Of a DNA stretch of 64,000 bases, positions 1 to 64,000 are shown one piece after another. How positions within the stretch are numbered: position 1 is the first letter of the stretch; the number at the start of each line of letters is the position of its first letter. Origin of the DNA: Rozella allomycis CSF55 (Eukaryota); the NCBI GenBank assembly GCA_000442015.1, contig KE561158.1:1-64000 (forward strand), given 5' to 3'. Below the pieces are notes generated by a model. The model did no database searches, was not told where the DNA came from, and worked only from the letters and a program-made list of their open reading frames with translations. Position numbers and translations under genes: made by a program.

Positions 1-6
1 TTAAAG

Positions 7-1404
7 TTGCATCAAAATAAAATAATAAAATTTAAATCAAAATTTGAAATTCTTTTAAATGAAAAACCAAATTTTCAAAATCTAAAAATAGATTTCAATT
101 TAGTAAATTTCAAAAATATTTCAATTCTTGATTTTCAATCTTTGATTAAATCTTTATTAAACAAAATTGAATTTATAGAAAATGATTTAATAAAAATACA
201 AAAATTTCAATCTGATAAAACTTTAATTAATAGAAGAGAAAGAATGGAAGAAATTAATTCTCTAGAATGTGAAAAGAATAATTTAATTAAAACTGTTGAA
301 TCTTCAAAACAAGAAAATTTTATTTTAAAACAAAATTTGAATAATTTAAAAGAAGAAAATTTTAATCTTGAAATTCAATTAAAAGATAAAAATTCTGAAA
401 TTGAAAAATTAAATTTTGAATCTACAAAAGAAAAGAATGAAATCTCTCATTTAAATGTAAAGTTAAAAGATATATTAGATTCCAAAGAGAAAGATCTATT
501 AGATTACCAAAAAACAATTGAAGATTATCAAAGAACAATTGAATCTTTAAATCTAAAACTGGCAAATGAAGAATCAAATAATCTTAAAAAGGTTGAAGAA
601 TTGAAAATTCAAAATGATTTACAAATAAAATTATTAGAAAACAAAATTCATGAAATTTCAGAATCTAAAAATAGATTGAAGAAAGAAATTCAAAATCTTC
701 AAAACAGAGTTCAATCTCTTTATCAAAAGTTAATCATCGTAGAAACTGAAAATTGTGAATTGATTGAGAAATTAAAAGACTTGGAAATAAAAGAGTTGGA
801 AATGACATTGGTTTCTGTTAGTGTTGAACAAGCCGTTCAGGTTGATAATGTAAAGATAAAAGACATGTTTACTCAAATGGAGTATTCCAGTTTAGAAAAA
901 TCTATTCAAAGTGAATTCTTCCATAATAATAAATCTGTGCAATCGGATTTTGCCTTCACTGATAAATCCACCCAAGTCATTCCCTCTAGCACCAACAAAT
1001 ACATTCAAGCAGACTCTGAAATCATATTACAATCCAAATTATATGAAAAGGCAATCCAAGTAGAAGAAATTTCAACAAACCTTGAACAAACCTTTGAAAC
1101 ATTTCTACATAAAATTGAATTGTTCCTTCAACTAGAACATTCTGATTTAACCCATAAAGATCGATTGAATATAATCCTTGAAAAGGTGGAACGACTGAAA
1201 AACGAATACATTCAACTAGAATTATCATTCAAGAGAAAATCTGACCAATTTTTGTTACTGAAAAAGTCTAGGGTAAATGACTTGCAAATTAATCTGAAAA
1301 ATAATCCAACGATTAATAGTTTTCTAGTTGAAAATAAAAAGAAGCGCGAAAATCTTTCGAAATTTGTTAATGAAGCTTTTGAGAAATTGGATTCATTCAA
1401 ATAA
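7..1404 (+). CDS. Long coiled-coil protein with tandem LC8-binding-like (K-x-x-Q-x) repeats; probably 5'-truncated by the window edge
   Basis: Open frame rich in E/K/L/N with heptad character; seven xKxxQx motifs at ~826-1066. Confidence 0.7.
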   Translation: MHQNKIIKFKSKFEILLNEKPNFQNLKIDFNLVNFKNISILDFQSLIKSLLNKIEFIENDLIKIQKFQSDKTLINRRERMEEINSLECEKNNLIKTVESSKQENFILKQNLNNLKEENFNLEIQLKDKNSEIEKLNFESTKEKNEISHLNVKLKDILDSKEKDLLDYQKTIEDYQRTIESLNLKLANEESNNLKKVEELKIQNDLQIKLLENKIHEISESKNRLKKEIQNLQNRVQSLYQKLIIVETENCELIEKLKDLEIKELEMTLVSVSVEQAVQVDNVKIKDMFTQMEYSSLEKSIQSEFFHNNKSVQSDFAFTDKSTQVIPSSTNKYIQADSEIILQSKLYEKAIQVEEISTNLEQTFETFLHKIELFLQLEHSDLTHKDRLNIILEKVERLKNEYIQLELSFKRKSDQFLLLKKSRVNDLQINLKNNPTINSFLVENKKKRENLSKFVNEAFEKLDSFK

Positions 1405-1509
1405 ATTCCATTATATTTTACTTTTAAACTTAAACTTTAATATTCATGTTTATTCACAAATACTATTATTTTGTGTTTATTATCACCTATTTTGCCATTT
1501 TCGTGATTG

Positions 1510-1522
1510 TTCTGGAAGTTTC
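1510..1522 (+). promoter_or_regulatory. Heat shock element upstream of Hsp110
   Basis: TTCtgGAAgtTTC: three alternating nGAAn units, 36 nt before the ATG at 1559. Confidence 0.75.
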
Positions 1523-1558
1523 TTAAAACCATAAATACCTAGCCACCTTGTATTTTTC

Positions 1559-4066
<2,508 letters not shown>

Positions 4067-4129
4067 ACTTTCATTTTTATTTTAAAGTGTTTAAGATATT
4101 ATTATTTATTTAAATTAACAAATCAACTT

Positions 4130-4486
4130 TTAATCAGTCTTTATCTGACTATGCGTCTCTTTCATCTTGTTCTTTCCTTCTTCTACGCTTGTCCTTATCT
4201 TTCCAATCACCCTCTCAAACTCATTCGGCACTTTCCTCTCTCCAACAATCCAATAGTATATATCCCAATCATTTTCCTCTAACAATCTCTCATACTCTAC
4301 AATGTCATCATTACTCATTTCCTTTAAATTTCTCTCGGCAAATTGCCCCAGCATTAAACAATTCTCTAGTATTCCTCGCTTTCTAGACTGATACACAAGT
4401 CTACTCATTCTCTTTTCAAAGGTCGAAAAGTTATTTATATAGCCACCATTCAAACCATACTTTGTCAATTTGTACATGTGGCGCAT
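4130..4486 (-). CDS. SDH5: Succinate dehydrogenase assembly factor 2
   Basis: RLVYQSRKRGILEN...ENDWDIYYW motif. Confidence 0.92.
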   Translation of the reverse strand: MRHMYKLTKYGLNGGYINNFSTFEKRMSRLVYQSRKRGILENCLMLGQFAERNLKEMSNDDIVEYERLLEENDWDIYYWIVGERKVPNEFERVIGKIRTSVEEGKNKMKETHSQIKTD

Positions 4487-4779
4487 TTGCTAAATATGCT
4501 CCTGCGGCTTCTATTAACATTACAATGTATTGACTATTGCGATTTAAAAATTAAATATTAAGGTATTGATTTCCCTGGAAATTATAGAGCTTGTAAGACA
4601 ATTCCAGATTAATCTAGGAAGGTCTAGACTCTAGACCATTCTGGCCAATACCTAACTTTAATCATTACTCATTATCATTAATCTTTGGCCTATTATTTTC
4701 CTCAAAAGCTACCCCATACCCGAGTATCCAGGCCAACAACCAAGCCATCTAACCTATACATAACAATATCTCAAGATCA

Positions 4780-5724
4780 ATGCCCGCCTCCCACTCATCA
4801 ACGCAGATCTCACTACCCAGGTAAGTATCATTCATCCTTGTTCTTTCCAATCACATCTCTCCTTTTTTTACGTCCGACAATCATGACCCTAATCCTAGAT
4901 CAAGTCTTCCAATTTCCTCCCTAATAGATGAATTCGACACCGATGTTCCAAATCTACACACTTCCGCAATGGAGATTGCGACAAGTTCCGTCCATGTAGG
5001 TGGATTCGGTTTGTTTATATAGGTCGACAATGAAATACTGCCGCCAATCTCGCAGCTCAATTTGCTCGCTAGAGTGTCGTGCGACTATGAAAAGATTTTT
5101 AGTATGCATCCAAGGGAATACGATATCGATTGCGGATTGGAGGCCGCGTCGTGGCAGAAATTCGGAGAGTGTCAGCAGGCATGCCGTATATTTGACAATG
5201 CGTATTTTGATAATGTCGGTGCGTGCTATTTTGGAAATGATGGAGCATGCTATTTTGAGAGCGAGATGTCGGACGCAAAGGATGGTCGGAATGCGATTAA
5301 AAAGGACGCGTTGCGCTGTTTCCCGCATAAAAGAAGAGTGCAGACGCTCGATGATCTGGAGATAAAATGCGAACTGGTTCAAATTCAGGACATAACTGAA
5401 GATTCAATATCAACCGTGCAAGTGGACAATGATGAACGGTTTCAGTGTCCGTGGCCTGATTGCAAATCGACTTTTAAAAAGATTTACAACTTAAAGTCTC
5501 ATTACAAAATACATTTGGGAATCAAGCCATACGAATGCCCTGAATGCATACAACGATTCGCTAGAAGCCATGATCTAACCAGACATAGACGGAGTCATCA
5601 AGGAATTAAACTGCACGAATGCGAAATATGCAGGAAGCGGTTCACTAGAAGTGATGCAGTAGATCGACACAAGGAAAAAGCTCATGGTTTCCAAAAGAAA
5701 TTAGATACAATAAATATTTTTTAG
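4780..5724 (+). CDS. C2H2 zinc-finger transcription factor (3 fingers; introns 4821-4898 and ~27 nt at ~4996)
   Basis: CPWPDC...HYKIH, CPEC...RSHDLTRHRRSH, CEIC...RSDAVDRHKEKAH; spliced frame is continuous from ATG 4780. Confidence 0.85.
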
Positions 5725-5733
5725 ACATTTAGT

Positions 5734-6691
5734 TTATGCACATATTGAAAGTATGCGCATCTTTTGTAAAATATCTTCAGCATTTGAACGCAAAATCGAG
5801 GCATCTTTTGGCTGGAAATTGGAGCCAAGGGAATTTAACTTCTCTGAAGAGTCTTTGGAAAATTTGGCTTGGGAGGCTATCAATGCTTTGAAGCAGGGTT
5901 CCAAGTATGGAACTCTGAGTGCCACAAACTTTGGGAGCTCTGTGACTAACATTCCATTTATTTTTTCGTATATTTCTTTTGTTTCCAAGGTTTGTGCTTC
6001 GGCCTTTTAATTGCAAGAAAGAATAATACCTTGGGAAGTTTGGATGCATCATCTGCAGGCTTGTCCACTAGTTTTCTCACTTTACTCCTTGCAGCGTCAT
6101 AATCTAAAAGTTTATGGTTGCGTTTTTTGATCAAGTCATTAATCTGCGGGAAGTACTCTAAATAGATTGTTATTGGATCAAGAACCGTAAAACGATATAT
6201 TTGATCCTATAAACCAAGTGCGAATGGAAAATTACCATCTCAACGCGCAATTCTTCATCAATCGAATTCATCACTTGCCTAAACTTTGTGCATTTGGTGT
6301 ATATGGCACTTTGCTCATCAATAATCACTGATATTTGTTCTCCTATTCTTTGTTGCGAAGCAGTGATCACTATCTTTATACCGAAGATGGATTACTCCTT
6401 AAACTATCAAGGAATGATTTCGCTTCTTTTCCCAATTTGTTTGTTCTTGATTCCAAGCTAAATAATCACAATATTTTAAGAATACTTTGAGAATCTACTG
6501 CTTGCATCATCAAATTCTCGATCAATCTAATTTTTATCCCTGATTGATCTACTGTACCGTTTTTTCGATAGCCCCAGTTTTTTGCATAATCTAGTTTCAC
6601 ACATCATACAAAGTTACTGTAGTCCCAGCCCTACTCATACTTTTAATAAAACCATTCCTATAAAGGGTCTATAAATAACTTACCAACTCAT
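5734..6691 (-). CDS. RVS161: N-BAR amphiphysin Rvs161/Hob3 (7 introns)
   Basis: Spliced MSWNGFIKSMSRAGTT...KKRNHKLLDYDAARSKVRKL...ELPKFVALRVPYLEPCF...LSICA. Confidence 0.88.
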
Positions 6692-6764
6692 TGGTTCAAA
6701 GTAACAATGTGGCTAGGTAGGGGAAGATTATAAACATGAATATGACCTCCTAAGTGTAACATAG

Positions 6765-7331
6765 ATGAGGACATTCGCAGTTATTCTTTCCGTTGCTTCG
6801 ACGCTTTCAACCTTGAATGCGCATCTTATGGCTGATATCCATGTTGTCAAAGAAAATCATGCCATAATGAAAGGCCATCATTTTGTTGACCATGCAGAAA
6901 TGGATATTCTGAATTCCGTTGATTTAAGACATCACAGCTTGAATCCTATCGCCATTAAGGAACATCATGATATTTCCGAAGAGATAAATGGCCAGAGGCA
7001 TAAATTATTGGGGTTTGACATAGTAAAGACAAGAGGGGGATGCCTATCGAGAAAAAAAGTTAATTCTTCACATAAGAAGAAGAAAATTTTAGAAGCTAAT
7101 ATAGTATCTGTTGAAGATAGCGAGAAGGCTAATTCGTCCTATATCACACCAACAGAAGATAAAGAGAAGGTTCTATTGGTTACGCAGTCAGTTATTGGCG
7201 AAGGGAACACTTTATTCCCAATGGAATACCTAAAATATATCATTCCTTTTGCATCGTTAGTTTTGGTCGCTGGTGTTGGGATGTTTCTAAAAAGAAAAAA
7301 CAAAGTACACTACACCCCATTAACCAAATAA
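6765..7331 (+). CDS. Hypothetical type I membrane protein with His-rich ectodomain
   Basis: Signal-peptide-like N-terminus, C-terminal TM helix, basic tail ending YTPL (YxxL). Confidence 0.7.
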   Translation: MRTFAVILSVASTLSTLNAHLMADIHVVKENHAIMKGHHFVDHAEMDILNSVDLRHHSLNPIAIKEHHDISEEINGQRHKLLGFDIVKTRGGCLSRKKVNSSHKKKKILEANIVSVEDSEKANSSYITPTEDKEKVLLVTQSVIGEGNTLFPMEYLKYIIPFASLVLVAGVGMFLKRKNKVHYTPLTK

Positions 7332-7658
7332 ATTCATTAATTTTTCCTGATACTATGAGTATGCTTCATGAATGTTATTTCGAAGTTGTGTATCTGATAT
7401 TCAATATTTGCCAATTATTGCTTTTGCCTTGAGGGCAAAGTATTTTCGTATTGTGCTGATTTTATCAATGAAACTTCCAAGGACAACAATTATTTTGAGG
7501 ACTTTTTATCATTATTTCTTAGCTCCAAATCGTAAAATGACAAAAACTAAAGTGTAGTAAACGCCAGTTTGGGCCAAGAATCTTTTTGATTCGTCACTGT
7601 TTCTGGTGAGAACCTAAAATGTAAGATGAAGAGAAGAACGGCACAATGAATTTATTAA

Positions 7659-10600
7659 TTAATTTTTTCTTAGAATATGCTTCATGAATGTAATTTTGAA
7701 CATGTGGATTTTTCTTGTGTCATTTACGATTTGAAGAGTGTGAGGTTCTACCTTCAAAGGGATAATCATTGTTTTTGAATCATAAGTAACATGATAACCT
7801 CTCTCTGATAAAATATCAATAATCATATCGATTATATGTTCTTCATCAAGCAATTTAATTTCACTATTTAAAGACATTACAGAGCATACCTTCTAACAAT
7901 TGTGCTCCCAGATATTGCGTGTCTCTTTATTGACGGGGCGACGTCTTTTTCAATAAAGGAGATGGCTTTGCGAAACAAGGATGAGTGAAGCATTTGATAG
8001 TTTTCTAGTCTTCTTATTAATTCCTATTCAAGGGTGAAGTTTAAAAATACTCTTCTAGCGTTTACACCAACCTGCGAAGCAAGTGGAATGTATTGGATGG
8101 CATCAAAAGTCGGTTGATCAAGCTCTAAGGAACTTTGATATTCAAATTCTTTTAAAATAATCTTCAACACATCGTCAATTGATCTAGTCGCATCAATTAA
8201 ATGAAATGGAAAGTGTTTTCGCAGTTGAAGCAATGAGCTATAATGATCCATGAATATTTTATATCTTTGTTTAGTCATAACAGGATCAAAGTCGGTTTGT
8301 CTTTCCGTAACAAGACGCCCTTCGCCAGTAGCTTTAACCTTTTTTGCTACTTTTACAACATTACTCTCTGATTGTGGCTTCTTGCAGCTAACCCTCGCTT
8401 TAATTGTCGTTCTACGCTGGTGGTTTCGTCAACATAAAGAACGCAAATTCTGAAAGAAGGGCGCCTTTCAAAACGAAAAAGATGTTTTTTACCTAAATCT
8501 GTCTCTGAATTTCGAATTTAAATAGATTTGTCTCAAATCGATCATTTTATCGTATAAGAGTTTCAACAATTCAACCTTTAAAGTAATATTAATTTAATTA
8601 TCAATACTTGTATTTCAGTTCGTGGAAATCCATCAATCAGAACCCCAGTATTATTGTCTCTTTCAAGCATTTGAGTCAATAAAAGTTCCAATGTTTCTGC
8701 ATCCGCTATTTTTATTGTGTATTTGGNAAAATCATTCACAAAAGCCTGTTTAGCCAGAGATTCCTTAAGGCTTCTTGTGTTTTGGACCAAGATGGAGAAT
8801 TCCTGGTCTTCCATTTGTATTTGACTCGTTGTAGCTGAGGCGCTTGGAGATACGGCACAGATAAATGACGCCAAGACATAATAGTAGCGATTATTTTTAT
8901 TTGATTTGCTTTTGCGATCGCTGCCTCTGTAGCTAGATGAGCAGCGATGTGCTTTTATAGTTGGACGAGTGATCATGGAAATTAATTTAACTCTGGTGTT
9001 TCTATTTGTGATCTGAAACTGTTTTAAATCTAGTTCTCGGTTTGTTTTGTTAGACCTTACCAGGAGGTGGGGGTCCGACGTTTTTATGTTTATCCACCGG
9101 CCTGGAGACAATATTCCGTTAGATGGAATATGTACCAGCCTTGTGTGTTTGATTTCACACCTGCACTCGTAGCTGGGTGACAGTGTCTTTTTGGATCCTT
9201 TGTGTGGTTAGGAGGGCCAAACAAAGGTTCCATTGGAGTGAGCGTTACATGGGAGATTAAGTTCACGCTAATGTGTTTTGTATTAAAACCGAAACTTTGT
9301 AGTGTTGTTTCGTGGTTCGTGTTGGGCCTTCCCAAGAGATGGGGGTCCGGCATATTCCTTTCTCCCCACCGTCCTGGTTGGAATAGTCCGTTAGTTTGAT
9401 TATTCCGTAGCCAGCTCTTTTGTTTGTCAAAAGCACCCGTAGTTGTGTGGCGATATTCATTTATGACCATTATTTGGTTAGGAGCGCCAAATAAAGGTCC
9501 TTTTACACTTTGTGGATACTTGTAAGTTGATTGATGTGGTTTGTGNNNNNNNNNNNNNNNNNNNNNNNNNNNNNNNNNNNNNNNNNNNNNNNNNNNNNNN
9601 NNNNNNNNNNNNNNNNNNNNNNNNNNNNNNNNNNNNNNNNNNNNNNNNNNNNNNNNNNNNNNNNNNNNNNNNNNNNNNNNNNNNNNNNNNNNNNNNNNNN
9701 NNNNNNNNNNNNNNNNNNNNNNNNNNNNNNNNNNNNNNNNNNNNNTAAATCCCTCAATGATATAACCGATGATATTCGAGAATTATCTTCATTGAATTTT
9801 CATGCAGTCTTGAAGAAGAATGGTATAAACACAAAGAGAAGTAGCGTTTTAAGAGAGATATGCGATATACAGCATTCTTGTCAAAAAATTATCATTGTTT
9901 TTGCTGAACAAGTGGGAATAAAGAAGAAGGCGAACTTTCATGGACCTTCATGTTGTACCAGGGATTCTCATCCCACTTCTCAGATTAATTATCGTAGAGA
10001 GGAGTCATAATTCTCAAAGGACCTCTTAAAACTGACAGATCTCTATTCTGATACTATTTATAGAAAGAATGATACTATTTATAGTCTATAGAATGAACCA
10101 ACCAAATAAAACTCTAAGGAGATATTCAATAAATACATCACGGGGACAGAATTCAAGCGTAGGAATGTTTGAAGAGCAAACAGCATCCAGCAAGGCCCGA
10201 GCATCTTCATCCGCGAAAACAATGGTATTTTCAACATTCTCAGTATTGGAAATGGCCGCGGAAGACTTAANGGTGCATCAAAGAAGGAATCATTATCCAA
10301 TTCATCATCGAATAAATGCGTATCAGAGGGTTGAAGGAAGCTAGTATGACTGTATGAGGATGAAAGGAACCTACCATAATACCATTTGTTTAAACATCAA
10401 AAATATTTTTTATTTAACGGAAGGGGAAACCATTCGTCAAAATCACATCCAAGCCCTCCTGAAATTTCAAAGACATTAAGCTTTAAAATAAAATACCGCA
10501 TACTGAACACGTGGTTATAAGTTAAAGACTTTAAAAGACCAACGCCCTCTCCAGAAACAAAGAAATAAAATTCCGAAGTGGCTTAGCCACTGAGGCCTTA

Positions 10601-11445
10601 CCAAGCCATCAGTTTGGGGTGGGGTGAGAGAGCGTACGTCCGTACGCACAGCCACATAAGCTATTTATATAGGTTTTTCTATTTTCTAAAAATATCTTAT
10701 AATCTAAATATAATTTTATTATTTTTCTTAAACATACACTCACATATCTATATCAAAATGAAACATACACTCACATTTGTCACAAAAATAAATATTTATC
10801 TTAACTTAAATAAATAAAAAATGTATCCCAGTACTTTTCGTATCCTAGTGTTCTCTTTATCTTACCAAGCCTCATAATCTATTGACGCATATTAAAGACT
10901 GAGATAAGTTATCGCCGGGGGACGCCCCGTGANACAAATTAGCTCTCCTTTATCAATTTTATCTTTGTATTTGGCCATTAATAACTCGCTTATAATAATT
11001 GGTTGATTGTGGATCCCTCTAGCTCTCATAATGGAATCTGAATGTGTTCCTTTCCCACTAGCTGGTGAACCTTTCACTTGATGATATGAATGCAGATTAC
11101 CCATCAGCCAGACAATCTCACTGGGCATGCTCATGTCCACATCCCCGTTTTCTTGTTTTTGTGACATATTCTTCCAAACGTTTTCAAATATTAATCTAGG
11201 TGTATTAACACTATATCGTTCCTTTGGACAATTTTCTCTATTTATATTAATTACTAGGTAATTTTCCCATCTTTGCTGTTCAATGATTCAACTAAATTCG
11301 CGATATTAGGCTGTGTTTCTATTTTACCAGCGAAGCTTCTCGAGAGAATATTTTGTTGTAATATACCGCCTGTAAAGGAATGGGACTTTGAGAGTATGAT
11401 CTTAAAGGAACTAGATATACTCGTCGGTTTTAATAGCCGAAACAT
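7659..11445 (-). CDS. Atypical long adenylate/NMP kinase with mitochondrial-type presequence; one intron holds 8727-10933
   Basis: GSPASGKGT P-loop, VLIDGFPRT, EFEYQSSLELD, IDILSERGYH; N-terminus MFRLLKPTSISSSFK. Confidence 0.82.
8728..9545 (-). mobile_element. Fragment of a non-LTR (LINE-like) retrotransposon: start of APE endonuclease preceded by a duplicated ~95-aa domain
   Basis: MEDQEFSILVQNTRSLKESLAKQAFVNDF resembles the APE N-terminal [IL]xxxNxRxL motif; bounded by assembly gaps. Confidence 0.55.
10571..10878. repeat. Interspersed repeat, copy 1
   Basis: Near-identical to 13124-13392; starts with the hairpin AGTGGC-TTA-GCCACT. Confidence 0.85.
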
Positions 11446-11552
11446 TGACAAATATGCCAACGCCCAAAAATAGAAGGTCACAAATGTTTGTTTATATCAA
11501 TAAAGCTTAAGTCATAGAAATGCAATAAACCTGAAATTTCCGTCTCACATAT

Positions 11553-12748
11553 ATGGCGTGGACACGCTTTAAGCAAACAACAAGGGAGGCGCTGGGAAAA
11601 TCAGAAAAATACACTGATATTCCACCTGACATTGAAGAATACCATCTAATTACTGAAAAACTTCTTTCTATATACCAAGACTTGGCTGGAACAAAGCCTT
11701 TACAAGTTGTTAAATCCGTGGCATCCAGTTCTTCTTCAAATTCATTAGCTTCAATTTCAAACAGTTGGAATTTATTATGTTCATTAAAGCAGCCAGGGGG
11801 TAAAGATCTAAACCCATCATGTGTTTCGTTTATTCAAGAAAGTGCTACCGTTATAAAGACAATTGATGATTTCAGGGTAGTATTTGAAATGGAACTAGAA
11901 GAAAAATATTCAAGGACAATTAAAGATGTCATTAAGATGTGCAGGGATGCTGAACAAATATATGAAAAGATAAAGTCGCGAAGATTAGAACTGGATAGCA
12001 AGAAATACCGCTTAGAACATAATACCAAAGCTATACCTGACAAAGTTGCCCACTACAGAAACTCAGTGGAATTACAACAGGTAAAACCAAATTTGATGAA
12101 AGACAGGAAAAATTTGAAAGCTCTTGTGCTTTGTACAGGCAATTAATGGAAACTTTGTTTCAAGAGAAAGCATATCATGAGCTTCATCAAGGATTAGTTG
12201 GTAAGCGACACCAAATATACATGAGTTAGCGGTTTACTTGACTTCAATGCGGAAATATTACAAGGCATCGTTGGAGAAATTAGAAAATCTTGACAAAAAG
12301 CTTGACTGGAATTCAGCGCTTTCATTTGACAGGACATTTCTAAATAAACCAGAAAACGTCATAATGATGCAAAAATCTGATTCTCAAAGTTCAATACAAT
12401 CAATTGAGGATTCTCTGGGTAGAACTAAATTGTCCAACTCTGGAAGTCTAAATGAATTTCCAAAAAGAAAAAGCCAAGAATCGCTCGATTCTTTGGCATC
12501 AAATAGTTCAAAGCCCATAGCGAGAAAACCACCTATTCCTGTAAAAACATACCCGAAAGTTATTGCTCTTTATGATTTCAATGGAGTGGAAGATGGAGAC
12601 TTGTCTTTTAAAAAGAATGATGTTATTGAAGTAACGAAAAAAGATGGCGACTGGTAATAAAGAGAATTTTGATATATGAAAGGTGGGATGGTTCATTAAA
12701 CGGTCGGAAAGGAATATTCCCTAGCAATTACGTTAAATTTATTGAATA
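11553..12748 (+). CDS. BAR-SH3 protein (endophilin-like; 3 introns)
   Basis: KIKSRRLELDSKK BAR signature; SH3 VIALYDF...DLSFKKNDVIEV...WW.G...GIFPSNYV. Confidence 0.85.
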
Positions 12749-13123
12749 AACTATAAATTCCATATTAATTACATTATGTTTCCGATAGCGTCACATTATC
12801 ATGTAAATGTTACAGGTTAAAGACAAATTATCTGAACTTGATAAAACAAGATTGAACATTAATAGCCCTTTCAAAAATCTATATATCCCATTCGGCATTC
12901 TTTGCGAAATGAATATTCAATTTAAAGTAAACTTTCAGGATATTAATCTTAATATTGGTATTTGGTATTTAAGAATCTCCAATGGCTGAGACCTTCTTTT
13001 CTCCGACATGGTCCATATTTGGCTTCTGTTCTCCGAAATGGTCATGTCGTTGTCGGAGAAAGGAAGCCTATTATGTCTCTTAATGAATGAGCGTAAAACT
13101 ATAAACGCAGCGATTACAAGAAG

Positions 13124-13392
13124 TTCCAAAGTGGCTTAGCCACTGTGGCCTTACCAAGCCATCAGTTGGGGGTGGGGTGGGAGAGCGTACGTCCGTACGT
13201 ACGTCCGTACGCACAGCCACATAAACTATTTATAGGGTTTTCTATTTTCTAAAAATATCTTATAATCTAAATATAATTTTAATATTTTTCTTAAATAAAT
13301 AAAAAATGTCTCCCAGTACTTATCCTATCCTACTGTTCTCTTACCAAGCCTCATAATACACTCGCATTTGTCACAAAAATAAATAATATTTA
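13124..13392. repeat. Interspersed repeat, copy 2 (extra GTACGTCC-type unit, internal blocks reordered)
   Basis: Direct alignment by eye with 10571-10878. Confidence 0.85.
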
Positions 13393-15328
13393 TTTTTATT
13401 ACTAAGATATAGCTGTAAAATAATCACATACTACATGATCAACTAACAACTTATTAGCCACTTCGGGTAAGAGCGGCTAAAAGCCGGTTACAAGTCTAAT
13501 TTTTGGACCTTGAGAAAATTCATAGGAGAATAATAGAAAGAATAAAACCAGGAAACAGAAAGTAGGTTCATTTCTGGAAACATACTTCTTTGGAATTTGA
13601 CAAAATCGAAAAATATTAATTTGAACACATCAGAGACTTGGAGACAAAGTCTTGGGAGAGAAATAGTTGGTATTACTGTCAATTGTGTTTATTGTGCAAA
13701 ATAAAGTAATTTAATTGAATTTTTTTACCCGGTTCTAGGTGAACCAGGCAATAGGAAAGATTGCGATCAGTATAGACATTACTGAGCATGAAGAGTAGTA
13801 GATAATTCTAAATAAATATCTCTTTTCAAAATCAATGTTATTTGTTGGTACATTAAAATATGTTTTGAATTGGACAAAAATAAATATTGATTTCATTAAA
13901 GAAACCTTAGATTGGGATTCTAACTAATTTGAAATCAACAGAGATTACGCTTCAACTTGTTGCATTTAAATTAATATCTACTCCTCCTCATTCCGAGTAA
14001 TGTCAATACTGATAGCAACCTTCTTGATTGCTTGGTTAAATAATATCTTCGTGTGCAAATTCAATTAAATTCTTTATTTTTATCAATGCTAATTCTGGAG
14101 GCACAACAAACACAACAGGAACAATTAGCAAAGCAACAATTTGCCTTCCATTACCTTGTTTCCAAGTTTTAATCCGTTCAAAATAGCATGATTCCATAAT
14201 TCAGATTTGCGGAAAACAATTCCATTTTTTCTTGTGAATTTTTCAAGATTCAAAATTTCTCTTGCATCTAATACATTCATGATAATCTGAGCCGCCGGAT
14301 GTAACAATTTGTTGTAGACTTTTAGAATTTTAGAAATGGTTGTATTGAATTTTTTCAGTTGAGCATTCTGGAACTTTACATTGTAACCTTTTTATCAGTT
14401 TTTGTTAAATTCAATTTCTCTACAGAAAGTCTTTGTCTTTTATCTAATATATTTATCCCTTGCAATTTGCATGTCCATTAAGCAGTACCAACAATAAGAT
14501 AAATCATCCAACTCCTGTAGTCTGAAACAATAAAACTCCGTCCTTCTATTTCTTCAAACTCCTCCATATTTCAAAATATTATCAACCTTCTCTTCTTTTG
14601 TATACATATCATTAAAGGCTTTCCTCAAAGAGTATATGTCCCATTGGGCCATTGATGCCTTTGTCTTGTAACTATTGAACCCATGTCATGGCCTACCATC
14701 CAGTGGCATCCACGCTATTAAGTTATTAAGTTCTCTTTCTTTGTTAGAGTCGTTTCTACTCGGTCTACAGAAGTTTTACATGTTATTTTCAAAATAATTG
14801 AAAGAGGAAGCTGTCGGTAATGTCAATCTTGGCTTATTCTTCAGACTCGCTCTTTTCATTACAGGGGTTATTCCAAGGTATAAACTCACCATCATGATCA
14901 TCAAGATTATTTACAACTTTGACATTTACGATAATTTTGACTTTATTTCCTAAAATACGGAATACCCTAACGAAATTTTATTAATTTGAAATGAGGAAGA
15001 CTTGACGTCAATCAACCTATAAAATATAAATTATAATTAATCAAATTTTCATTGAATGAACACCTTCATTAAAGATTCCTTGACATTATATGATAAATCC
15101 AAATTCAATTACCAGAAAATAATTCTGTTACTGTGAAACTGAAATTATTACTCCTTCCTCCTAAGATCTCCAAAGACGGGGTGCCCTATTTTTATGCTAA
15201 GCTGTACCCGCGGATAATGGATAATTATTATTAAGGAAACGAATGTCTACTCACTCTTAGTCTATTGAATAGAATCTAAATTATTCCGATAGTGCCATTA
15301 TCTCATACAAGCCACTTTCGATTTTTGA

Positions 15329-16497
15329 ATGCTAAAAAGTGACTGCAAAAAGGCATTTGAAGATTTTGTTTTTAACATTCAATCAACGTTATTTGATAAT
15401 ATCGTTGACGAAGAATATTTACAAAACTGTGTATGTTTTTTCTCATAGTATTTTTAGACCGTAGTTCTAACGCCTCCGATATATGATGAAGCAATATTTG
15501 AAAGAGTTTGTGCAAATACATGCGGTTTTCCTTGTTGCCAAAACAAGCTCAAAAAATCTAAAGGATGGCAAACATTTGAAGAGGAGTCAACATGGTTCTG
15601 TTCCAAGACGTGTAGGCAAAAGTCCTTTGAGTATAAAAGTAAATTAAAAAGTATGCCAATCAATGAAAGATTAATGATGTAAAAGTTTAAGATGTTTAAT
15701 TTAGGAAACAGGGCAATGTTGTAATAAAGGGATTCGAGAATTTTGCTCTTTGGGACGAGTTTAAAGCGAAATCTGTAGAAAAACTTTCCGAAAATCTGGC
15801 AGATAATTTGATGATTATAGAAAACTATTCTCCAGATGAAAGTAGCGCCGACCTTTCTCAGTCATTTTTATTAGAAAAAACAGAAGATGCATTCTATGCA
15901 GAAATTAATGATGAATATTACGATGATAGATGTTTATATAATGTTTCTGAATGCGTGGGTGAAAGTTCGGATGAGAGTTCCAGTTCGCCACTGAAGGCGA
16001 AGCTAAGCGTCTTTGGTCGCATTTTGACTTTTTTTAATAATGCAATTACTGAAAACACGATTCTTTTTCTTAATGATAAACCATATTCCGACTTGGTCAC
16101 AAATGTGAACGTTCAAAGGACAAATTTAATGTACAGAGTACTTTCCCCTTGGTAATTGATGAATTATTGATTTCAAATTAGTATACGTGAAATAACAAGA
16201 AATTTTGAAGGTTTAGATGAATCAGACCTGATTACCTTTATCAGGACTCTAGAATGTCCACCGAAATTCTCATTCACATATTCAAACAAAGAAGGATTTA
16301 TTGTCATATTCTTATTGATTGATCTGTAAGAATCGCTTTATATTTATCTAATTTTTAGGTTATCAAGGAAACGTCGGACGATTGCAAATTATGATACGTT
16401 AAAACAATGGACTTCACAAAAAGTCAAAAATATTATGAAAGAAGATTTACTTTGCGAACTTTGTCGGAATCTAAGTAGGACGTGTTTTAAACAATAA
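15329..16497 (+). CDS. RTR1: RPAP2/Rtr1-like RNA Pol II CTD phosphatase (4 introns)
   Basis: Spliced YDEAIFER...CGFPCC...FCSKTC, the RTR1-type zinc finger. Confidence 0.78.
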
Positions 16498-16521
16498 AAA
16501 ATTATGGCTTAGATTTTTTAA

Positions 16522-16875
16522 ATGTCATCAATAGACGTTCAAATAGAATTTACGTAGTGTTATTTCCTTATTAAAAATGATAGTGGTGGACTTGAAACTC
16601 TTTTTAGCAACCAAAGAAATATTAATTTGACGGTACCTTCGAACACCAGCATTGCAGAACTGTTGACTATTCTAAAGACAGACCATCTAACTGGAAAACC
16701 AGAGTTGTTTTTAAGTGGGAATACTGTGTAACTAACTTATGAAAGCTTTACTTTTAGCAGACCTGGTATCTTAGTGTTAATCAATAATTGTGATTGGGAA
16801 CTAGAAGGAGAAGCAAAATACATAATTCAGCCAAAGGATTCCATAGTTTTTATTTCAACTCTTCATGGTGGTTAA
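16522..16875 (+). CDS. URM1: Ubiquitin-related modifier 1 (2 introns; absent from the ORF track)
   Basis: [18 protein letters not shown]...[16 protein letters not shown]...FISTLHGG*. Confidence 0.95.
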
Positions 16876-16952
16876 AATAAATTTCAACGGACCGTAAGGT
16901 CATTTTTTGAAAATTCTATAGCTAATGTATTTCCCCTCATATTAACTTGTTA

Positions 16953-17080
16953 CAAAAAGGGCTTTGAATCATGAACTTTGATTCCACGAGGCTATAAGCA
17001 TCGTGCAGCATCGCCATCAAGAGATGCTGGAAGCGTAATGTTTGGATCAGGCAGATGAGATTCGCTTAATTTCGTCGCCT
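16953..17080 (+). ncRNA. U11: U11 snRNA (minor spliceosome)
   Basis: 5' AAAAAGGGCTT; four-way junction closed by GCTTT/GAAGC; SL3 ATCGCCATCAAGAGAT; Sm-like AATGTTTGG; 3' stem-loop AGGC...GCCT. Confidence 0.88.
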
Positions 17081-17101
17081 CTTTATTTGGATTTTTCATA
17101 A

Positions 17102-17822
17102 ATGTCTGTCAACAATTTTGAAGGTGAATACAGAGCTACATCAGACATTCAAATTCGCGAAATCTTGGCAAATTTTTGGAAAACACATAACTTAGTTGTG
17201 GAATCGCAACCTGTTGATTTTAAAAATCATCAACTGCCGTTAGCGAGAATCAAAAAGGTCATGAAAATAGATAATGGGGTTAAGGTAATTATGCAACTTT
17301 ATAATTAATTTAGATGATAAGTGGCGACGTAAGTTGATTTAAGATTGTGATTTAGGCCCCGATCCTATTTGCTAAAGCATGCGAATTGTTTATTCTAGAA
17401 TTGACATTAATGTCTTGGCTTCAAACTGAAGAAAATAAGAGACGTACATTGCAGAAAAGTGATATCTCTGCTGCAGTAGCAAAAAGCGATACGTTTGACT
17501 TTTTAATCGACATATTACCGCGAGACGAGCTAAAACCAGTTAAAAAGGGCGACGTAAAGGATAATATTACATAAAACATAGTATGGAATGCTTGATCCAA
17601 ACGAAGCTGCCTTATTTTATCAGCAAAACATGGCCTTTGCTGCATCAGTAATGCGAACCCGGTAATATGATAGGGACTTGGAAATGCACATTTAATGGGA
17701 TTTCCACATAATGCAGTTCCCGAAGCTGATAAATATATTGTAAGAATTGATTAATTGTGGTTTTTTAGGACAGAGAATCCGAATTCAGTAACCTAATAAA
17801 TGGCGATGGAGAAACGGAATAA
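17102..17822 (+). CDS. HAP5: NF-YC/Hap5 histone-fold subunit (5 introns, 15-nt microexon)
   Basis: [16 protein letters not shown]...[22 protein letters not shown]...[11 protein letters not shown]. Confidence 0.93.
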
Positions 17823-17912
17823 AATAGGTATACGTCTATCTAAGCACGAAAAATGCTTGAAAAGCTCCTTTGAAAATAATTTTATTTTTGACAGCATTTT
17901 CCTTTAGGTTTC

Positions 17913-19125
17913 TCAATTTCTAGCTTCCAATTGTATGCTTTCTTGATTTGAAAATGATTTCGACATTGATTTATTTTCACTGACTGATATTTTGCGATGA
18001 TCATTCATTGTATCTTTAACCTCTAGATATGTTTTATCTCCTGTTAAAGATATTTTCTTTGACGTTTCAAATTCATTCAATGCAGCTTTGCCTTTCTGCG
18101 ACCTATGAGATTTAAAACTAATAAGTTCTTATTACGAAATTGCTGATTCTGTTCTCCCTGAACTGTCACTTTGTTTGGACTTATTTAGCTTTTCATGGAT
18201 TCTTTTAGTCTCGGTTTTTCTAGCGTATATAGGTTTCTGCTGACGCCAAAATTCAGTTCTACTCTCAAGATACTGCAAACCCTCGTTAATTAAATCACTT
18301 AAAGAATCGTTTGGAGCAAAATCAGGATCATCAGCTAACTTTTGTAGATATTCTTTATCAGCATATAATTCGCCTAGAAGTTGTTTTTCATTGGCCTCTC
18401 TTTTTGCTTGAAGAGCAGTGTCTACAACTTTTAACTGAGCTACACTCTTTTTGACATCAATCACTGTAGCTCTAGCCATTGACTTCTTATCATTAGTTTT
18501 AAGCGCTGATGGAGTGATAAATGGCGTAGACATAGTATAGCTATCAGATCTTTGGCTATGAATGGGTTTTAGCTGATATTCCTTATCTTTTCAAAACGAC
18601 TCTATCTCATTACTGCCAATAGAATTATCTATAGCTTCTTTGGCCTTTTGTATTCCTAATCTGAATTCATCTAATTCAGGTCGTAAATTGTGACCCCGAT
18701 GGTAGTAAACAAGCGCCTTTTCAAATTCACCCATGGAATAAAGCGCTTCAGCTTTGTACAGTTTCCCCTTCAAAATTCTATGGCAATTAATTTACTTTGA
18801 AAAAGTCCTTGTCTTCTTTAAGTGACGCTTCTGCGTCAGAAAGCGCTGCTTTAGGATCTCCGAGTTGTAAGTGGCATTTTGCTCGTGACACTAGGCAGTT
18901 CTTATCTGTTGGTCTATGTAATAATGCCATTAAATAATATAATATACTTCATACTTTGGTGAAAGCCTCCACTGCTTTTCTTGGATCACCTTGCTTTGCT
19001 AAAAGGTCCCCTTCCGCCTGGAGTGATTGGAATGAAGAAACTGGCCCATCATTTCCTGATCCGTCGTCGCCTATATCATGGTTCTCGTTATTAACGGGGG
19101 GTGTATTTGAAATAACCTTCGCCAT
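17913..19125 (-). CDS. TTC25: Outer dynein arm docking TPR protein TTC25/ODAD4 (N-terminal-type short form)
   Basis: KAEALYSMGEFEKALVYYHRGHNLRPELDEFRLGIQKAKEAI; LLGELYADKEYL; RTEFWRQQKPIYAR. Confidence 0.9.
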
Positions 19126-19225
19126 GTAATGGTTACTAGGTAAGCTTCAACTAAATAAAAATAGGCCACAAGTTGATAAATTATGTCCAAGAATCTTAAA
19201 AAGAGTAAAATATATTTAATTATAA

Positions 19226-20123
19226 TTAATTCTTGATAATTTTTTGTTCTCCACTCCATTCCTCACATGGCGCCAATCGCATGTAGTTTTCAACATTCCC
19301 CGGTTCAACACAAAACATATTTTTGTACTAATAAAATATATAAACTTAATTTACGCTTTCATCTCCAAAGTCCGCCATTGTCTTTGACTTTTGAATCCAA
19401 GGATTCCACACGACAACATCAGAGAACCCATTCAATTGAAGGGTAATATCAAAATCACCAGTTTCGAGATGTAAAGATTCCGGAATTGAATAGTAGCGAC
19501 AATCAACTTCTTTACCAAACGTTATTGCCTCATTGTTTTCCACTCCGTTTTGTCTAGTCAGGTCGTCACAAAATGAAGCTCCCTTTAAACCTTTCACTCG
19601 AACATTTGCAATGTCAGAGGTATAAAAATATGTATGAAATAAAGTTTGGAATTCAAATACGCTGTCTCCGGTATTCTGAACTCTTATTCTGGTTGTTAAT
19701 TTGTCCTTAAAAAGTACTACATGATACGTAAGTTTAAAGGAGTGTGGCCAAAGTTTTCTGGTAGTTTCGTTATCCGTCAATTCGAAGGATGTCTCAATAT
19801 AATCTTTACATTCATTCACATTTTTCGACCATGTCCAATCAATGTTCCTGGCAAAGCCGTGTTGAGTAGGAATTTTTCCTTTGCCAAATTGAGCTAAATT
19901 ATAAAATATGAATATTCTTACGAAATACCAATGGAATACCGCCCCTAATTGGCTTTGATTTGTCAAAAAGAGCTTTATCAGATAAGAATAGTATCGTTCT
20001 ATTTTGCAATGTACAATGAGTGATTGTCGCTCCAAATATGTGGATGTTACAATAGCTCTGGCCAATGCTTATTTTAACCGAGTCTATGTTTCCATTTTCA
20101 AGCTTTTTGATTTCAAAGGGCAT
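19226..20123 (-). CDS. Glucose-6-phosphate 1-epimerase (aldose epimerase family; 2 introns)
   Basis: PIRGGIPLVFPQFG, QHGFARN, LFHTYF, DVVVWNPW, FCVEPG. Confidence 0.9.
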
Positions 20124-20144
20124 CTCGAATCAGATATTTCATAA

Positions 20145-21149
20145 ATGGAAATAGACCCTAAAAAAGAAGAAAGAAATGAAGATGATGTAAAGGAGCCTAC
20201 AAAAGTTGAAGACATCAAGTCGAAATCATGGTGGGAGACTCTAGCGACCACTGTCATACAAACGGTAAAAGCAATGCAATTATTGAAATAGTCTAATTCA
20301 TTGATAGATCAATACAAAGATGATGTTAAAGATTTAGTTAATACTGTTGTTCAAGAAGCTAAACCAGAGAGAGTGAAAGAAAACTTGAGAAAGATATTCC
20401 AAGATGACTCCACTGAAGACAACAATAGTGATCAAGGATTAGCACTTCCTTCATTATCTCTTCCGAATTTCGCAATACCAAAAATTGAAAAGCAACAAAT
20501 TGACAATTTATTGAATAAAGTCACGGAGAACATTACGAATTTTGTAAATGATTTAACAGGCCCAGATTTATCTGAAGAAGTGAAAAAGTTCAACTTGAAT
20601 GAATCTTTTTACCTAAACCCCATTGAATCAATTGACTACAAGAATTACGTAGATTCGGTAAATATTGAAGACAAAACTACAGAAATATCTAAAATTCTTC
20701 AAACCTATCCAGAAGTTTCAAATTTGTTTGGCAGATTGGGTAAAGAATAGTCAGAAAGAGAAATAGTACCTGAGAAACTTGAATACAAAGAATTTTGGTG
20801 TAGATTTTTCTTCCATGTTGAAAAAACTGTTCTTTTTGAAAACAAAGAGGAAGTGGATCAGGAAGTCATCACGGATACTTGGACAGGGCTAACTGTACTA
20901 TCACCAGTGAAAGAGGAAGGTGTTCATGACCTAGAAGGAAAGACAAAAGAGATGTTAAATTTACCGCCAACGCTAGATCATGAATTAATTCAACAAGAAA
21001 AGCCATCCCCTGGCTTGCTTGGAGTGGATGATTTGGATGATCTATTAAAGGATGTAAACATTGAAGTAAGCTATGCGATTCACGATTTAAAGGAATCAAT
21101 GAAGGAGAACGAAACTAAAGACGATGATGAATGGAGCATTTCGGATTAA
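20145..21149 (+). CDS. BSD-domain protein (Dos2-like; 2 introns)
   Basis: ISKILQTYPEVSNLFGRLVPEKLEYKEFWCRFFF; acidic C-terminal DDEW. Confidence 0.8.
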
Positions 21150-21292
21150 GAATTCATTTGAAAATATGATTGATTATTAATAAAGATGATCACAAATATA
21201 TTATTTTTGATGACAAATATATTATTTTATCCCATAAGATAAATGAATTTGAGAATCGAAATTTTAAGTTGGAAATTTCTTTAATAGCTTTG

Positions 21293-21438
21293 ATCAAAAA
21301 AGCCAGGTGGTCTTTGCCATAGTCCTACTCTGTTACCGGGTTTGGTCTGTCATAGATCACCGCGATTAAGTATATCGTGGCTAAGGAAATCAAATTCTTA
21401 AATTAATAAGATTTCTGAGCCGAGAAAGCCACACATTT
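21293..21438 (+). ncRNA. Candidate structured ncRNA of unknown family
   Basis: GC-rich island with three-way junction and G-U pairs favouring the + strand; PSE-like motif ~62 nt upstream. Confidence 0.45.
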
Positions 21439-21465
21439 AATTAAAATAGTTTGAGAAAATCTGTT

Positions 21466-22807
21466 TTATTTTGCTTGGATTATTTTCCCCGAACAAGAAC
21501 CAAAACCAACTACGATTTCGCCTTTTTTGCACATTCCACGAATAGTAACCAAATCGCCATCCTCTAGAAATGTTCTCTCTGACCCATCTTTCAAAGTTAC
21601 AGAATTCTGACCATTCCATGATAGTTCCAGCATAGATCCAAATGAATCTTTTGTAGGCCCTGATATTGTCCCAGTTCCACATAAATCACCGGGTCTCATA
21701 TTACACCCATTAATTGTATGATGTGCCAATTGTTGCTTAAACGTCCAATACATGTGCTTTAGGTTAGATTTGCAAACAACAGTTTCTTCATTTGATTTTT
21801 CGGCTATATTGTGACTTCAATTCTTTTACGCTTAATAGACACTTCTAATTCGACATCATATGATCCCGATTCTTTGTCTTCCAGGTAAGGGAGTGGTGTA
21901 GGATTTTGCCTCGGCCCTTCAACCAGAAAAGGTTCCAAAGCATCTAAAGTAACAACCCACGGAGAAATCGTAGTCCCAAAGTTTTTGCCGAGAAAAGGGC
22001 CTAATGGAACATATTCCCATGCTTGAATATCTCTAGCACTCCAATCATTCATGAGAACAACGCCAAAAATATGCTCGTTAGCATTTTGAATTGATATCGA
22101 TTCACCCAATGCATTTCCTTTCCCAACAACAAATGCCATTTCAAGTTCAAAATCCAATTTCTCGCTAGGCCCAAATTTAATTGAGCCATCTTTAGCCTTT
22201 TTCTGCCCATTTGGCCTCCTTATATCGGTGCCAGATAATACGATAGATGATGCTCGGCCATGGTATCCAACGGGTAAATGGACCCAATTTGGCATAAGCG
22301 CATTTTCAGCACCTCTAAACATGGTACCAACATTTTTAGCATGCTCTTTCGATGCGTAAAAATCAGTATAATCCCCAATAGTAAATGGAAGATGCATTTT
22401 AACAGCGGTTAATGGAATCAACACGTCTTTCATTAAAATTTCATTCCCTGATATGGTCTTATTTTCTTCTGAAAGTAAATCTTGTAATCTCCTTCTAGCT
22501 TCTTGCCACGCTGGTCTTCCTAGAGCCATGAATTTATTCAATGTCGGCTTTTAAATGATATTACGTTTCAATTACCTGTGAAAACACGTCCTCTGAATGT
22601 TGTCGAAGAATCGGTCCATTAAATAGTGACTTTATTGCCAATAAATTACAATCCACCACAAATTCCCCAATCGCTACACCTACCCTAGGTTTCGGTGTAC
22701 TCTATAAATTAAGAAATGGGAAACTATACGGCTGTAGAAAATATCCCGAAAGGTATGTTATGTAAAGTAAATCCCGAGTCCTTTGGTATTGAAACGAAGC
22801 TTTTCAT
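21466..22807 (-). CDS. FAH: Fumarylacetoacetate hydrolase (3 introns)
   Basis: [52 protein letters not shown]. Confidence 0.97.
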
Positions 22808-22889
22808 AATTGATTTCAAGCCACCAGAAACCTGTAAATTAAATCGAAGTTTAGTCGATAAATTTTTAAATATTTCAGCCGTGTCCAAC

Positions 22890-22974
22890 CCGTCCATAGC
22901 TCAGTTGGTAGAGCGCGTGACTGTAGTGTCTCATAGTTATCATGATGTCCCTGGTTCGACTCCGGGTGGACGGA
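22890..22974 (+). tRNA. tRNA-Tyr(GTA) with 12-nt intron (22927-22938)
   Basis: Acceptor CCGTCCA/TGGACGG, D arm TAGCTCAGTTGGTAGAGC, anticodon stem CGTGA/TCATG, GGTTCGACTCC, downstream T-run. Confidence 0.95.
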
Positions 22975-23057
22975 CTTTTTGTTGATATTTATGATTTGCG
23001 GTAGGCAAGTTGTATTTTATGCATATATGATACAATTATATTTATTATAGTAGAAAT

Positions 23058-24246
23058 CTAAATAGTTTGAAGGTCTAAAGAGCTGGTCCATTCAATTAAT
23101 TCATCCACCTCCCTTTCTAGATCATCTTCTTCATCCTTTTTATGCTCATCATTTGTCTCTTCTAGGTTTACATTGTCATTACTAAGCAACTGAGATTTGG
23201 AGAGAGACTTCAATGAAATTTGTGAGGTCGCAGTCTGCAAGTTTTTAAGACTATCTTTAAGAATGTTTGAAATATTCATCACTTCTAAGTTCTTCAGTTC
23301 ACCTAGGGGTTGATTATTTTTTGTGATCATTATATCATCTTTAAGACTTCTGGATTTGGATATCTGAGTATCATTTTCCTTTTTAGACTGCTTTTTAGAA
23401 ATATTTCTCGCTTTTTTATTCCATACACTTTGTATAAGCGAGTCCATGACAGCCGTTGTATCCGTGATACATTCATGGCTTTCTGGAGAATTATTAGAAG
23501 AGGTAGCTAGCATAATCCAGGACTTATAGTAATCCGTATATGATATCATGATTTTCTTTTCTTTTCGAATAATTTGATCCACTTGCTTAATAATAATGTT
23601 AGCATCATTAAGTTCTTTCTCTATCTTTTGAGATATTAAATCAGCTACATTTAAAAAGGTTGTTCATTCATACCTCTTGCCCTCACAGACATAACGGCGC
23701 AATCACCAGCAAGTTGGTTGTAGTAATGGGGACTCTCTAGAAAAAGTTGTAGTGCTTCATTGTTGCATGAATATTCAAGTTCCGGCTCATGCAAAAGTCT
23801 CTATCAGAAACAAAACTGATTTTTACACTTAATTCACTCAACAGGAATGACATGGACGTTCCTTCTAACCAATTATTTTCACTCAACATTGAGCAGGTTA
23901 ATTGCCCAGTATCAGGGTTTACAAGTTGTATCAAAGAATTTGTATTACTATTTGGGTGAAAGGGAATTGTCATGTAACGTACGTGCGGAGCAATTGAATC
24001 AAAACGCTCTTCAAAGATAACCTCGAGTTCAAATACACCATCTGAGTATAGCATGAATTTAAGATATACTTTCCCAGCTGGTTCCTGGTTTGCCTTCAAT
24101 ATACACCTATATGGGCACATGATATTGCGTACCAACCATTCAAAGAAATTCCAATTGATTAATTCTACATTAATAAACGGTAGTGGATTTCTTTTTAGTT
24201 CGTTATAGTATTTTTCCAGTAACAAAAATGCTCTCGATGATGCCAT
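23058..24246 (-). CDS. E2 ubiquitin-conjugating-fold protein (UBE2U-like) with C-terminal extension (5 introns)
   Basis: Spliced W.VYIEGKPGTSWENGVF...TIPFHPNINPDTGQ...LLHEP. Confidence 0.8.
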
Positions 24247-24348
24247 GATAATTAATGGTCGCCATAGGGATATTTGATTTCGTCTAAAGTTCCAAACTTG
24301 TATACATCACCTATTACATCTAAGCAAATTTATTTAAACATTAACAAC

Positions 24349-25860
24349 TCAACATTTTAAGTTTTTGATAGAATCCAATAATAATGACAGGTCTGTTTGG
24401 ATTGTGTTCGCGTGTTGTAAGATCTTTTCCTTTGTATCAAGGACATCGATAGTTTGTGTGTACGGATTATACCTAACAGTGAACCCTCTTTCTAGTGTAT
24501 GGGAAAAGTTTCTGACTTTCTCTTGAGCGTCTTTAAAGCTTTCGGCAACAAAGTAAACTGGTTGATACTCTGTGATTGGATATTTCTGTACGCAAGTTTT
24601 GGCAGGATCGAATATTCTTTTCTCTGGTTTTGAAGTTAGACAGTACTATGTTGAAGAAAGACTCGAGTTCTTTACTTCCAATTCGCCAAATGATGAGAGT
24701 ATTCCAGCCCCGTATGCACGGTACGAGTCGCCCTCTTTGCAAAGGCCGAATTCTACTGTAAACCAGTATATCTAGCGATGAATAAAAAAATTTCATACTG
24801 TGGCCAATTTTTCAATATCTTCGTCAGATGCTCCCAATGAGCATAATCCAATTTCCTGTGAAAATGAGGCAAAGTTTGGATCAGCAAATAAAGGAACATG
24901 CCCTAATAATTCATGGCATACATCTGGTTCAGGCGTATAGAATGGCTGCGAATGATGTCTAATGTACTGAGTAGAGTGAAATACTCGGAAAGCAAGGCCA
25001 TTTAAGAAATCACGAGAACTTAATAGACCTGTCACTGGCCTTAGAGTAAAACCAGTGCATTCTAATCAACACCAAATAGTTTGATTACCTTTTAGAAACT
25101 TGGATATATCTTCAAGCTGGGGAATATTGTCTTTTGTATAACCGCAGTTCTGAATAAGCAGTGGAAAGACATATTGATGTTCACGACATGCATGTGTTGG
25201 ATACAAGGATGTTAACTTTTCGAATACTGAATGTTGTATACATAATTCGAGTAATACCTGTTCCCCATGTTCTAATTTCATCTTGAGTGTAATCAATTCT
25301 AGGAATTGGTTGACCACTAGTCTCATCAATTATCAAGAGTTACATTTTGTAGGTTTTCGCGATCATTGTTATTTCATCTCTTCTTTTTCTATATTCAGGA
25401 TCTTTGAACCCCTTTTATGTAATATTTTGATCAGTACCGGGTGGTCAGCAGATAATTCTGCCCCATATTGTAAAGTTTTGTTTGCAAACGAATCTAAATC
25501 CGAAAGCCTTCTCGGAAACCACGGAATGACTATCTTTTTCGAAACAATGAAATGTACTATTCTCGGATTTTTCGCTCATAGAGCCAATTAGTTTTATATA
25601 TTTAACCGCGGGTTTGATGGCATTCATTATTTTATCTATATCCTTTGGATCGCATAATCTAAATTCTATTTCAAAGTCATAGTCGAACTCTGATGTTTTC
25701 TATGAAAAGCGGATAAATAAATTACCGAAGGCCTAGATTCTATCCTTGACAAAGAAACCCCGACTCGCTTTATAATACCAAGTACATTGTCTAAAGCACC
25801 TATTTTATCGGTTATTGTAAATAAAATAGAATAAAATGATGAATTGTCTGGTTGAGGCAT
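24349..25860 (-). CDS. PAH: Phenylalanine 4-hydroxylase with N-terminal ACT domain (7 introns)
   Basis: [52 protein letters not shown]. Confidence 0.95.
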
Positions 25861-25987
25861 TGATCTACAAGTTGCTAAGGCAAGGGTAATTTGAAATAGC
25901 CTTTCATTAATAATCTGTTGACATGAATTAAACAAACGGTATTTTTAAAACCTTTTTATTTATACTTAAAAGAATGACGGCTCTATT

Positions 25988-27315
25988 TTATTTTAATATG
26001 TCTTGTAAAAACGACTTTACCTTTTTGACCGGTTTCTTTTGAATAGGCTCCTAAAGGTTATTACTGAGAGGTAAAACTACCTTTGAATTTCTCTTTTCTC
26101 CTACAATGATACCAGCGCTTTGCCTTTCGATTGTTGAAGTATTGAATGATAATAATCTCCGCAACTTTGACTTGTCTTGATTCAAAAGGACTCTAGAAGC
26201 TGAGCGGTTTAGCATTTTTTTATTTCTAGTCAATTGAGAATTTGATAGATCATTGCTATTGGATTTATTTGTGTTNGTCAAACAAAATGTCTGATTTCTA
26301 CAGTTGAGTGAAAAAAGGAAGCGTTACGTGCCTCTCAAGAAACTCTCTTTTTTCAAACGCTTCCTTTTGGTAATCAATTTGAACAGATTCACTTCGATCC
26401 AAATATTGCATTGTGTCTTCTTCAACTTGTTCAGCTTCCTCTGCAAACAAATCGACATTCTCATTGACGTGGCCATTCAGAACTCTTTTCAATATTCTTT
26501 CTTGAGGATCCATGAATAAAAATTCGTCATCATCGTCATCCATTAAGAGACTCATTTCTTTGTTTCTTTCCATCATTCTTCTTGTTTCTCTTAACCCATG
26601 TTTCAACCCATGTACTAACATTGTCGTTTCCTTTTTATCTTTTTCTTTCAATAATTGCCTTGTAAATAAATAGAAACAATTTTTACTGATGATATTCAAA
26701 CGCTTTTGGATCATTTGACTTTGAATTGTCAAGGGAAACAAATTTGGCCAATTCAGGATCGTTCATTGGATCTTCATCATCATCAGATGAATCAGAATCG
26801 TTTCCATTTATTATATTTCCTTCACTGTCTTCTTCAAATGCTTCTTTCTCCAAATAAGGTTTCAATTCCATTAATTTTTTCTTTTTCAATTTCTTTAATT
26901 GTTTTTTCTTTTCTTTTAATTCATTCTCCATCAATAAATCAAATGCTGTTTTTATTTTATTTTCTTCACGTTCGTCATCTTCATTGTCTTCGCCACTCTC
27001 CTCTTGGTTTGATTCTCCTTCACTTTCATCTTCATCAAATTCTATTTCCTCTTCTTCATCATTGTAAAATATTTCCTCTTCAATTTCTTCCAATTCTTCA
27101 GGATCAATTTCTTCTTCAAACTCTTCATTATCCACAACTTCCTCATTTTCTACTTCCATAGATTCAACTTTATCCAAGTTTTTAGCTTCTTCGATGTTTT
27201 CATTTATAATATCACCCTTTTCATTTTCATCACTCTCATTTTTATTAATATGCTCTCCAGGCTCTTCTTCACGTTGCGTTTCAAATTTTCCGGAAAGGAG
27301 TGAAATGTCACTCTC
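25988..27315 (-). CDS. MRC1: Mrc1/Claspin-like protein, 3' part (5' end lost at n27316)
   Basis: Acidic tracts, YLEKEAFEEDSE, DKKETTMLVHGLKHGLRETR resembling the MRC1 domain. Confidence 0.55.
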
Positions 27316-27316
27316 N

Positions 27317-27593
27317 TTCCCTGATATGGACTTATTTTCTTCTGAAAGTAAGTCTTGTAATCTCCTTCTAGCTTTTTGCCACGCTGGTTTTCCAAGAGCC
27401 ATGAATTTATTCAATGGTGGCTGTGAAAACACGTCCTCTGAATGTTGTCGAAGAATCGGTCCATTAAATAGTGACTTTATTGCCAATAAATTACAATCCA
27501 CCACAAATTCCCCAATCGCTATCACCTACTCTAGGTTTTGGTGTACTGGCAGTAGAAAATATCCCGAAAGGTATGTTATGTATCGTAAATCCC
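27317..27593 (-). pseudogene. Processed (intronless) FAH retrocopy fragment
   Basis: Matches FAH 22445-22777 with both introns precisely absent and a +1 insertion at ~27522. Confidence 0.88.
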
Positions 27594-27744
27594 CGATTGA
27601 CCTAAGGCTTTGGTAAATTCAAAAGAGTTTTTGTTTTAGCCAATTTATCGGATGTCGGTAAAATGGAATGTGCATTGTGCGAAAAACAATATTCTCTTTG
27701 TTAGTCTCGCCTTTGCGTCTATAAAAAGCATTGTTTTCAATATG

Positions 27745-28193
27745 AATGCGAGTGAAGCGAGTGCAAACCCTAACTATGGACAATGTGGTGGGAACACGGG
27801 GCCGTATGTGCTAACTAGCGCGCTAACCCCGATACATGTTGTCATGTAACTCTATTAATGTGAGCGAATCGTCGACAACCGCTAGAAACAAAATGCTTTT
27901 CGAAAAGCGCAAATAAAGAACTGCGAGCGAAGCGAGTTCAACCGCTTATTAATTAAAAATCTCAATTTTCCGCCACAAGGAATCAAGGATTAAAACTCCA
28001 AGAGTGGTTTGTTGTTAACCACACTCACAGACCACTCGATTAATGGAGTCTGGGTCTTCTGGCAATTTGGGAAAAGCTGTTCTTTCAGATAGTCATAACC
28101 TATTTGAATTTTGGATCTGGGTCAGTGTAAGGAATATCATTATCTAAATCGATGTATAATGCGAAAGAACTAGAAGCGAGTACAACCGCTAGT
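27745..28193 (+). repeat. Four degenerate copies of AATGCGAGCGAAGCGAGTACAACCGCTAG (Helitron 3'-end-like)
   Basis: Copies at 27748, 27860, 27923 and 28161. Confidence 0.65.
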
Positions 28194-28255
28194 CAGCCCA
28201 TCCCAAGTTTTACGCTAGTCTAGATTGAGCGACACCTCTTAGATACCAATCACCG

Positions 28256-29239
28256 ATGAGTGACGAGTACGCATATCAATTTTGCAACAGGCTTGTAAAT
28301 ACTTCTCCTATTGCATGTTTTAATTCGTACGCTGTACAAATTGCAACTCTTGTTTACGGCGGAATCTTTTTCACCAACTTCATTTTTGTGGTTCGTGCTA
28401 TGATTATAACCAAAATTAATTTTAGAAAACTAACTACATTTGACTACAGTTTATTCACAGCGGCTGCTATGTACCTCTTTGGTTCAATAATGCCAATTCT
28501 AATGGCGTTTGATGTGGCAACTCCAAAGAAGCCAACCGATACTATGAAAACTGAATATTTGTTTTTCGTTGTATCAAGCGTGATATATTATCTTCTTCCT
28601 CTTTCGGGCTCCTGGCTATTTTTCAACTTGTTCGAAAAGACAAGCTTCTTGGTGACCAGCAATCGAAATGCCGCTAGATCAATTAAAATGAAGGGTGTTA
28701 TTTACATGTCATTAGTTTTTTTGCTCGATTTCGTTTTACTGCTCTTAATGTGTCAAAAGACAGATTTGCGTGAATACTTGATGCTCAGACAAGGAAGAAG
28801 GCTATGTTGTACTTTTTTGGTGACCGGATACTCCTTTACATATGTTTTGATTTTGAAAGAACTATCAAAACTAGAAAAGACTGTTCAAGAAATGTCCAAA
28901 AATGCCAACTCTCAAGTTATGCAAATATTTAAGAGAATGCTAAAGTTTGGAAAAATTAGCATGATCTCATTAATCGTGAATACCGCTACAACGTGCGTTA
29001 CTATAATTTTAGAGGTAGTCTGTCGGAACAACTTGGGAGTTCAAATAGGTTTAATTGTATACGACTGTATCTCCTTGAGTACTGGGATGCTCGCTTTGTC
29101 ATCCAAGGCGGAGACTTCAGTGATACCTAAATTATTTGAGGAAAAGGCTGTGATGGCGGAAATTGACTCCATTAGACATGCTACTTTAACTCATGCCACC
29201 GCCAGCGTAGGAGGAGCAGAATCTCAAATAAACAGATAA
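28256..29239 (+). CDS. Intronless orphan 7-TM (GPCR-like) protein
   Basis: Seven hydrophobic segments with GPCR-like spacing and a long loop between TM5 and TM6. Confidence 0.7.
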   Translation: MSDEYAYQFCNRLVNTSPIACFNSYAVQIATLVYGGIFFTNFIFVVRAMIITKINFRKLTTFDYSLFTAAAMYLFGSIMPILMAFDVATPKKPTDTMKTEYLFFVVSSVIYYLLPLSGSWLFFNLFEKTSFLVTSNRNAARSIKMKGVIYMSLVFLLDFVLLLLMCQKTDLREYLMLRQGRRLCCTFLVTGYSFTYVLILKELSKLEKTVQEMSKNANSQVMQIFKRMLKFGKISMISLIVNTATTCVTIILEVVCRNNLGVQIGLIVYDCISLSTGMLALSSKAETSVIPKLFEEKAVMAEIDSIRHATLTHATASVGGAESQINR

Positions 29240-30116
29240 CGCCTTTATCGTTTTATAAGAATACTATCGTTACTTTATTCTTCATTATCGTGTGCAGGAC
29301 GCAGTGGTAAAAAGTGGTCTACATTTGGATAGTTTAAAATTCATTGAAACTCCGATTCACGTACTGCATTAAACTTGACCTCTACCAGGTTTAAGGCAAT
29401 AGATGGCCCGTCGCTGATAAAATATCCTCTAAATCATAGGGATTTTCCAAAATCAATTGATTAAAGTCGATACTACGCTAAGAACATTAGGGATATCACT
29501 GCCTTTAATCAAATATTTTCGTGGTTATATGATGTATTACACGCAGGAGAAGAAGCACTGTCGAATACACTGCTAGCAAATAATATAATGGATAATTCTG
29601 AACAGCAATGTTGGACTATGTTTAACTAAGCCATCGTAAATGCAGATCCTCGTTGTCCCTTTCTCAGCCCCTTATTATGAAAGGCCATGGTAATGCTTCA
29701 AGTTGTTTGGATCGCGATATCTGCTCGCGAAATCGAAAGGAGAAGGGGCCAAACTGTTGGGGAAATTGAAGGGAAAGCTACATTTGTTGGTGCCTCTGCC
29801 TCAAATATCTCTGTATCGATCTATATTGCATTAAGGGTCACAACGGTTTGTTTGACATTGTGGAAGATATGACGTCGTGTTTCAGTCGCGACAGCTATAT
29901 ATATCATGTTTTTGAATTGCAATTTTTAGTGTGAGTTTCTGAAGTGGTGCGGGGGAATCATCTCCAACAACATTTTGCAGATCAAATGTTACCGTTAGGT
30001 ATATCCACCTTGCCATGCACCTCAAACGACACGAAACACGTCAATGAAACTATTACAATGTCAAAGTAAAATTGACCGTTTTAAAATTCCAACACCAAAT
30101 TTATTTAATTGAAAGT

Positions 30117-32462
30117 TTATTTTTCAATTAATTCAAAAATCAATGCCAAACATCGCTTTTTAAATTTACAGATTTCGTCAATCAATTGAATAGAATCGCT
30201 TTCTTCAAAGTCTGTTGATAAAATTCTATCATCCCAAAGGTTAAACCTTAATACTTCACCTCTTCTTTCTATAAACCTTATTAAAGAATAATTTATAATC
30301 TCTTTTCCTGCCCTACAGCAGTTATTTCCGATATCCCGATTCACACTATCATCTGTAATGAATTCCTCAATTAGGCTATTTTGATCCTTCATAAAGCAAA
30401 GCAAATCGACAAAAATCAAAAATCGAAGAAATTTGTCTTCAATAGGTTTCAATTTGAAGTATTTTAATTTGGAAATTCTTGTCAGTCTATTTAATGTCAT
30501 TGTATAATCATCATTGAGAACACATCTAATGGAATTAAAAGATTTATGTAGTAAATAGAATAAATCCTCCATTCCCTTAATTTCATTCCATATAACTTTA
30601 ACGAATGGTTTACCCATCTCTTCTAATTTAGATGTTAAAATGTTTTTCGGGTTTACAGACTCAAAAGCTTTTCCTTTAGTGTTTGAAATTAGCATAGAAT
30701 AGCATTTAAATAAAACATTTATATCAGCGGATTCAATGTCAGCGAATGGAGCTAAGAGAACAAGCCTCACTTTCATGAACATTGTTAAATACTAAAAGAC
30801 GTCGGTGGTTATTATTTACAATAGATTCTGATACACTTGATGGTATTCTCGATGGTATTCTCAATGTTGAAGCTTCAGAGTCATCCATTGCACTTTTACT
30901 TCGTCTCATTGAACCTTCTGATGTAACTCTGGTAATAAATGCACTGCTAGAGACTTTCAAAGATCCCACAATTAATTCTTCTTCTGGTTTATTATTCAGC
31001 AATTGATCCTATTCTTTTGAAGGTAACGTCTTACTAGAAGAAGTCTGGCTCTTAATTGCCGCCACGAAATGAAGCCATTCTCTTCCAGCACTTTTTTACT
31101 TGACAAAGATGAATCATTAATGTATTCAAATACACAAAGAACAGTTATGGGAATCTCTGGAATGTAATTGGAATGATTAATCAACGTTTCTAATAGTTTC
31201 TTGCGATACGCATTAGAATCACTTTCACCAGTTTCAAATTGAACAAGATTCGGCACCTTCAAATCTTTTTAATATTCAGATTTCATTTACTGTACAATGA
31301 ATCAACCACAATTTTACAACTTGACTCATTAATTATTTTAAAACATCTATTATGCACAATAATGGTTTCAGAAAGAGGAATTGAAATTTCAACGCAATCT
31401 TCAAATACCAAAAGGATTTCAAAGATCAAGAAGATATAGCCTAGATTTCCTTTCATTATTTGTGGAAGAAAATCAACGTAGACAAGACGATAAACAAGTA
31501 CCAATAGACTTTCATACAAAAGCCTCGTTTCCATTAAATCTGAAATGAAATAAAATAAATCAAGTTTTAAATTCAAAATATTTTCTATTCTATCAAGCCT
31601 ATCAAGTAGTAAAGAGTGTTCTACTCTGACACTTGGCCTCGAAAACATTCGAGATCTTCTGTACATGAGCGTTCTATAATGTTTAATAATCTTTCACATA
31701 TTGATTCCTCAAGATATCTAACAAATGGTATTTGTTCCACTTTATCATTCATACTTATTCAATACCCTTTAAGATGTTTAATATGACAGTCTTTGCTGCG
31801 CTTTGTGAAATAGAATCGGCAGTCTCCAACAATTCCAGACTCTTCTCTACAAGAATACATTTATTCTCAAATCAAAGCTTTGATGTTAATACCTTGACAT
31901 GGAAGAATGGAATAGTTTCAACATTCAGCCTTAGCGAAAATGATTTTAGAATAGCAAGCTGAAAACCAAATGCTTCCTCATCAATGCACGATAATTGAAT
32001 AATCGAATTAACAATATTGTTTGACATGAGGAAATCTATCATCCCATTACAAATTTGATACACAGGCATTCTGTATTTTGCAGATTTTCATACAAAACAT
32101 GGAAAACTTTAAGAACAAGTCCCTGATATTCACCAAAAAGCATGCACGATAACAGATCCAAATGACCCTTCTTTTCAATAAACGATCTGGTCAATTTGCA
32201 TTAATAAGCATACTCGAAAATTGTAGATCCTCTGGAATTGGGATACTCGTTTCTGTCGCTCCAAATCAAATGGTCTATAATCTTGTTGAATATTTCCTTG
32301 ATTTCACCATCATCGTACTCGTGCTCTGGATCTGATAGCTCCCTAAGCTGTAGAATTAATACACTAAATATTTTTAGAAAGTTATATATACTGGAGGCTG
32401 GAGATGGTGGGTCTGTTTTGCTTGAAATCGAAAAAATTGAAAAATGAAAATAAATTAGACAT
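30117..32462 (-). CDS. CLEC16A/TT9-like FPL-domain protein (multiple introns)
   Basis: Spliced HLIWSDRN...VLYENLQNTECLYFLMSNNIVNSII...ILKSFSLRLNVETIPFF matches the FPL domain pattern. Confidence 0.75.
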
Positions 32463-32746
32463 GGCCTGATTTTATGAGAAATTCCAGAAAATATTCATTA
32501 AATATTGCATTAAATTAAATAGATATAATAAGAAAGGGATGTCGAAGAATACGGAATTGTGTTTTCTATATTAATTACCGTAATTCGAAAAAACTCTGAA
32601 TTTGCGCAAATATAACATCTTTTCTTATTGAAATTTCTTATTTATAAAGAATCAAGATTCATTGTCAATTTATTATTGGCTTTATTTAACGTCCACACTG
32701 AAATCACGCTAAATATATCCTCTAAGCCACGTTACTAAGCGCCAAA

Positions 32747-34189
32747 ATGATCCCAATCCTGTCAAGACTCGGTATTCGAGATTATATGCGGCTCTTGATT
32801 TGCTTTGTGATTCTGTTCATAGAATCAGTGGTCAGATCATTTCTTAATCTTATTCCTTTCAATACGGGATGGAAAAGGCTATCTAGAAGAATGATGAATC
32901 CGGTTCTTAAATTTGTCAGGACAAAGAAACGAAAAATGAGTACATATCATGTTATCGAGTATAATGATCCTGATACACCGACGATGATCAAGCAAAGGTA
33001 AAATCTATAGTGGATTATCAGTCGGGGCTTTGAATGCGAGGAACATTTAGTGGTTACAGAAGATGGATACATACTTGTATTACATAGGATTGTACCGGCG
33101 GTGAAAAAGAAGGCGGGGAAGCCAGTTTTGTTTATGCATGGATTCATGGTACTATTTTCTTTTTCGAGTAATGTAGATGAATTCAGAGGTATGGGTATGT
33201 CATCCGGGCGAAAATCAATCACTGACATTTGAACTGGCATCCAGGGGGTAATGATTAGAAATATTTGTGAATAGTTATGATGTTTGGTTGGGGAATAGTA
33301 GGGGAAATAAATATAGCTGCAAACATGTGAAAATGAAACCTTGCAATGAAGACTTTTGGGATTATGCGCTTGATGAATTAGCGATCATGGACGTTCCAGC
33401 CATTGTTGATGTAAATAGATCTAAAGGATGATGAAAGTATATCTTGGATATAGTTCCGTATAATTCGCTTTCGTACGTGGGTTTTTCACAAGGAACAGCG
33501 CAATGTTTCGCCTCTTTATCTATAAATCCTCACTTGAATAAAAAGATCAATTGCTTTGTGGCGTTGGCCGCAGTCACGAGGCCTAGCGGTAATCATAATT
33601 TACGTATTTCAAAGGATTGGAGAATAAATTCGTGAAATCTTTGATCAAAATAACCCCAAAACTTGTGTTTTTACTATTTGGAAGGAAGAATTTGATTTCT
33701 TCAGTCATTTGGTGGAAGCAAATATTAGGAAGGGATTTATATTCCACATGTATCGACAAATCAATGAATATACTTTTCGGATGGAATACTAATTGTATCG
33801 CTAAAGAACATAAACCGATTCTTTATTCTCACCTGTACAGTTACGGATCAGTGAAACAAGTTGTTGTAATACACTCATTTTTCTGTAAATAGCACTGGTT
33901 TCAAATCTATCAATATCAAGAATTTCAAATGTATGATGAGAACGAAGAATTTTTTGCATCTGGTCATCAAATACCGAAATTCCCGCTTCAGAACATTGAA
34001 GTACCAATTCACCTATTTCATGGTCTTTCTGATACATTATCTGATATTGCTTACACTCTCTCTAGTTGTCCAACAAACACCAAAGTTTACTCCATAGAAA
34101 ATTATGAACATTTAGATTTTCTTTGGGCATCAGATGTCGGCAGCCAAGTCAACAAATCTGTCATCAAAATTATTGAAAAACTGCCATAG
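32747..34189 (+). CDS. Acid lipase / sterol esterase (Tgl1/Yeh-like; 6 introns)
   Basis: VTEDGYILVLHRI, YDVWLGNSRGNKYS, GFSQG nucleophile, YEHLDFLWA. Confidence 0.92.
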
Positions 34190-34295
34190 AATAAATTGAT
34201 TAAATAAAGTTTTCAACGCGCATTAGCCGTTTGCTTTCCTGCACTGAGATTATCGTTCAGGTAATCAACAAGATCTATAACTAAATCATTGAAAT

Positions 34296-35627
34296 ATGTT
34301 TTGCTTTCCTCTAATACTCAATGCATTTATGCATCACCTATTGCATTCTTTTCTTGTAAGCCACTCCATGGATTCTGAAATTCCGCCGGGATTCAAAGGG
34401 TCAAAAGCTCATCATCATCCGAAGGGTTATTTTATCAATCCTTGGCCATCCTTTAAAAATGTTGCATCTTTCTGGTCTGGCTTCAAATTGCTTCGGCAAA
34501 TGGACTTTAAGAGGTCAAAGCCTCCACCAGAGCATGAATGCGTAAATTTGAGTTATTTCCAAAAAATAAGGAAGCCAAAGTTTGCCCTGTGAATTTTGAA
34601 ATACTCAAGAAGAAAATTGACAACGACAATGAGGCAAGGTTGACTTGGTTGGGCCATGCATCATTTTTACTTCAAATTAAAGAAGCGAATATCTTATTTG
34701 ATCCAATATTTTCAGACAGGTAATCTATCAAATCTGGATTTATAAGATGCTCTCTGTCACAGTATGTAGGTCCAAAGCGATACACTAAACCTCCTTGCAA
34801 AATTGAAGATATATCAGATATAGCAGATATCGTTGTCATAAGTCACAATCAGTAATTTTTTGCATGTCTGAACATTTAAAGTTACGACCACATGGATCTT
34901 AATACATTGAAAGCTCTAAGGCCAGACACAACATATTTTGTACCCCTCGGAAACAAATCTTGGATTATCAATAACGTTTCCAAACAAGCCATGGTTAATG
35001 AATGTGATTGGTGGTAAAAGACAATGAGAAGCTTGAAAGGGACGAACATGAAATTAAACCAAACTTGAAAGTAATATGCACCCCATGTCAGCATTTCACC
35101 GGAAGGGGCATACATGATAGATTTTGGACACTTTGGGCAAGTTGGTGCATTGTGAAACCAACATTCAAGTATTACTTTGCCGGGTACAAAAATTGATCTC
35201 ATTCAATAATTGTAGAGACGCAGGTTATCGTTCTGTACCAGAAGATATACCAGATAACTTTGATATCAATAAATTAGACTACTGCCCGGTATTTAAAGAA
35301 ATTGGAAAGCAAATCGGTCCTTTTGACTTGGCGTGCATTCCAATTGGTGCATATTCACCAAGATGGTTTATGTCCCCAGTACATTGTGCGCCCGAAGTAG
35401 GTTAATCCATTTCAAGCTTTTACTAGGATTCTGTTTGTCTACATCAGGACATCAAATCAAAGAAGAGCATCGGAATGCATTACGGGACATTTGTGCTCAC
35501 AGACGAGCCTGTAGAAGAACCACCTGTGAGATTAAAATCATCTATGGTTGAAAAAGGACTCGATCCAAAAGAGTTTGAATGCATTAAGATCGGTGAAACA
35601 ATAACTGTTTTTCAATCCAAGGAATAA
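34296..35627 (+). CDS. NAPEPLD: NAPE-specific phospholipase D (metallo-beta-lactamase fold; 6 introns)
   Basis: [54 protein letters not shown]. Confidence 0.92.
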
Positions 35628-35748
35628 AATTGGTTACATTCACTTTTCGGATTATTAATGTGCTCAATTCAATTTCAAGTGGAATATAAATAATTATTTG
35701 GCACATTTAGTCACAGACTCGCAGGCTAAAGAAATTTCCGATCCAAGG

Positions 35749-38217
35749 ATGCAGTACTGGCTTTTTCCGATTTTTGCAATCCTGGGGATATCTCTCTATC
35801 TGTACTCTGATGGTTTCCTGCTTTCAAGAACTGTTTTAACAAACACAAATGATAAGGTCATAGAAAATCCTAAATCATTCAAAAAATTGGTATTCGTCGT
35901 TATAGATGCTTTAAGATTTGATTTTATTGACCCAGAAGCTAAACAATATCCGTTTAATGGTTTGTGGGATATAGAGGAGAATGATATTTTATTTGAAATG
36001 ATTGCAGATCCACCTACTACAACAGCACAGAGGCTGAAAGGAATGTTAACTGGTGGACTTCCCACTTTCATTGATGCATCTTCTAATTTTGAATCTTCTA
36101 TGTTAGATGAAGATAATTGGCTATATCAGTTATCATTGAAAAAGAATAGTATATACTTCTTTGGAGATGAAACGTGGGTAAAGTTGTTCCCACACATTTT
36201 AAATAATAGCTCTCGGGTGTTTCCGTTTGAATCATTCAAGCTATTTGATCTTCATACTGTTGACAATGGAATTAATAATTTGATTTTTCCTGTGCTGGAA
36301 TCCAACAACTACGATGTGATCGTTGCGCACTATCTTGGGATTGATCACTGTGGTCATAAGTATGGCCCATTGCATCCTTCAATGGTAAGCAAGATACAGG
36401 AGATGAATAATGTCATCAAGAAAATTAAAAGCTATATTGACAATGATACTCTTTTAGTTGTTGCCGGGGATCATGGAATGACGCTTAATGGAGATCATGG
36501 GGCTGATTCCCACGATGAAATATCAACCGCTGCGCTTTTTTATTCGCCTGCATTTAAAAGAAAAGTTTTAAATTACAACGATAATCGTCGTTCATTTCCC
36601 CAGGTATATTTGCCACCTACAATATCATATTTAATGAATATCCCGATCCCTTACAGTAATTTAGGAATTATAATAGATTCCTTTTTATCCTATACTTGCG
36701 ACAACGTTTCTGACTGCATTATGAACAAGTGTATTGAAAATTTGAACCAAATGAAAAATTATGTAAAACAATATCCATCAGACGAAATAAATTATTTGGC
36801 GGAATTTCCAGAGCCCAAGGATTTCAGCCAGTGTAAAGAGAGGGGTGAATTCATTTTGAAGGAAATGGGAACGGCTTTAACAACATTTGATGATATTTCC
36901 ATTGTTATGGGCATTATATTGATGATATTTTGTACTACTGTCTTGTTAATTATATATATTTTCCAATTTGAACAAAATATTTTCAAATGGACGTGGGGTT
37001 TGTCGCTTGGGGCAAGTGGAATCTTTTTTGCTTCCATTTTTAAAGATTATCAAAAAATAGTCTTGTTTTGGATTGGTATATCATTGGCCCTACTTTATTT
37101 GGCTGGTTTTAGAGGATTCAAGGTTGATGTGAAATCAGCGGATGGCGTTTTTGCTGTGGGCCTACTGCTAGTGCAATCTTTAGGATTTCTTTCTAATAGT
37201 TTCATTATATTTGAAGATAGATCTATTTTGTACTTTTTTCAGTCATCGATTGCATTTCTTTATTTCAAGTGTTGCGATAATATTAATACGATGAAGAAAT
37301 TGTTCTTTATATCGATCGTCGTTCGTTTAGCTAGCTTATTTGGTGCATGCAGAGAAGAGCAATACCCATACTGTAATTATTTAACCAATGCGAATATCTC
37401 CTCGATCTATTTACTGGCAGCATTTCTTACTTTTGCTATAAGTCAAATCTACCTTTCGAAAAATCGCACCAAGTCTCTTTTCACGGCATTTGCTGTAGGA
37501 TTACTTTGTGTGATTATGATTCAAACATCCTTACACTCAGATGTTCATTCCTTTCAAGAACAGGACAATACATTTTTTAACGGGACATTCACTGAACACA
37601 ATGTAGCATCAACTGATTCTCTTAGCAGTTATAAAATTGATGAAACTATTTGGCGTGTATGGTTACCTCGATGCTACTTACTTACATTGTCATTATATTT
37701 GGCATTTTCAAAAGATTGGACAACTTTTTGGATTTATTTACTCTCTCTGCTTCAAAGACCAGTAGGCTCAATGATGGTATTAGGTTTGTCCCACCTACTT
37801 CACACTATCTTGCCAAGAGATAGAAAATTTTCTGAAGTTCACGCGATTTTATTTTCGCATTTTGGATTTATTTTGTTTCTTTCCACAGGTCATCAAACAG
37901 TCTTGGCATCCATTCAATGGGAATCTGCTTTCATTGGAATGTCCTCATACAATTATTATCTAGCTGGTTTGATGGTATTATTAAACACATACGCAGGTCA
38001 CATTATATCTTTAATTCTGTTTATATCGAGAAGACCTGACAAGAAATTGCTTTCATTTTATTGCTTCGCGCAATTGTTACCCTTTCTTTTCATGTCATTG
38101 ACGAATTATTTTTTAAAAAGACATTTGATGATATGGAAGATATTCGTGCCCAGGTGGATGTTTCAATTCTGCCTTTTGTCACTAACATTTCTAATGACGG
38201 CCATAAACCGCAAATAA
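35749..38217 (+). CDS. GPI13: GPI ethanolamine phosphate transferase 3 (intronless)
   Basis: VIDALRFDF, ADPPTTTAQRLKG, GGLPTFID, HYLGIDHCGH, TGHQ, RHLMIWKIFVPR. Confidence 0.93.
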   Translation: MQYWLFPIFAILGISLYLYSDGFLLSRTVLTNTNDKVIENPKSFKKLVFVVIDALRFDFIDPEAKQYPFNGLWDIEENDILFEMIADPPTTTAQRLKGMLTGGLPTFIDASSNFESSMLDEDNWLYQLSLKKNSIYFFGDETWVKLFPHILNNSSRVFPFESFKLFDLHTVDNGINNLIFPVLESNNYDVIVAHYLGIDHCGHKYGPLHPSMVSKIQEMNNVIKKIKSYIDNDTLLVVAGDHGMTLNGDHGADSHDEISTAALFYSPAFKRKVLNYNDNRRSFPQVYLPPTISYLMNIPIPYSNLGIIIDSFLSYTCDNVSDCIMNKCIENLNQMKNYVKQYPSDEINYLAEFPEPKDFSQCKERGEFILKEMGTALTTFDDISIVMGIILMIFCTTVLLIIYIFQFEQNIFKWTWGLSLGASGIFFASIFKDYQKIVLFWIGISLALLYLAGFRGFKVDVKSADGVFAVGLLLVQSLGFLSNSFIIFEDRSILYFFQSSIAFLYFKCCDNINTMKKLFFISIVVRLASLFGACREEQYPYCNYLTNANISSIYLLAAFLTFAISQIYLSKNRTKSLFTAFAVGLLCVIMIQTSLHSDVHSFQEQDNTFFNGTFTEHNVASTDSLSSYKIDETIWRVWLPRCYLLTLSLYLAFSKDWTTFWIYLLSLLQRPVGSMMVLGLSHLLHTILPRDRKFSEVHAILFSHFGFILFLSTGHQTVLASIQWESAFIGMSSYNYYLAGLMVLLNTYAGHIISLILFISRRPDKKLLSFYCFAQLLPFLFMSLTNYFLKRHLMIWKIFVPRWMFQFCLLSLTFLMTAINRK

Positions 38218-38248
38218 ATTTGTTTTTATTTTACTTCGCTGGAAGCCA

Positions 38249-38320
38249 GCCTTCATAGCTCAGTGGTAGAGCGCATGTCTTGTAAACATGAGGTCGGGTG
38301 TTCAATCCTCCCTGAAGGCA
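38249..38320 (+). tRNA. tRNA-Thr(TGT)
   Basis: GCCTTCA/TGAAGGC acceptor, CATGT-CT-TGT-AA-ACATG anticodon arm, GTTCAATC, downstream T-run. Confidence 0.93.
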
Positions 38321-38500
38321 TTTTTTGCTTAATTTAATGTATTAAAAATCAATTTTATTGATACAGTAAATCGTAATGACCAGGACGATAGAGAAGCGTT
38401 ATTTCGCACAAACTGTTAGAGTTTTCCGGGCCAAATTCATGGAAGGATATTTTGGAGTCTGATGCATCCAAATANCAATTCAATTTAATAAAAACCAATT

Positions 38501-39292
38501 TTATTGATACAGTAAATCGTAATGGCCAGGACGATAGAGAAGCGTTATTTCGCACAAACTTTTAGAGTTCTCCGGGCCAAATTCATGGAAGGATATTTTG
38601 GAGTCTGATGCATCCAAATACGCAACTTTCACTTTTACATCTAAAGCATTAGATAACGCTATAATATGAATTTGGTCAGCATCTCGACCAAAGGCTTCCA
38701 CCTGTGCTTGGCAAAATACATCCATGGTCTCGTATCCATCGACAAATGGTAGGTAATCATCAGCATGAGTTTGCAAAAAGCTTGAAACAACTAATCTAAA
38801 AAATACTACAATTGCATTAGATGTCCCGTCTTCTTGAAATATCCTTACCAGTTCAGATTCAACTATCCCTCGACAATTTTGGAAATACTCCATTGTCATG
38901 TCATAAAAATCTTCAAAGGCGAATTCCTGATACCCAATTTTCTTCAACCAAGCTTTTACATTTTCCAACAACTTTATAGCATCTTGATGCTCCTGCTCAG
39001 TTGCATTTGTTAGGAAATACTCAAAGAAGCGATATGAAAATGCTCTATAAAAACAGTTTCCATCTCCTCTACATCTTCGAAAGTTTGCGATATTTTTCTC
39101 CTCTAATTGCTAGTATGATATGCAGTTTCTTTGTACCTTTAATTTGTCAAGAAACACATTGTTTTCTCGGTATTCATCGTACAATTCAGAAACATGGTTT
39201 TTAAATCCTACTAAAGGATGAATTTTTGCTTCGGCATCCTTAATTTCTTGCTCATACACAAGTATTTGCTGATCACTAGGAATTTCACTCAT
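38501..39292 (-). CDS. OTUB1: Otubain deubiquitinase (1 intron)
   Basis: RGDGNCFYRAF, LLYRPGHYDLLY. Confidence 0.93.
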
Positions 39293-39567
39293 TTAGAAAA
39301 TTTGGTCGTTGCAAAATTGCAAATTCATTTTTGTTAGAAATCGACAACTTGTTCATACGAATCATAATAAATCAGTCAATCATGAATCATCAATCAATAT
39401 GACTATAAACTTGATACATACAATTCCATGTCTTTTAGTCGCCTGTGATATATTATAATGCACCTGACAAATCTTATGCAAGCATATTTCCAAATTCAAT
39501 ATTTTTATTTTCTATTTTACGCTATAAAGTGTAAGGGTTTATTGTTTGTTTACATTCGCTTAACGAC

Positions 39568-42500
39568 ATGGACGACTCTCCAACCTCTTCCGCTGTGCAG
39601 CGAAAAAAGTCTCTTTTCCTTGAAAAAGTTGAACAATCCTACTTTGGTATCCTGTATACAATGGAGACGGTGGGCTCTGAACGACGCCGTGTACCCAATA
39701 CAATTGAGGCATTGGGCTTCCTTGTTCTTGATTTTCTCCAGTATATAGCCTTCTCTATTGTTCCTACTGCTTCTTGGGGATCCGTTTTAACTACCGTCAT
39801 TCCATATGTCCGGTTTTTCCACTTTCGCTTAAGCGACTATGTTGTCATATTCCCTGTCTTTCAAGTGTTTTTCTGGTTGTTGGTGTTCGCTACGGCCATT
39901 ACTGTAGGAACTTCAGTTTATACTGGGTAAATAGCCTTTTCAGTTAATATAGTTACTGCTTTTGGCGTAAGGAATACAAATTCATTTGGCCAATACGTGG
40001 GCTCCAGTTTACTGTATCCATCTTTTTCCGTCTGATCTTCATTGCAAGTTTGTCCTTAATAATTGACGGAACATTGTGCTATCAAGGTTCTCTAGTTCGT
40101 TTCTCCAACGTCCCGTGTGGTTCAGTCAATCACTATCTTCAAGCTACCTTTGGGATTATTGTGTTGTTATTTCTCATTATTTTTGCTGTGAGCAATCTCT
40201 TGATGGATATATCTTTTCGAAAAAGGCCTGTTGACTTGACCGTTACATCAAACCCGTTTTTCGGAACTGCAAATCTACTTGGGATAATATTCTTTTGTAT
40301 AAACTACAGTTTCCTTTCAAAAGCTGTTTACTCAGCTTTTTGGACGCACTTGCTTAACCTTATAGTCTCCACAGTCATGTTCGCTACACTCATATATTTT
40401 GTATCTTATCAGGTAAATAAGTACGTTAAAAGTTAACTTTAGCACCACTCAATTGGAAAAATAAGGTCGGGAATTCTTTTTGTGTTCGTGTTCACGAATT
40501 TTATGGCATTGGTGTCTGTCTTATGTGGAACGAATCCAAACTTTGATAATAGATTAGTCGATATTCTTCTATTTTTGGGACTTTTCCCTTGCTATCTCAT
40601 CGGATCCTCGATTTATAACATGAGACTTCAATATTTTAAGGTTCTTTCCAATGCAGTTCAAGATGAAATCAAGTCTACAACAGCCAGTGTGTTGAAAAGA
40701 CCGTCAGTAGACTCCCCTGATGGTTATGATGAAATGATTAAAGATGAATCGAGAGATGAGAATGTAGCAATTGACAATGCCAGCTTGTTGCCTAAAGCGT
40801 TAATGATGGCTAATATTAATGAATACACGTTAGAAATTGTTGCAAGATTATTGTGGATGACAGAAGGTCCAAATTACAATCCCACTGCTGCTAATACCAT
40901 TTATAAGAAAGGGAATGCAGCGTTTCCAGCAAGCTTTTATGTAGCGGTTGCTTATGTTTTCTTTTCGGAGCAAGTTTTTCCGTCCGAAAGACTTTCATTG
41001 TCGCTTCTTGAAGAATCCAATACCAGCTTGAAACCACGCTTTGATTTGCGCTTTTTATTGTTTAAACGCCAGATGGAAGAAATTCAAAAGAAAACTACTC
41101 AGGGCTATGGAACTGAAAGAATGGACTTGGTGGCATATGTTGAATACCAGAAATACTACAGGTAATATGATTTATTGTTATAACATTAAATAGTGAAGCA
41201 AAGAAATATCATGGAAAAGTATTGGCTTCAATCAGAAACTTTTGGTCTCTCTTCCTTAAAAATAATGTCCAATTTCAAGAATTTTCCGTTGCTACCAGAC
41301 TTATTGATACTCAAACGGCAATGGCTGACAGATTTTACAATGTTCTTCTTGACAAATACCCTAAAGCATTTCATTTACATGAAGCGTATGCCTTTTTTCT
41401 CGAAACAGTTATACTTGACTATGATAAGGCAGATAGACACAAAGAAGCTGCACGTGAGTTACAGTCGGCATCAAAGCAGCAAAAGAATGCTAGTGATATG
41501 CTATCTCAATCAAGCGGCGAAAGTGGCCAAGATGAAGATTCTTTTGATTCCAATTCTGTAATTACAATAAATGAATCTGGCCGTATTTTACAAGTCAATA
41601 ATGCTGTCCTCAACATGTTCGGTTACTCAAAGAAGGAAGTGCTCGGGGAAAATGTCAGCATGTTAGTTCCATCCCCTTATAAAGAAAACCACAATAAATA
41701 TTTGGACAGGTACAGAAAAACAAGGGAAGCAAAAGTTATTGGAAAAAAGAGAGTTCTCTATGGGCTTCATAAAAACGGATATATCTTTCCAATTAAACTA
41801 TCAGTAACTGAATCAAAAGGGCCTGATGGGAAAGTAGTATACATAGGAATGTTAATGAAATGCAGAAAATCTGAAGACGCTAGAGTTGGAACCATTGTTA
41901 TTAGAAAAGATGGAGCAATAATGATGGTAAATAAAAGAGCAATAGAGCTTTTCGGTTATAAACCAGAAGAAATGTATAAGAAGAATGTGAAGCTTTTGAT
42001 GCCTGAGGAGCATGCTGTCAGACATGATGGCTATCTCAATCGTTACTTGACAACAGGGGAGGCCAAGGTTATTGGAACTAAAGGAAGAAATGTAATGGGT
42101 AAGACCAAAACTGGAAAAATGATACCAATTTCCCTCGAAGTAAATGAAGAAATAATAGACGATGTTCAAATCTTTATCGGCTCCATTTCAGATGCATCTT
42201 TAATTGCCGCAACAGTTATCATAAATGTTAAAGGATCGATTCAAAGCTGTGACGAGAATTTTGTTAAATTGACAGGGTATGACAAAGACAAATTGATCAA
42301 TCAAAATATAAAAATGATAATGCCATATCCATACAGTGCATATCATGATTCATATCTTGAAAGGTACGCAGAGACAAGACAAGGTGTTATTGTTAATGAT
42401 GTCAATGGTCGTATTTTACAACTTCAACAAGCTGATGGTTCTTTGTTAACTGTACAACTGACTGTGACTAGTATTGAAAACGATAATGACATTTTGTTTA

Positions 42501-45500
42501 AAGGGGTCCTTGTTAGAACAAACGCCAATCCTGTAACTGACACGCAGAATGAAGACGCTGTCATCAGCTTCAACGAAAAATCATTTGAAATTTTACAAGT
42601 CGGCGAAAAGATTGTATATCTAACTGGTCATAGAAGCGACAACCTTGTAGGTAAACCATTGAAATTTTTGTTTCCTCCACTAATTGATCATGAAGAGCAT
42701 ACTGTGGAAAAATTGCTAAATAAGACAAGATCTCGTGGAAAAACGTGCTATGGTTACTTGGTATCGTCTACACTTGAAGTTATACCTGTTGGAATCTTAT
42801 CATTGGCTAAGAATGTGGTATCCAGTGAAAGGCAGTCATGGAGAATTTTTGATTTGCGCCAAAGCGAGGGTGTAATTAGGATCAATAAAATCGGTACACT
42901 AATTGATTCACATTGAAAAGGTATTGTCAAAGAATTCGGTCAAGGCTGTACAGACCTATTTGGGGTCTCAAAAAGTGATATCTTGGGGAGAAATATTACT
43001 GCGTTGATGCCTGAATCAGTTGCTGTGCATCATCTGAGTTTTCTTGAAAGGTAATGAAGTGTAAAAGAAAATTATAGGTATCAAACAACGCGCGAAGCTA
43101 GAGTTGTTGGTAAGAGAAGAGATGTTACCGCCTGCCATGGTGATGGATCTCTTTTCCCAATTGCATTAGAAGTTATAGAGCAAACAGTGGCAGAAACATC
43201 TGAACCGGAATATATTGGAAGAGTGCGACATGGAATTTTGGACATACACGTTGATAGCGACTGGCTACAGCAATTCAACGTTACCATACAACTAAATACT
43301 TTAAAGCCAGATATGTCACCCTCATATTCTTTCAATTCTTCAGTTAAAATGGATGAAAAACGAGTTTCAATAAAAGAAACTAGTGACAGAGGTGAAGATG
43401 AGGAAGGTGTTAGATTGGGCGCTTCGATAGATGATTTTGAACGACATTCTCAGGAACCGGCTGAAAGCGTTGAGCCCGAGGGAGAAAATGATAAGTTGAG
43501 CAGTAACGGTGGAGTTGCAAGTGACGATGGTAAGAAAGCAGGCGGGAGCGATGGTGGTGATTCATCCCATTCGTCAAGGGCATCTACTGTTTATCAAGCA
43601 AAGAAGATTTTGGCGATCAGAAATGGAACAGTGGCTATACCCTCAATAGATATTATGAATAGGTCTTTAAGTATTGTTTTTCTCATAATGTCCACTATAA
43701 TTGTAACCTGCATAATTTTAGTTTCATTCTTCCCTCAAGCAACCAGATATATTGAAATTAAGGATCATGCCGAACATGCTACAAAGTCTATTAATGACAT
43801 TATATCGTATGCTAGAATGAGAAGATTCTATGAGAATAGCTCTACTAATCGAGGAAGCTGTATTTGGACCACTACTGGTACTTTCAATTCAAGTCATTGT
43901 CCTTGGGCTAAAAGTCCGAGCATTCAAAATAGCGGCTCTAAAATGTCAGATGCCCTTGAGACATTGAATTCCGAATTCGCTAAGGTTTATAGCTATTACA
44001 CTACAGCCTCTAGTACAAATCTCAATGCTTTTCTACTTCAAAATTTTGTGGTTCACTCTTACCACTATGAAAATCAAACACAATATTCTGATATTTTACT
44101 TCCGGATTTTTGGTCTGTTATACAAAGTTATGCGACAGTAAACTTGATCATATGGTTATAATTAAGAAAGCCAAGCTAGTAGTTGACGCAACATCTATCA
44201 ATAATGTTTTGAGAGAATGGAATTATATTATTGCAAACCAAGATAAAGTTTTAAGCTATTGCATTGAATTTTTAGACGAACTGGATTCAGCTGCCTTCAA
44301 TTCATGGGAAATGATATTTGTATATGGAGAATACATATCACTCGCCGTCTTTGGATGTTCATTGGTATCAATCATTGATTTATTTACATAGATTCTGTTT
44401 GGTATTTTGATTGTCCCTCGACTTAAATTTCTGGATGAAGAACGCCGAGCAATATTTTTGATTTTGAAACAAATTCCAAAACCACTCGTCAATCAATTAG
44501 TTACAGAAAAGAATGGATTTGACTCTGATGAAGGTAGCGGTGATGACTTGGATGATGATCCACCTGTGAAGGGCACTGAACAAGATGATGATGAAGACGA
44601 TCTGAAGAAGAAAGGAAAAGGAAAATCTAAAGATGTGAAAGACGAAATTCTTCAATCAAGACGTGCCAGTTACTCTAAGGAAACATTTAATATCAAAAAG
44701 AGGGAAGTCGAGAAAGGAGCCCGTTTTGCTTACCTCAAGTCTAGAATAACCATAATGATATTTCTAGCGATGACTTTAATTTCAATTCCTTCAGTCATTT
44801 GGATTGCATATAATGGAAGTGTTGCAGTTACCGTGAAAAGTATGAGACAGATCTCAAACGATTTCACAAACTTTGAACTTAAGACATACGATATAAGACG
44901 ACTTTCTTTGCGACTTTGGGTTTCAGATCCAACTGATTTTGATTATGTTCCAATAGCAACAACTCAAAGCAACTTGAATACCGTTTACAGTGATGTAAGT
45001 CATTAATGAACCATCTATTAGATATATACCCTATTTACCTCCTTGAAAAGCCAATTTTTATTCAAAAATGCTATTATTCAAAATATATGGGACACCAAAG
45101 TATGTTTGGCAGCTGATGACCCTACTCGTTGTGAAGCAAAATCAACGTCTGATATTACCCTCCCTCCATCATACAACACTCATATTTCTCAAGGATTCCG
45201 TGATCTATTTACATTCTTGATGAACAATGTACAAACTCTTGCCACCTCAACTGGCTCTGTCACTACATCGTCTGTTGTACAACAATCATTCTGGTACATC
45301 TGGGAAATGACTTCTGCTGAATTGTACTACGGACTTGATTTGACACAAAATGTTAACCTAGAAAATCTCAAGTACAGCTACACTCTAGTGCTTCAAATGC
45401 TTTTTGGATGCATTGTCGCCTCCTTTGGCTTGTTGGTGGTCATTTTTGTTGGCTTTGTAAGACACATAATGAGTAGCCTTCGCAGTGAAATAAACTACAG

Positions 45501-45625
45501 TCGCAAAAGTAAAAATATAATTATTAATGAACTCAGTTTTATTGACTATTCCACGTGGGATCGTAAACTCGATTCCTGCCATCAAGGAATTTATGAAGGA
45601 GCTTGCGAAACAAATCAAAACTTGA
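39568..45625 (+). CDS. TmcB/TmcC-like multi-TM protein with five PAS domains (9 introns)
   Basis: N-terminal TM block, DLVAYVEYQK, FixL-like PAS repeats, C-terminal TM-flanked loops ending IP motifs. Confidence 0.85.
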
Positions 45626-45837
45626 ATAAATCAAATATTACAACTTTGATCTTATTTTTCCTTTTAAAATTACACTCTAGATTGATATTAAATGGATGTC
45701 TTTTATATTATGCTAACAAATTGAAACTTTTCTGCCTAACTTTAATTATAATACTTGGTGCGAACAAATGAACAAGAGCATACATAGAACTAGAACTAAA
45801 AATAAACCAAAAACCTGAGATATTTTCTCAATTTGTT

Positions 45838-47021
45838 TTATTTGACCAAATCATGTTTCTTCATTTCTTCCAACATCAAAGTCCCCATTCTAGCCGGCGA
45901 CTGTGTAATTCTAACACCCGCGTCTTCCAACGCAGCAATCTTGGATTCAGCCCCACCCTTGCCGCCAGATATAATCGCTCCCGCGTGTCCTAAACTACTA
46001 AAAACTAACTATCCATACCCATTCTTCTACCAGGTGGAGCAGTCCTTCCGGCAATGAAAGAAACAACTGGTTTATTCAAAGTATTATGTTTCTTCAAATA
46101 TTCAGCGGCTTCTTCCTCTGCTGACCCACCAATCTCGCCGATGAGTATAATTCCTAGTAACGAGTTACTAATGACGTACCTTTGGTTTCCGGATCTTCCA
46201 GAAACAGTTTCACGCAATCAACAAAGTTTGTGCCATTGAATGGATCACCGCCAATACCAACACAAAGCGTCTGACCCAATCCAACGGCTGTAGTCTGTGC
46301 AACAGCCTCATAGGTAAGCGTTCCAGATCTCGAAACAATACCTATCACACAACAAAAAATCAAGTGTTACCTATACATCCAGGCTTATGAATATGCCCAG
46401 GCATAATTCCTACTCCAAAATATTAAAACATTCATACCAATCTTACATTCACCCGGCTTGATGATACCTAAAACAAGCAACTCGATAAATTACCAGGACA
46501 GTTAGGTCCAACAAGCCTGCTCTTATTCTGGCTGCGAAGTACAGACGAAACTTTAACCATATCGAGTTGGGGAATTCCTTCAGTGATGCACACGATTAAT
46601 GGAATTTCACTTTCAACCGCTTCTATGATAGCCTTGGCAGCGCCGGCAGGAGGTACGTAAATGACTGTTGCGTCCGGATTCACTTGAGCTTTGGCCTTTA
46701 AAGGTGAATTAATTGAAATACTTGGGCAACTGAATCGAACACTGGTAGGTTGAGATGTGTTTGGCCTCCTTTCCCTGGGGAGACACCGCCTACCATTTTC
46801 GTCCCATATTCAATTGCTTGTGTGGAGTGGAATGTACCCTAATTGATGTTTATAAATGCATTGTTTACTTGCTTCCCAGTAAAACCTTGACAAATAACTT
46901 TGGTTGCTTTGTTTATAGCAAGGTTTTTGATAGTTTGATCATAAATTGAGGATGAATTAAATCTTCTGAATATTTTTAATGATTGTTGAGGATTGGCGAG
47001 ATATCTAGGGGCGTGAATCAT
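45838..47021 (-). CDS. SUCLG1: Succinyl-CoA ligase alpha subunit (7 introns)
   Basis: [37 protein letters not shown]. Confidence 0.97.
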
Positions 47022-47167
47022 TTACGAAATATCAAAAGTGGAAGAGTAGAAAGTGAGACAAACAAAAATTAAATTCTTGAAAAAGGAGTTACTCATTGAT
47101 TTAATAATATTTTTAAATATATTAAAGACCGTTTAGTTAAAAGAATGAAATAAATTTATTAAAGTAT

Positions 47168-49117
47168 TTAATCAACTTCTTCAATGGTTGGACCAGCATT
47201 GTCACCTGATGGGGCAGCACCGCCTGGAGCAGCACCTGGGAAGCCACCTGGAAATCCACCTGGAGCAGCACCAGCTTGTTGGTAGAGTTTAGACATGATT
47301 GGATTGGCAACAGATTCAAGTTCCTTGTGCTTAGCATCGAATTCTTCCTTCTTTGCGTCTAAATGTTCATCTAACCATTTGAGAGTTTCATCAATCTTGC
47401 TTTCAAGGGTTGACTTGTCATCAGCAGAGAACTTGTCTTTAAGGTTGTCTTCATTCATAGAGTTGCGGAGAGAGTAAGCATAACCTTCCAATTGATTCTT
47501 TGATTGAATACGAGCAGCAGCTTGTTCATCTTCATTCTTGAATTTCTCAGCATCAGAAACCATTCTTTCAATATCTTCCTTTGAGAGACGACCTTTATCG
47601 TTGGTGATGGTGATCTTGTTTGACTTTCCAGTGCTCTTGTCAACAGCGGAAACGTTGAGAATACCGTTAGCATCAACATCAAAAGAAACTTCAATTTGAG
47701 GAACACCACGTGGAGCAGGTGGGATACCAGAAAGTTCAAACTTGCCAAGGAGATTGTTATCTTTGGTTTGAGCTCTTTCACCTTCAAAGACTTGGATCAA
47801 GACACCTGGTTGGTTGTCAGCATAAGTGGAGAAGGTTTCACTCTTCTTGCATGGAACAGTGGTGTTTCTCTTGATCAAAGGAGTCATAATACCTCCAGCA
47901 GTTTCAATACCTAAAGAAAGTGGGGCAACATCCAACAACAACAAATCTTGAGTCTTCTCTGAAGTGACACCAGAAAGGATAGCAGCTTGGACAGCAGCAC
48001 CATAAGCAACAGCTTCATCAGGATTGATAGACTTGCATGGTTCTTTTCCATTAAAGTAATCAGAAACTAATTTTTGAACCTTTGGAATTCTTGTAGATCC
48101 TCCAACCAAAACAATTTCATCAACTTGGCTCTTGTCCATCTTGGCATCTCTCAAAACCTTTTCAACTGGATCGATAGTGTTTCTAAACAAATCTCCACAC
48201 AATTCTTCAAACTTGGCTCTTGTAATAGAAGTATAGAAATCAACTCCCTCAAACAATGAATCAATTTCAATAGTAGTTTGAGTTGCTGATGACAAAGTTC
48301 TCTTTGCTCTTTCACAAGCAGTTCTCAATCTTCTCAATGAACGTGGGTTTCCAGACAAATCCTTCTTGTGCTTTCTCTTAAACTCTTGGCAAAAGTGGTT
48401 AACAAGACGGTTGTCAAAATCTTCTCCTCCCAAGTGAGTATCTCCAGCAGTAGCCTTAACCTCAAAGATTCCTTCTTCAATCAACAACAATGAAACATCA
48501 AAAGTACCACCACCCAAATCAAAGATAAGAATGTGCTTCTCTCCAGTTGTCTTCTTGTCCAATCCATAAGCGATAGCAGCAGCTGTTGGTTCGTTGATAA
48601 TACGCAAAACGTTCAATCCAGCAATAACTCCAGCATCCTTGGTAGCTTGACGTTGAGAATCATTGAAATAAGCTGGAACAGTAACAACAGCATCCTTCAC
48701 AGTGGTTCCCAAATAAGCTTCAGCAGTTTCCTTCATCTTCAACAAAACCATAGATGAGATTTCTTCAGGGGTAAATTGCTTAGCTTCTCCCTTGTATTGA
48801 ACTTCAATGATTGGCTTTCCGGCCTTGTCAACAATCTTGAATGGCCAGTGCTTCATATCGGATTGAACTTCAGCATCATTGAAACGACGTCCGATAAGTC
48901 TCTTGGCATCGAAAACAGTGTTCAAAGGGTTCATAGCGACTTGGTTCTTGGCTGCATCTCCAATAAGACGTTCACTGTCGTTGAAACCAACATAGGATGG
49001 AGTAGTACGGTTTCCTTGGTCGTTGGCGATAATTTCAACACGGTCATTTTGCCACACTCCAACACAAGAGTATGTAGTTCCTAAATCAATTCCGACTGCG
49101 TTAGTTGATGAAGTCAT
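47168..49117 (-). CDS. SSA1: Cytosolic Hsp70 (intronless)
   Basis: [21 protein letters not shown]-terminal GPTIEEVD; strong codon bias. Confidence 0.98.
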
Positions 49118-49169
49118 GAAAAATTTTCAAACAAGCCACGGTACTCTTTCCTATTTATCTCTTTCGGCT

Positions 49170-49235
49170 GGCCAATCAGAATCGTCCAAGAATTTCCATT
49201 TCCTTCTTTCACTTTCCATAGAATTTTCCAGACTT
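49170..49235. promoter_or_regulatory. Hsp70 promoter: CCAAT box and HSE-like array
   Basis: GGCCAATCAG at ~49170; GAAttTTCcaGAC at 49221-49233. Confidence 0.55.
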
Positions 49236-49407
49236 CTACAACCTTCTTTATCAAAATTTATCAAAATAAATAAATGAAACACGTCTTCTATTAATAGTAC
49301 AAAGTTTCAAATAGAAACAATTGAATGAACGCCATTTTCATCCAAAGCTCAAATTACTAGGAAATGCTTAATAAAATATTTTATTTAATTTAAAATAGTT
49401 TAAACAT

Positions 49408-50576
49408 TCAATCAAGCCTACGTGGTCTTGAAAACGGGGCAAAATTATGTTCGGGCGTTTCAAAATTTATGCAAGCTTCACTCACTGGATATGAAGGTGG
49501 TAATGTATCATCGAATTGACCATCATGATCAAAATTCAAATAGGATGGTGAGTCATAGGTTTCAAATAAATATCTCTGATCTTCATGTATTTGTAGAGGA
49601 GCGGATGCCATTTTTTCATCTAGATAATAATTGTATTCAGGAAGGCAGTAATGACCTTGATGACCTTGAGATGCGTGTGCCAACTTATGATCTTCATTCG
49701 CAAAAATTATATTTTCATAATTCACGTCTTGAGTGAATCGAAAATCTCTTAAATAAGGATTGGGGTACGCAACAGTTTCTTCACATTGAGTTTCAAAATA
49801 TTCAGGCGATTGCTCCATATACACAGATACAGTTTCATTCAAAATATTCTCACAAAATTTATCNAATATTCTCACAAAAATTATCAATTTCATGGTCAAA
49901 GTAATTTTGAACACGTTTTTGATTTTTCACTTTGTCCAAAGAAGCAAGTTCAGTAGAGCTGGAGGCTCTTGTCAAGTCTTCTACAGCTTTGAGTTCAGTG
50001 CCAATTTGAGTGTCTTTACATACTTCGGACACTACTTGCTGATCCGGTTTTGGAATGGTTGAATCACCTTTCAAAAAGTTCTTTTCATCAAAGGCATCAT
50101 TATTATATTAGCTTACATTCTTACTGGATTGTTGGATATTGGGCTGAAAAGTAGGAATTACCAAAGAGGAAGACTTCTTTCCCTTGTTGAAAATTCCATG
50201 GGAGTTTTTTAATGAGACTGTCAGTCTGCCTTTGGACGAACATTTTAGTTTCTACTTGGAATATAATACACATTTTTACTTCAGATTGGATTTTGGTCAA
50301 GGTGAACTTTGTTGGGCGCGTCTCTTTAAAGGATTCCTTATTATTAATTAATATCGAGTTTTTGAAAGTGTCTTCTTTGGCAATACGTTCCGATGAATTC
50401 ATAATGTGGTCTGGGGTGCTTTGTATCACCTTTAAGTCTATCGACTCCTTCCAATCATCCACTAAAGTCTGGCAATCACTTATATATGAATCCATAATTA
50501 ACTTCTTCATTTCATTCATTTTGCAAATTGGTTTTGTTAAAACCCTTGAAAACTGGTTCTGAAATTTGTAAATCAA
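49408..50576 (-). CDS. Hypothetical protein (spliced; exon structure uncertain)
   Basis: Consecutive open frames separated by short GT..AG segments; no recognised domain. Confidence 0.5.
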
Positions 50577-50658
50577 TTGATATTTAAACTTTACAAACAG
50601 TCAAACATCTATCTTGAAATTAACTTTTTTTTGAATCACTTGGCAACGTAATCACAAT

Positions 50659-52130
50659 ATGGAAGATCATTACGTCACCTTACTCTTGTTACTCTGCGAA
50701 TTTATAACAATTTGTTATTTTATATTCTCCATATTACTGGTTTATCGATATAGAAGTACTGACATTATTCAACGGAGAAGCTTTTCCACAATGGTTTTGA
50801 TTACATCTGTCAATTGCTTATGGTCGGTCATTTTAATTCTCTTCCTAAAGCCTTTTACAAGCATTATGTTCATGAATTGTCGTATTGAGATGGCCTTATT
50901 CTATTTTGTCATCCCATATCTACTATTTATATTTTTAGCTAGGGCGTGCTCTTTGATAGTTTCAAGCTTACAAAATAGAAGTGAGCTTTCAAGCAACAAG
51001 TCTTTTACTTTAACAAAATTGGAGAGGCCATTTATTTCTATACTTATTTTAATTTCAAAATATTTATTAAGAGAGGTAACTTGACAATAGAAAAGTTTTA
51101 GAACAGTAGCGTCAAGGAGAATTCTGAGATATTCATGGTGAGAAAATTAACCTTTAGAATACTTTTGAAGCTATCAGTATATATTTTCCTTCTCGAGATT
51201 CTGTATTTCTGTGCAGGCTATTTTATTAGCTTAGATAAGCTGGATAATGTTTCATGCGAATTTATAACTTATGTGCCCATTTGCTTTATGCTTTTGATTT
51301 TTATGTTGTTTATGGGTTATGTCACCTTACTGCTTGTCCGGCTGAAGCTGCGCGATGACATTTGGCTTACAAAAGAAAGCAAGTATACATTGTTAAATGC
51401 GTTAATCGGATTTTCTATTTATTGTGTTGTGTCATTCAAGCCTTTTCCTTTGGCAGATTTTATCAAAGTTAAGATTGGGGAATCTGTGATCAATTTGTTC
51501 GTATCACTAACTCTGCAATGGATCTCAATTATTTATCCAGCCTTATTGGCCAGAAAAGTTAGTAAATCTAAGAAAAATATTGATACTTCTGAAAAAGCAA
51601 TGTATGTCGTTCTCGCCAATAAAGATTTATTCGAAAAGTTTAAAGAAGAAGCTGCAATGACATTTTGCTTGGAAAATATCCTTTTTCTCGAAGATGTTTT
51701 TAATGTTTATCTAAAACATGGTCATAAGTTTCCCCTAAAGGCGGTTATGTCAGTTCACCAGTCTCGACAGAGCAAGCTAGATTTAGAAGACAGTTCGAAA
51801 GAGGTTTTAATTATGAAATCAATATATTCAGAAGAAGATTTAAATAATTTGTACTTGAAATACATAAAACCTGGATCTATTTACGAGCTCAATTTATCAT
51901 CGCAAGTTTTGCAAAATTTTCAAGCCGATTTGAACAGCAAGGACTTAAGTATTCTAGATCCAGTTATTAAAGAAGTATTAAGGATGCTATTCCAGAATAC
52001 ATTTCCAAGATTTTACAAAACGAATCAACAAGAAATCTTAAAAAGACTTAATTTTGCAAAAATCTCTGGAGAAAAAATAAAGAAGACGAATTCGACTCTT
52101 TCTATCGTAACTGGCTTCTTTAATGGATAA
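50659..52130 (+). CDS. 7TM-RGS protein (GprK/AtRGS1-like architecture; 1 intron)
   Basis: Seven TM segments, then RGS motifs FCLENILFL, YIKPGSIYELNLS, LFQNTFPRF. Confidence 0.85.
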
Positions 52131-52358
52131 AAAGTGAATTAGAAGGTATTGACGTAATAAATTGTAGCGATTTACTTTATTGGCTAAGGATAATTTAATT
52201 ACTGCTTTGAGAATTTTCCCAAATGTATGATATATAAGCGGACTTNGGACGTAATAAATTCTAGCGATTTACTTTATTGGCTAAGAGTAATTACTGCTTT
52301 GAGAATTTTCCCAAATGTATGATATATAAGCGGACTTTACGCGAAATTAATTAATAAT

Positions 52359-53618
52359 ATGACAGTACCAGAGTGTCATGAGACCACAGGAAGTGTTTGT
52401 TTTCAAAACAATAACATGCAGGCCATTAAGGCGCTACAACGAAACCAATCATCTTCCCTTGATGATTTTGTACCACTTCAAGTTCACACAACTGCCAACA
52501 TGCCAGTTGACATTAATGGGCGCCTGTACCACCTTGGTCTAAAATCTGGGGAGAGTAATCATATTGATGTATTCCAATTAGTCGCCAATCGAATAATAAC
52601 AGTTGGAGATCCAAGGAGAGCTCTAGCGATAGCTGAAGTGATGGACGGATATGACCCAAAATTTACCTTCGTTGACGAGGAAGACGAAATCGATTTCGTG
52701 GAAGGCATCAATGAAGACGAATTATATTTAAATGCCTTGAGCAAAAGATACCCACATGTCAAAATATACCCATCTCACCGTGGATTTTTGACTGTTACAG
52801 GTAAATTCAGGGGTGTAGATGTCAGTGTCATTGCTATAGGCATGGGTAAAGACTTCTTCAAACCTTGATTAGGCCCATCAATGATGGATTTTTTTGTTCG
52901 TGAGTCTCGAGAAATTGTGCAAGGGAAAATGGCAGTGATAAGGTATAAAATTAATGTGGTGAAAATAGATTTGGTACATGTGGTTCAATATACCATGGTC
53001 ATGAAGTTGGCTCTATTGTAGTCAACGCAGATGGTGCTGTACTAGTCCAAAGATCACCCAATGGATTTATAAAGCATTCCCCAAATAAAGAGAATGATAA
53101 AGCCGCGACGAAAAGTAAACATAATTCTGGATTTCAATTTCCAGGTGACGCAAATTATAATTGTTACACTATTTCAAAACCATGCTATCCGGACCAAGGA
53201 TTAACAGATTTGGTAACAAATGAAAGATGTGTTCATTTAGCTGATCGAGAAATTGAAAGAAAGAAACGAAGGGAAACCTGTATTCACAAGCTTAAATGCA
53301 ACTTGCGATTCATTTTATTCTTCCCAAGGACGTCCCGAAAGACAATTTCACGATGACAATGCGAGCCTCATCGACCAGATCAAGCGGGAATATCCGCAAG
53401 TAGCTACACTCGACATGGAGACGTTTCAGCTATTCCACCTTTCCAATTGTATCAAAGACAAAAGAGAAAATGGAATTTTGTGTAGTGCCGTCAAGATCGT
53501 AGTTGCCAATCGACAGAAGAATATATTTTTGGTAGACGAAGAAAGAAAACGAGCATTGGAACGACTAGGAGGACTGGCTTGTCTTGAAACGCTTATCAAT
53601 GTAGATCTTAATAAATAG
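52359..53618 (+). CDS. Uridine/purine nucleoside phosphorylase family (4 introns)
   Basis: YHLGL, ITVGDPRRA, IGMG, RFGTCGS, DSFYSSQGR, LDMETF. Confidence 0.88.
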
Positions 53619-53692
53619 ACCGACTTTATATCATTTTCATGCCAATTTTAGATTGCATTTTGGAAATTTCCGATAACCCTTGTTAACCCTTG

Positions 53693-54883
53693 ATGAGCGG
53701 GAATCAAAGCACTCTGGCCAACGGGGAAGTACGTATAGCGAACAAGTATAGGCTTGGAAAAAAATTAGGATCGGGGTCTTTTGGTGAAATTTACCTTGGT
53801 ACGTGAATATGACTGTTTTGAACAATAGGAACTAATATTGCCACCGAAGAAAATGTAGCAATTAAAATAGAAAAGACGAATACCAAGCATCCGCAATTAG
53901 AATATGAAGCTCGTGTTTATAAGTATTTGGCTGGCGGAAGTAAGTTATATTCTAACGTTTTGGTTTTAATCTAATGATTGATTTATATTCAAGAGAATGT
54001 TTTTAATGTTAGCTGGTATTCCAAACATTAGATGGTATGGCCAAGAAGCAGAATTCAATTGCATGGTGTTGGATTTACTTGGTCCAAGTTTGGAGGATCT
54101 ATTTACTTATTGCAAAAGAAAATTTACATTGAAAACAGTTGTTATGCTTGCGGAGCAATTGGTAAAATAAACTATAGTAAAATTACTTAGCTTTCAAGAA
54201 TAGAGTTTGTCCATGCAAAGAATTTTCTCCATCGTGGTAAGTTGTAGTTATTGTTGAGAAAGATATAAAACCCGATAATTTTTTGATGGGCACTGGTAGA
54301 AGAGCAAATATTGTCCACGTTATTGATTTTGGTTTGGCAAAGAGATTTAGGGATCCGAGAACTCATATGCACATTCCTTATAGAGAAAATAAAAACTTGA
54401 CTGGAACAGCCCGTTATGCTTCAATTTCTACACATTTAGGAATAGGTAAGTTATTATGATTTAATTTTAAAGAACAAAGTCGTAGAGATGATTTGGAGTC
54501 TATTGGCTATGTTTTGATATATTTCCTTAAAGGGTCTTTGCCATGGCAAGGTCTTAGAGCTGCAACTAAAAAACAAAAATACGATAAAATTCAAGACAAG
54601 AAACTTTCTACACCGATTGAAGTTCTTTGTCGTGGACTACCAATGGAATTTCAATCATACTTGAATTATGTCCGCGCATTACGTTTTGACGATAAGCCAG
54701 ATTATGCGCACCTTAAAAAACTCTTTTCAGATTTAATGGCAAAAGAAGGAATGGCTATGGATTATAGATTTGATTGGGTTGAAGTAAGACCATTTTCTTC
54801 ATTCAAAGTAGAAAAAGAATGAAGACGCCGGGCCATCAGATCTTAAATCAAATGGGAACTTACAAGAGAATATTTATAAATAA
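53693..54883 (+). CDS. HRR25: Casein kinase 1 (6 introns)
   Basis: [50 protein letters not shown]. Confidence 0.95.
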
Positions 54884-54924
54884 AATCTTGTTGCTTATCA
54901 TTAGTAGATTTTAAAGTTAGTTTA

Positions 54925-55959
54925 TTAGCATTTTTGAAAGGTTAGTTTATGGTTCCTATGTTCATAGACAAAGTCACAAAAATGCCAAACTTCACGTTTC
55001 CAATCAAGAAATAATTTTGATTCATAAAACCTTAAAGGCGCATCACCCCATCGGTGTGTAAATATTCTCTTTGTTTTATCAACTTCATTCTTAAATTCTA
55101 AAATGTCTTTGCTTAAAAATCTATCAATTTTGGCTATTTCAAAGTTATTATAAAACATCTGTGGCAAATAGTCACGCCTTTTTTCTGGGGCAGGAATAAA
55201 CGAATAAAGATTATTCACAGACGCCAGAGTATCATGTTCCTTTGCATACTTATCAATAAAGTCTAACATGCCTTCACATACAGGTGATGCGTCTTCCGTA
55301 ATATATCTGTACGCATAGGTATATCCTTTCTTTTCCATCACTTTAAAAGGGTCATACGTGATTTTCGAATGAATAAAAGAATCTGTATCCATTCGCATAT
55401 AAAAGTCATAATTAGACATTAAATTAAACACCTCATAAAACCAGAACCGTATCATCAATTTGTATCCTATCACTCCAGGCCAAATAACTTCTTTATCGAC
55501 CTCAGGGTTAAAATTAGACGGAAATTTAAAATCAATCCTCCTAAACATCACTCTGACTGGTAACGTATCTGTAAATTTTTGCAATCTCTGCAATGCTTCA
55601 TCAGAGTACGACTCATCATAAAATAGAATCACAGGGTATGGAAACATTTCAAGAAAATTTTTATACAATAGAGTTAAACTCTCTTTGACTCTTTCCTCTT
55701 CTTTCTCATGAATTAAATATGTAACCGCTGCCTTGGAAAGATCGGACTTTGTACTAATAAACGTAACTTTGTCTGCTTGGGCTGCATTAAATTGTTCATA
55801 TACGACTGGAAGGCTTGAATTGCTGTACATGTTTGACTTTTTATCGACTTGGATCGCCTCCTGTGATTCACCATGGGAAATATTCATAACATTATACAAT
55901 AGTGTCGCAGAAAACATAATTGACGCTACAATGATAAAACTCTTTGTGGGCACTTTCAT
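54925..55959 (-). CDS. GT15 alpha-1,2-mannosyltransferase (KRE2/KTR family; intronless)
   Basis: N-terminal TM, YKLMIRF, YMRMD, FYNNFEI, RWGDAP. Confidence 0.9.
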   Translation of the reverse strand: MKVPTKSFIIVASIMFSATLLYNVMNISHGESQEAIQVDKKSNMYSNSSLPVVYEQFNAAQADKVTFISTKSDLSKAAVTYLIHEKEEERVKESLTLLYKNFLEMFPYPVILFYDESYSDEALQRLQKFTDTLPVRVMFRRIDFKFPSNFNPEVDKEVIWPGVIGYKLMIRFWFYEVFNLMSNYDFYMRMDTDSFIHSKITYDPFKVMEKKGYTYAYRYITEDASPVCEGMLDFIDKYAKEHDTLASVNNLYSFIPAPEKRRDYLPQMFYNNFEIAKIDRFLSKDILEFKNEVDKTKRIFTHRWGDAPLRFYESKLFLDWKREVWHFCDFVYEHRNHKLTFQKC

Positions 55960-56058
55960 TTCTAATTAATCAAAGGTCCAGGGTTTTCCGAATTGGTAAA
56001 TTGCCGAAAAATACTGATTAGATACTATATACAATGAATTAAATAGTTTATTCAAGGA

Positions 56059-56914
56059 TTAATCTCTTCGCTTTCTTCTTCTATCCTCTCTTTCATCCTC
56101 TCGTCGCATGAGAATAATGAGTAACCTGACAAATAGCGAAATGCCGTCAACAAAAAGGTCAACACTGTGTCCTATAAAATCATCGGATCCCCTCTCAGCA
56201 CGTTCAACAATTAATTGAGTATCGTATAAAATGAAACCACAAAACATTAACAATCCTATAAAGAGCTCAGCTCCAAAGAATGCTTGAGATTGAAAAAACA
56301 ATCCATTAACTAATGATCCCCAGAAAAGTCCACTAGCGATTGAAAATAATGTGCCTAGGATTAACTTTACTGCTCTTTACCTCCCATATACAAATACGAC
56401 CTTCTCGTGTTAAGTAAGGCGCTAGCACTGAATCCAGTAAAAGTTAAGGCAGAAACTCCTAAAGCTTGCATAATCAAGGAGGCCCTAATAATTTAATATA
56501 ATCAGCTATACCCATTAGCAAAATTTGTCAGAGATAACGACAGAAGAGGAGCTAAACTCATACCTTGAAATGCCCCCATTCCAAGTAGACCTGCTAGTCT
56601 GTAATTTTGGTTCTCTCTCGTTGGTCTTGAGAACAAAACTCCCAACATACAAACCAAACTTAACAACCCACTGAAGCCAGAGCCCTGAATCATCAATCGA
56701 GAATAAATATTACAATACTAATGAATTGATTCAGCTGTAAGTACGCCCCTATCGCGGAAGCTCCGAACGTTGCGGCCAATGCCGAGTAAACTCTTACTAA
56801 ATGACTTTGAACCCTTGAAGAAAGAGGAGAAGACTTCAATAATGTTCGCAAAGAAAAATTAGACCCAGCATTCCATAACCTATTGAACGGATTATTGTTG
56901 TCGTCGTTCTGCAT
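56059..56914 (-). CDS. TMBIM6: Bax inhibitor-1 (3 introns)
   Basis: VQSHLVRVY, LYDTQLIVE, DFIGHSVDLFVD, basic tail. Confidence 0.9.
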
Positions 56915-57007
56915 TTGAGTGGCTGATTGATAATACGTGTCAGAACTTTAGTCAACAATGTAAATATTTTATAATATAATATATTTATTGCATTTTATAT
57001 CGCCCCA

Positions 57008-58477
57008 TTAAACAATCGACATGCGTCGTTGTTTCCCTTCAACCTCTGTGTCTGTATTCGTCGAGTCAATGGAGTTGGTCCTTGTTATAATAGACACGTT
57101 TCTTTTATTCCAAAAGTATTTAATTAGAACAATTGCAAGTATTAAAGTCACTAAAGCGCCTATGGATATCAGTAGGAAGGTAAGCCAGTCGAGTCCGGTG
57201 TATTTCTTAATCAATAAAGCGATATCATTTTCCGTTGCATCACTTGGAAGATTTGAAAGTTGTACTAGCTGTTTACCGGTTTCGTTAGTCCATATACTCT
57301 TTAGAAGTAAGTTTGGCGACCCGTTAATGGTGTCAGACCTGAGGACTCCATGAGACGATAAATCAAGTAATTTTCCTCTTATTTGGGCTGGGGTAAGAGA
57401 ACTATTTTCTTCCAACATAAGCGCGATTATTCCTGTGACGAAAGGTGCGGCCATAGAAGTGCCACTCATTCTCATGTACCCATTTGAAGACTTTCCAGGA
57501 AGTGTAGAAGAATAAATACCATCACCTGGAGCGAAAATGTCAACACATGACCCATAGTTGCTATATGATGCACCAGTGTCTGACTTTGTTGATGCCGCGA
57601 CGTTTAAAACATCTTTTAATGACCCTGGAGAGCTAGTACATGCATCTGTCGCACCATTTCCTGAAGCTGTTACGATTTGGACGCCATTGTCGATAAGTTT
57701 TTGGGCAAGAGATTCAACAAAACTAGATTTATCACCACCCACAGACATGTTAATAACCGCCGGCTTTTTGTGATTCACTAACAGCCATTCTAAAGCATCT
57801 GCCAGATTTGAGTTTTCTCCAACACCTGAACATGATATAACTCTTATCGTCATTATATTGGCTTGTTTTGCTACACCAACATTTCTTCCTGCTGCGATTC
57901 CAGCAACGTGTGTACCATGACCTGTGCAATCATCTGTTGTGTTAAAAATGGAATACACTACCGATGCTCTTTGGTCAAATTCAGCGTGAGATGTGTAGAG
58001 TCCTGAATCAATGGTGTATATATTAACTCCTTTCCCTGTCAAATTAAATCGATAACTCCCATCCAATGGCAATTTTGTTTGATCAATTCTATCTAAACCC
58101 CATGGCGCATTCTCCATAACTTGATACGCTTCAAAAATTTTCTCTCGTTCAATATATTCAATAAATGGTATTTTTCTTAGCAAACTTAACGGTAATTCAC
58201 CAGGACAACACATGTGCATTCCTCCATTAGAGTACTTTGATTTCACATTGAGGCCAAATTCAACAAGAAGATTTGATGCTCTGTCCAAGAATTCCATGCT
58301 TTCTTCCGAGAATTTAATAAAATAACAATTTGAAGAAGTTTGTTTCGAAGGATCCCCCATAATAATTGGGATATCTTGTTCCACTTCCAAAAGAATGCTC
58401 TTTAAAGTATCTACTTGCAAAGAATGTAGCATTTCAAAGAAATGACCAATAATAAACAAGATAAAATATCCTCTCAT
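57008..58477 (-). CDS. Proteinase K-type S8 subtilisin with prodomain and C-terminal TM anchor (intronless)
   Basis: PWGLDRIDQ, IDSG, GHGTHVAG, SGTSMAAP; hydrophobic helix near the C-terminus. Confidence 0.93.
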   Translation of the reverse strand: MRGYFILFIIGHFFEMLHSLQVDTLKSILLEVEQDIPIIMGDPSKQTSSNCYFIKFSEESMEFLDRASNLLVEFGLNVKSKYSNGGMHMCCPGELPLSLLRKIPFIEYIEREKIFEAYQVMENAPWGLDRIDQTKLPLDGSYRFNLTGKGVNIYTIDSGLYTSHAEFDQRASVVYSIFNTTDDCTGHGTHVAGIAAGRNVGVAKQANIMTIRVISCSGVGENSNLADALEWLLVNHKKPAVINMSVGGDKSSFVESLAQKLIDNGVQIVTASGNGATDACTSSPGSLKDVLNVAASTKSDTGASYSNYGSCVDIFAPGDGIYSSTLPGKSSNGYMRMSGTSMAAPFVTGIIALMLEENSSLTPAQIRGKLLDLSSHGVLRSDTINGSPNLLLKSIWTNETGKQLVQLSNLPSDATENDIALLIKKYTGLDWLTFLLISIGALVTLILAIVLIKYFWNKRNVSIITRTNSIDSTNTDTEVEGKQRRMSIV

Positions 58478-58639
58478 GTTGTGTAACGCAACAAAGGGGT
58501 GTCAGATGTTCGACCCAATAGAACTTAATGTTGTTTATTTATAGAAATCTAAATATTCTGGTGCGAATTACTACTTCATATTTTATGCAAAAGCGTTAAA
58601 TTTTAACTAGCAGTGGGTAATAATCGCAGGAGAGGGAAA

Positions 58640-59177
58640 CTAAGAATTCAAATATGAAAGAATTTTCTTTCTTTTTTCATTTTCCAGTTTGTGTTTCTTC
58701 AATATTTCTTTTTTAGTTTTCTGGCGATACTATGTTTTAATCATTTGGATTTTTTACGAATTCGAATGGGTTCTGTTTTTCTGATTCAACTTCTTTAATA
58801 TCAATACTCATGCCCAGACCTTTGCGATCTAATTTCTTAGCATATGTAATGGGTTTTGTAATTCCTTCAGCGTGTTTTCCAAGGCCTTTTCCTTCCCATC
58901 CCGCCTTTTTTAGTAGCTGATAACCAACATTATTGACAGGCAAGTCATATGTGGGTATATAGACAGGATTATTTTTTATTGTATCTTTTCGCGATAATAT
59001 ATGTGAAAATGATATTTGATGATCATGCCGAGACGCGTCTGAAATTATGACATTACAGTCTTGGCAAAAAAATGAACAGTCTTGTATATTTAGTGTTTTC
59101 CTTGTTGTATGCACTTGTTGGGTTAAATTTTTATAGAAATCCGATGGATTAAAATCGTCTCCTGGTGGAGTTCTCAT
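58640..59177 (-). CDS. G-patch protein with Zn-finger (GPANK1-like; 1 intron)
   Basis: FCQDC...H...SH; NVGYQLLKKAGWEGKGLGKHAEGITKPI...DRKGLG. Confidence 0.8.
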
Positions 59178-59284
59178 TTGAGAATTTAACGAAATTCTAA
59201 ACCTAAACATCTTCATTCAAGACTTTAAATTAAAGTCTTGAAGTCTTTAATGTATTGAAAATCAAAATGCGAGAAATGTGATTT

Positions 59285-60775
59285 TTATTTCTTCTTTTTT
59301 GCACTGGCTGATTTTTTGCCGCTTTTCTAAGACAAAGGAAAGGGAAAAGATTTACCGGCTGCTTTGATTTTGCCTTCTTTTGTTTTTTCCTTTCAATATG
59401 CCCCCTCCAGAGTGCCTGTATTTTAATTGCGGCGCTAATCATTATTTTTTCATCTTCTTGCTTCTTTTTCTCGGCCTCTTCGGCTATCCTCTGTTGTTCG
59501 ACAATAAAGTCATATTCCTTCTTTATATCAGCGAATCTTTGCTCTAATTCTTGTAATTGGGCTTTTTCTTCTCTGTACATTGCCTTTAAAAAAGTGAATA
59601 GCTTCTTACTGATGTTTCTTCTATTTCATTTTGTTTTTCTTCCATTTCTTGGTCATATTTATGGATCCAATTTTCCACTTCTGTTTCCATTTTGAATTTC
59701 TTTTTTCGAAGCATTGTTTCTTCATCTTGGTTTTTAGCTTGAACTTCAAACAACTTTTTCGTCAAGTCTGCAATTTCAGGTTTAAGCTTGCCTTCCTATT
59801 GCTATTTGACCTAATTGAATACCTTTTCTTTAAATGCCGTTTGATCCATAGCTTCGCGCTGCTTAAACTTACTTTCTTGCTTTGATGCAGTTGCTTCTGA
59901 CTTTACTTTAATGTCCTGTAATTGTTCCTTAAGACGTTTAATATTTTCATTCTTAATTCCAATTTCCGTTATCCTGCTTTTCTTGGCTACTTCAAGTTCT
60001 TCCCTTAAAGTAGCGATTTCTTCGTTTGTCTAGCGTTTATGTTTTCATTAAAACTTACTTTCCTCTCCTTTGCTAAAATGTGAGATAAATGCTCTTGAAT
60101 TTTCTTATCTTCATCAATTGTTGTCTGCAGTTTTTCTTTCACGACATATATAAGATCTTTCCACAATACAATATATTCATGCATATTTTCATCAAGAAGG
60201 CTGTCGTAGTTTTCGATTTTGGCTAAGATATCGTGAATGCTAATTAGGCTCCGACATGCAGATCGAGTGGCGGCTTTCAATTTTCGGACCTCGTCTTTTA
60301 AAAAATCAGGCTTTATTACAAAGACTTATAATTATACCATCTGAGATATATACCTCAGGTTTTTGGCTGATATTTCGCTGTTAGGGTCGCTTTCTGTTTC
60401 TTCCTTAAATTTTTGCAAGTACTTATCATAAACTGACTGATATTTTATTTCACAATTTCTAAACTCCTGGATTTTAAATATTTATGCCTAACTTACTGTT
60501 AAATTTTCGAAAATTTCTGCTCCCAAAACTCTGGCCAAAGCAGAGTCGGGATATAAAGGAACAGACTCAACAATCTCCATTTTTCTTAAAGCTTCTTGTA
60601 AAACGCTTAAAATACGATAGCCTTCTATATTCAAGTTGGATGATTGCATCTTTTTATTGGTCTCACTGAAGTTTGAGGTTTCTTCATCTGAACTCCATTC
60701 AGTTTGATGTTTTGGAGGAGAAGATACGCGTGTGTGAACTGTAGTGAAATTCTTTTGATTGATTGGAGGGAACAT
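59285..60775 (-). CDS. IQCD: Dynein regulatory complex subunit DRC10/IQCD
   Basis: LNIEGYRILSVLQE, coiled coil, ENWIHKYDQEM, IQ motif IQALWRG, basic tail. Confidence 0.8.
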
Positions 60776-61167
60776 TTGTTGTTGTCAACTGATAAATTTT
60801 CAAATAAACTTTTAAACAGATTTGATGAATTAATAAAAACAAGAAACAAATTAAGAGAGTATATTTAATGCATTCCCAACCATCGATTTTGTTCATATTC
60901 ATTCATGATATTTTGAATGATCAAGACAACAATGCAACATTCCTTCTCATGCCCGAGAATCCCGGAAGACATACATATATACGATTTCTCATTTCAGAGT
61001 ATTCAAGAGTTCTGTGTATTGATCGATCACGCTATTCTACAATGACATGTATAGAATATTTGCAGTGACCTTCAATTAGTTTAAGGTGTATGGTTATCTG
61101 ATATTTTTGTATAAGAGATGAAAATTGGCATTAATTTAGATATAATGCAGGTTTATGATTTACTGCT

Positions 61168-61858
61168 TTATTTATTATGAATGAACAAATGGTCCTTTAA
61201 AGCAACAAACGTTGAAAACCGATGTTCACAAGAATTGCATTTTAGTTCACTCTTTAGTAGACTCTTTGCTTTCGTTTCATCAACCTCTTAAAATTGGAAG
61301 AGTCTTTTACTTTGATTCTACCAAACTCTAATAGTTGCTGAATTATTTCATCAATTTTCATAAAGAAACTAGTATTAAAAGAATTCCAATGCTTTTTATT
61401 CTTCAAGCAATCAGAAATGTAATCTTTAGAAATTACATGAAGATGAAGTGGTCATAAATCAAAATAAAATCTTATTTTTACTTCATTGAAGGAATCATGT
61501 GGAATCCCATATTAAATTCGGTGCTTTTGGCATGTTGGGGAATGTCGCGCGCTGCAACCTCCTTGAAATGGCGCAATAAAGGGATATGACTTTCATTGAG
61601 GTCTAAGATACTCAACAGGTGCGGATTTCTTGGAAGAATTAGATAATGATATTTAGACTGAAAGAATTATCGCATCATTTGATTACTTTTGGGTACATGT
61701 CCTTAATCATAACAACTTGACTATCACTGTAAATAATTTCATCTTGATATTTTGAAGGATTATCTAAGTAAACCCTTAGTCCTTCTGTCCAGTGACTTCT
61801 CTTATTTTTCTGAACATTTGGAAGTGACACCCTCTTTGCGATTGCCAAAATATCTACC
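61168..61858 (-). CDS. APTX: Aprataxin (HIT plus C2H2-type finger); 5' end not resolved; absent from the ORF track
   Basis: Spliced IKDMYPKSKYHYLILP...GFHMIPSMKPLHLHVISKD...LKNKKHWNSFNTSFF...LKCNSC...LKDHL. Confidence 0.88.
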
Positions 61859-62522
61859 TATAACTGAAACCAATCTTGATCCCGAGCTTCAATTTGGGAT
61901 GTAGGAACAGTGACTTTTATAATCTATTTTGAGAATTTGCAGTGTATTACGTTTAGACGTGCATTTCCTTGAAATATTGGTTCCCTCGACACCTGTATAT
62001 TCTCTGTTGGACGATCTTCAGTGATATTAATTTCTTGTACTCGATTTCATAAATAATTATGACCTTACAATATTTCCCACGCCATGTCCTTTCGACAACT
62101 ACCACACTGATGATTGACTATTTCAGATTACGTTACTTTGAATTTGAGATCAATGATTTGAGATTATTTAATGATCCAGACAATTTTTTCGATTTATGTG
62201 ATGNGCACTGATGATTGACTATTTCAGATTAGGTTACTTTGAATTTGAGATGAATTTTTTGAGATTATTTAATGATCCAGACAATTTTTTCGATTTATGT
62301 GATGATATAATCTTCATGATTTCCTCTGGGCAGTCGTAAACCAACAAATTCAGCGATGATCCTTGTGACGCCTATAATCACTTATAAGGATATAAAACCT
62401 TAGACAGCAGTTCAAAAGATTCCATAGCTGATAACATTCTATTCTTGTAGCCTAAAAGAGGCAAGGCAACGTCAAAAATACTCATGGGAAATTCCAAAAA
62501 CATTTTTTATGAAAAATGAAAT

Positions 62523-63272
62523 TTATTTCTTTTGTTCAGTCTTCTTTGGAGCAGCTTTCTTTGGCTCTTCACCATACTGAGCTAAAAGAGCATCTTTCTT
62601 GGCTTGAACACGAGCAGCACGACGTTCACGGACGTTCTTGTTTCTTGCACGTTGAGCTTCAGCTTGATCACTTGATTCAAATTTATGAATAAAATTTACG
62701 CTAACAATTTGGCACGTTGTTTTTCATTCTTGGCCTTGATGATATATTCCATCAAAACACGCTTGTTCTTGAAAACATTACCCTTTGACTTGAGGTAAAG
62801 TTCACGGTACAAATGCTTGTCAATTTTGCCAGCTTCCCTGTATTTTCTTAGGAGGCGTCTCAAGACACGTTGACGGCGCATCCAGATGACCATGCTTGGC
62901 ATACGAGCTTCAGCAGTACCTTGGCGTTTACCATATCCAGTATGACGACCTTTACGCTTGGCAGCCAATCTTTCACGAACACGGAATCTGGAGTGCATAG
63001 CTTGTGGTTGACGGATGATCAAACCATCTTTTACTAACTTGCGAATATCTTTGCCTAAAATTAAAATATGTTCAACAAAAAAATATTAAAGCAAATTGAA
63101 TGATCGTGTAATTTGAAACAGTTGCTTACGAGAATTTGCATTTCCGATGTTTTCAGTTTCCTTTGGATCCAACCAAACTTTGCGTTTTCCACATCCGAGA
63201 ACGGAAGCTGCTAAACGTTTCTGAGAGCGTAAATTTGGCCTAAACGTAACATATATAAGCTTAAAATTACAT
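62523..63272 (-). CDS. RPL19: 60S ribosomal protein L19 (3 introns; first splits the start codon)
   Basis: [26 protein letters not shown]...[13 protein letters not shown]...[15 protein letters not shown]. Confidence 0.96.
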
Positions 63273-63451
63273 TAGAGGGAAATTTACAGGGGTCGTATTC
63301 GAAAAAAAAATTCACAAATTTTGGAATTGGAATTATCAGAAATTCTAAAAACTCTGTTTTTCACCATAAAATAACGAGTTTATAACTTTTATGAAAAATT
63401 TATCCCCATTTGTATATCTATTTGATAACACTCATTTTTCAATTTTTGTAA

Positions 63452-63709
63452 ATGTCGAAAATATTTGATAGCACTAAAGAGCCCAATATTATCGGAGTAA
63501 CTAAAGTATGGTAAATCAGTTATGTTATTTATTAAAGGATAGGAATATACTTTCTTACAGTTGCGGGATATTTAGGTGCCAAAGCCTATTTATCTCGAGA
63601 AAGAAGAAATGAAGCAAAATTGAAGTTTGAGAGAAATCAAGAGAGAATAAGAAATAAGAACTTTATGTATAATGAACCAATGCAGAAGAAGAAATATGAA
63701 TATTACTAA
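63452..63709 (+). CDS. Small single-TM protein (~66 aa, 1 intron), absent from the ORF track
   Basis: MSKIFDSTKEPNIIGVTKVW|IGIYFLTVAGYLGAKAYLSRERR...; removing a 27-nt GT-AG intron gives a clean TM helix. Confidence 0.55.
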
Positions 63710-63766
63710 TAAATGAACTTTCAACCCAGATGAATGTCAATTGATTAATACAACATGTTTATTGAT

Positions 63767-64000
63767 CTATGTTGCTTCTTCTATTTCTTCGTCTGGAACA
63801 GATACGTATCCTTCATTTGATACACTTTTATATTTATAGTTTTTGCAAATGCGCATATATAGGAGAATTGCCAGCACTAAAATACCCGAATACATGACGG
63901 ATGTNGGAACAGATACGTATCCTTCATTTGATGCACTTTTATATTTATAGTTTTTGCAAATGCGGATATATAGGAGAATTGCCAGCACTAAAATACCCGA
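63767..64000 (-). CDS. 3' end of a single-pass membrane protein (duplicated at n63905)
   Basis: TM helix followed by a cytosolic tail with GYVSV and acidic end. Confidence 0.55.
   Translation of the reverse strand, partial: SGILVLAILLYIRICKNYKYKSASNEGYVSVXTSVMYSGILVLAILLYMRICKNYKYKSVSNEGYVSVPDEEIEEAT

Follow-up and report, generated by a model that had tools for sequence, protein, structure and literature searches.

A full-length U11 snRNA gene in Rozella allomycis, probably serving a retained minor spliceosome

Introduction

The U11 snRNA is diagnostic of the minor spliceosome. It is transcribed by RNA polymerase II, carries an Sm ring and a trimethylguanosine cap, and pairs up with U12 in a di-snRNP, in which the AUCCUU core of U12-type 5' splice sites is recognized by base pairing with the free 5' end of U11, and the branch site by pairing with U12. 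The counterpart of U11 in the major spliceosome is U1, which also pairs with the 5' splice site via a free 5' end and likewise combines a four-way junction with an Sm site and a 3' hairpin. Rozella, which parasitizes water moulds, is part of the lineage that is sister to the microsporidia. Its small genome of roughly 12–20 Mb, with major introns of 26–27 nt, could be used to ask what a minor spliceosome is retained for and down to which length its introns may shrink.

According to the accessible text of a survey from 2023, minor introns or U11 occur in early-diverging fungi, i.e. in Spizellomyces, Neocallimastigomycetes, Rhizophagus, Basidiobolus, Rhizopus and Phycomyces (PMC10639083). According to the available part of another study, minor splicing was lost twice among fungi, namely in Microsporidia and in Dikarya (PMC6865273). 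An earlier note on the DNA analyzed here had stated the loss of the minor spliceosome in most Dikarya and in microsporidia, which agrees with these parts of both sources (PMC6865273, PMC10639083). As stated in its accessible sections, the survey comprised more than 3000 genomes, each of them searched with RF00548, RF00007, RF00618 and RF00619, and left out introns under 30 bp in all species; Rozella allomycis and Paramicrosporidium saccamoebae are among the species labels in the accessible part of its supplement (PMC10639083). Very probably, this survey has already scored the Rozella U11, if its assembly contains the gene. In the literature consulted, no statement on U11, U12-type or minor introns in Rozella was found, and Rozella is not named in the supplements of PMC6865273. 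The novelty that the earlier note had attached to a Rozella U11 was overstated, as the family is textbook knowledge, several early-diverging, non-Dikarya fungi were known before to have minor splicing, and the species itself has been screened with RF00548. With the fungi listed in the accessible survey text, Rozella shares that a non-Dikarya lineage keeps a minor-spliceosome RNA. It differs from them in its position as sister to the microsporidia and in its modal intron length of 26–27 nt.

Here, we describe a U11 snRNA gene in a window of 64 kb (the whole stretch of DNA that was analyzed) from R. allomycis CSF55. The features of the locus and of the remaining window are collected in Table 1.

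Table 1. Features of the U11 locus and of the surrounding window. Positions are those of the window.
Feature	Position	Strand	Basis or remark
URM1 gene, upstream, 3 exons, two 30-nt introns	16522..16875	+	Pfam Urm1 PF09138: exon 2 E 6.4e-05, exon 3 E 9.3e-18
TATA-like TATAGCTAA	16917..16925	+	about -37 from RNA start; read from sequence
U11 snRNA gene, 129 nt	16954..17082	+	Rfam RF00548 full-length match
Single-stranded 5' end AAAAAGGGC	16954..16962	+	identical to upper-case Rfam consensus
Four-way junction enclosing stem-loops I–III, closing helix GCUUU/GAAGC (16961–16965 / 17030–17034)	16961..17034	+	model and MFE/centroid fold
Stem-loop I, 6 bp GAAUCA/UGAUUC (16966–16971 / 16979–16984)	16966..16984	+	model and fold
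Stem-loop II, shortened (5 + 3 bp), CACGA/TCGTG (16985–16989 / 17001–17005)	16985..17005	+	model and fold
Stem-loop III, 7 bp CAGCAUC/GAUGCUG (17006–17012 / 17023–17029)	17006..17029	+	model and fold
Predicted Sm site AAUGUUUGG (DNA AATGTTTGG)	17037..17045	+	aligned to the unpaired Sm region of the model; unpaired in fold
3' terminal stem-loop, 13 pairs including 2 G-U	17049..17080	+	model and fold
NF-Y/CBF-type histone-fold gene, downstream	17102..17574	+	exon 3: Pfam CBFD_NFYB_HMF E 5.1e-07, Histone E 3.8e-09
Two fumarylacetoacetase-like genes flanking the hydroxylase	21466–22550 and 26683–27525	-	Pfam scan of ORFs
Biopterin-dependent aromatic amino acid hydroxylase	24349–25065	-	Pfam scan of ORFs
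Two tRNA genes	22890–22975 and 38249–38320		Rfam
Large multi-exon gene, three PAS stretches and TmcB-type TPR region, 26–32-nt introns	39568–42916	+	Pfam and ORF joins

Identity and Architecture of the RNA

The whole window was scanned with the covariance models of all 4227 Rfam families at curated thresholds, as well as in a second scan with permissive filters and E up to 1. At curated thresholds, three matches were obtained in the window, U11 and two tRNAs. The U11 spliceosomal RNA model (RF00548) scores 78.1 bits at 16954–17082 on the plus strand, compared with a gathering score of 39 (E 2.1e-12). This alignment extends over model positions 1–134 of 134 and is not truncated, and a whole-model score of about twice the gathering score places the sequence within the family. 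The permissive scan recovered the same match and nothing else of relevance. The earlier note had read a U11 snRNA from the letters alone and had proposed the Infernal search with the Rfam model as a check, and its reading is borne out by this result and by the fold described below. The locus that it had indicated, 16953–17080, is the right one as well, with ends that are off by 1–2 nt. We consider it almost certain that 16954–17082 (+) is a U11 snRNA gene.

With the RF00548 family, the Rozella RNA has in common the 5' end AAAAAGGG, the four-way junction, AUCAAGA in the loop of stem-loop III and a 3' hairpin preceded by an Sm site. At the 5' end, AAAAAGGGCTT is read at 16954–16964, of which 16954–16961 (AAAAAGGG) represents the unchanged consensus; in the centroid fold, positions 1–7 form no pairs. 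In stem-loop III, the loop (GCCATCAAGA at 17013–17022, GCCAUCAAGA in the RNA) includes AUCAAGA at 17016–17022, an exact match to the consensus. In contrast, stem-loop II lacks 8 consensus positions of RF00548, the loop of stem-loop I carries a 5-nt insertion, and the Sm site, situated between the junction and the 3' hairpin, differs from the consensus AAUUUUUGG by one U to G change. The total length is 129 nt versus the 134 positions of the model. The upper-case, i.e. conserved, motifs of the RF00548 consensus are thus all kept: AAAAAGGG, AUCAAGA and, with one substitution, the Sm site. All sequence and hairpin elements listed in the earlier note were found within 16954–17080, and the variant Sm site that it had proposed is indeed present as AAUGUUUGG, one base off AAUUUUUGG. 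Judged from the sequence, the departures in stem-loop II, in the loop of stem-loop I and in the Sm site are ordinary lineage variation.

The same architecture is obtained without the Rfam model. An energy-only fold of the 129 nt reaches -41 kcal/mol (z -2.46 versus dinucleotide shuffles, with an equally stable fold in 2 of 200) and contains the helices of RF00548, i.e. a free 5' end, a 5-bp closing helix, three adjacent hairpins, an unpaired Sm stretch and a 3' hairpin of 13 pairs.

An environmental U11 provides a further comparison. A metagenome pattern scan that was built from the conserved motifs of the window U11 itself yielded 9 loci, one of which (L004) is U11 by Rfam, with 78.7 bits. 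Most of its stem nucleotides differ from those of the Rozella RNA, and the mean column identity is 74% in a plain alignment. Both RNAs have AUCAAGA, whereas L004 has AAUUUUUGG where Rozella has AAUGUUUGG. As the scores are equal, the window U11 is no weaker than another U11. The RNA family is well known, and the Rozella U11 is an ordinary representative of it.

Search for Partners and Substrates in the Window

Neither U12 nor U4atac nor U6atac was found by Rfam in the 64-kb window, at gathering thresholds or with E up to 1, and a Pfam search of 82 translated ORF segments of the window (10 + 72) detected none of the protein families specific to the minor spliceosome. For a genome of this size class, 64 kb amounts to about half a percent.

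The 5' splice-site motif RTATCCTY occurs 13 times in the window, with 9.06 ± 2.89 matches expected by chance, and the branch-site-like TCCTTRAY 20 times, with 12.71 expected. Ten of the 13 RTATCCTY sites read RTATCCTT. The assertion of the earlier note that no U12-type intron (RTATCCTT) is seen in the window is hence wrong if taken literally and right insofar as none of these sites is a credible intron start: each of the 13 is placed antisense to a gene, falls within an uninterrupted ORF or has no coding context. The RTATCCTY/TCCTTRAY pair at 25638/25743, for example, is antisense to a gene with a 26-nt intron at 25700–25725. The best-looking U12-type candidate, 39647–39741 (GTATCCTG...TTCTTGAT-N9-AG), falls within one continuous ORF that starts with the ATG at 39568 and needs no intron. 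A relaxed scan for U12-type introns down to 24 nt returned 38 candidates in the window, and none survived inspection. AT-AC candidates at 23323–23363, 24976–25107 and 40209–40246 were discarded as well, since they would break a continuous ORF or cut out part of a Pfam domain. Minor-intron densities are usually well under 1%. With only roughly 35 genes in 64 kb, the lack of a U12-type intron in the window is therefore expected and carries little weight.

Proposed Function

By analogy with described U11 RNAs, the Rozella transcript would fold as a four-way junction with a 3' hairpin and bind an Sm ring at AAUGUUUGG. Within a U11/U12 particle, the AUCCUU core of U12-type 5' splice sites would then be bound through base pairing with the free AAAAAGGG, and this pairing would start the assembly of the minor spliceosome. 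The genome thus most likely retains a functioning minor spliceosome, along with a few U12-type introns that would be located outside the window. There are good grounds to regard the locus as a bona fide, intact and free-standing U11 gene that is probably functional and serves a retained minor spliceosome. It is likely, if slightly less so, that this spliceosome is complete; we infer the transcription of U11, its Sm and cap maturation, its partner snRNAs and proteins, and its substrates.

Alternatively, U11 could be kept without a canonical minor spliceosome, be it as a recent relic, with partner RNAs that have been transformed beyond recognition, or in another role of U11. Such a situation would fit the window, in which U11 alone and no U12-type intron is seen. 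A precedent of a kind is Cyanophora paradoxa, which, in the accessible text of the survey, has minor introns, yet gives significant matches only to U11 (PMC10639083). Moreover, the microsporidia lost minor splicing according to the available part of PMC6865273. Loss of minor splicing may also be in progress in Rozella, as its microsporidian sister group lost the system, and the one-base departure of the Sm site from the consensus is a point against a working U11. Nevertheless, we regard a U11 without its spliceosome as unlikely. All functional motifs are preserved, and in score the gene equals the independent environmental U11. The 5' end, by which U11 recognizes splice sites, has kept the consensus sequence, and this can be understood only if canonical U12-type 5' splice sites persist in the genome. 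The missing partners mean little in view of the small fraction of the genome that the window represents. In addition, a useless RNA gene of 129 nt would not be expected to keep all functional motifs, given that it is separated from its neighbors by only 78 and 19 nt.

If a complete and working minor spliceosome is retained, its substrates could conceivably be ultra-short U12-type introns of about 30–45 nt or less, although we consider this rather improbable. Minor splicing among very short introns is known from Blastocystis, for which the accessible survey text gives a mean minor intron length of just under 42 bp and a median of 39 bp (PMC10639083). Blastocystis is, however, a stramenopile and not a fungus, and its minor introns have been found, whereas none were seen in the Rozella window. 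As introns under 30 bp were dropped according to the available sections of the 2023 survey, many such ultra-short U12-type introns could not have been seen there (PMC10639083).

Genomic Setting of the Locus

The U11 gene fills most of a 226-nt spacer (16876–17101) between two genes on the same strand. Between the stop codon of the URM1 gene (16873–16875) and the first A of U11 there are 78 nt, and the ATG of the NF-Y-type gene (17102) follows 19 nt past the last matched U11 base. With spacers this short, the U11 promoter must overlap the 3' end of the URM1 gene, and the promoter or 5' UTR of the NF-Y-type gene must overlap U11. The RNA starts with an A that is preceded by a C; this start context and the TATA-like TATAGCTAA are possible promoter features, plausible from the letters. 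The NF-Y-type gene contains a 29-nt intron, a micro-exon of 15 nt at 17314–17328 (MISGD) and a 27-nt intron, which together occupy 17285–17355.

Among the GTA...YAG segments of the window that connect open frames as candidate introns, the lengths show a sharp peak, with 10, 16, 6, 6 and 5 candidates of 26, 27, 28, 29 and 30 nt, respectively, while the other lengths between 18 and 119 nt are mostly represented by 1–4 candidates each and by at most 7. The introns of about 27 nt that the earlier note had described are thus reflected in a maximum at 26–27 nt. The tiny introns had prompted the idea of a ciliate-type genetic code, which was dropped, as the standard code leaves long ORFs open and HSP70 is fungal. 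In the accessible part of a study on single-cell genomes, R. allomycis shows the highest gene density of the fungal set, and fungal median intron lengths range from 29 bp upward (PMC8042348). The gene packing and the short introns of the window fit these figures, as far as they are given there.

Three DNA runs yielded contigs that bridge U11 and both neighbors, namely X1 (15158–18043), X3 (15309–18043) and X2 (16766–18635). The X1 contig differs from the window at 2 positions, 15631 and 16365, both of which are outside U11. These contigs show contiguity rather than independent confirmation, as the runs may include the source of the assembly itself. An RNA run (X9) gave only 9 partial pieces of 22–36 nt over 7001–27000, none of them on 16954–17082 and all continuing into unlike sequence.

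Could the segment with U11 be of foreign origin, i.e. DNA of the host fungus or of a contaminant that was assembled into the window? Host DNA is a general risk with an intracellular parasite of another fungus, and the assembly has blemishes in the window, i.e. single Ns flanked by duplicates and a 200-N gap. The nearest N is, however, more than 6 kb away from U11, and the gene is bridged to both neighbors by the contigs described above. These neighbors, at 78 and 19 nt, carry the 27–30-nt introns that are typical of the window. The GC content is uniform at 32–38% throughout the window, with about 35% around U11. Furthermore, an intact HSP70 gene at 47171–49126 (-), 30 kb from U11, encodes a protein that, along 99% of its length, is 100% identical to one named 'heat shock protein 70 [Rozella allomycis CSF55]' by NCBI, the next-best full-length relatives being aphelid and chytrid proteins with 84–87% identity. 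On account of the neighbors with their short introns, the GC content of 35% and the identity of HSP70, the U11 locus is resident DNA, and a foreign origin is extremely improbable. The same holds for a match by chance and for a U1 snRNA that has diverged: U1 and U11 do share clan CL00005 and the four-way junction, but U11 is the best-scoring member of this clan at 16954–17082, an E value of 2.1e-12 speaks against chance, and the 5' end AAAAAGGGC is complementary to AUCCUU-type 5' splice sites and not to the GTA-type sites of the tiny introns.

Other Features of the Window

A segment of 2.2 kb at 8725–10934, which includes the 200-N gap (9546–9745), is skipped by the contigs of the three DNA runs (joint 8725 to 10934) and reaches in places 50–100 times the word depth of its neighborhood. 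Its last ~360 nt (10568–10930) are repeated at 13121–13492 (region 13120–13492) with 81–97% identity, and this second copy is skipped in the contigs of the three runs, too. The ORFs of the segment have no Pfam match. Overall, the segment has the look of a dispersed LTR-like repeat, either polymorphic or collapsed. Single Ns at 38475 and 63905 are flanked by near-identical tandem duplicates of ~110–150 nt, with motif copies at 38450/38596 (-) and 63806/63917 (+); these duplicates look like joins that were left unmerged in the assembly rather than biological features.

The hydroxylase and the two fumarylacetoacetase-like genes (21466–27525, -) may form a small cluster for phenylalanine/tyrosine breakdown. 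One of the two tRNAs (55 bits in Rfam) has an insertion of ~15 nt adjoining the anticodon loop; it was left unnamed by ARAGORN, which reported 'gtag', and is probably an intron-containing tRNA with the anticodon GTA. The other is tRNA-Thr(TGT). A match to the C/D-box snoRNA SNORD66 at 44535–44610 (+) remains below the gathering score (23.5 bits versus 32, E 0.55) and is probably due to chance.

Significance

Taken together, the Rozella U11 extends the known pattern of early-diverging fungi and comes as no surprise. A mild interest remains in its position next to the microsporidia and in the form that U12-type introns take where ordinary introns measure 26–27 nt. If a complete, working minor spliceosome with ultra-short substrates were kept, Rozella would have about the most compact fungal genome that runs two spliceosomes side by side. 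As an intact U11, the gene places the time at which the microsporidia lost minor splicing after they had split from the Rozella lineage, and if the minor spliceosome is complete, the loss would be dated to after this split.

What the first reader, a model, noticed from the sequence alone, without database searches (positions are those of the whole stretch)
61453..61481. GT-TG intron needed to build the aprataxin HIT motif
Seen (minus strand): ATG AA|gtaaaaataagattttattttgatttatg|A CCA CTT CAT CTT CAT. Unspliced, the frame hits TAA at once. The only internal AG is 11 nt in and leads to TGA; the next AG lies past the catalytic motif. Removing 29 nt ending in TG gives PSMKPLHLHVIS, the same spacing as the aprataxin PSMxxxHLH motif. 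This is the strongest of three independent cases. Inference: the spliceosome accepts TG 3' ends when they sit at the modal intron length.
Basis: partly seen in the sequence, partly recalled or inferred. Interest (0 to 1): 0.8.

Follow-up and report, generated by a model that had tools for sequence, protein, structure and literature searches.

The report
Mini-intron ending in TG, not AG
A 29-base intron in the DNA-repair gene aprataxin of a Rozella-type parasitic fungus ends in TG instead of the near-universal AG, and a second gene in the same stretch has the same oddity, so this organism's splicing machinery may accept TG routinely, although no RNA data could be checked.

Summary
On the minus strand, 61481-61453 is a 29-nt GTAAAA...TTATG segment. 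Removing it joins two aprataxin exons into the exact ...PSM-K-P-LHLH... spacing seen in solved aprataxins and in 10 of 10 fetched relatives. No AG can do this: the exon frame has TGA directly upstream.

The window matches Rozella allomycis (its HSP70 is 100% identical). Its introns are tiny: 104 of 127 modelled AG introns are 24-33 nt, mostly 26-27.

I found a second, independent GT...TG intron (18954-18928, 27 nt) in an ODAD4/TTC25-like gene. Its removal gives ungapped alignment to homologues. The only AG alternative (54 nt) deletes nine conserved residues.

The aprataxin gene is otherwise intact, and haplotype differences in the exon after the junction are mostly synonymous.

Two random gene-breaking changes would both be AG>TG with probability about 2e-4.

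Best reading (about 0.6): real U2-type mini-introns that use TG as their only acceptor, at roughly 2% of introns. That share is far above published rates.

Not shown: no RNA run was available, and the read table was cut before position 61454, so a base private to this assembly is not excluded.

The parts
61453..61481 (-). The finding: 29-nt mini-intron, 5' GTAAAA, 3' ..TTATG (T at 61454, G at 61453), phase 2 (AA | A = Lys)
   Evidence: junction spacing
61482..61657 (-). Aprataxin exon B (HIT domain, ends ..GFHMIPSM + AA of the split Lys codon)
   Evidence: Pfam DcpS_C 1.7e-12; aligns to aprataxin chain residues 39-96
61311..61452 (-). Aprataxin exon C (starts with the third base of the Lys codon, then PLHLHVIS..; catalytic HIT histidines)
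   Evidence: aligns to aprataxin chains 99-148, E 2e-16; haplotype differences 7 of 9 synonymous
61658..61686 (-). Aprataxin intron 1, canonical GTAATC..TTCAG, 29 nt, phase 0
61285..61310 (-). Aprataxin intron 3, canonical GTAAAA..AAGAG, 26 nt, phase 0; 27 nt in runs X5/X6 (one extra base behind 61287)
   Evidence: table 4
61171..61284 (-). Aprataxin exon D (..SLLKSELKC.., C2HE/C2H2 zinc finger); stop TAA at 61170-61168
   Evidence: Pfam zf-C2HE 2e-6; ungapped alignment to P0010
61687..61831 (-). Aprataxin exon A (..KRSHWTEGL..VVMIKDMYPK); 5' boundary and start codon not resolved
   Evidence: Pfam DcpS_C weak hit
18928..18954 (-). Second GT..TG mini-intron, 27 nt, GTATGA..TTTAATG, phase 0, contains an in-frame TGA; in an ODAD4/TTC25-like TPR gene
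18955..19125 (-). ODAD4-like exon 1 (ATG at 19125; ends ..AVEAFTK)
18796..18927 (-). ODAD4-like exon 2 (starts ALLHRPTDKNCLV..)
   Evidence: aligns to ODAD4 chains 43-81, E 2.5e-8; ungapped to P0181/P0182

Best explanation
61481-61453 is a genuine U2-type spliceosomal mini-intron of a Rozella allomycis-type genome. Its 3' end is TG instead of AG, and TG is its only usable acceptor. Introns in this organism are almost all 24-33 nt. Their donors are strong (GTA, mostly GTAA). The region upstream of the acceptor carries almost no information. I infer that the 3' cut site is set mainly by distance from the donor and branch site, and that the catalytic step tolerates U at position -2 next to the invariant last G. 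This would let about 2% of introns (2 TG against 104 AG of 24-33 nt in this window) persist with TG. Shown: the sequence, the need for a 29-nt removal, the exact fit of the product to relatives, a second independent case, and the integrity and constraint of the gene. Inferred: that the RNA is really cut there, and the ruler-type mechanism.
For: (1) Only a 29-nt removal restores aprataxin. AG options at 11 and 58 nt give stops, and TGA sits directly before the exon. (2) The product matches relatives exactly. Solved aprataxin chains leave two residues between exon B (chain 96) and exon C (chain 99). All 10 of 10 fetched relatives have two residues there, and P0010 reads the same ..IPSMKPLHLH... 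(3) The donor is typical: its 5' score is at the 77th percentile of 47 canonical introns. (4) A second GT..TG intron (18954-18928, 27 nt) sits in an ODAD4-like gene. The TG model scores higher than the 54-nt AG model in 4 of 4 homologues and aligns without gaps to P0181 and P0182 across the junction. (5) AG acceptors are enriched only at 24-33 nt: 50 of 362 candidates (0.138), against 0.053-0.060 in longer bins and 0.054 genome background. The 54- and 58-nt AG alternatives therefore lie where no real introns are detectable. (6) The gene is otherwise intact, with canonical introns 1 and 3 and an ungapped match to the zinc finger. Seven of 9 haplotype differences in the codon at the junction and exon C are synonymous, against 0.177 expected (P 1.4e-4). 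(7) Random damage is unlikely: 7,647 single-base changes would create stops in the 16,155 modelled codons, against 104-127 possible AG>TG changes, so two random breaks would both be AG>TG with p about 2e-4. I saw no nonsense-broken conserved gene apart from joins at N. (8) TG is the one non-AG acceptor documented to work in U2 introns (PMC2374985, abstract and section 12 read).
Against: There is no RNA evidence at all. The base at 61454 (and at 18929) was not verified in independent reads: the difference table stopped at 61452, and contigs covering 61340-61496 carry one to two differences from the window that I could not place. The window has bases at 61380 and 61398 that none of the four laid runs share, so its haplotype is not independently represented here. 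The assembly has visible flaws (duplicated overlaps at single Ns). In humans, TG acceptors never act as sole acceptors, and AG>TG mutants activate other AGs (PMC2374985 section 12). There is no bulk excess of GT..TG over other dinucleotides in the window, so the case rests on two loci. Protein homology cannot distinguish GT..TG from AG..AT or TA..GA junctions.
Confidence: 0.6

Rival explanations
1. The T at position -2 is private to this assembly: a consensus error or a rare, defective allele. The functional allele has ..TTAAG, an ordinary GT-AG 29-nt intron.
For:: position 61454 was not shown. Contigs over 61340-61496 have 1 (reference-like) and 2 (alternative) unplaced differences. The window differs from all four runs at 61380 and 61398. 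A 22-nt window-specific segment sits at 59223. Duplicated overlaps flank Ns at 2790, 49864 and 62204. -3 is A in both TG introns, so one A>T change from AAG would give ATG (AAG in 11 of 49 canonical introns).
Against: The same change would have to have happened twice, in two unrelated conserved genes. Two random gene-breaking substitutions would both be AG>TG with p about 2e-4, and no nonsense lesions were seen in 16,155 modelled codons. The contigs laid had word depths in the hundreds, which makes a consensus miscall unlikely if the window came from similar data.
Confidence: 0.2
2. The intron is real, but splicing needs AG: the transcript uses the next AG (58 nt), or is retained, and yields a dead aprataxin message. 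On this reading the gene or allele is non-functional in this strain.
For: Human AG>TG mutations activate neighbouring AGs rather than the TG (PMC2374985 section 12). Parasites of this clade have reduced genomes.
Against: The rest of the gene is intact. Exon C is under purifying selection in the frame that only a 29-nt removal reaches. The ODAD4-like gene shows the same architecture. No AG enrichment exists beyond 33 nt.
Confidence: 0.08
3. A 29-nt intron is removed, but with other boundaries: AG..AT (shift -1, giving Arg) or TA..GA (shift +1, giving Lys). On this reading it is not a GT-TG intron.
For:: both shifted junctions give stop-free proteins with near-equal alignment scores. Relatives have either Arg or Lys at that position. 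The ODAD4-like case allows the same shifts.
Against: All 49 junction candidates used as the canonical set were selected to begin GTA, and the AG excess at 24-33 nt shows most are real introns. Both TG introns have typical donor scores, at the 77th and 53rd percentile. AG..AT or TA..GA would break both ends of the rule instead of one.
Confidence: 0.07

Closest known systems
TG 3' splice sites of human U2-type introns (GNAS, TSPYL2 and 36 genes in Szafranski et al. 2007, PMC2374985; Parada et al. 2014, PMC4176328)
   Same: Ordinary GT donor; TG in place of AG at the acceptor; purine at +1. TG is the documented 'best' non-AG acceptor.
   Different: In humans TG works only as an alternative to an AG acceptor within 28 nt and never as the sole site (PMC2374985, abstract and section 12). 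Here TG would be the only productive site. The next AG is 29 nt (aprataxin) or 27 nt (ODAD4-like) downstream and gives a broken or shortened product. The introns are 27-29 nt rather than long.
Rare GT-TG introns in annotated fungal genomes (Ganoderma lingzhi: 22 GT-TG against 89,855 GT-AG, 0.024%; PMC11590231, Table 1 passage)
   Same: Fungal-lineage U2 introns with GT..TG ends supported by transcript-based annotation.
   Different: The share here would be about 2% (2 against 104 AG introns of 24-33 nt), roughly 80 times higher, and in ultra-short introns.
Miniature introns of Microsporidia, the sister lineage (Encephalitozoon cuniculi; PMC6349667 passages; PMC13644364 introduction passages)
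   Same: Introns under about 30 nt in a reduced parasite genome of the same clade.
   Different: Microsporidia keep only a handful of introns, spliced inefficiently (under 20-25% in the passages read). This genome has about two introns per kb of window. I saw no report of TG acceptors for them in the passages read.

Membership tests
U2-type GT-AG spliceosomal intron | 5' end GT with the lineage's donor consensus | tested here: met
   GTAAAA; donor score at the 77th percentile of 47 local canonical introns
U2-type GT-AG spliceosomal intron | 3' end AG | tested here: not met
   Ends TG. No AG gives an open frame. TGA directly precedes the exon.
U2-type GT-AG spliceosomal intron | Length within the organism's intron length distribution | tested here: met
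   29 nt; 16 of 127 modelled AG introns are 29 nt and 104 of 127 are 24-33 nt
U2-type GT-AG spliceosomal intron | Removed from the mRNA | not testable with these tools
   No run on record as RNA could be laid on the stretch; all four laid runs were DNA contigs without joints
TG-AG tandem acceptors (Szafranski type) | TG used as an alternative to a functional AG acceptor no more than 28 nt away | tested here: not met
   The nearest downstream AG is 29 nt away and gives a frameshifted product; the upstream AG is 11 nt from the donor. Alternative use itself is not testable without RNA.
U12-type (minor) intron | Extended 5' consensus (recalled: RTATCCTT) and matching branch site | tested here: not met
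   The 5' end is GTAAAAAT. The consensus is recalled, not from a call.
Aprataxin (HIT plus C2HE zinc finger) | HIT fold with the histidine motif, followed by a C-terminal zinc finger | tested here: met
   Pfam DcpS_C and zf-C2HE hits; PDB aprataxin E 2e-16; full-length ungapped C-terminal alignment to P0010. The first His of the human H-x-H-x-H is Pro here, as in P0001-P0003, P0006, P0010 and P0013.
ODAD4/TTC25 (host gene of the second TG intron) | N-terminal TPR region collinear with ODAD4 | tested here: met
   PDB ODAD4 chains 43-81, E 2.5e-8; 136 ungapped columns to P0181

The most novel reading that the evidence does not exclude
In Rozella-type fungi the spliceosome may not need AG at all for intron recognition. 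With introns held to about 26-29 nt, the 3' site would be picked by a molecular ruler plus the terminal G. TG would then serve as a constitutive, sole acceptor in roughly 1-2% of introns, which could mean hundreds genome-wide. That would be the first lineage in which a non-AG acceptor is a regular part of the U2 splice code. It would also explain missing or mangled gene models in its public annotation.
Probability: 0.45. Interest if true: 0.75.

Novelty: new variant of a known kind. Interest (0 to 1): 0.6.

Why it matters
The AG at the 3' end of U2-type introns is one of the firmest rules of gene structure. In the human survey I read, TG works only beside a nearby AG. A lineage where TG is the sole acceptor of percent-level numbers of introns would give a natural system for two questions: how the second catalytic step reads position -2, and how far intron length alone can define the 3' site. 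It also has a practical side. Gene finders that insist on AG, and on introns longer than about 30 nt, will lose or distort genes. No public protein of 30-2000 residues holding this organism's aprataxin exon C was found. The only near-identical public ODAD4-like model (97% identical) fuses two genes, skips an exon and deletes nine conserved residues.

Tried and rejected
1. RNA evidence. No listed holder of the stretch is on record as RNA; the one RNA run listed held next to none of its words. This says nothing on expression.

2. Read check of the acceptor base. Four DNA-contig runs were laid, but the table of differing letters ended at 61452 with 137 rows not shown. Position 61454 was therefore not seen.

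3. My first model of the 3' part was wrong. I had proposed a 35-nt GTTGAT..AAAGAG intron (61284-61250), then read the extra base in X5/X6 as sign of a frameshift lesion and gene decay. The proper intron is 61310-61285 (26 nt, GTAAAA..AAGAG). The extra base lies inside it.

4. Relatives' DNA. The metagenome scan gave 34 aprataxin loci, none close (43-80% identity over partial matches). Their introns sit elsewhere.

5. Own or near-identical aprataxin proteins. None was found at 30-2000 residues.

6. Public model P0147. It uses 54-nt and about 215-nt introns and fuses two genes. It probably comes from a gene finder that cannot model introns under 30 nt, so it says nothing on the acceptor base in that haplotype.

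7. Bulk statistics. GT..TG is not enriched over other dinucleotides among ORF-joining candidates. A dynamic-programming control with each of the 15 non-AG dinucleotides gave 0-9 picks each, and TG gave 2.

8. Further TG candidates. 28127-28154 (+, 28 nt) has no homology. 50124-50098 (-, 27 nt) has no homology and a canonical 36-nt alternative in the same frame. 38234-38202 (-) lies outside any supported gene.

9. Codon-usage scoring was too weak to separate real from shadow ORFs.

10. The whole genome is not held, so U2AF35 and other 3'-site factors could not be inspected.

11. Earlier notes of this scan held nothing relevant.

12. Literature. Searches for Rozella with intron, short introns, splice site, or RNA-seq found no paper whose listed title or abstract concerns its intron length or TG acceptors. 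Passage searches in PMC8476143, PMC6349667 and PMC6699826, and a term search in PMC5701793, found no statement on them. The 2013 genome paper is not held, and supplements were not opened.

Full report
**What is there.** On the minus strand the window encodes an aprataxin gene (HIT domain plus C-terminal zinc finger) split by very short introns. The flagged segment 61481-61453 is 29 nt, begins GTAAAA and ends TTATG. The upstream exon ends ...ATG AA. The downstream exon begins A CCA CTT CAT CTT CAT.

- Read through, the frame hits TAA at once.
- All three frames carry stops inside the 29 nt.
- The codon directly before CCA in the exon frame is TGA (61454-61452), so an acceptor upstream of it cannot work.

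One search tried the alternatives.

- The internal AG (11 nt) leads to a stop.
- The next AG (58 nt) removes the histidine motif and shifts the frame (12 stops).
- A 32-nt removal loses one residue and scores lower against all 6 relatives compared.
- Each 29-nt removal gives a stop-free protein.

**Fit of the product.**

- Solved human aprataxin chains align to exon B up to chain residue 96 (..PSM) and to exon C from chain residue 99 (E 2e-16). That leaves exactly the two residues that the junction supplies.
- Ten relatives fetched from the protein collection all have two residues at this place. Several read ..PSM[R/K]PLHLH.., and P0010 is identical over ..IPSMKPLHLH...
- The final gene model aligns to P0010 without a gap from the HIT motif to the end of the zinc finger.

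One limit applies. Sliding the 29 nt by -1 (AG..AT, Arg) or +1 (TA..GA, Lys) gives equally acceptable proteins. GT..TG is preferred only because the donor then looks like every other donor here.

**The organism and its introns.** The window's intact HSP70 gene is 100% identical to an NCBI record named Rozella allomycis CSF55, and the next best hits are chytrid and other early fungal HSP70s.

- The genetic code is standard. In-frame stops between long ORFs are explained by in-frame mini-introns.
- A dynamic-programming model using GTA donors and AG acceptors gives 42 dominant ORF chains with 16,155 codons and 127 introns. Of these, 104 are 24-33 nt (26 nt: 27; 27 nt: 26; 28 nt: 14; 29 nt: 16; 30 nt: 8).
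- Among ORF-joining GTA...NN candidates, AG is enriched only at 24-33 nt: 50 of 362 (0.138). At 34-45 nt it is 27 of 512, at 46-60 nt 40 of 752, and at 61-79 nt 66 of 1101. The genome background is 0.054.
- Canonical introns have -3 = T in 31, A in 11, C in 5 and G in 2 of 49. They carry almost no information further upstream: mean 0.27 bit over -12..-3.
- The mode is therefore 26-27 nt, not 29. Even so, 29 nt is common, and aprataxin intron 1 is also 29 nt.

**A second case.** At 18954-18928 (minus strand) a 27-nt segment GTATGA...TTTAATG carries an in-frame TGA. It separates two exons of an ODAD4/TTC25-like TPR gene.

- Exon 2 aligns to ODAD4 chains 43-81 (E 2.5e-8).
- Exon 1 ends at the position of designed consensus TPR proteins that precedes the second helix.
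- With the 27 nt removed, the protein aligns without gaps to homologues P0181 and P0182 across the junction (..FTK|ALLHRPTDKNCLV.. against ..FTTALLLQPTEKNCLV..).
- The only in-frame AG alternative (54 nt) deletes nine of these residues. It scores lower in 4 of 4 homologues: 394 v 436, 396 v 429, 311 v 336, 246 v 274.

Both TG introns have A at -3 and a purine at +1.

Two further TG candidates (28127-28154 plus strand; 50124-50098 minus strand) have no homology support, and the second has a canonical alternative. I do not count them.

**Is the gene alive?** I first modelled the last intron wrongly. I then read an extra base in runs X5/X6 (behind 61287) as a sign that the window's allele was frameshifted. 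The dynamic programme showed the proper intron 3: 61310-61285, GTAAAA...AAGAG, 26 nt. This restores ..GRIK|VDETKAKSLLKSELKC.., with the same linker length as relatives. The extra base lies inside that intron, making it 26 or 27 nt.

The gene is thus intact apart from the TG. Contigs of four DNA runs show two or more haplotypes here. Of 9 differences in the junction codon and exon C, 7 are synonymous, against 0.177 expected (P 1.4e-4). One of them is 61452, the first exon base, which changes AAA to AAG (Lys) under the proposed junction. So the frame that only a 29-nt removal can reach has been under purifying selection.

**Error or lesion?** This could not be settled directly.

- No holder of the stretch is on record as RNA.
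- The table of differing letters from the laid contigs stopped at 61452.
- The two contigs over 61340-61496 carry one and two differences from the window that I cannot place. One of them should be at 61466, by the 31-mer bubble geometry. That placement is my inference.
- The window has bases at 61380 and 61398 that none of the four runs share.
- The assembly shows unmerged overlaps at single Ns.

Against a random error or mutation:

- It would have to be the same A>T change at -2 in two unrelated conserved genes.
- 7,647 single-base changes would create stops in the modelled coding sequence, against 104-127 possible AG>TG changes. Two random breaks would both be AG>TG with p about 2e-4.
- I found no nonsense-broken conserved gene outside the N joins.

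**Mechanism (inferred).** Donors are strong. Intron length is held within a few bases. The acceptor region has no polypyrimidine or other signal beyond (T/A)AG. I therefore think the 3' site is chosen mainly by distance, with the last G essential and A at -2 preferred but replaceable by U.

TG is also the non-AG acceptor known to work in human U2 introns. There, however, it works only beside an AG within 28 nt and never alone, and AG>TG mutants switch to other AGs (PMC2374985, abstract and section 12 read). Here the nearest downstream AGs are 29 and 27 nt away and give defective products. If TG is used, it is used as the sole productive site. That is the new element.

Published shares of GT-TG are tiny: 22 against 89,855 GT-AG in Ganoderma lingzhi (PMC11590231, table passage). 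The window suggests about 2%.

**Literature.** Searches for Rozella with intron, short introns, splice site, or RNA-seq gave no paper whose listed title or abstract deals with its intron length or TG acceptors. Passage searches in four of the papers found no such statement. A 2026 paper's introduction lists ciliates, Microsporidia and Dicyemida as the lineages with introns under about 30 nt, without Rozella (PMC13644364, passages). The 2013 genome paper was not held, and I opened no supplements, so a published statement may exist that I could not see.

**Verdict.** The claim still needs cDNA and a read-level check of two bases.

Noticed in passing
window 47171-49126 (-): An intact single-exon HSP70 gene is 100% identical to an NCBI protein named Rozella allomycis CSF55. 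The window is therefore from that species or a near-identical strain.
   Followed up: partly
whole window: Introns are ultra-short: 104 of 127 modelled AG introns are 24-33 nt, with a peak at 26-27 nt, and AG enrichment is confined to that range. In the papers I could search I found no statement of this for Rozella. A 2026 paper's list of lineages with introns under 30 nt does not include it.
   Followed up: partly
window 18928-18954 (-): A second GT..TG mini-intron (27 nt) lies in an ODAD4/TTC25-like gene. It is supported by ungapped alignment to homologues.
   Followed up: yes
window 17916-20068 (-); protein P0147: A public 516-residue protein (97% identical over the part compared) fuses the aldose-1-epimerase gene with the ODAD4-like gene, drops nine conserved residues, and skips a whole 51-codon exon. 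This suggests the public annotation of this species cannot model its mini-introns.
   Followed up: partly
window 61285-61310 (-): Aprataxin intron 3 is 26 nt in the window and in runs X1/X2, but 27 nt in runs X5/X6 (one extra base behind 61287). This is a length polymorphism inside a mini-intron (table 4).
   Followed up: yes
window 2790, 49864, 62204 (single Ns): Single Ns are flanked by near-duplicate sequence. At 2790 the Hsp110-like gene repeats Pfam HSP70 profile positions 331-370. At 62204 a roughly 65-nt stretch is repeated. At 49864 a short stretch (GAGAATATT) recurs on both sides of the N. These look like unmerged contig overlaps, so local gene models there are unreliable.
   Followed up: partly
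window 59223-59244: A 22-nt stretch of the window is absent from the contigs of all four laid runs. It lies in a palindromic context between two minus-strand genes.
   Followed up: no
window 61380 and 61398: The window carries A (plus strand) where every contig of all four laid runs has G. Both sites are synonymous third positions of aprataxin. The window's haplotype is thus not represented in those runs at this spot.
   Followed up: partly
window 28127-28154 (+) and 50098-50124 (-): Two more GTAAG...ATG segments (28 and 27 nt) could be TG introns. Neither has homology support, and the second has a canonical 36-nt alternative in the same frame.
   Followed up: partly
window 61832-62140 (-): The 5' end of the aprataxin gene (start codon and first one to three mini-introns) could not be fixed. 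The long exon A has no ATG, and several short GT..AG segments upstream are possible.
   Followed up: partly
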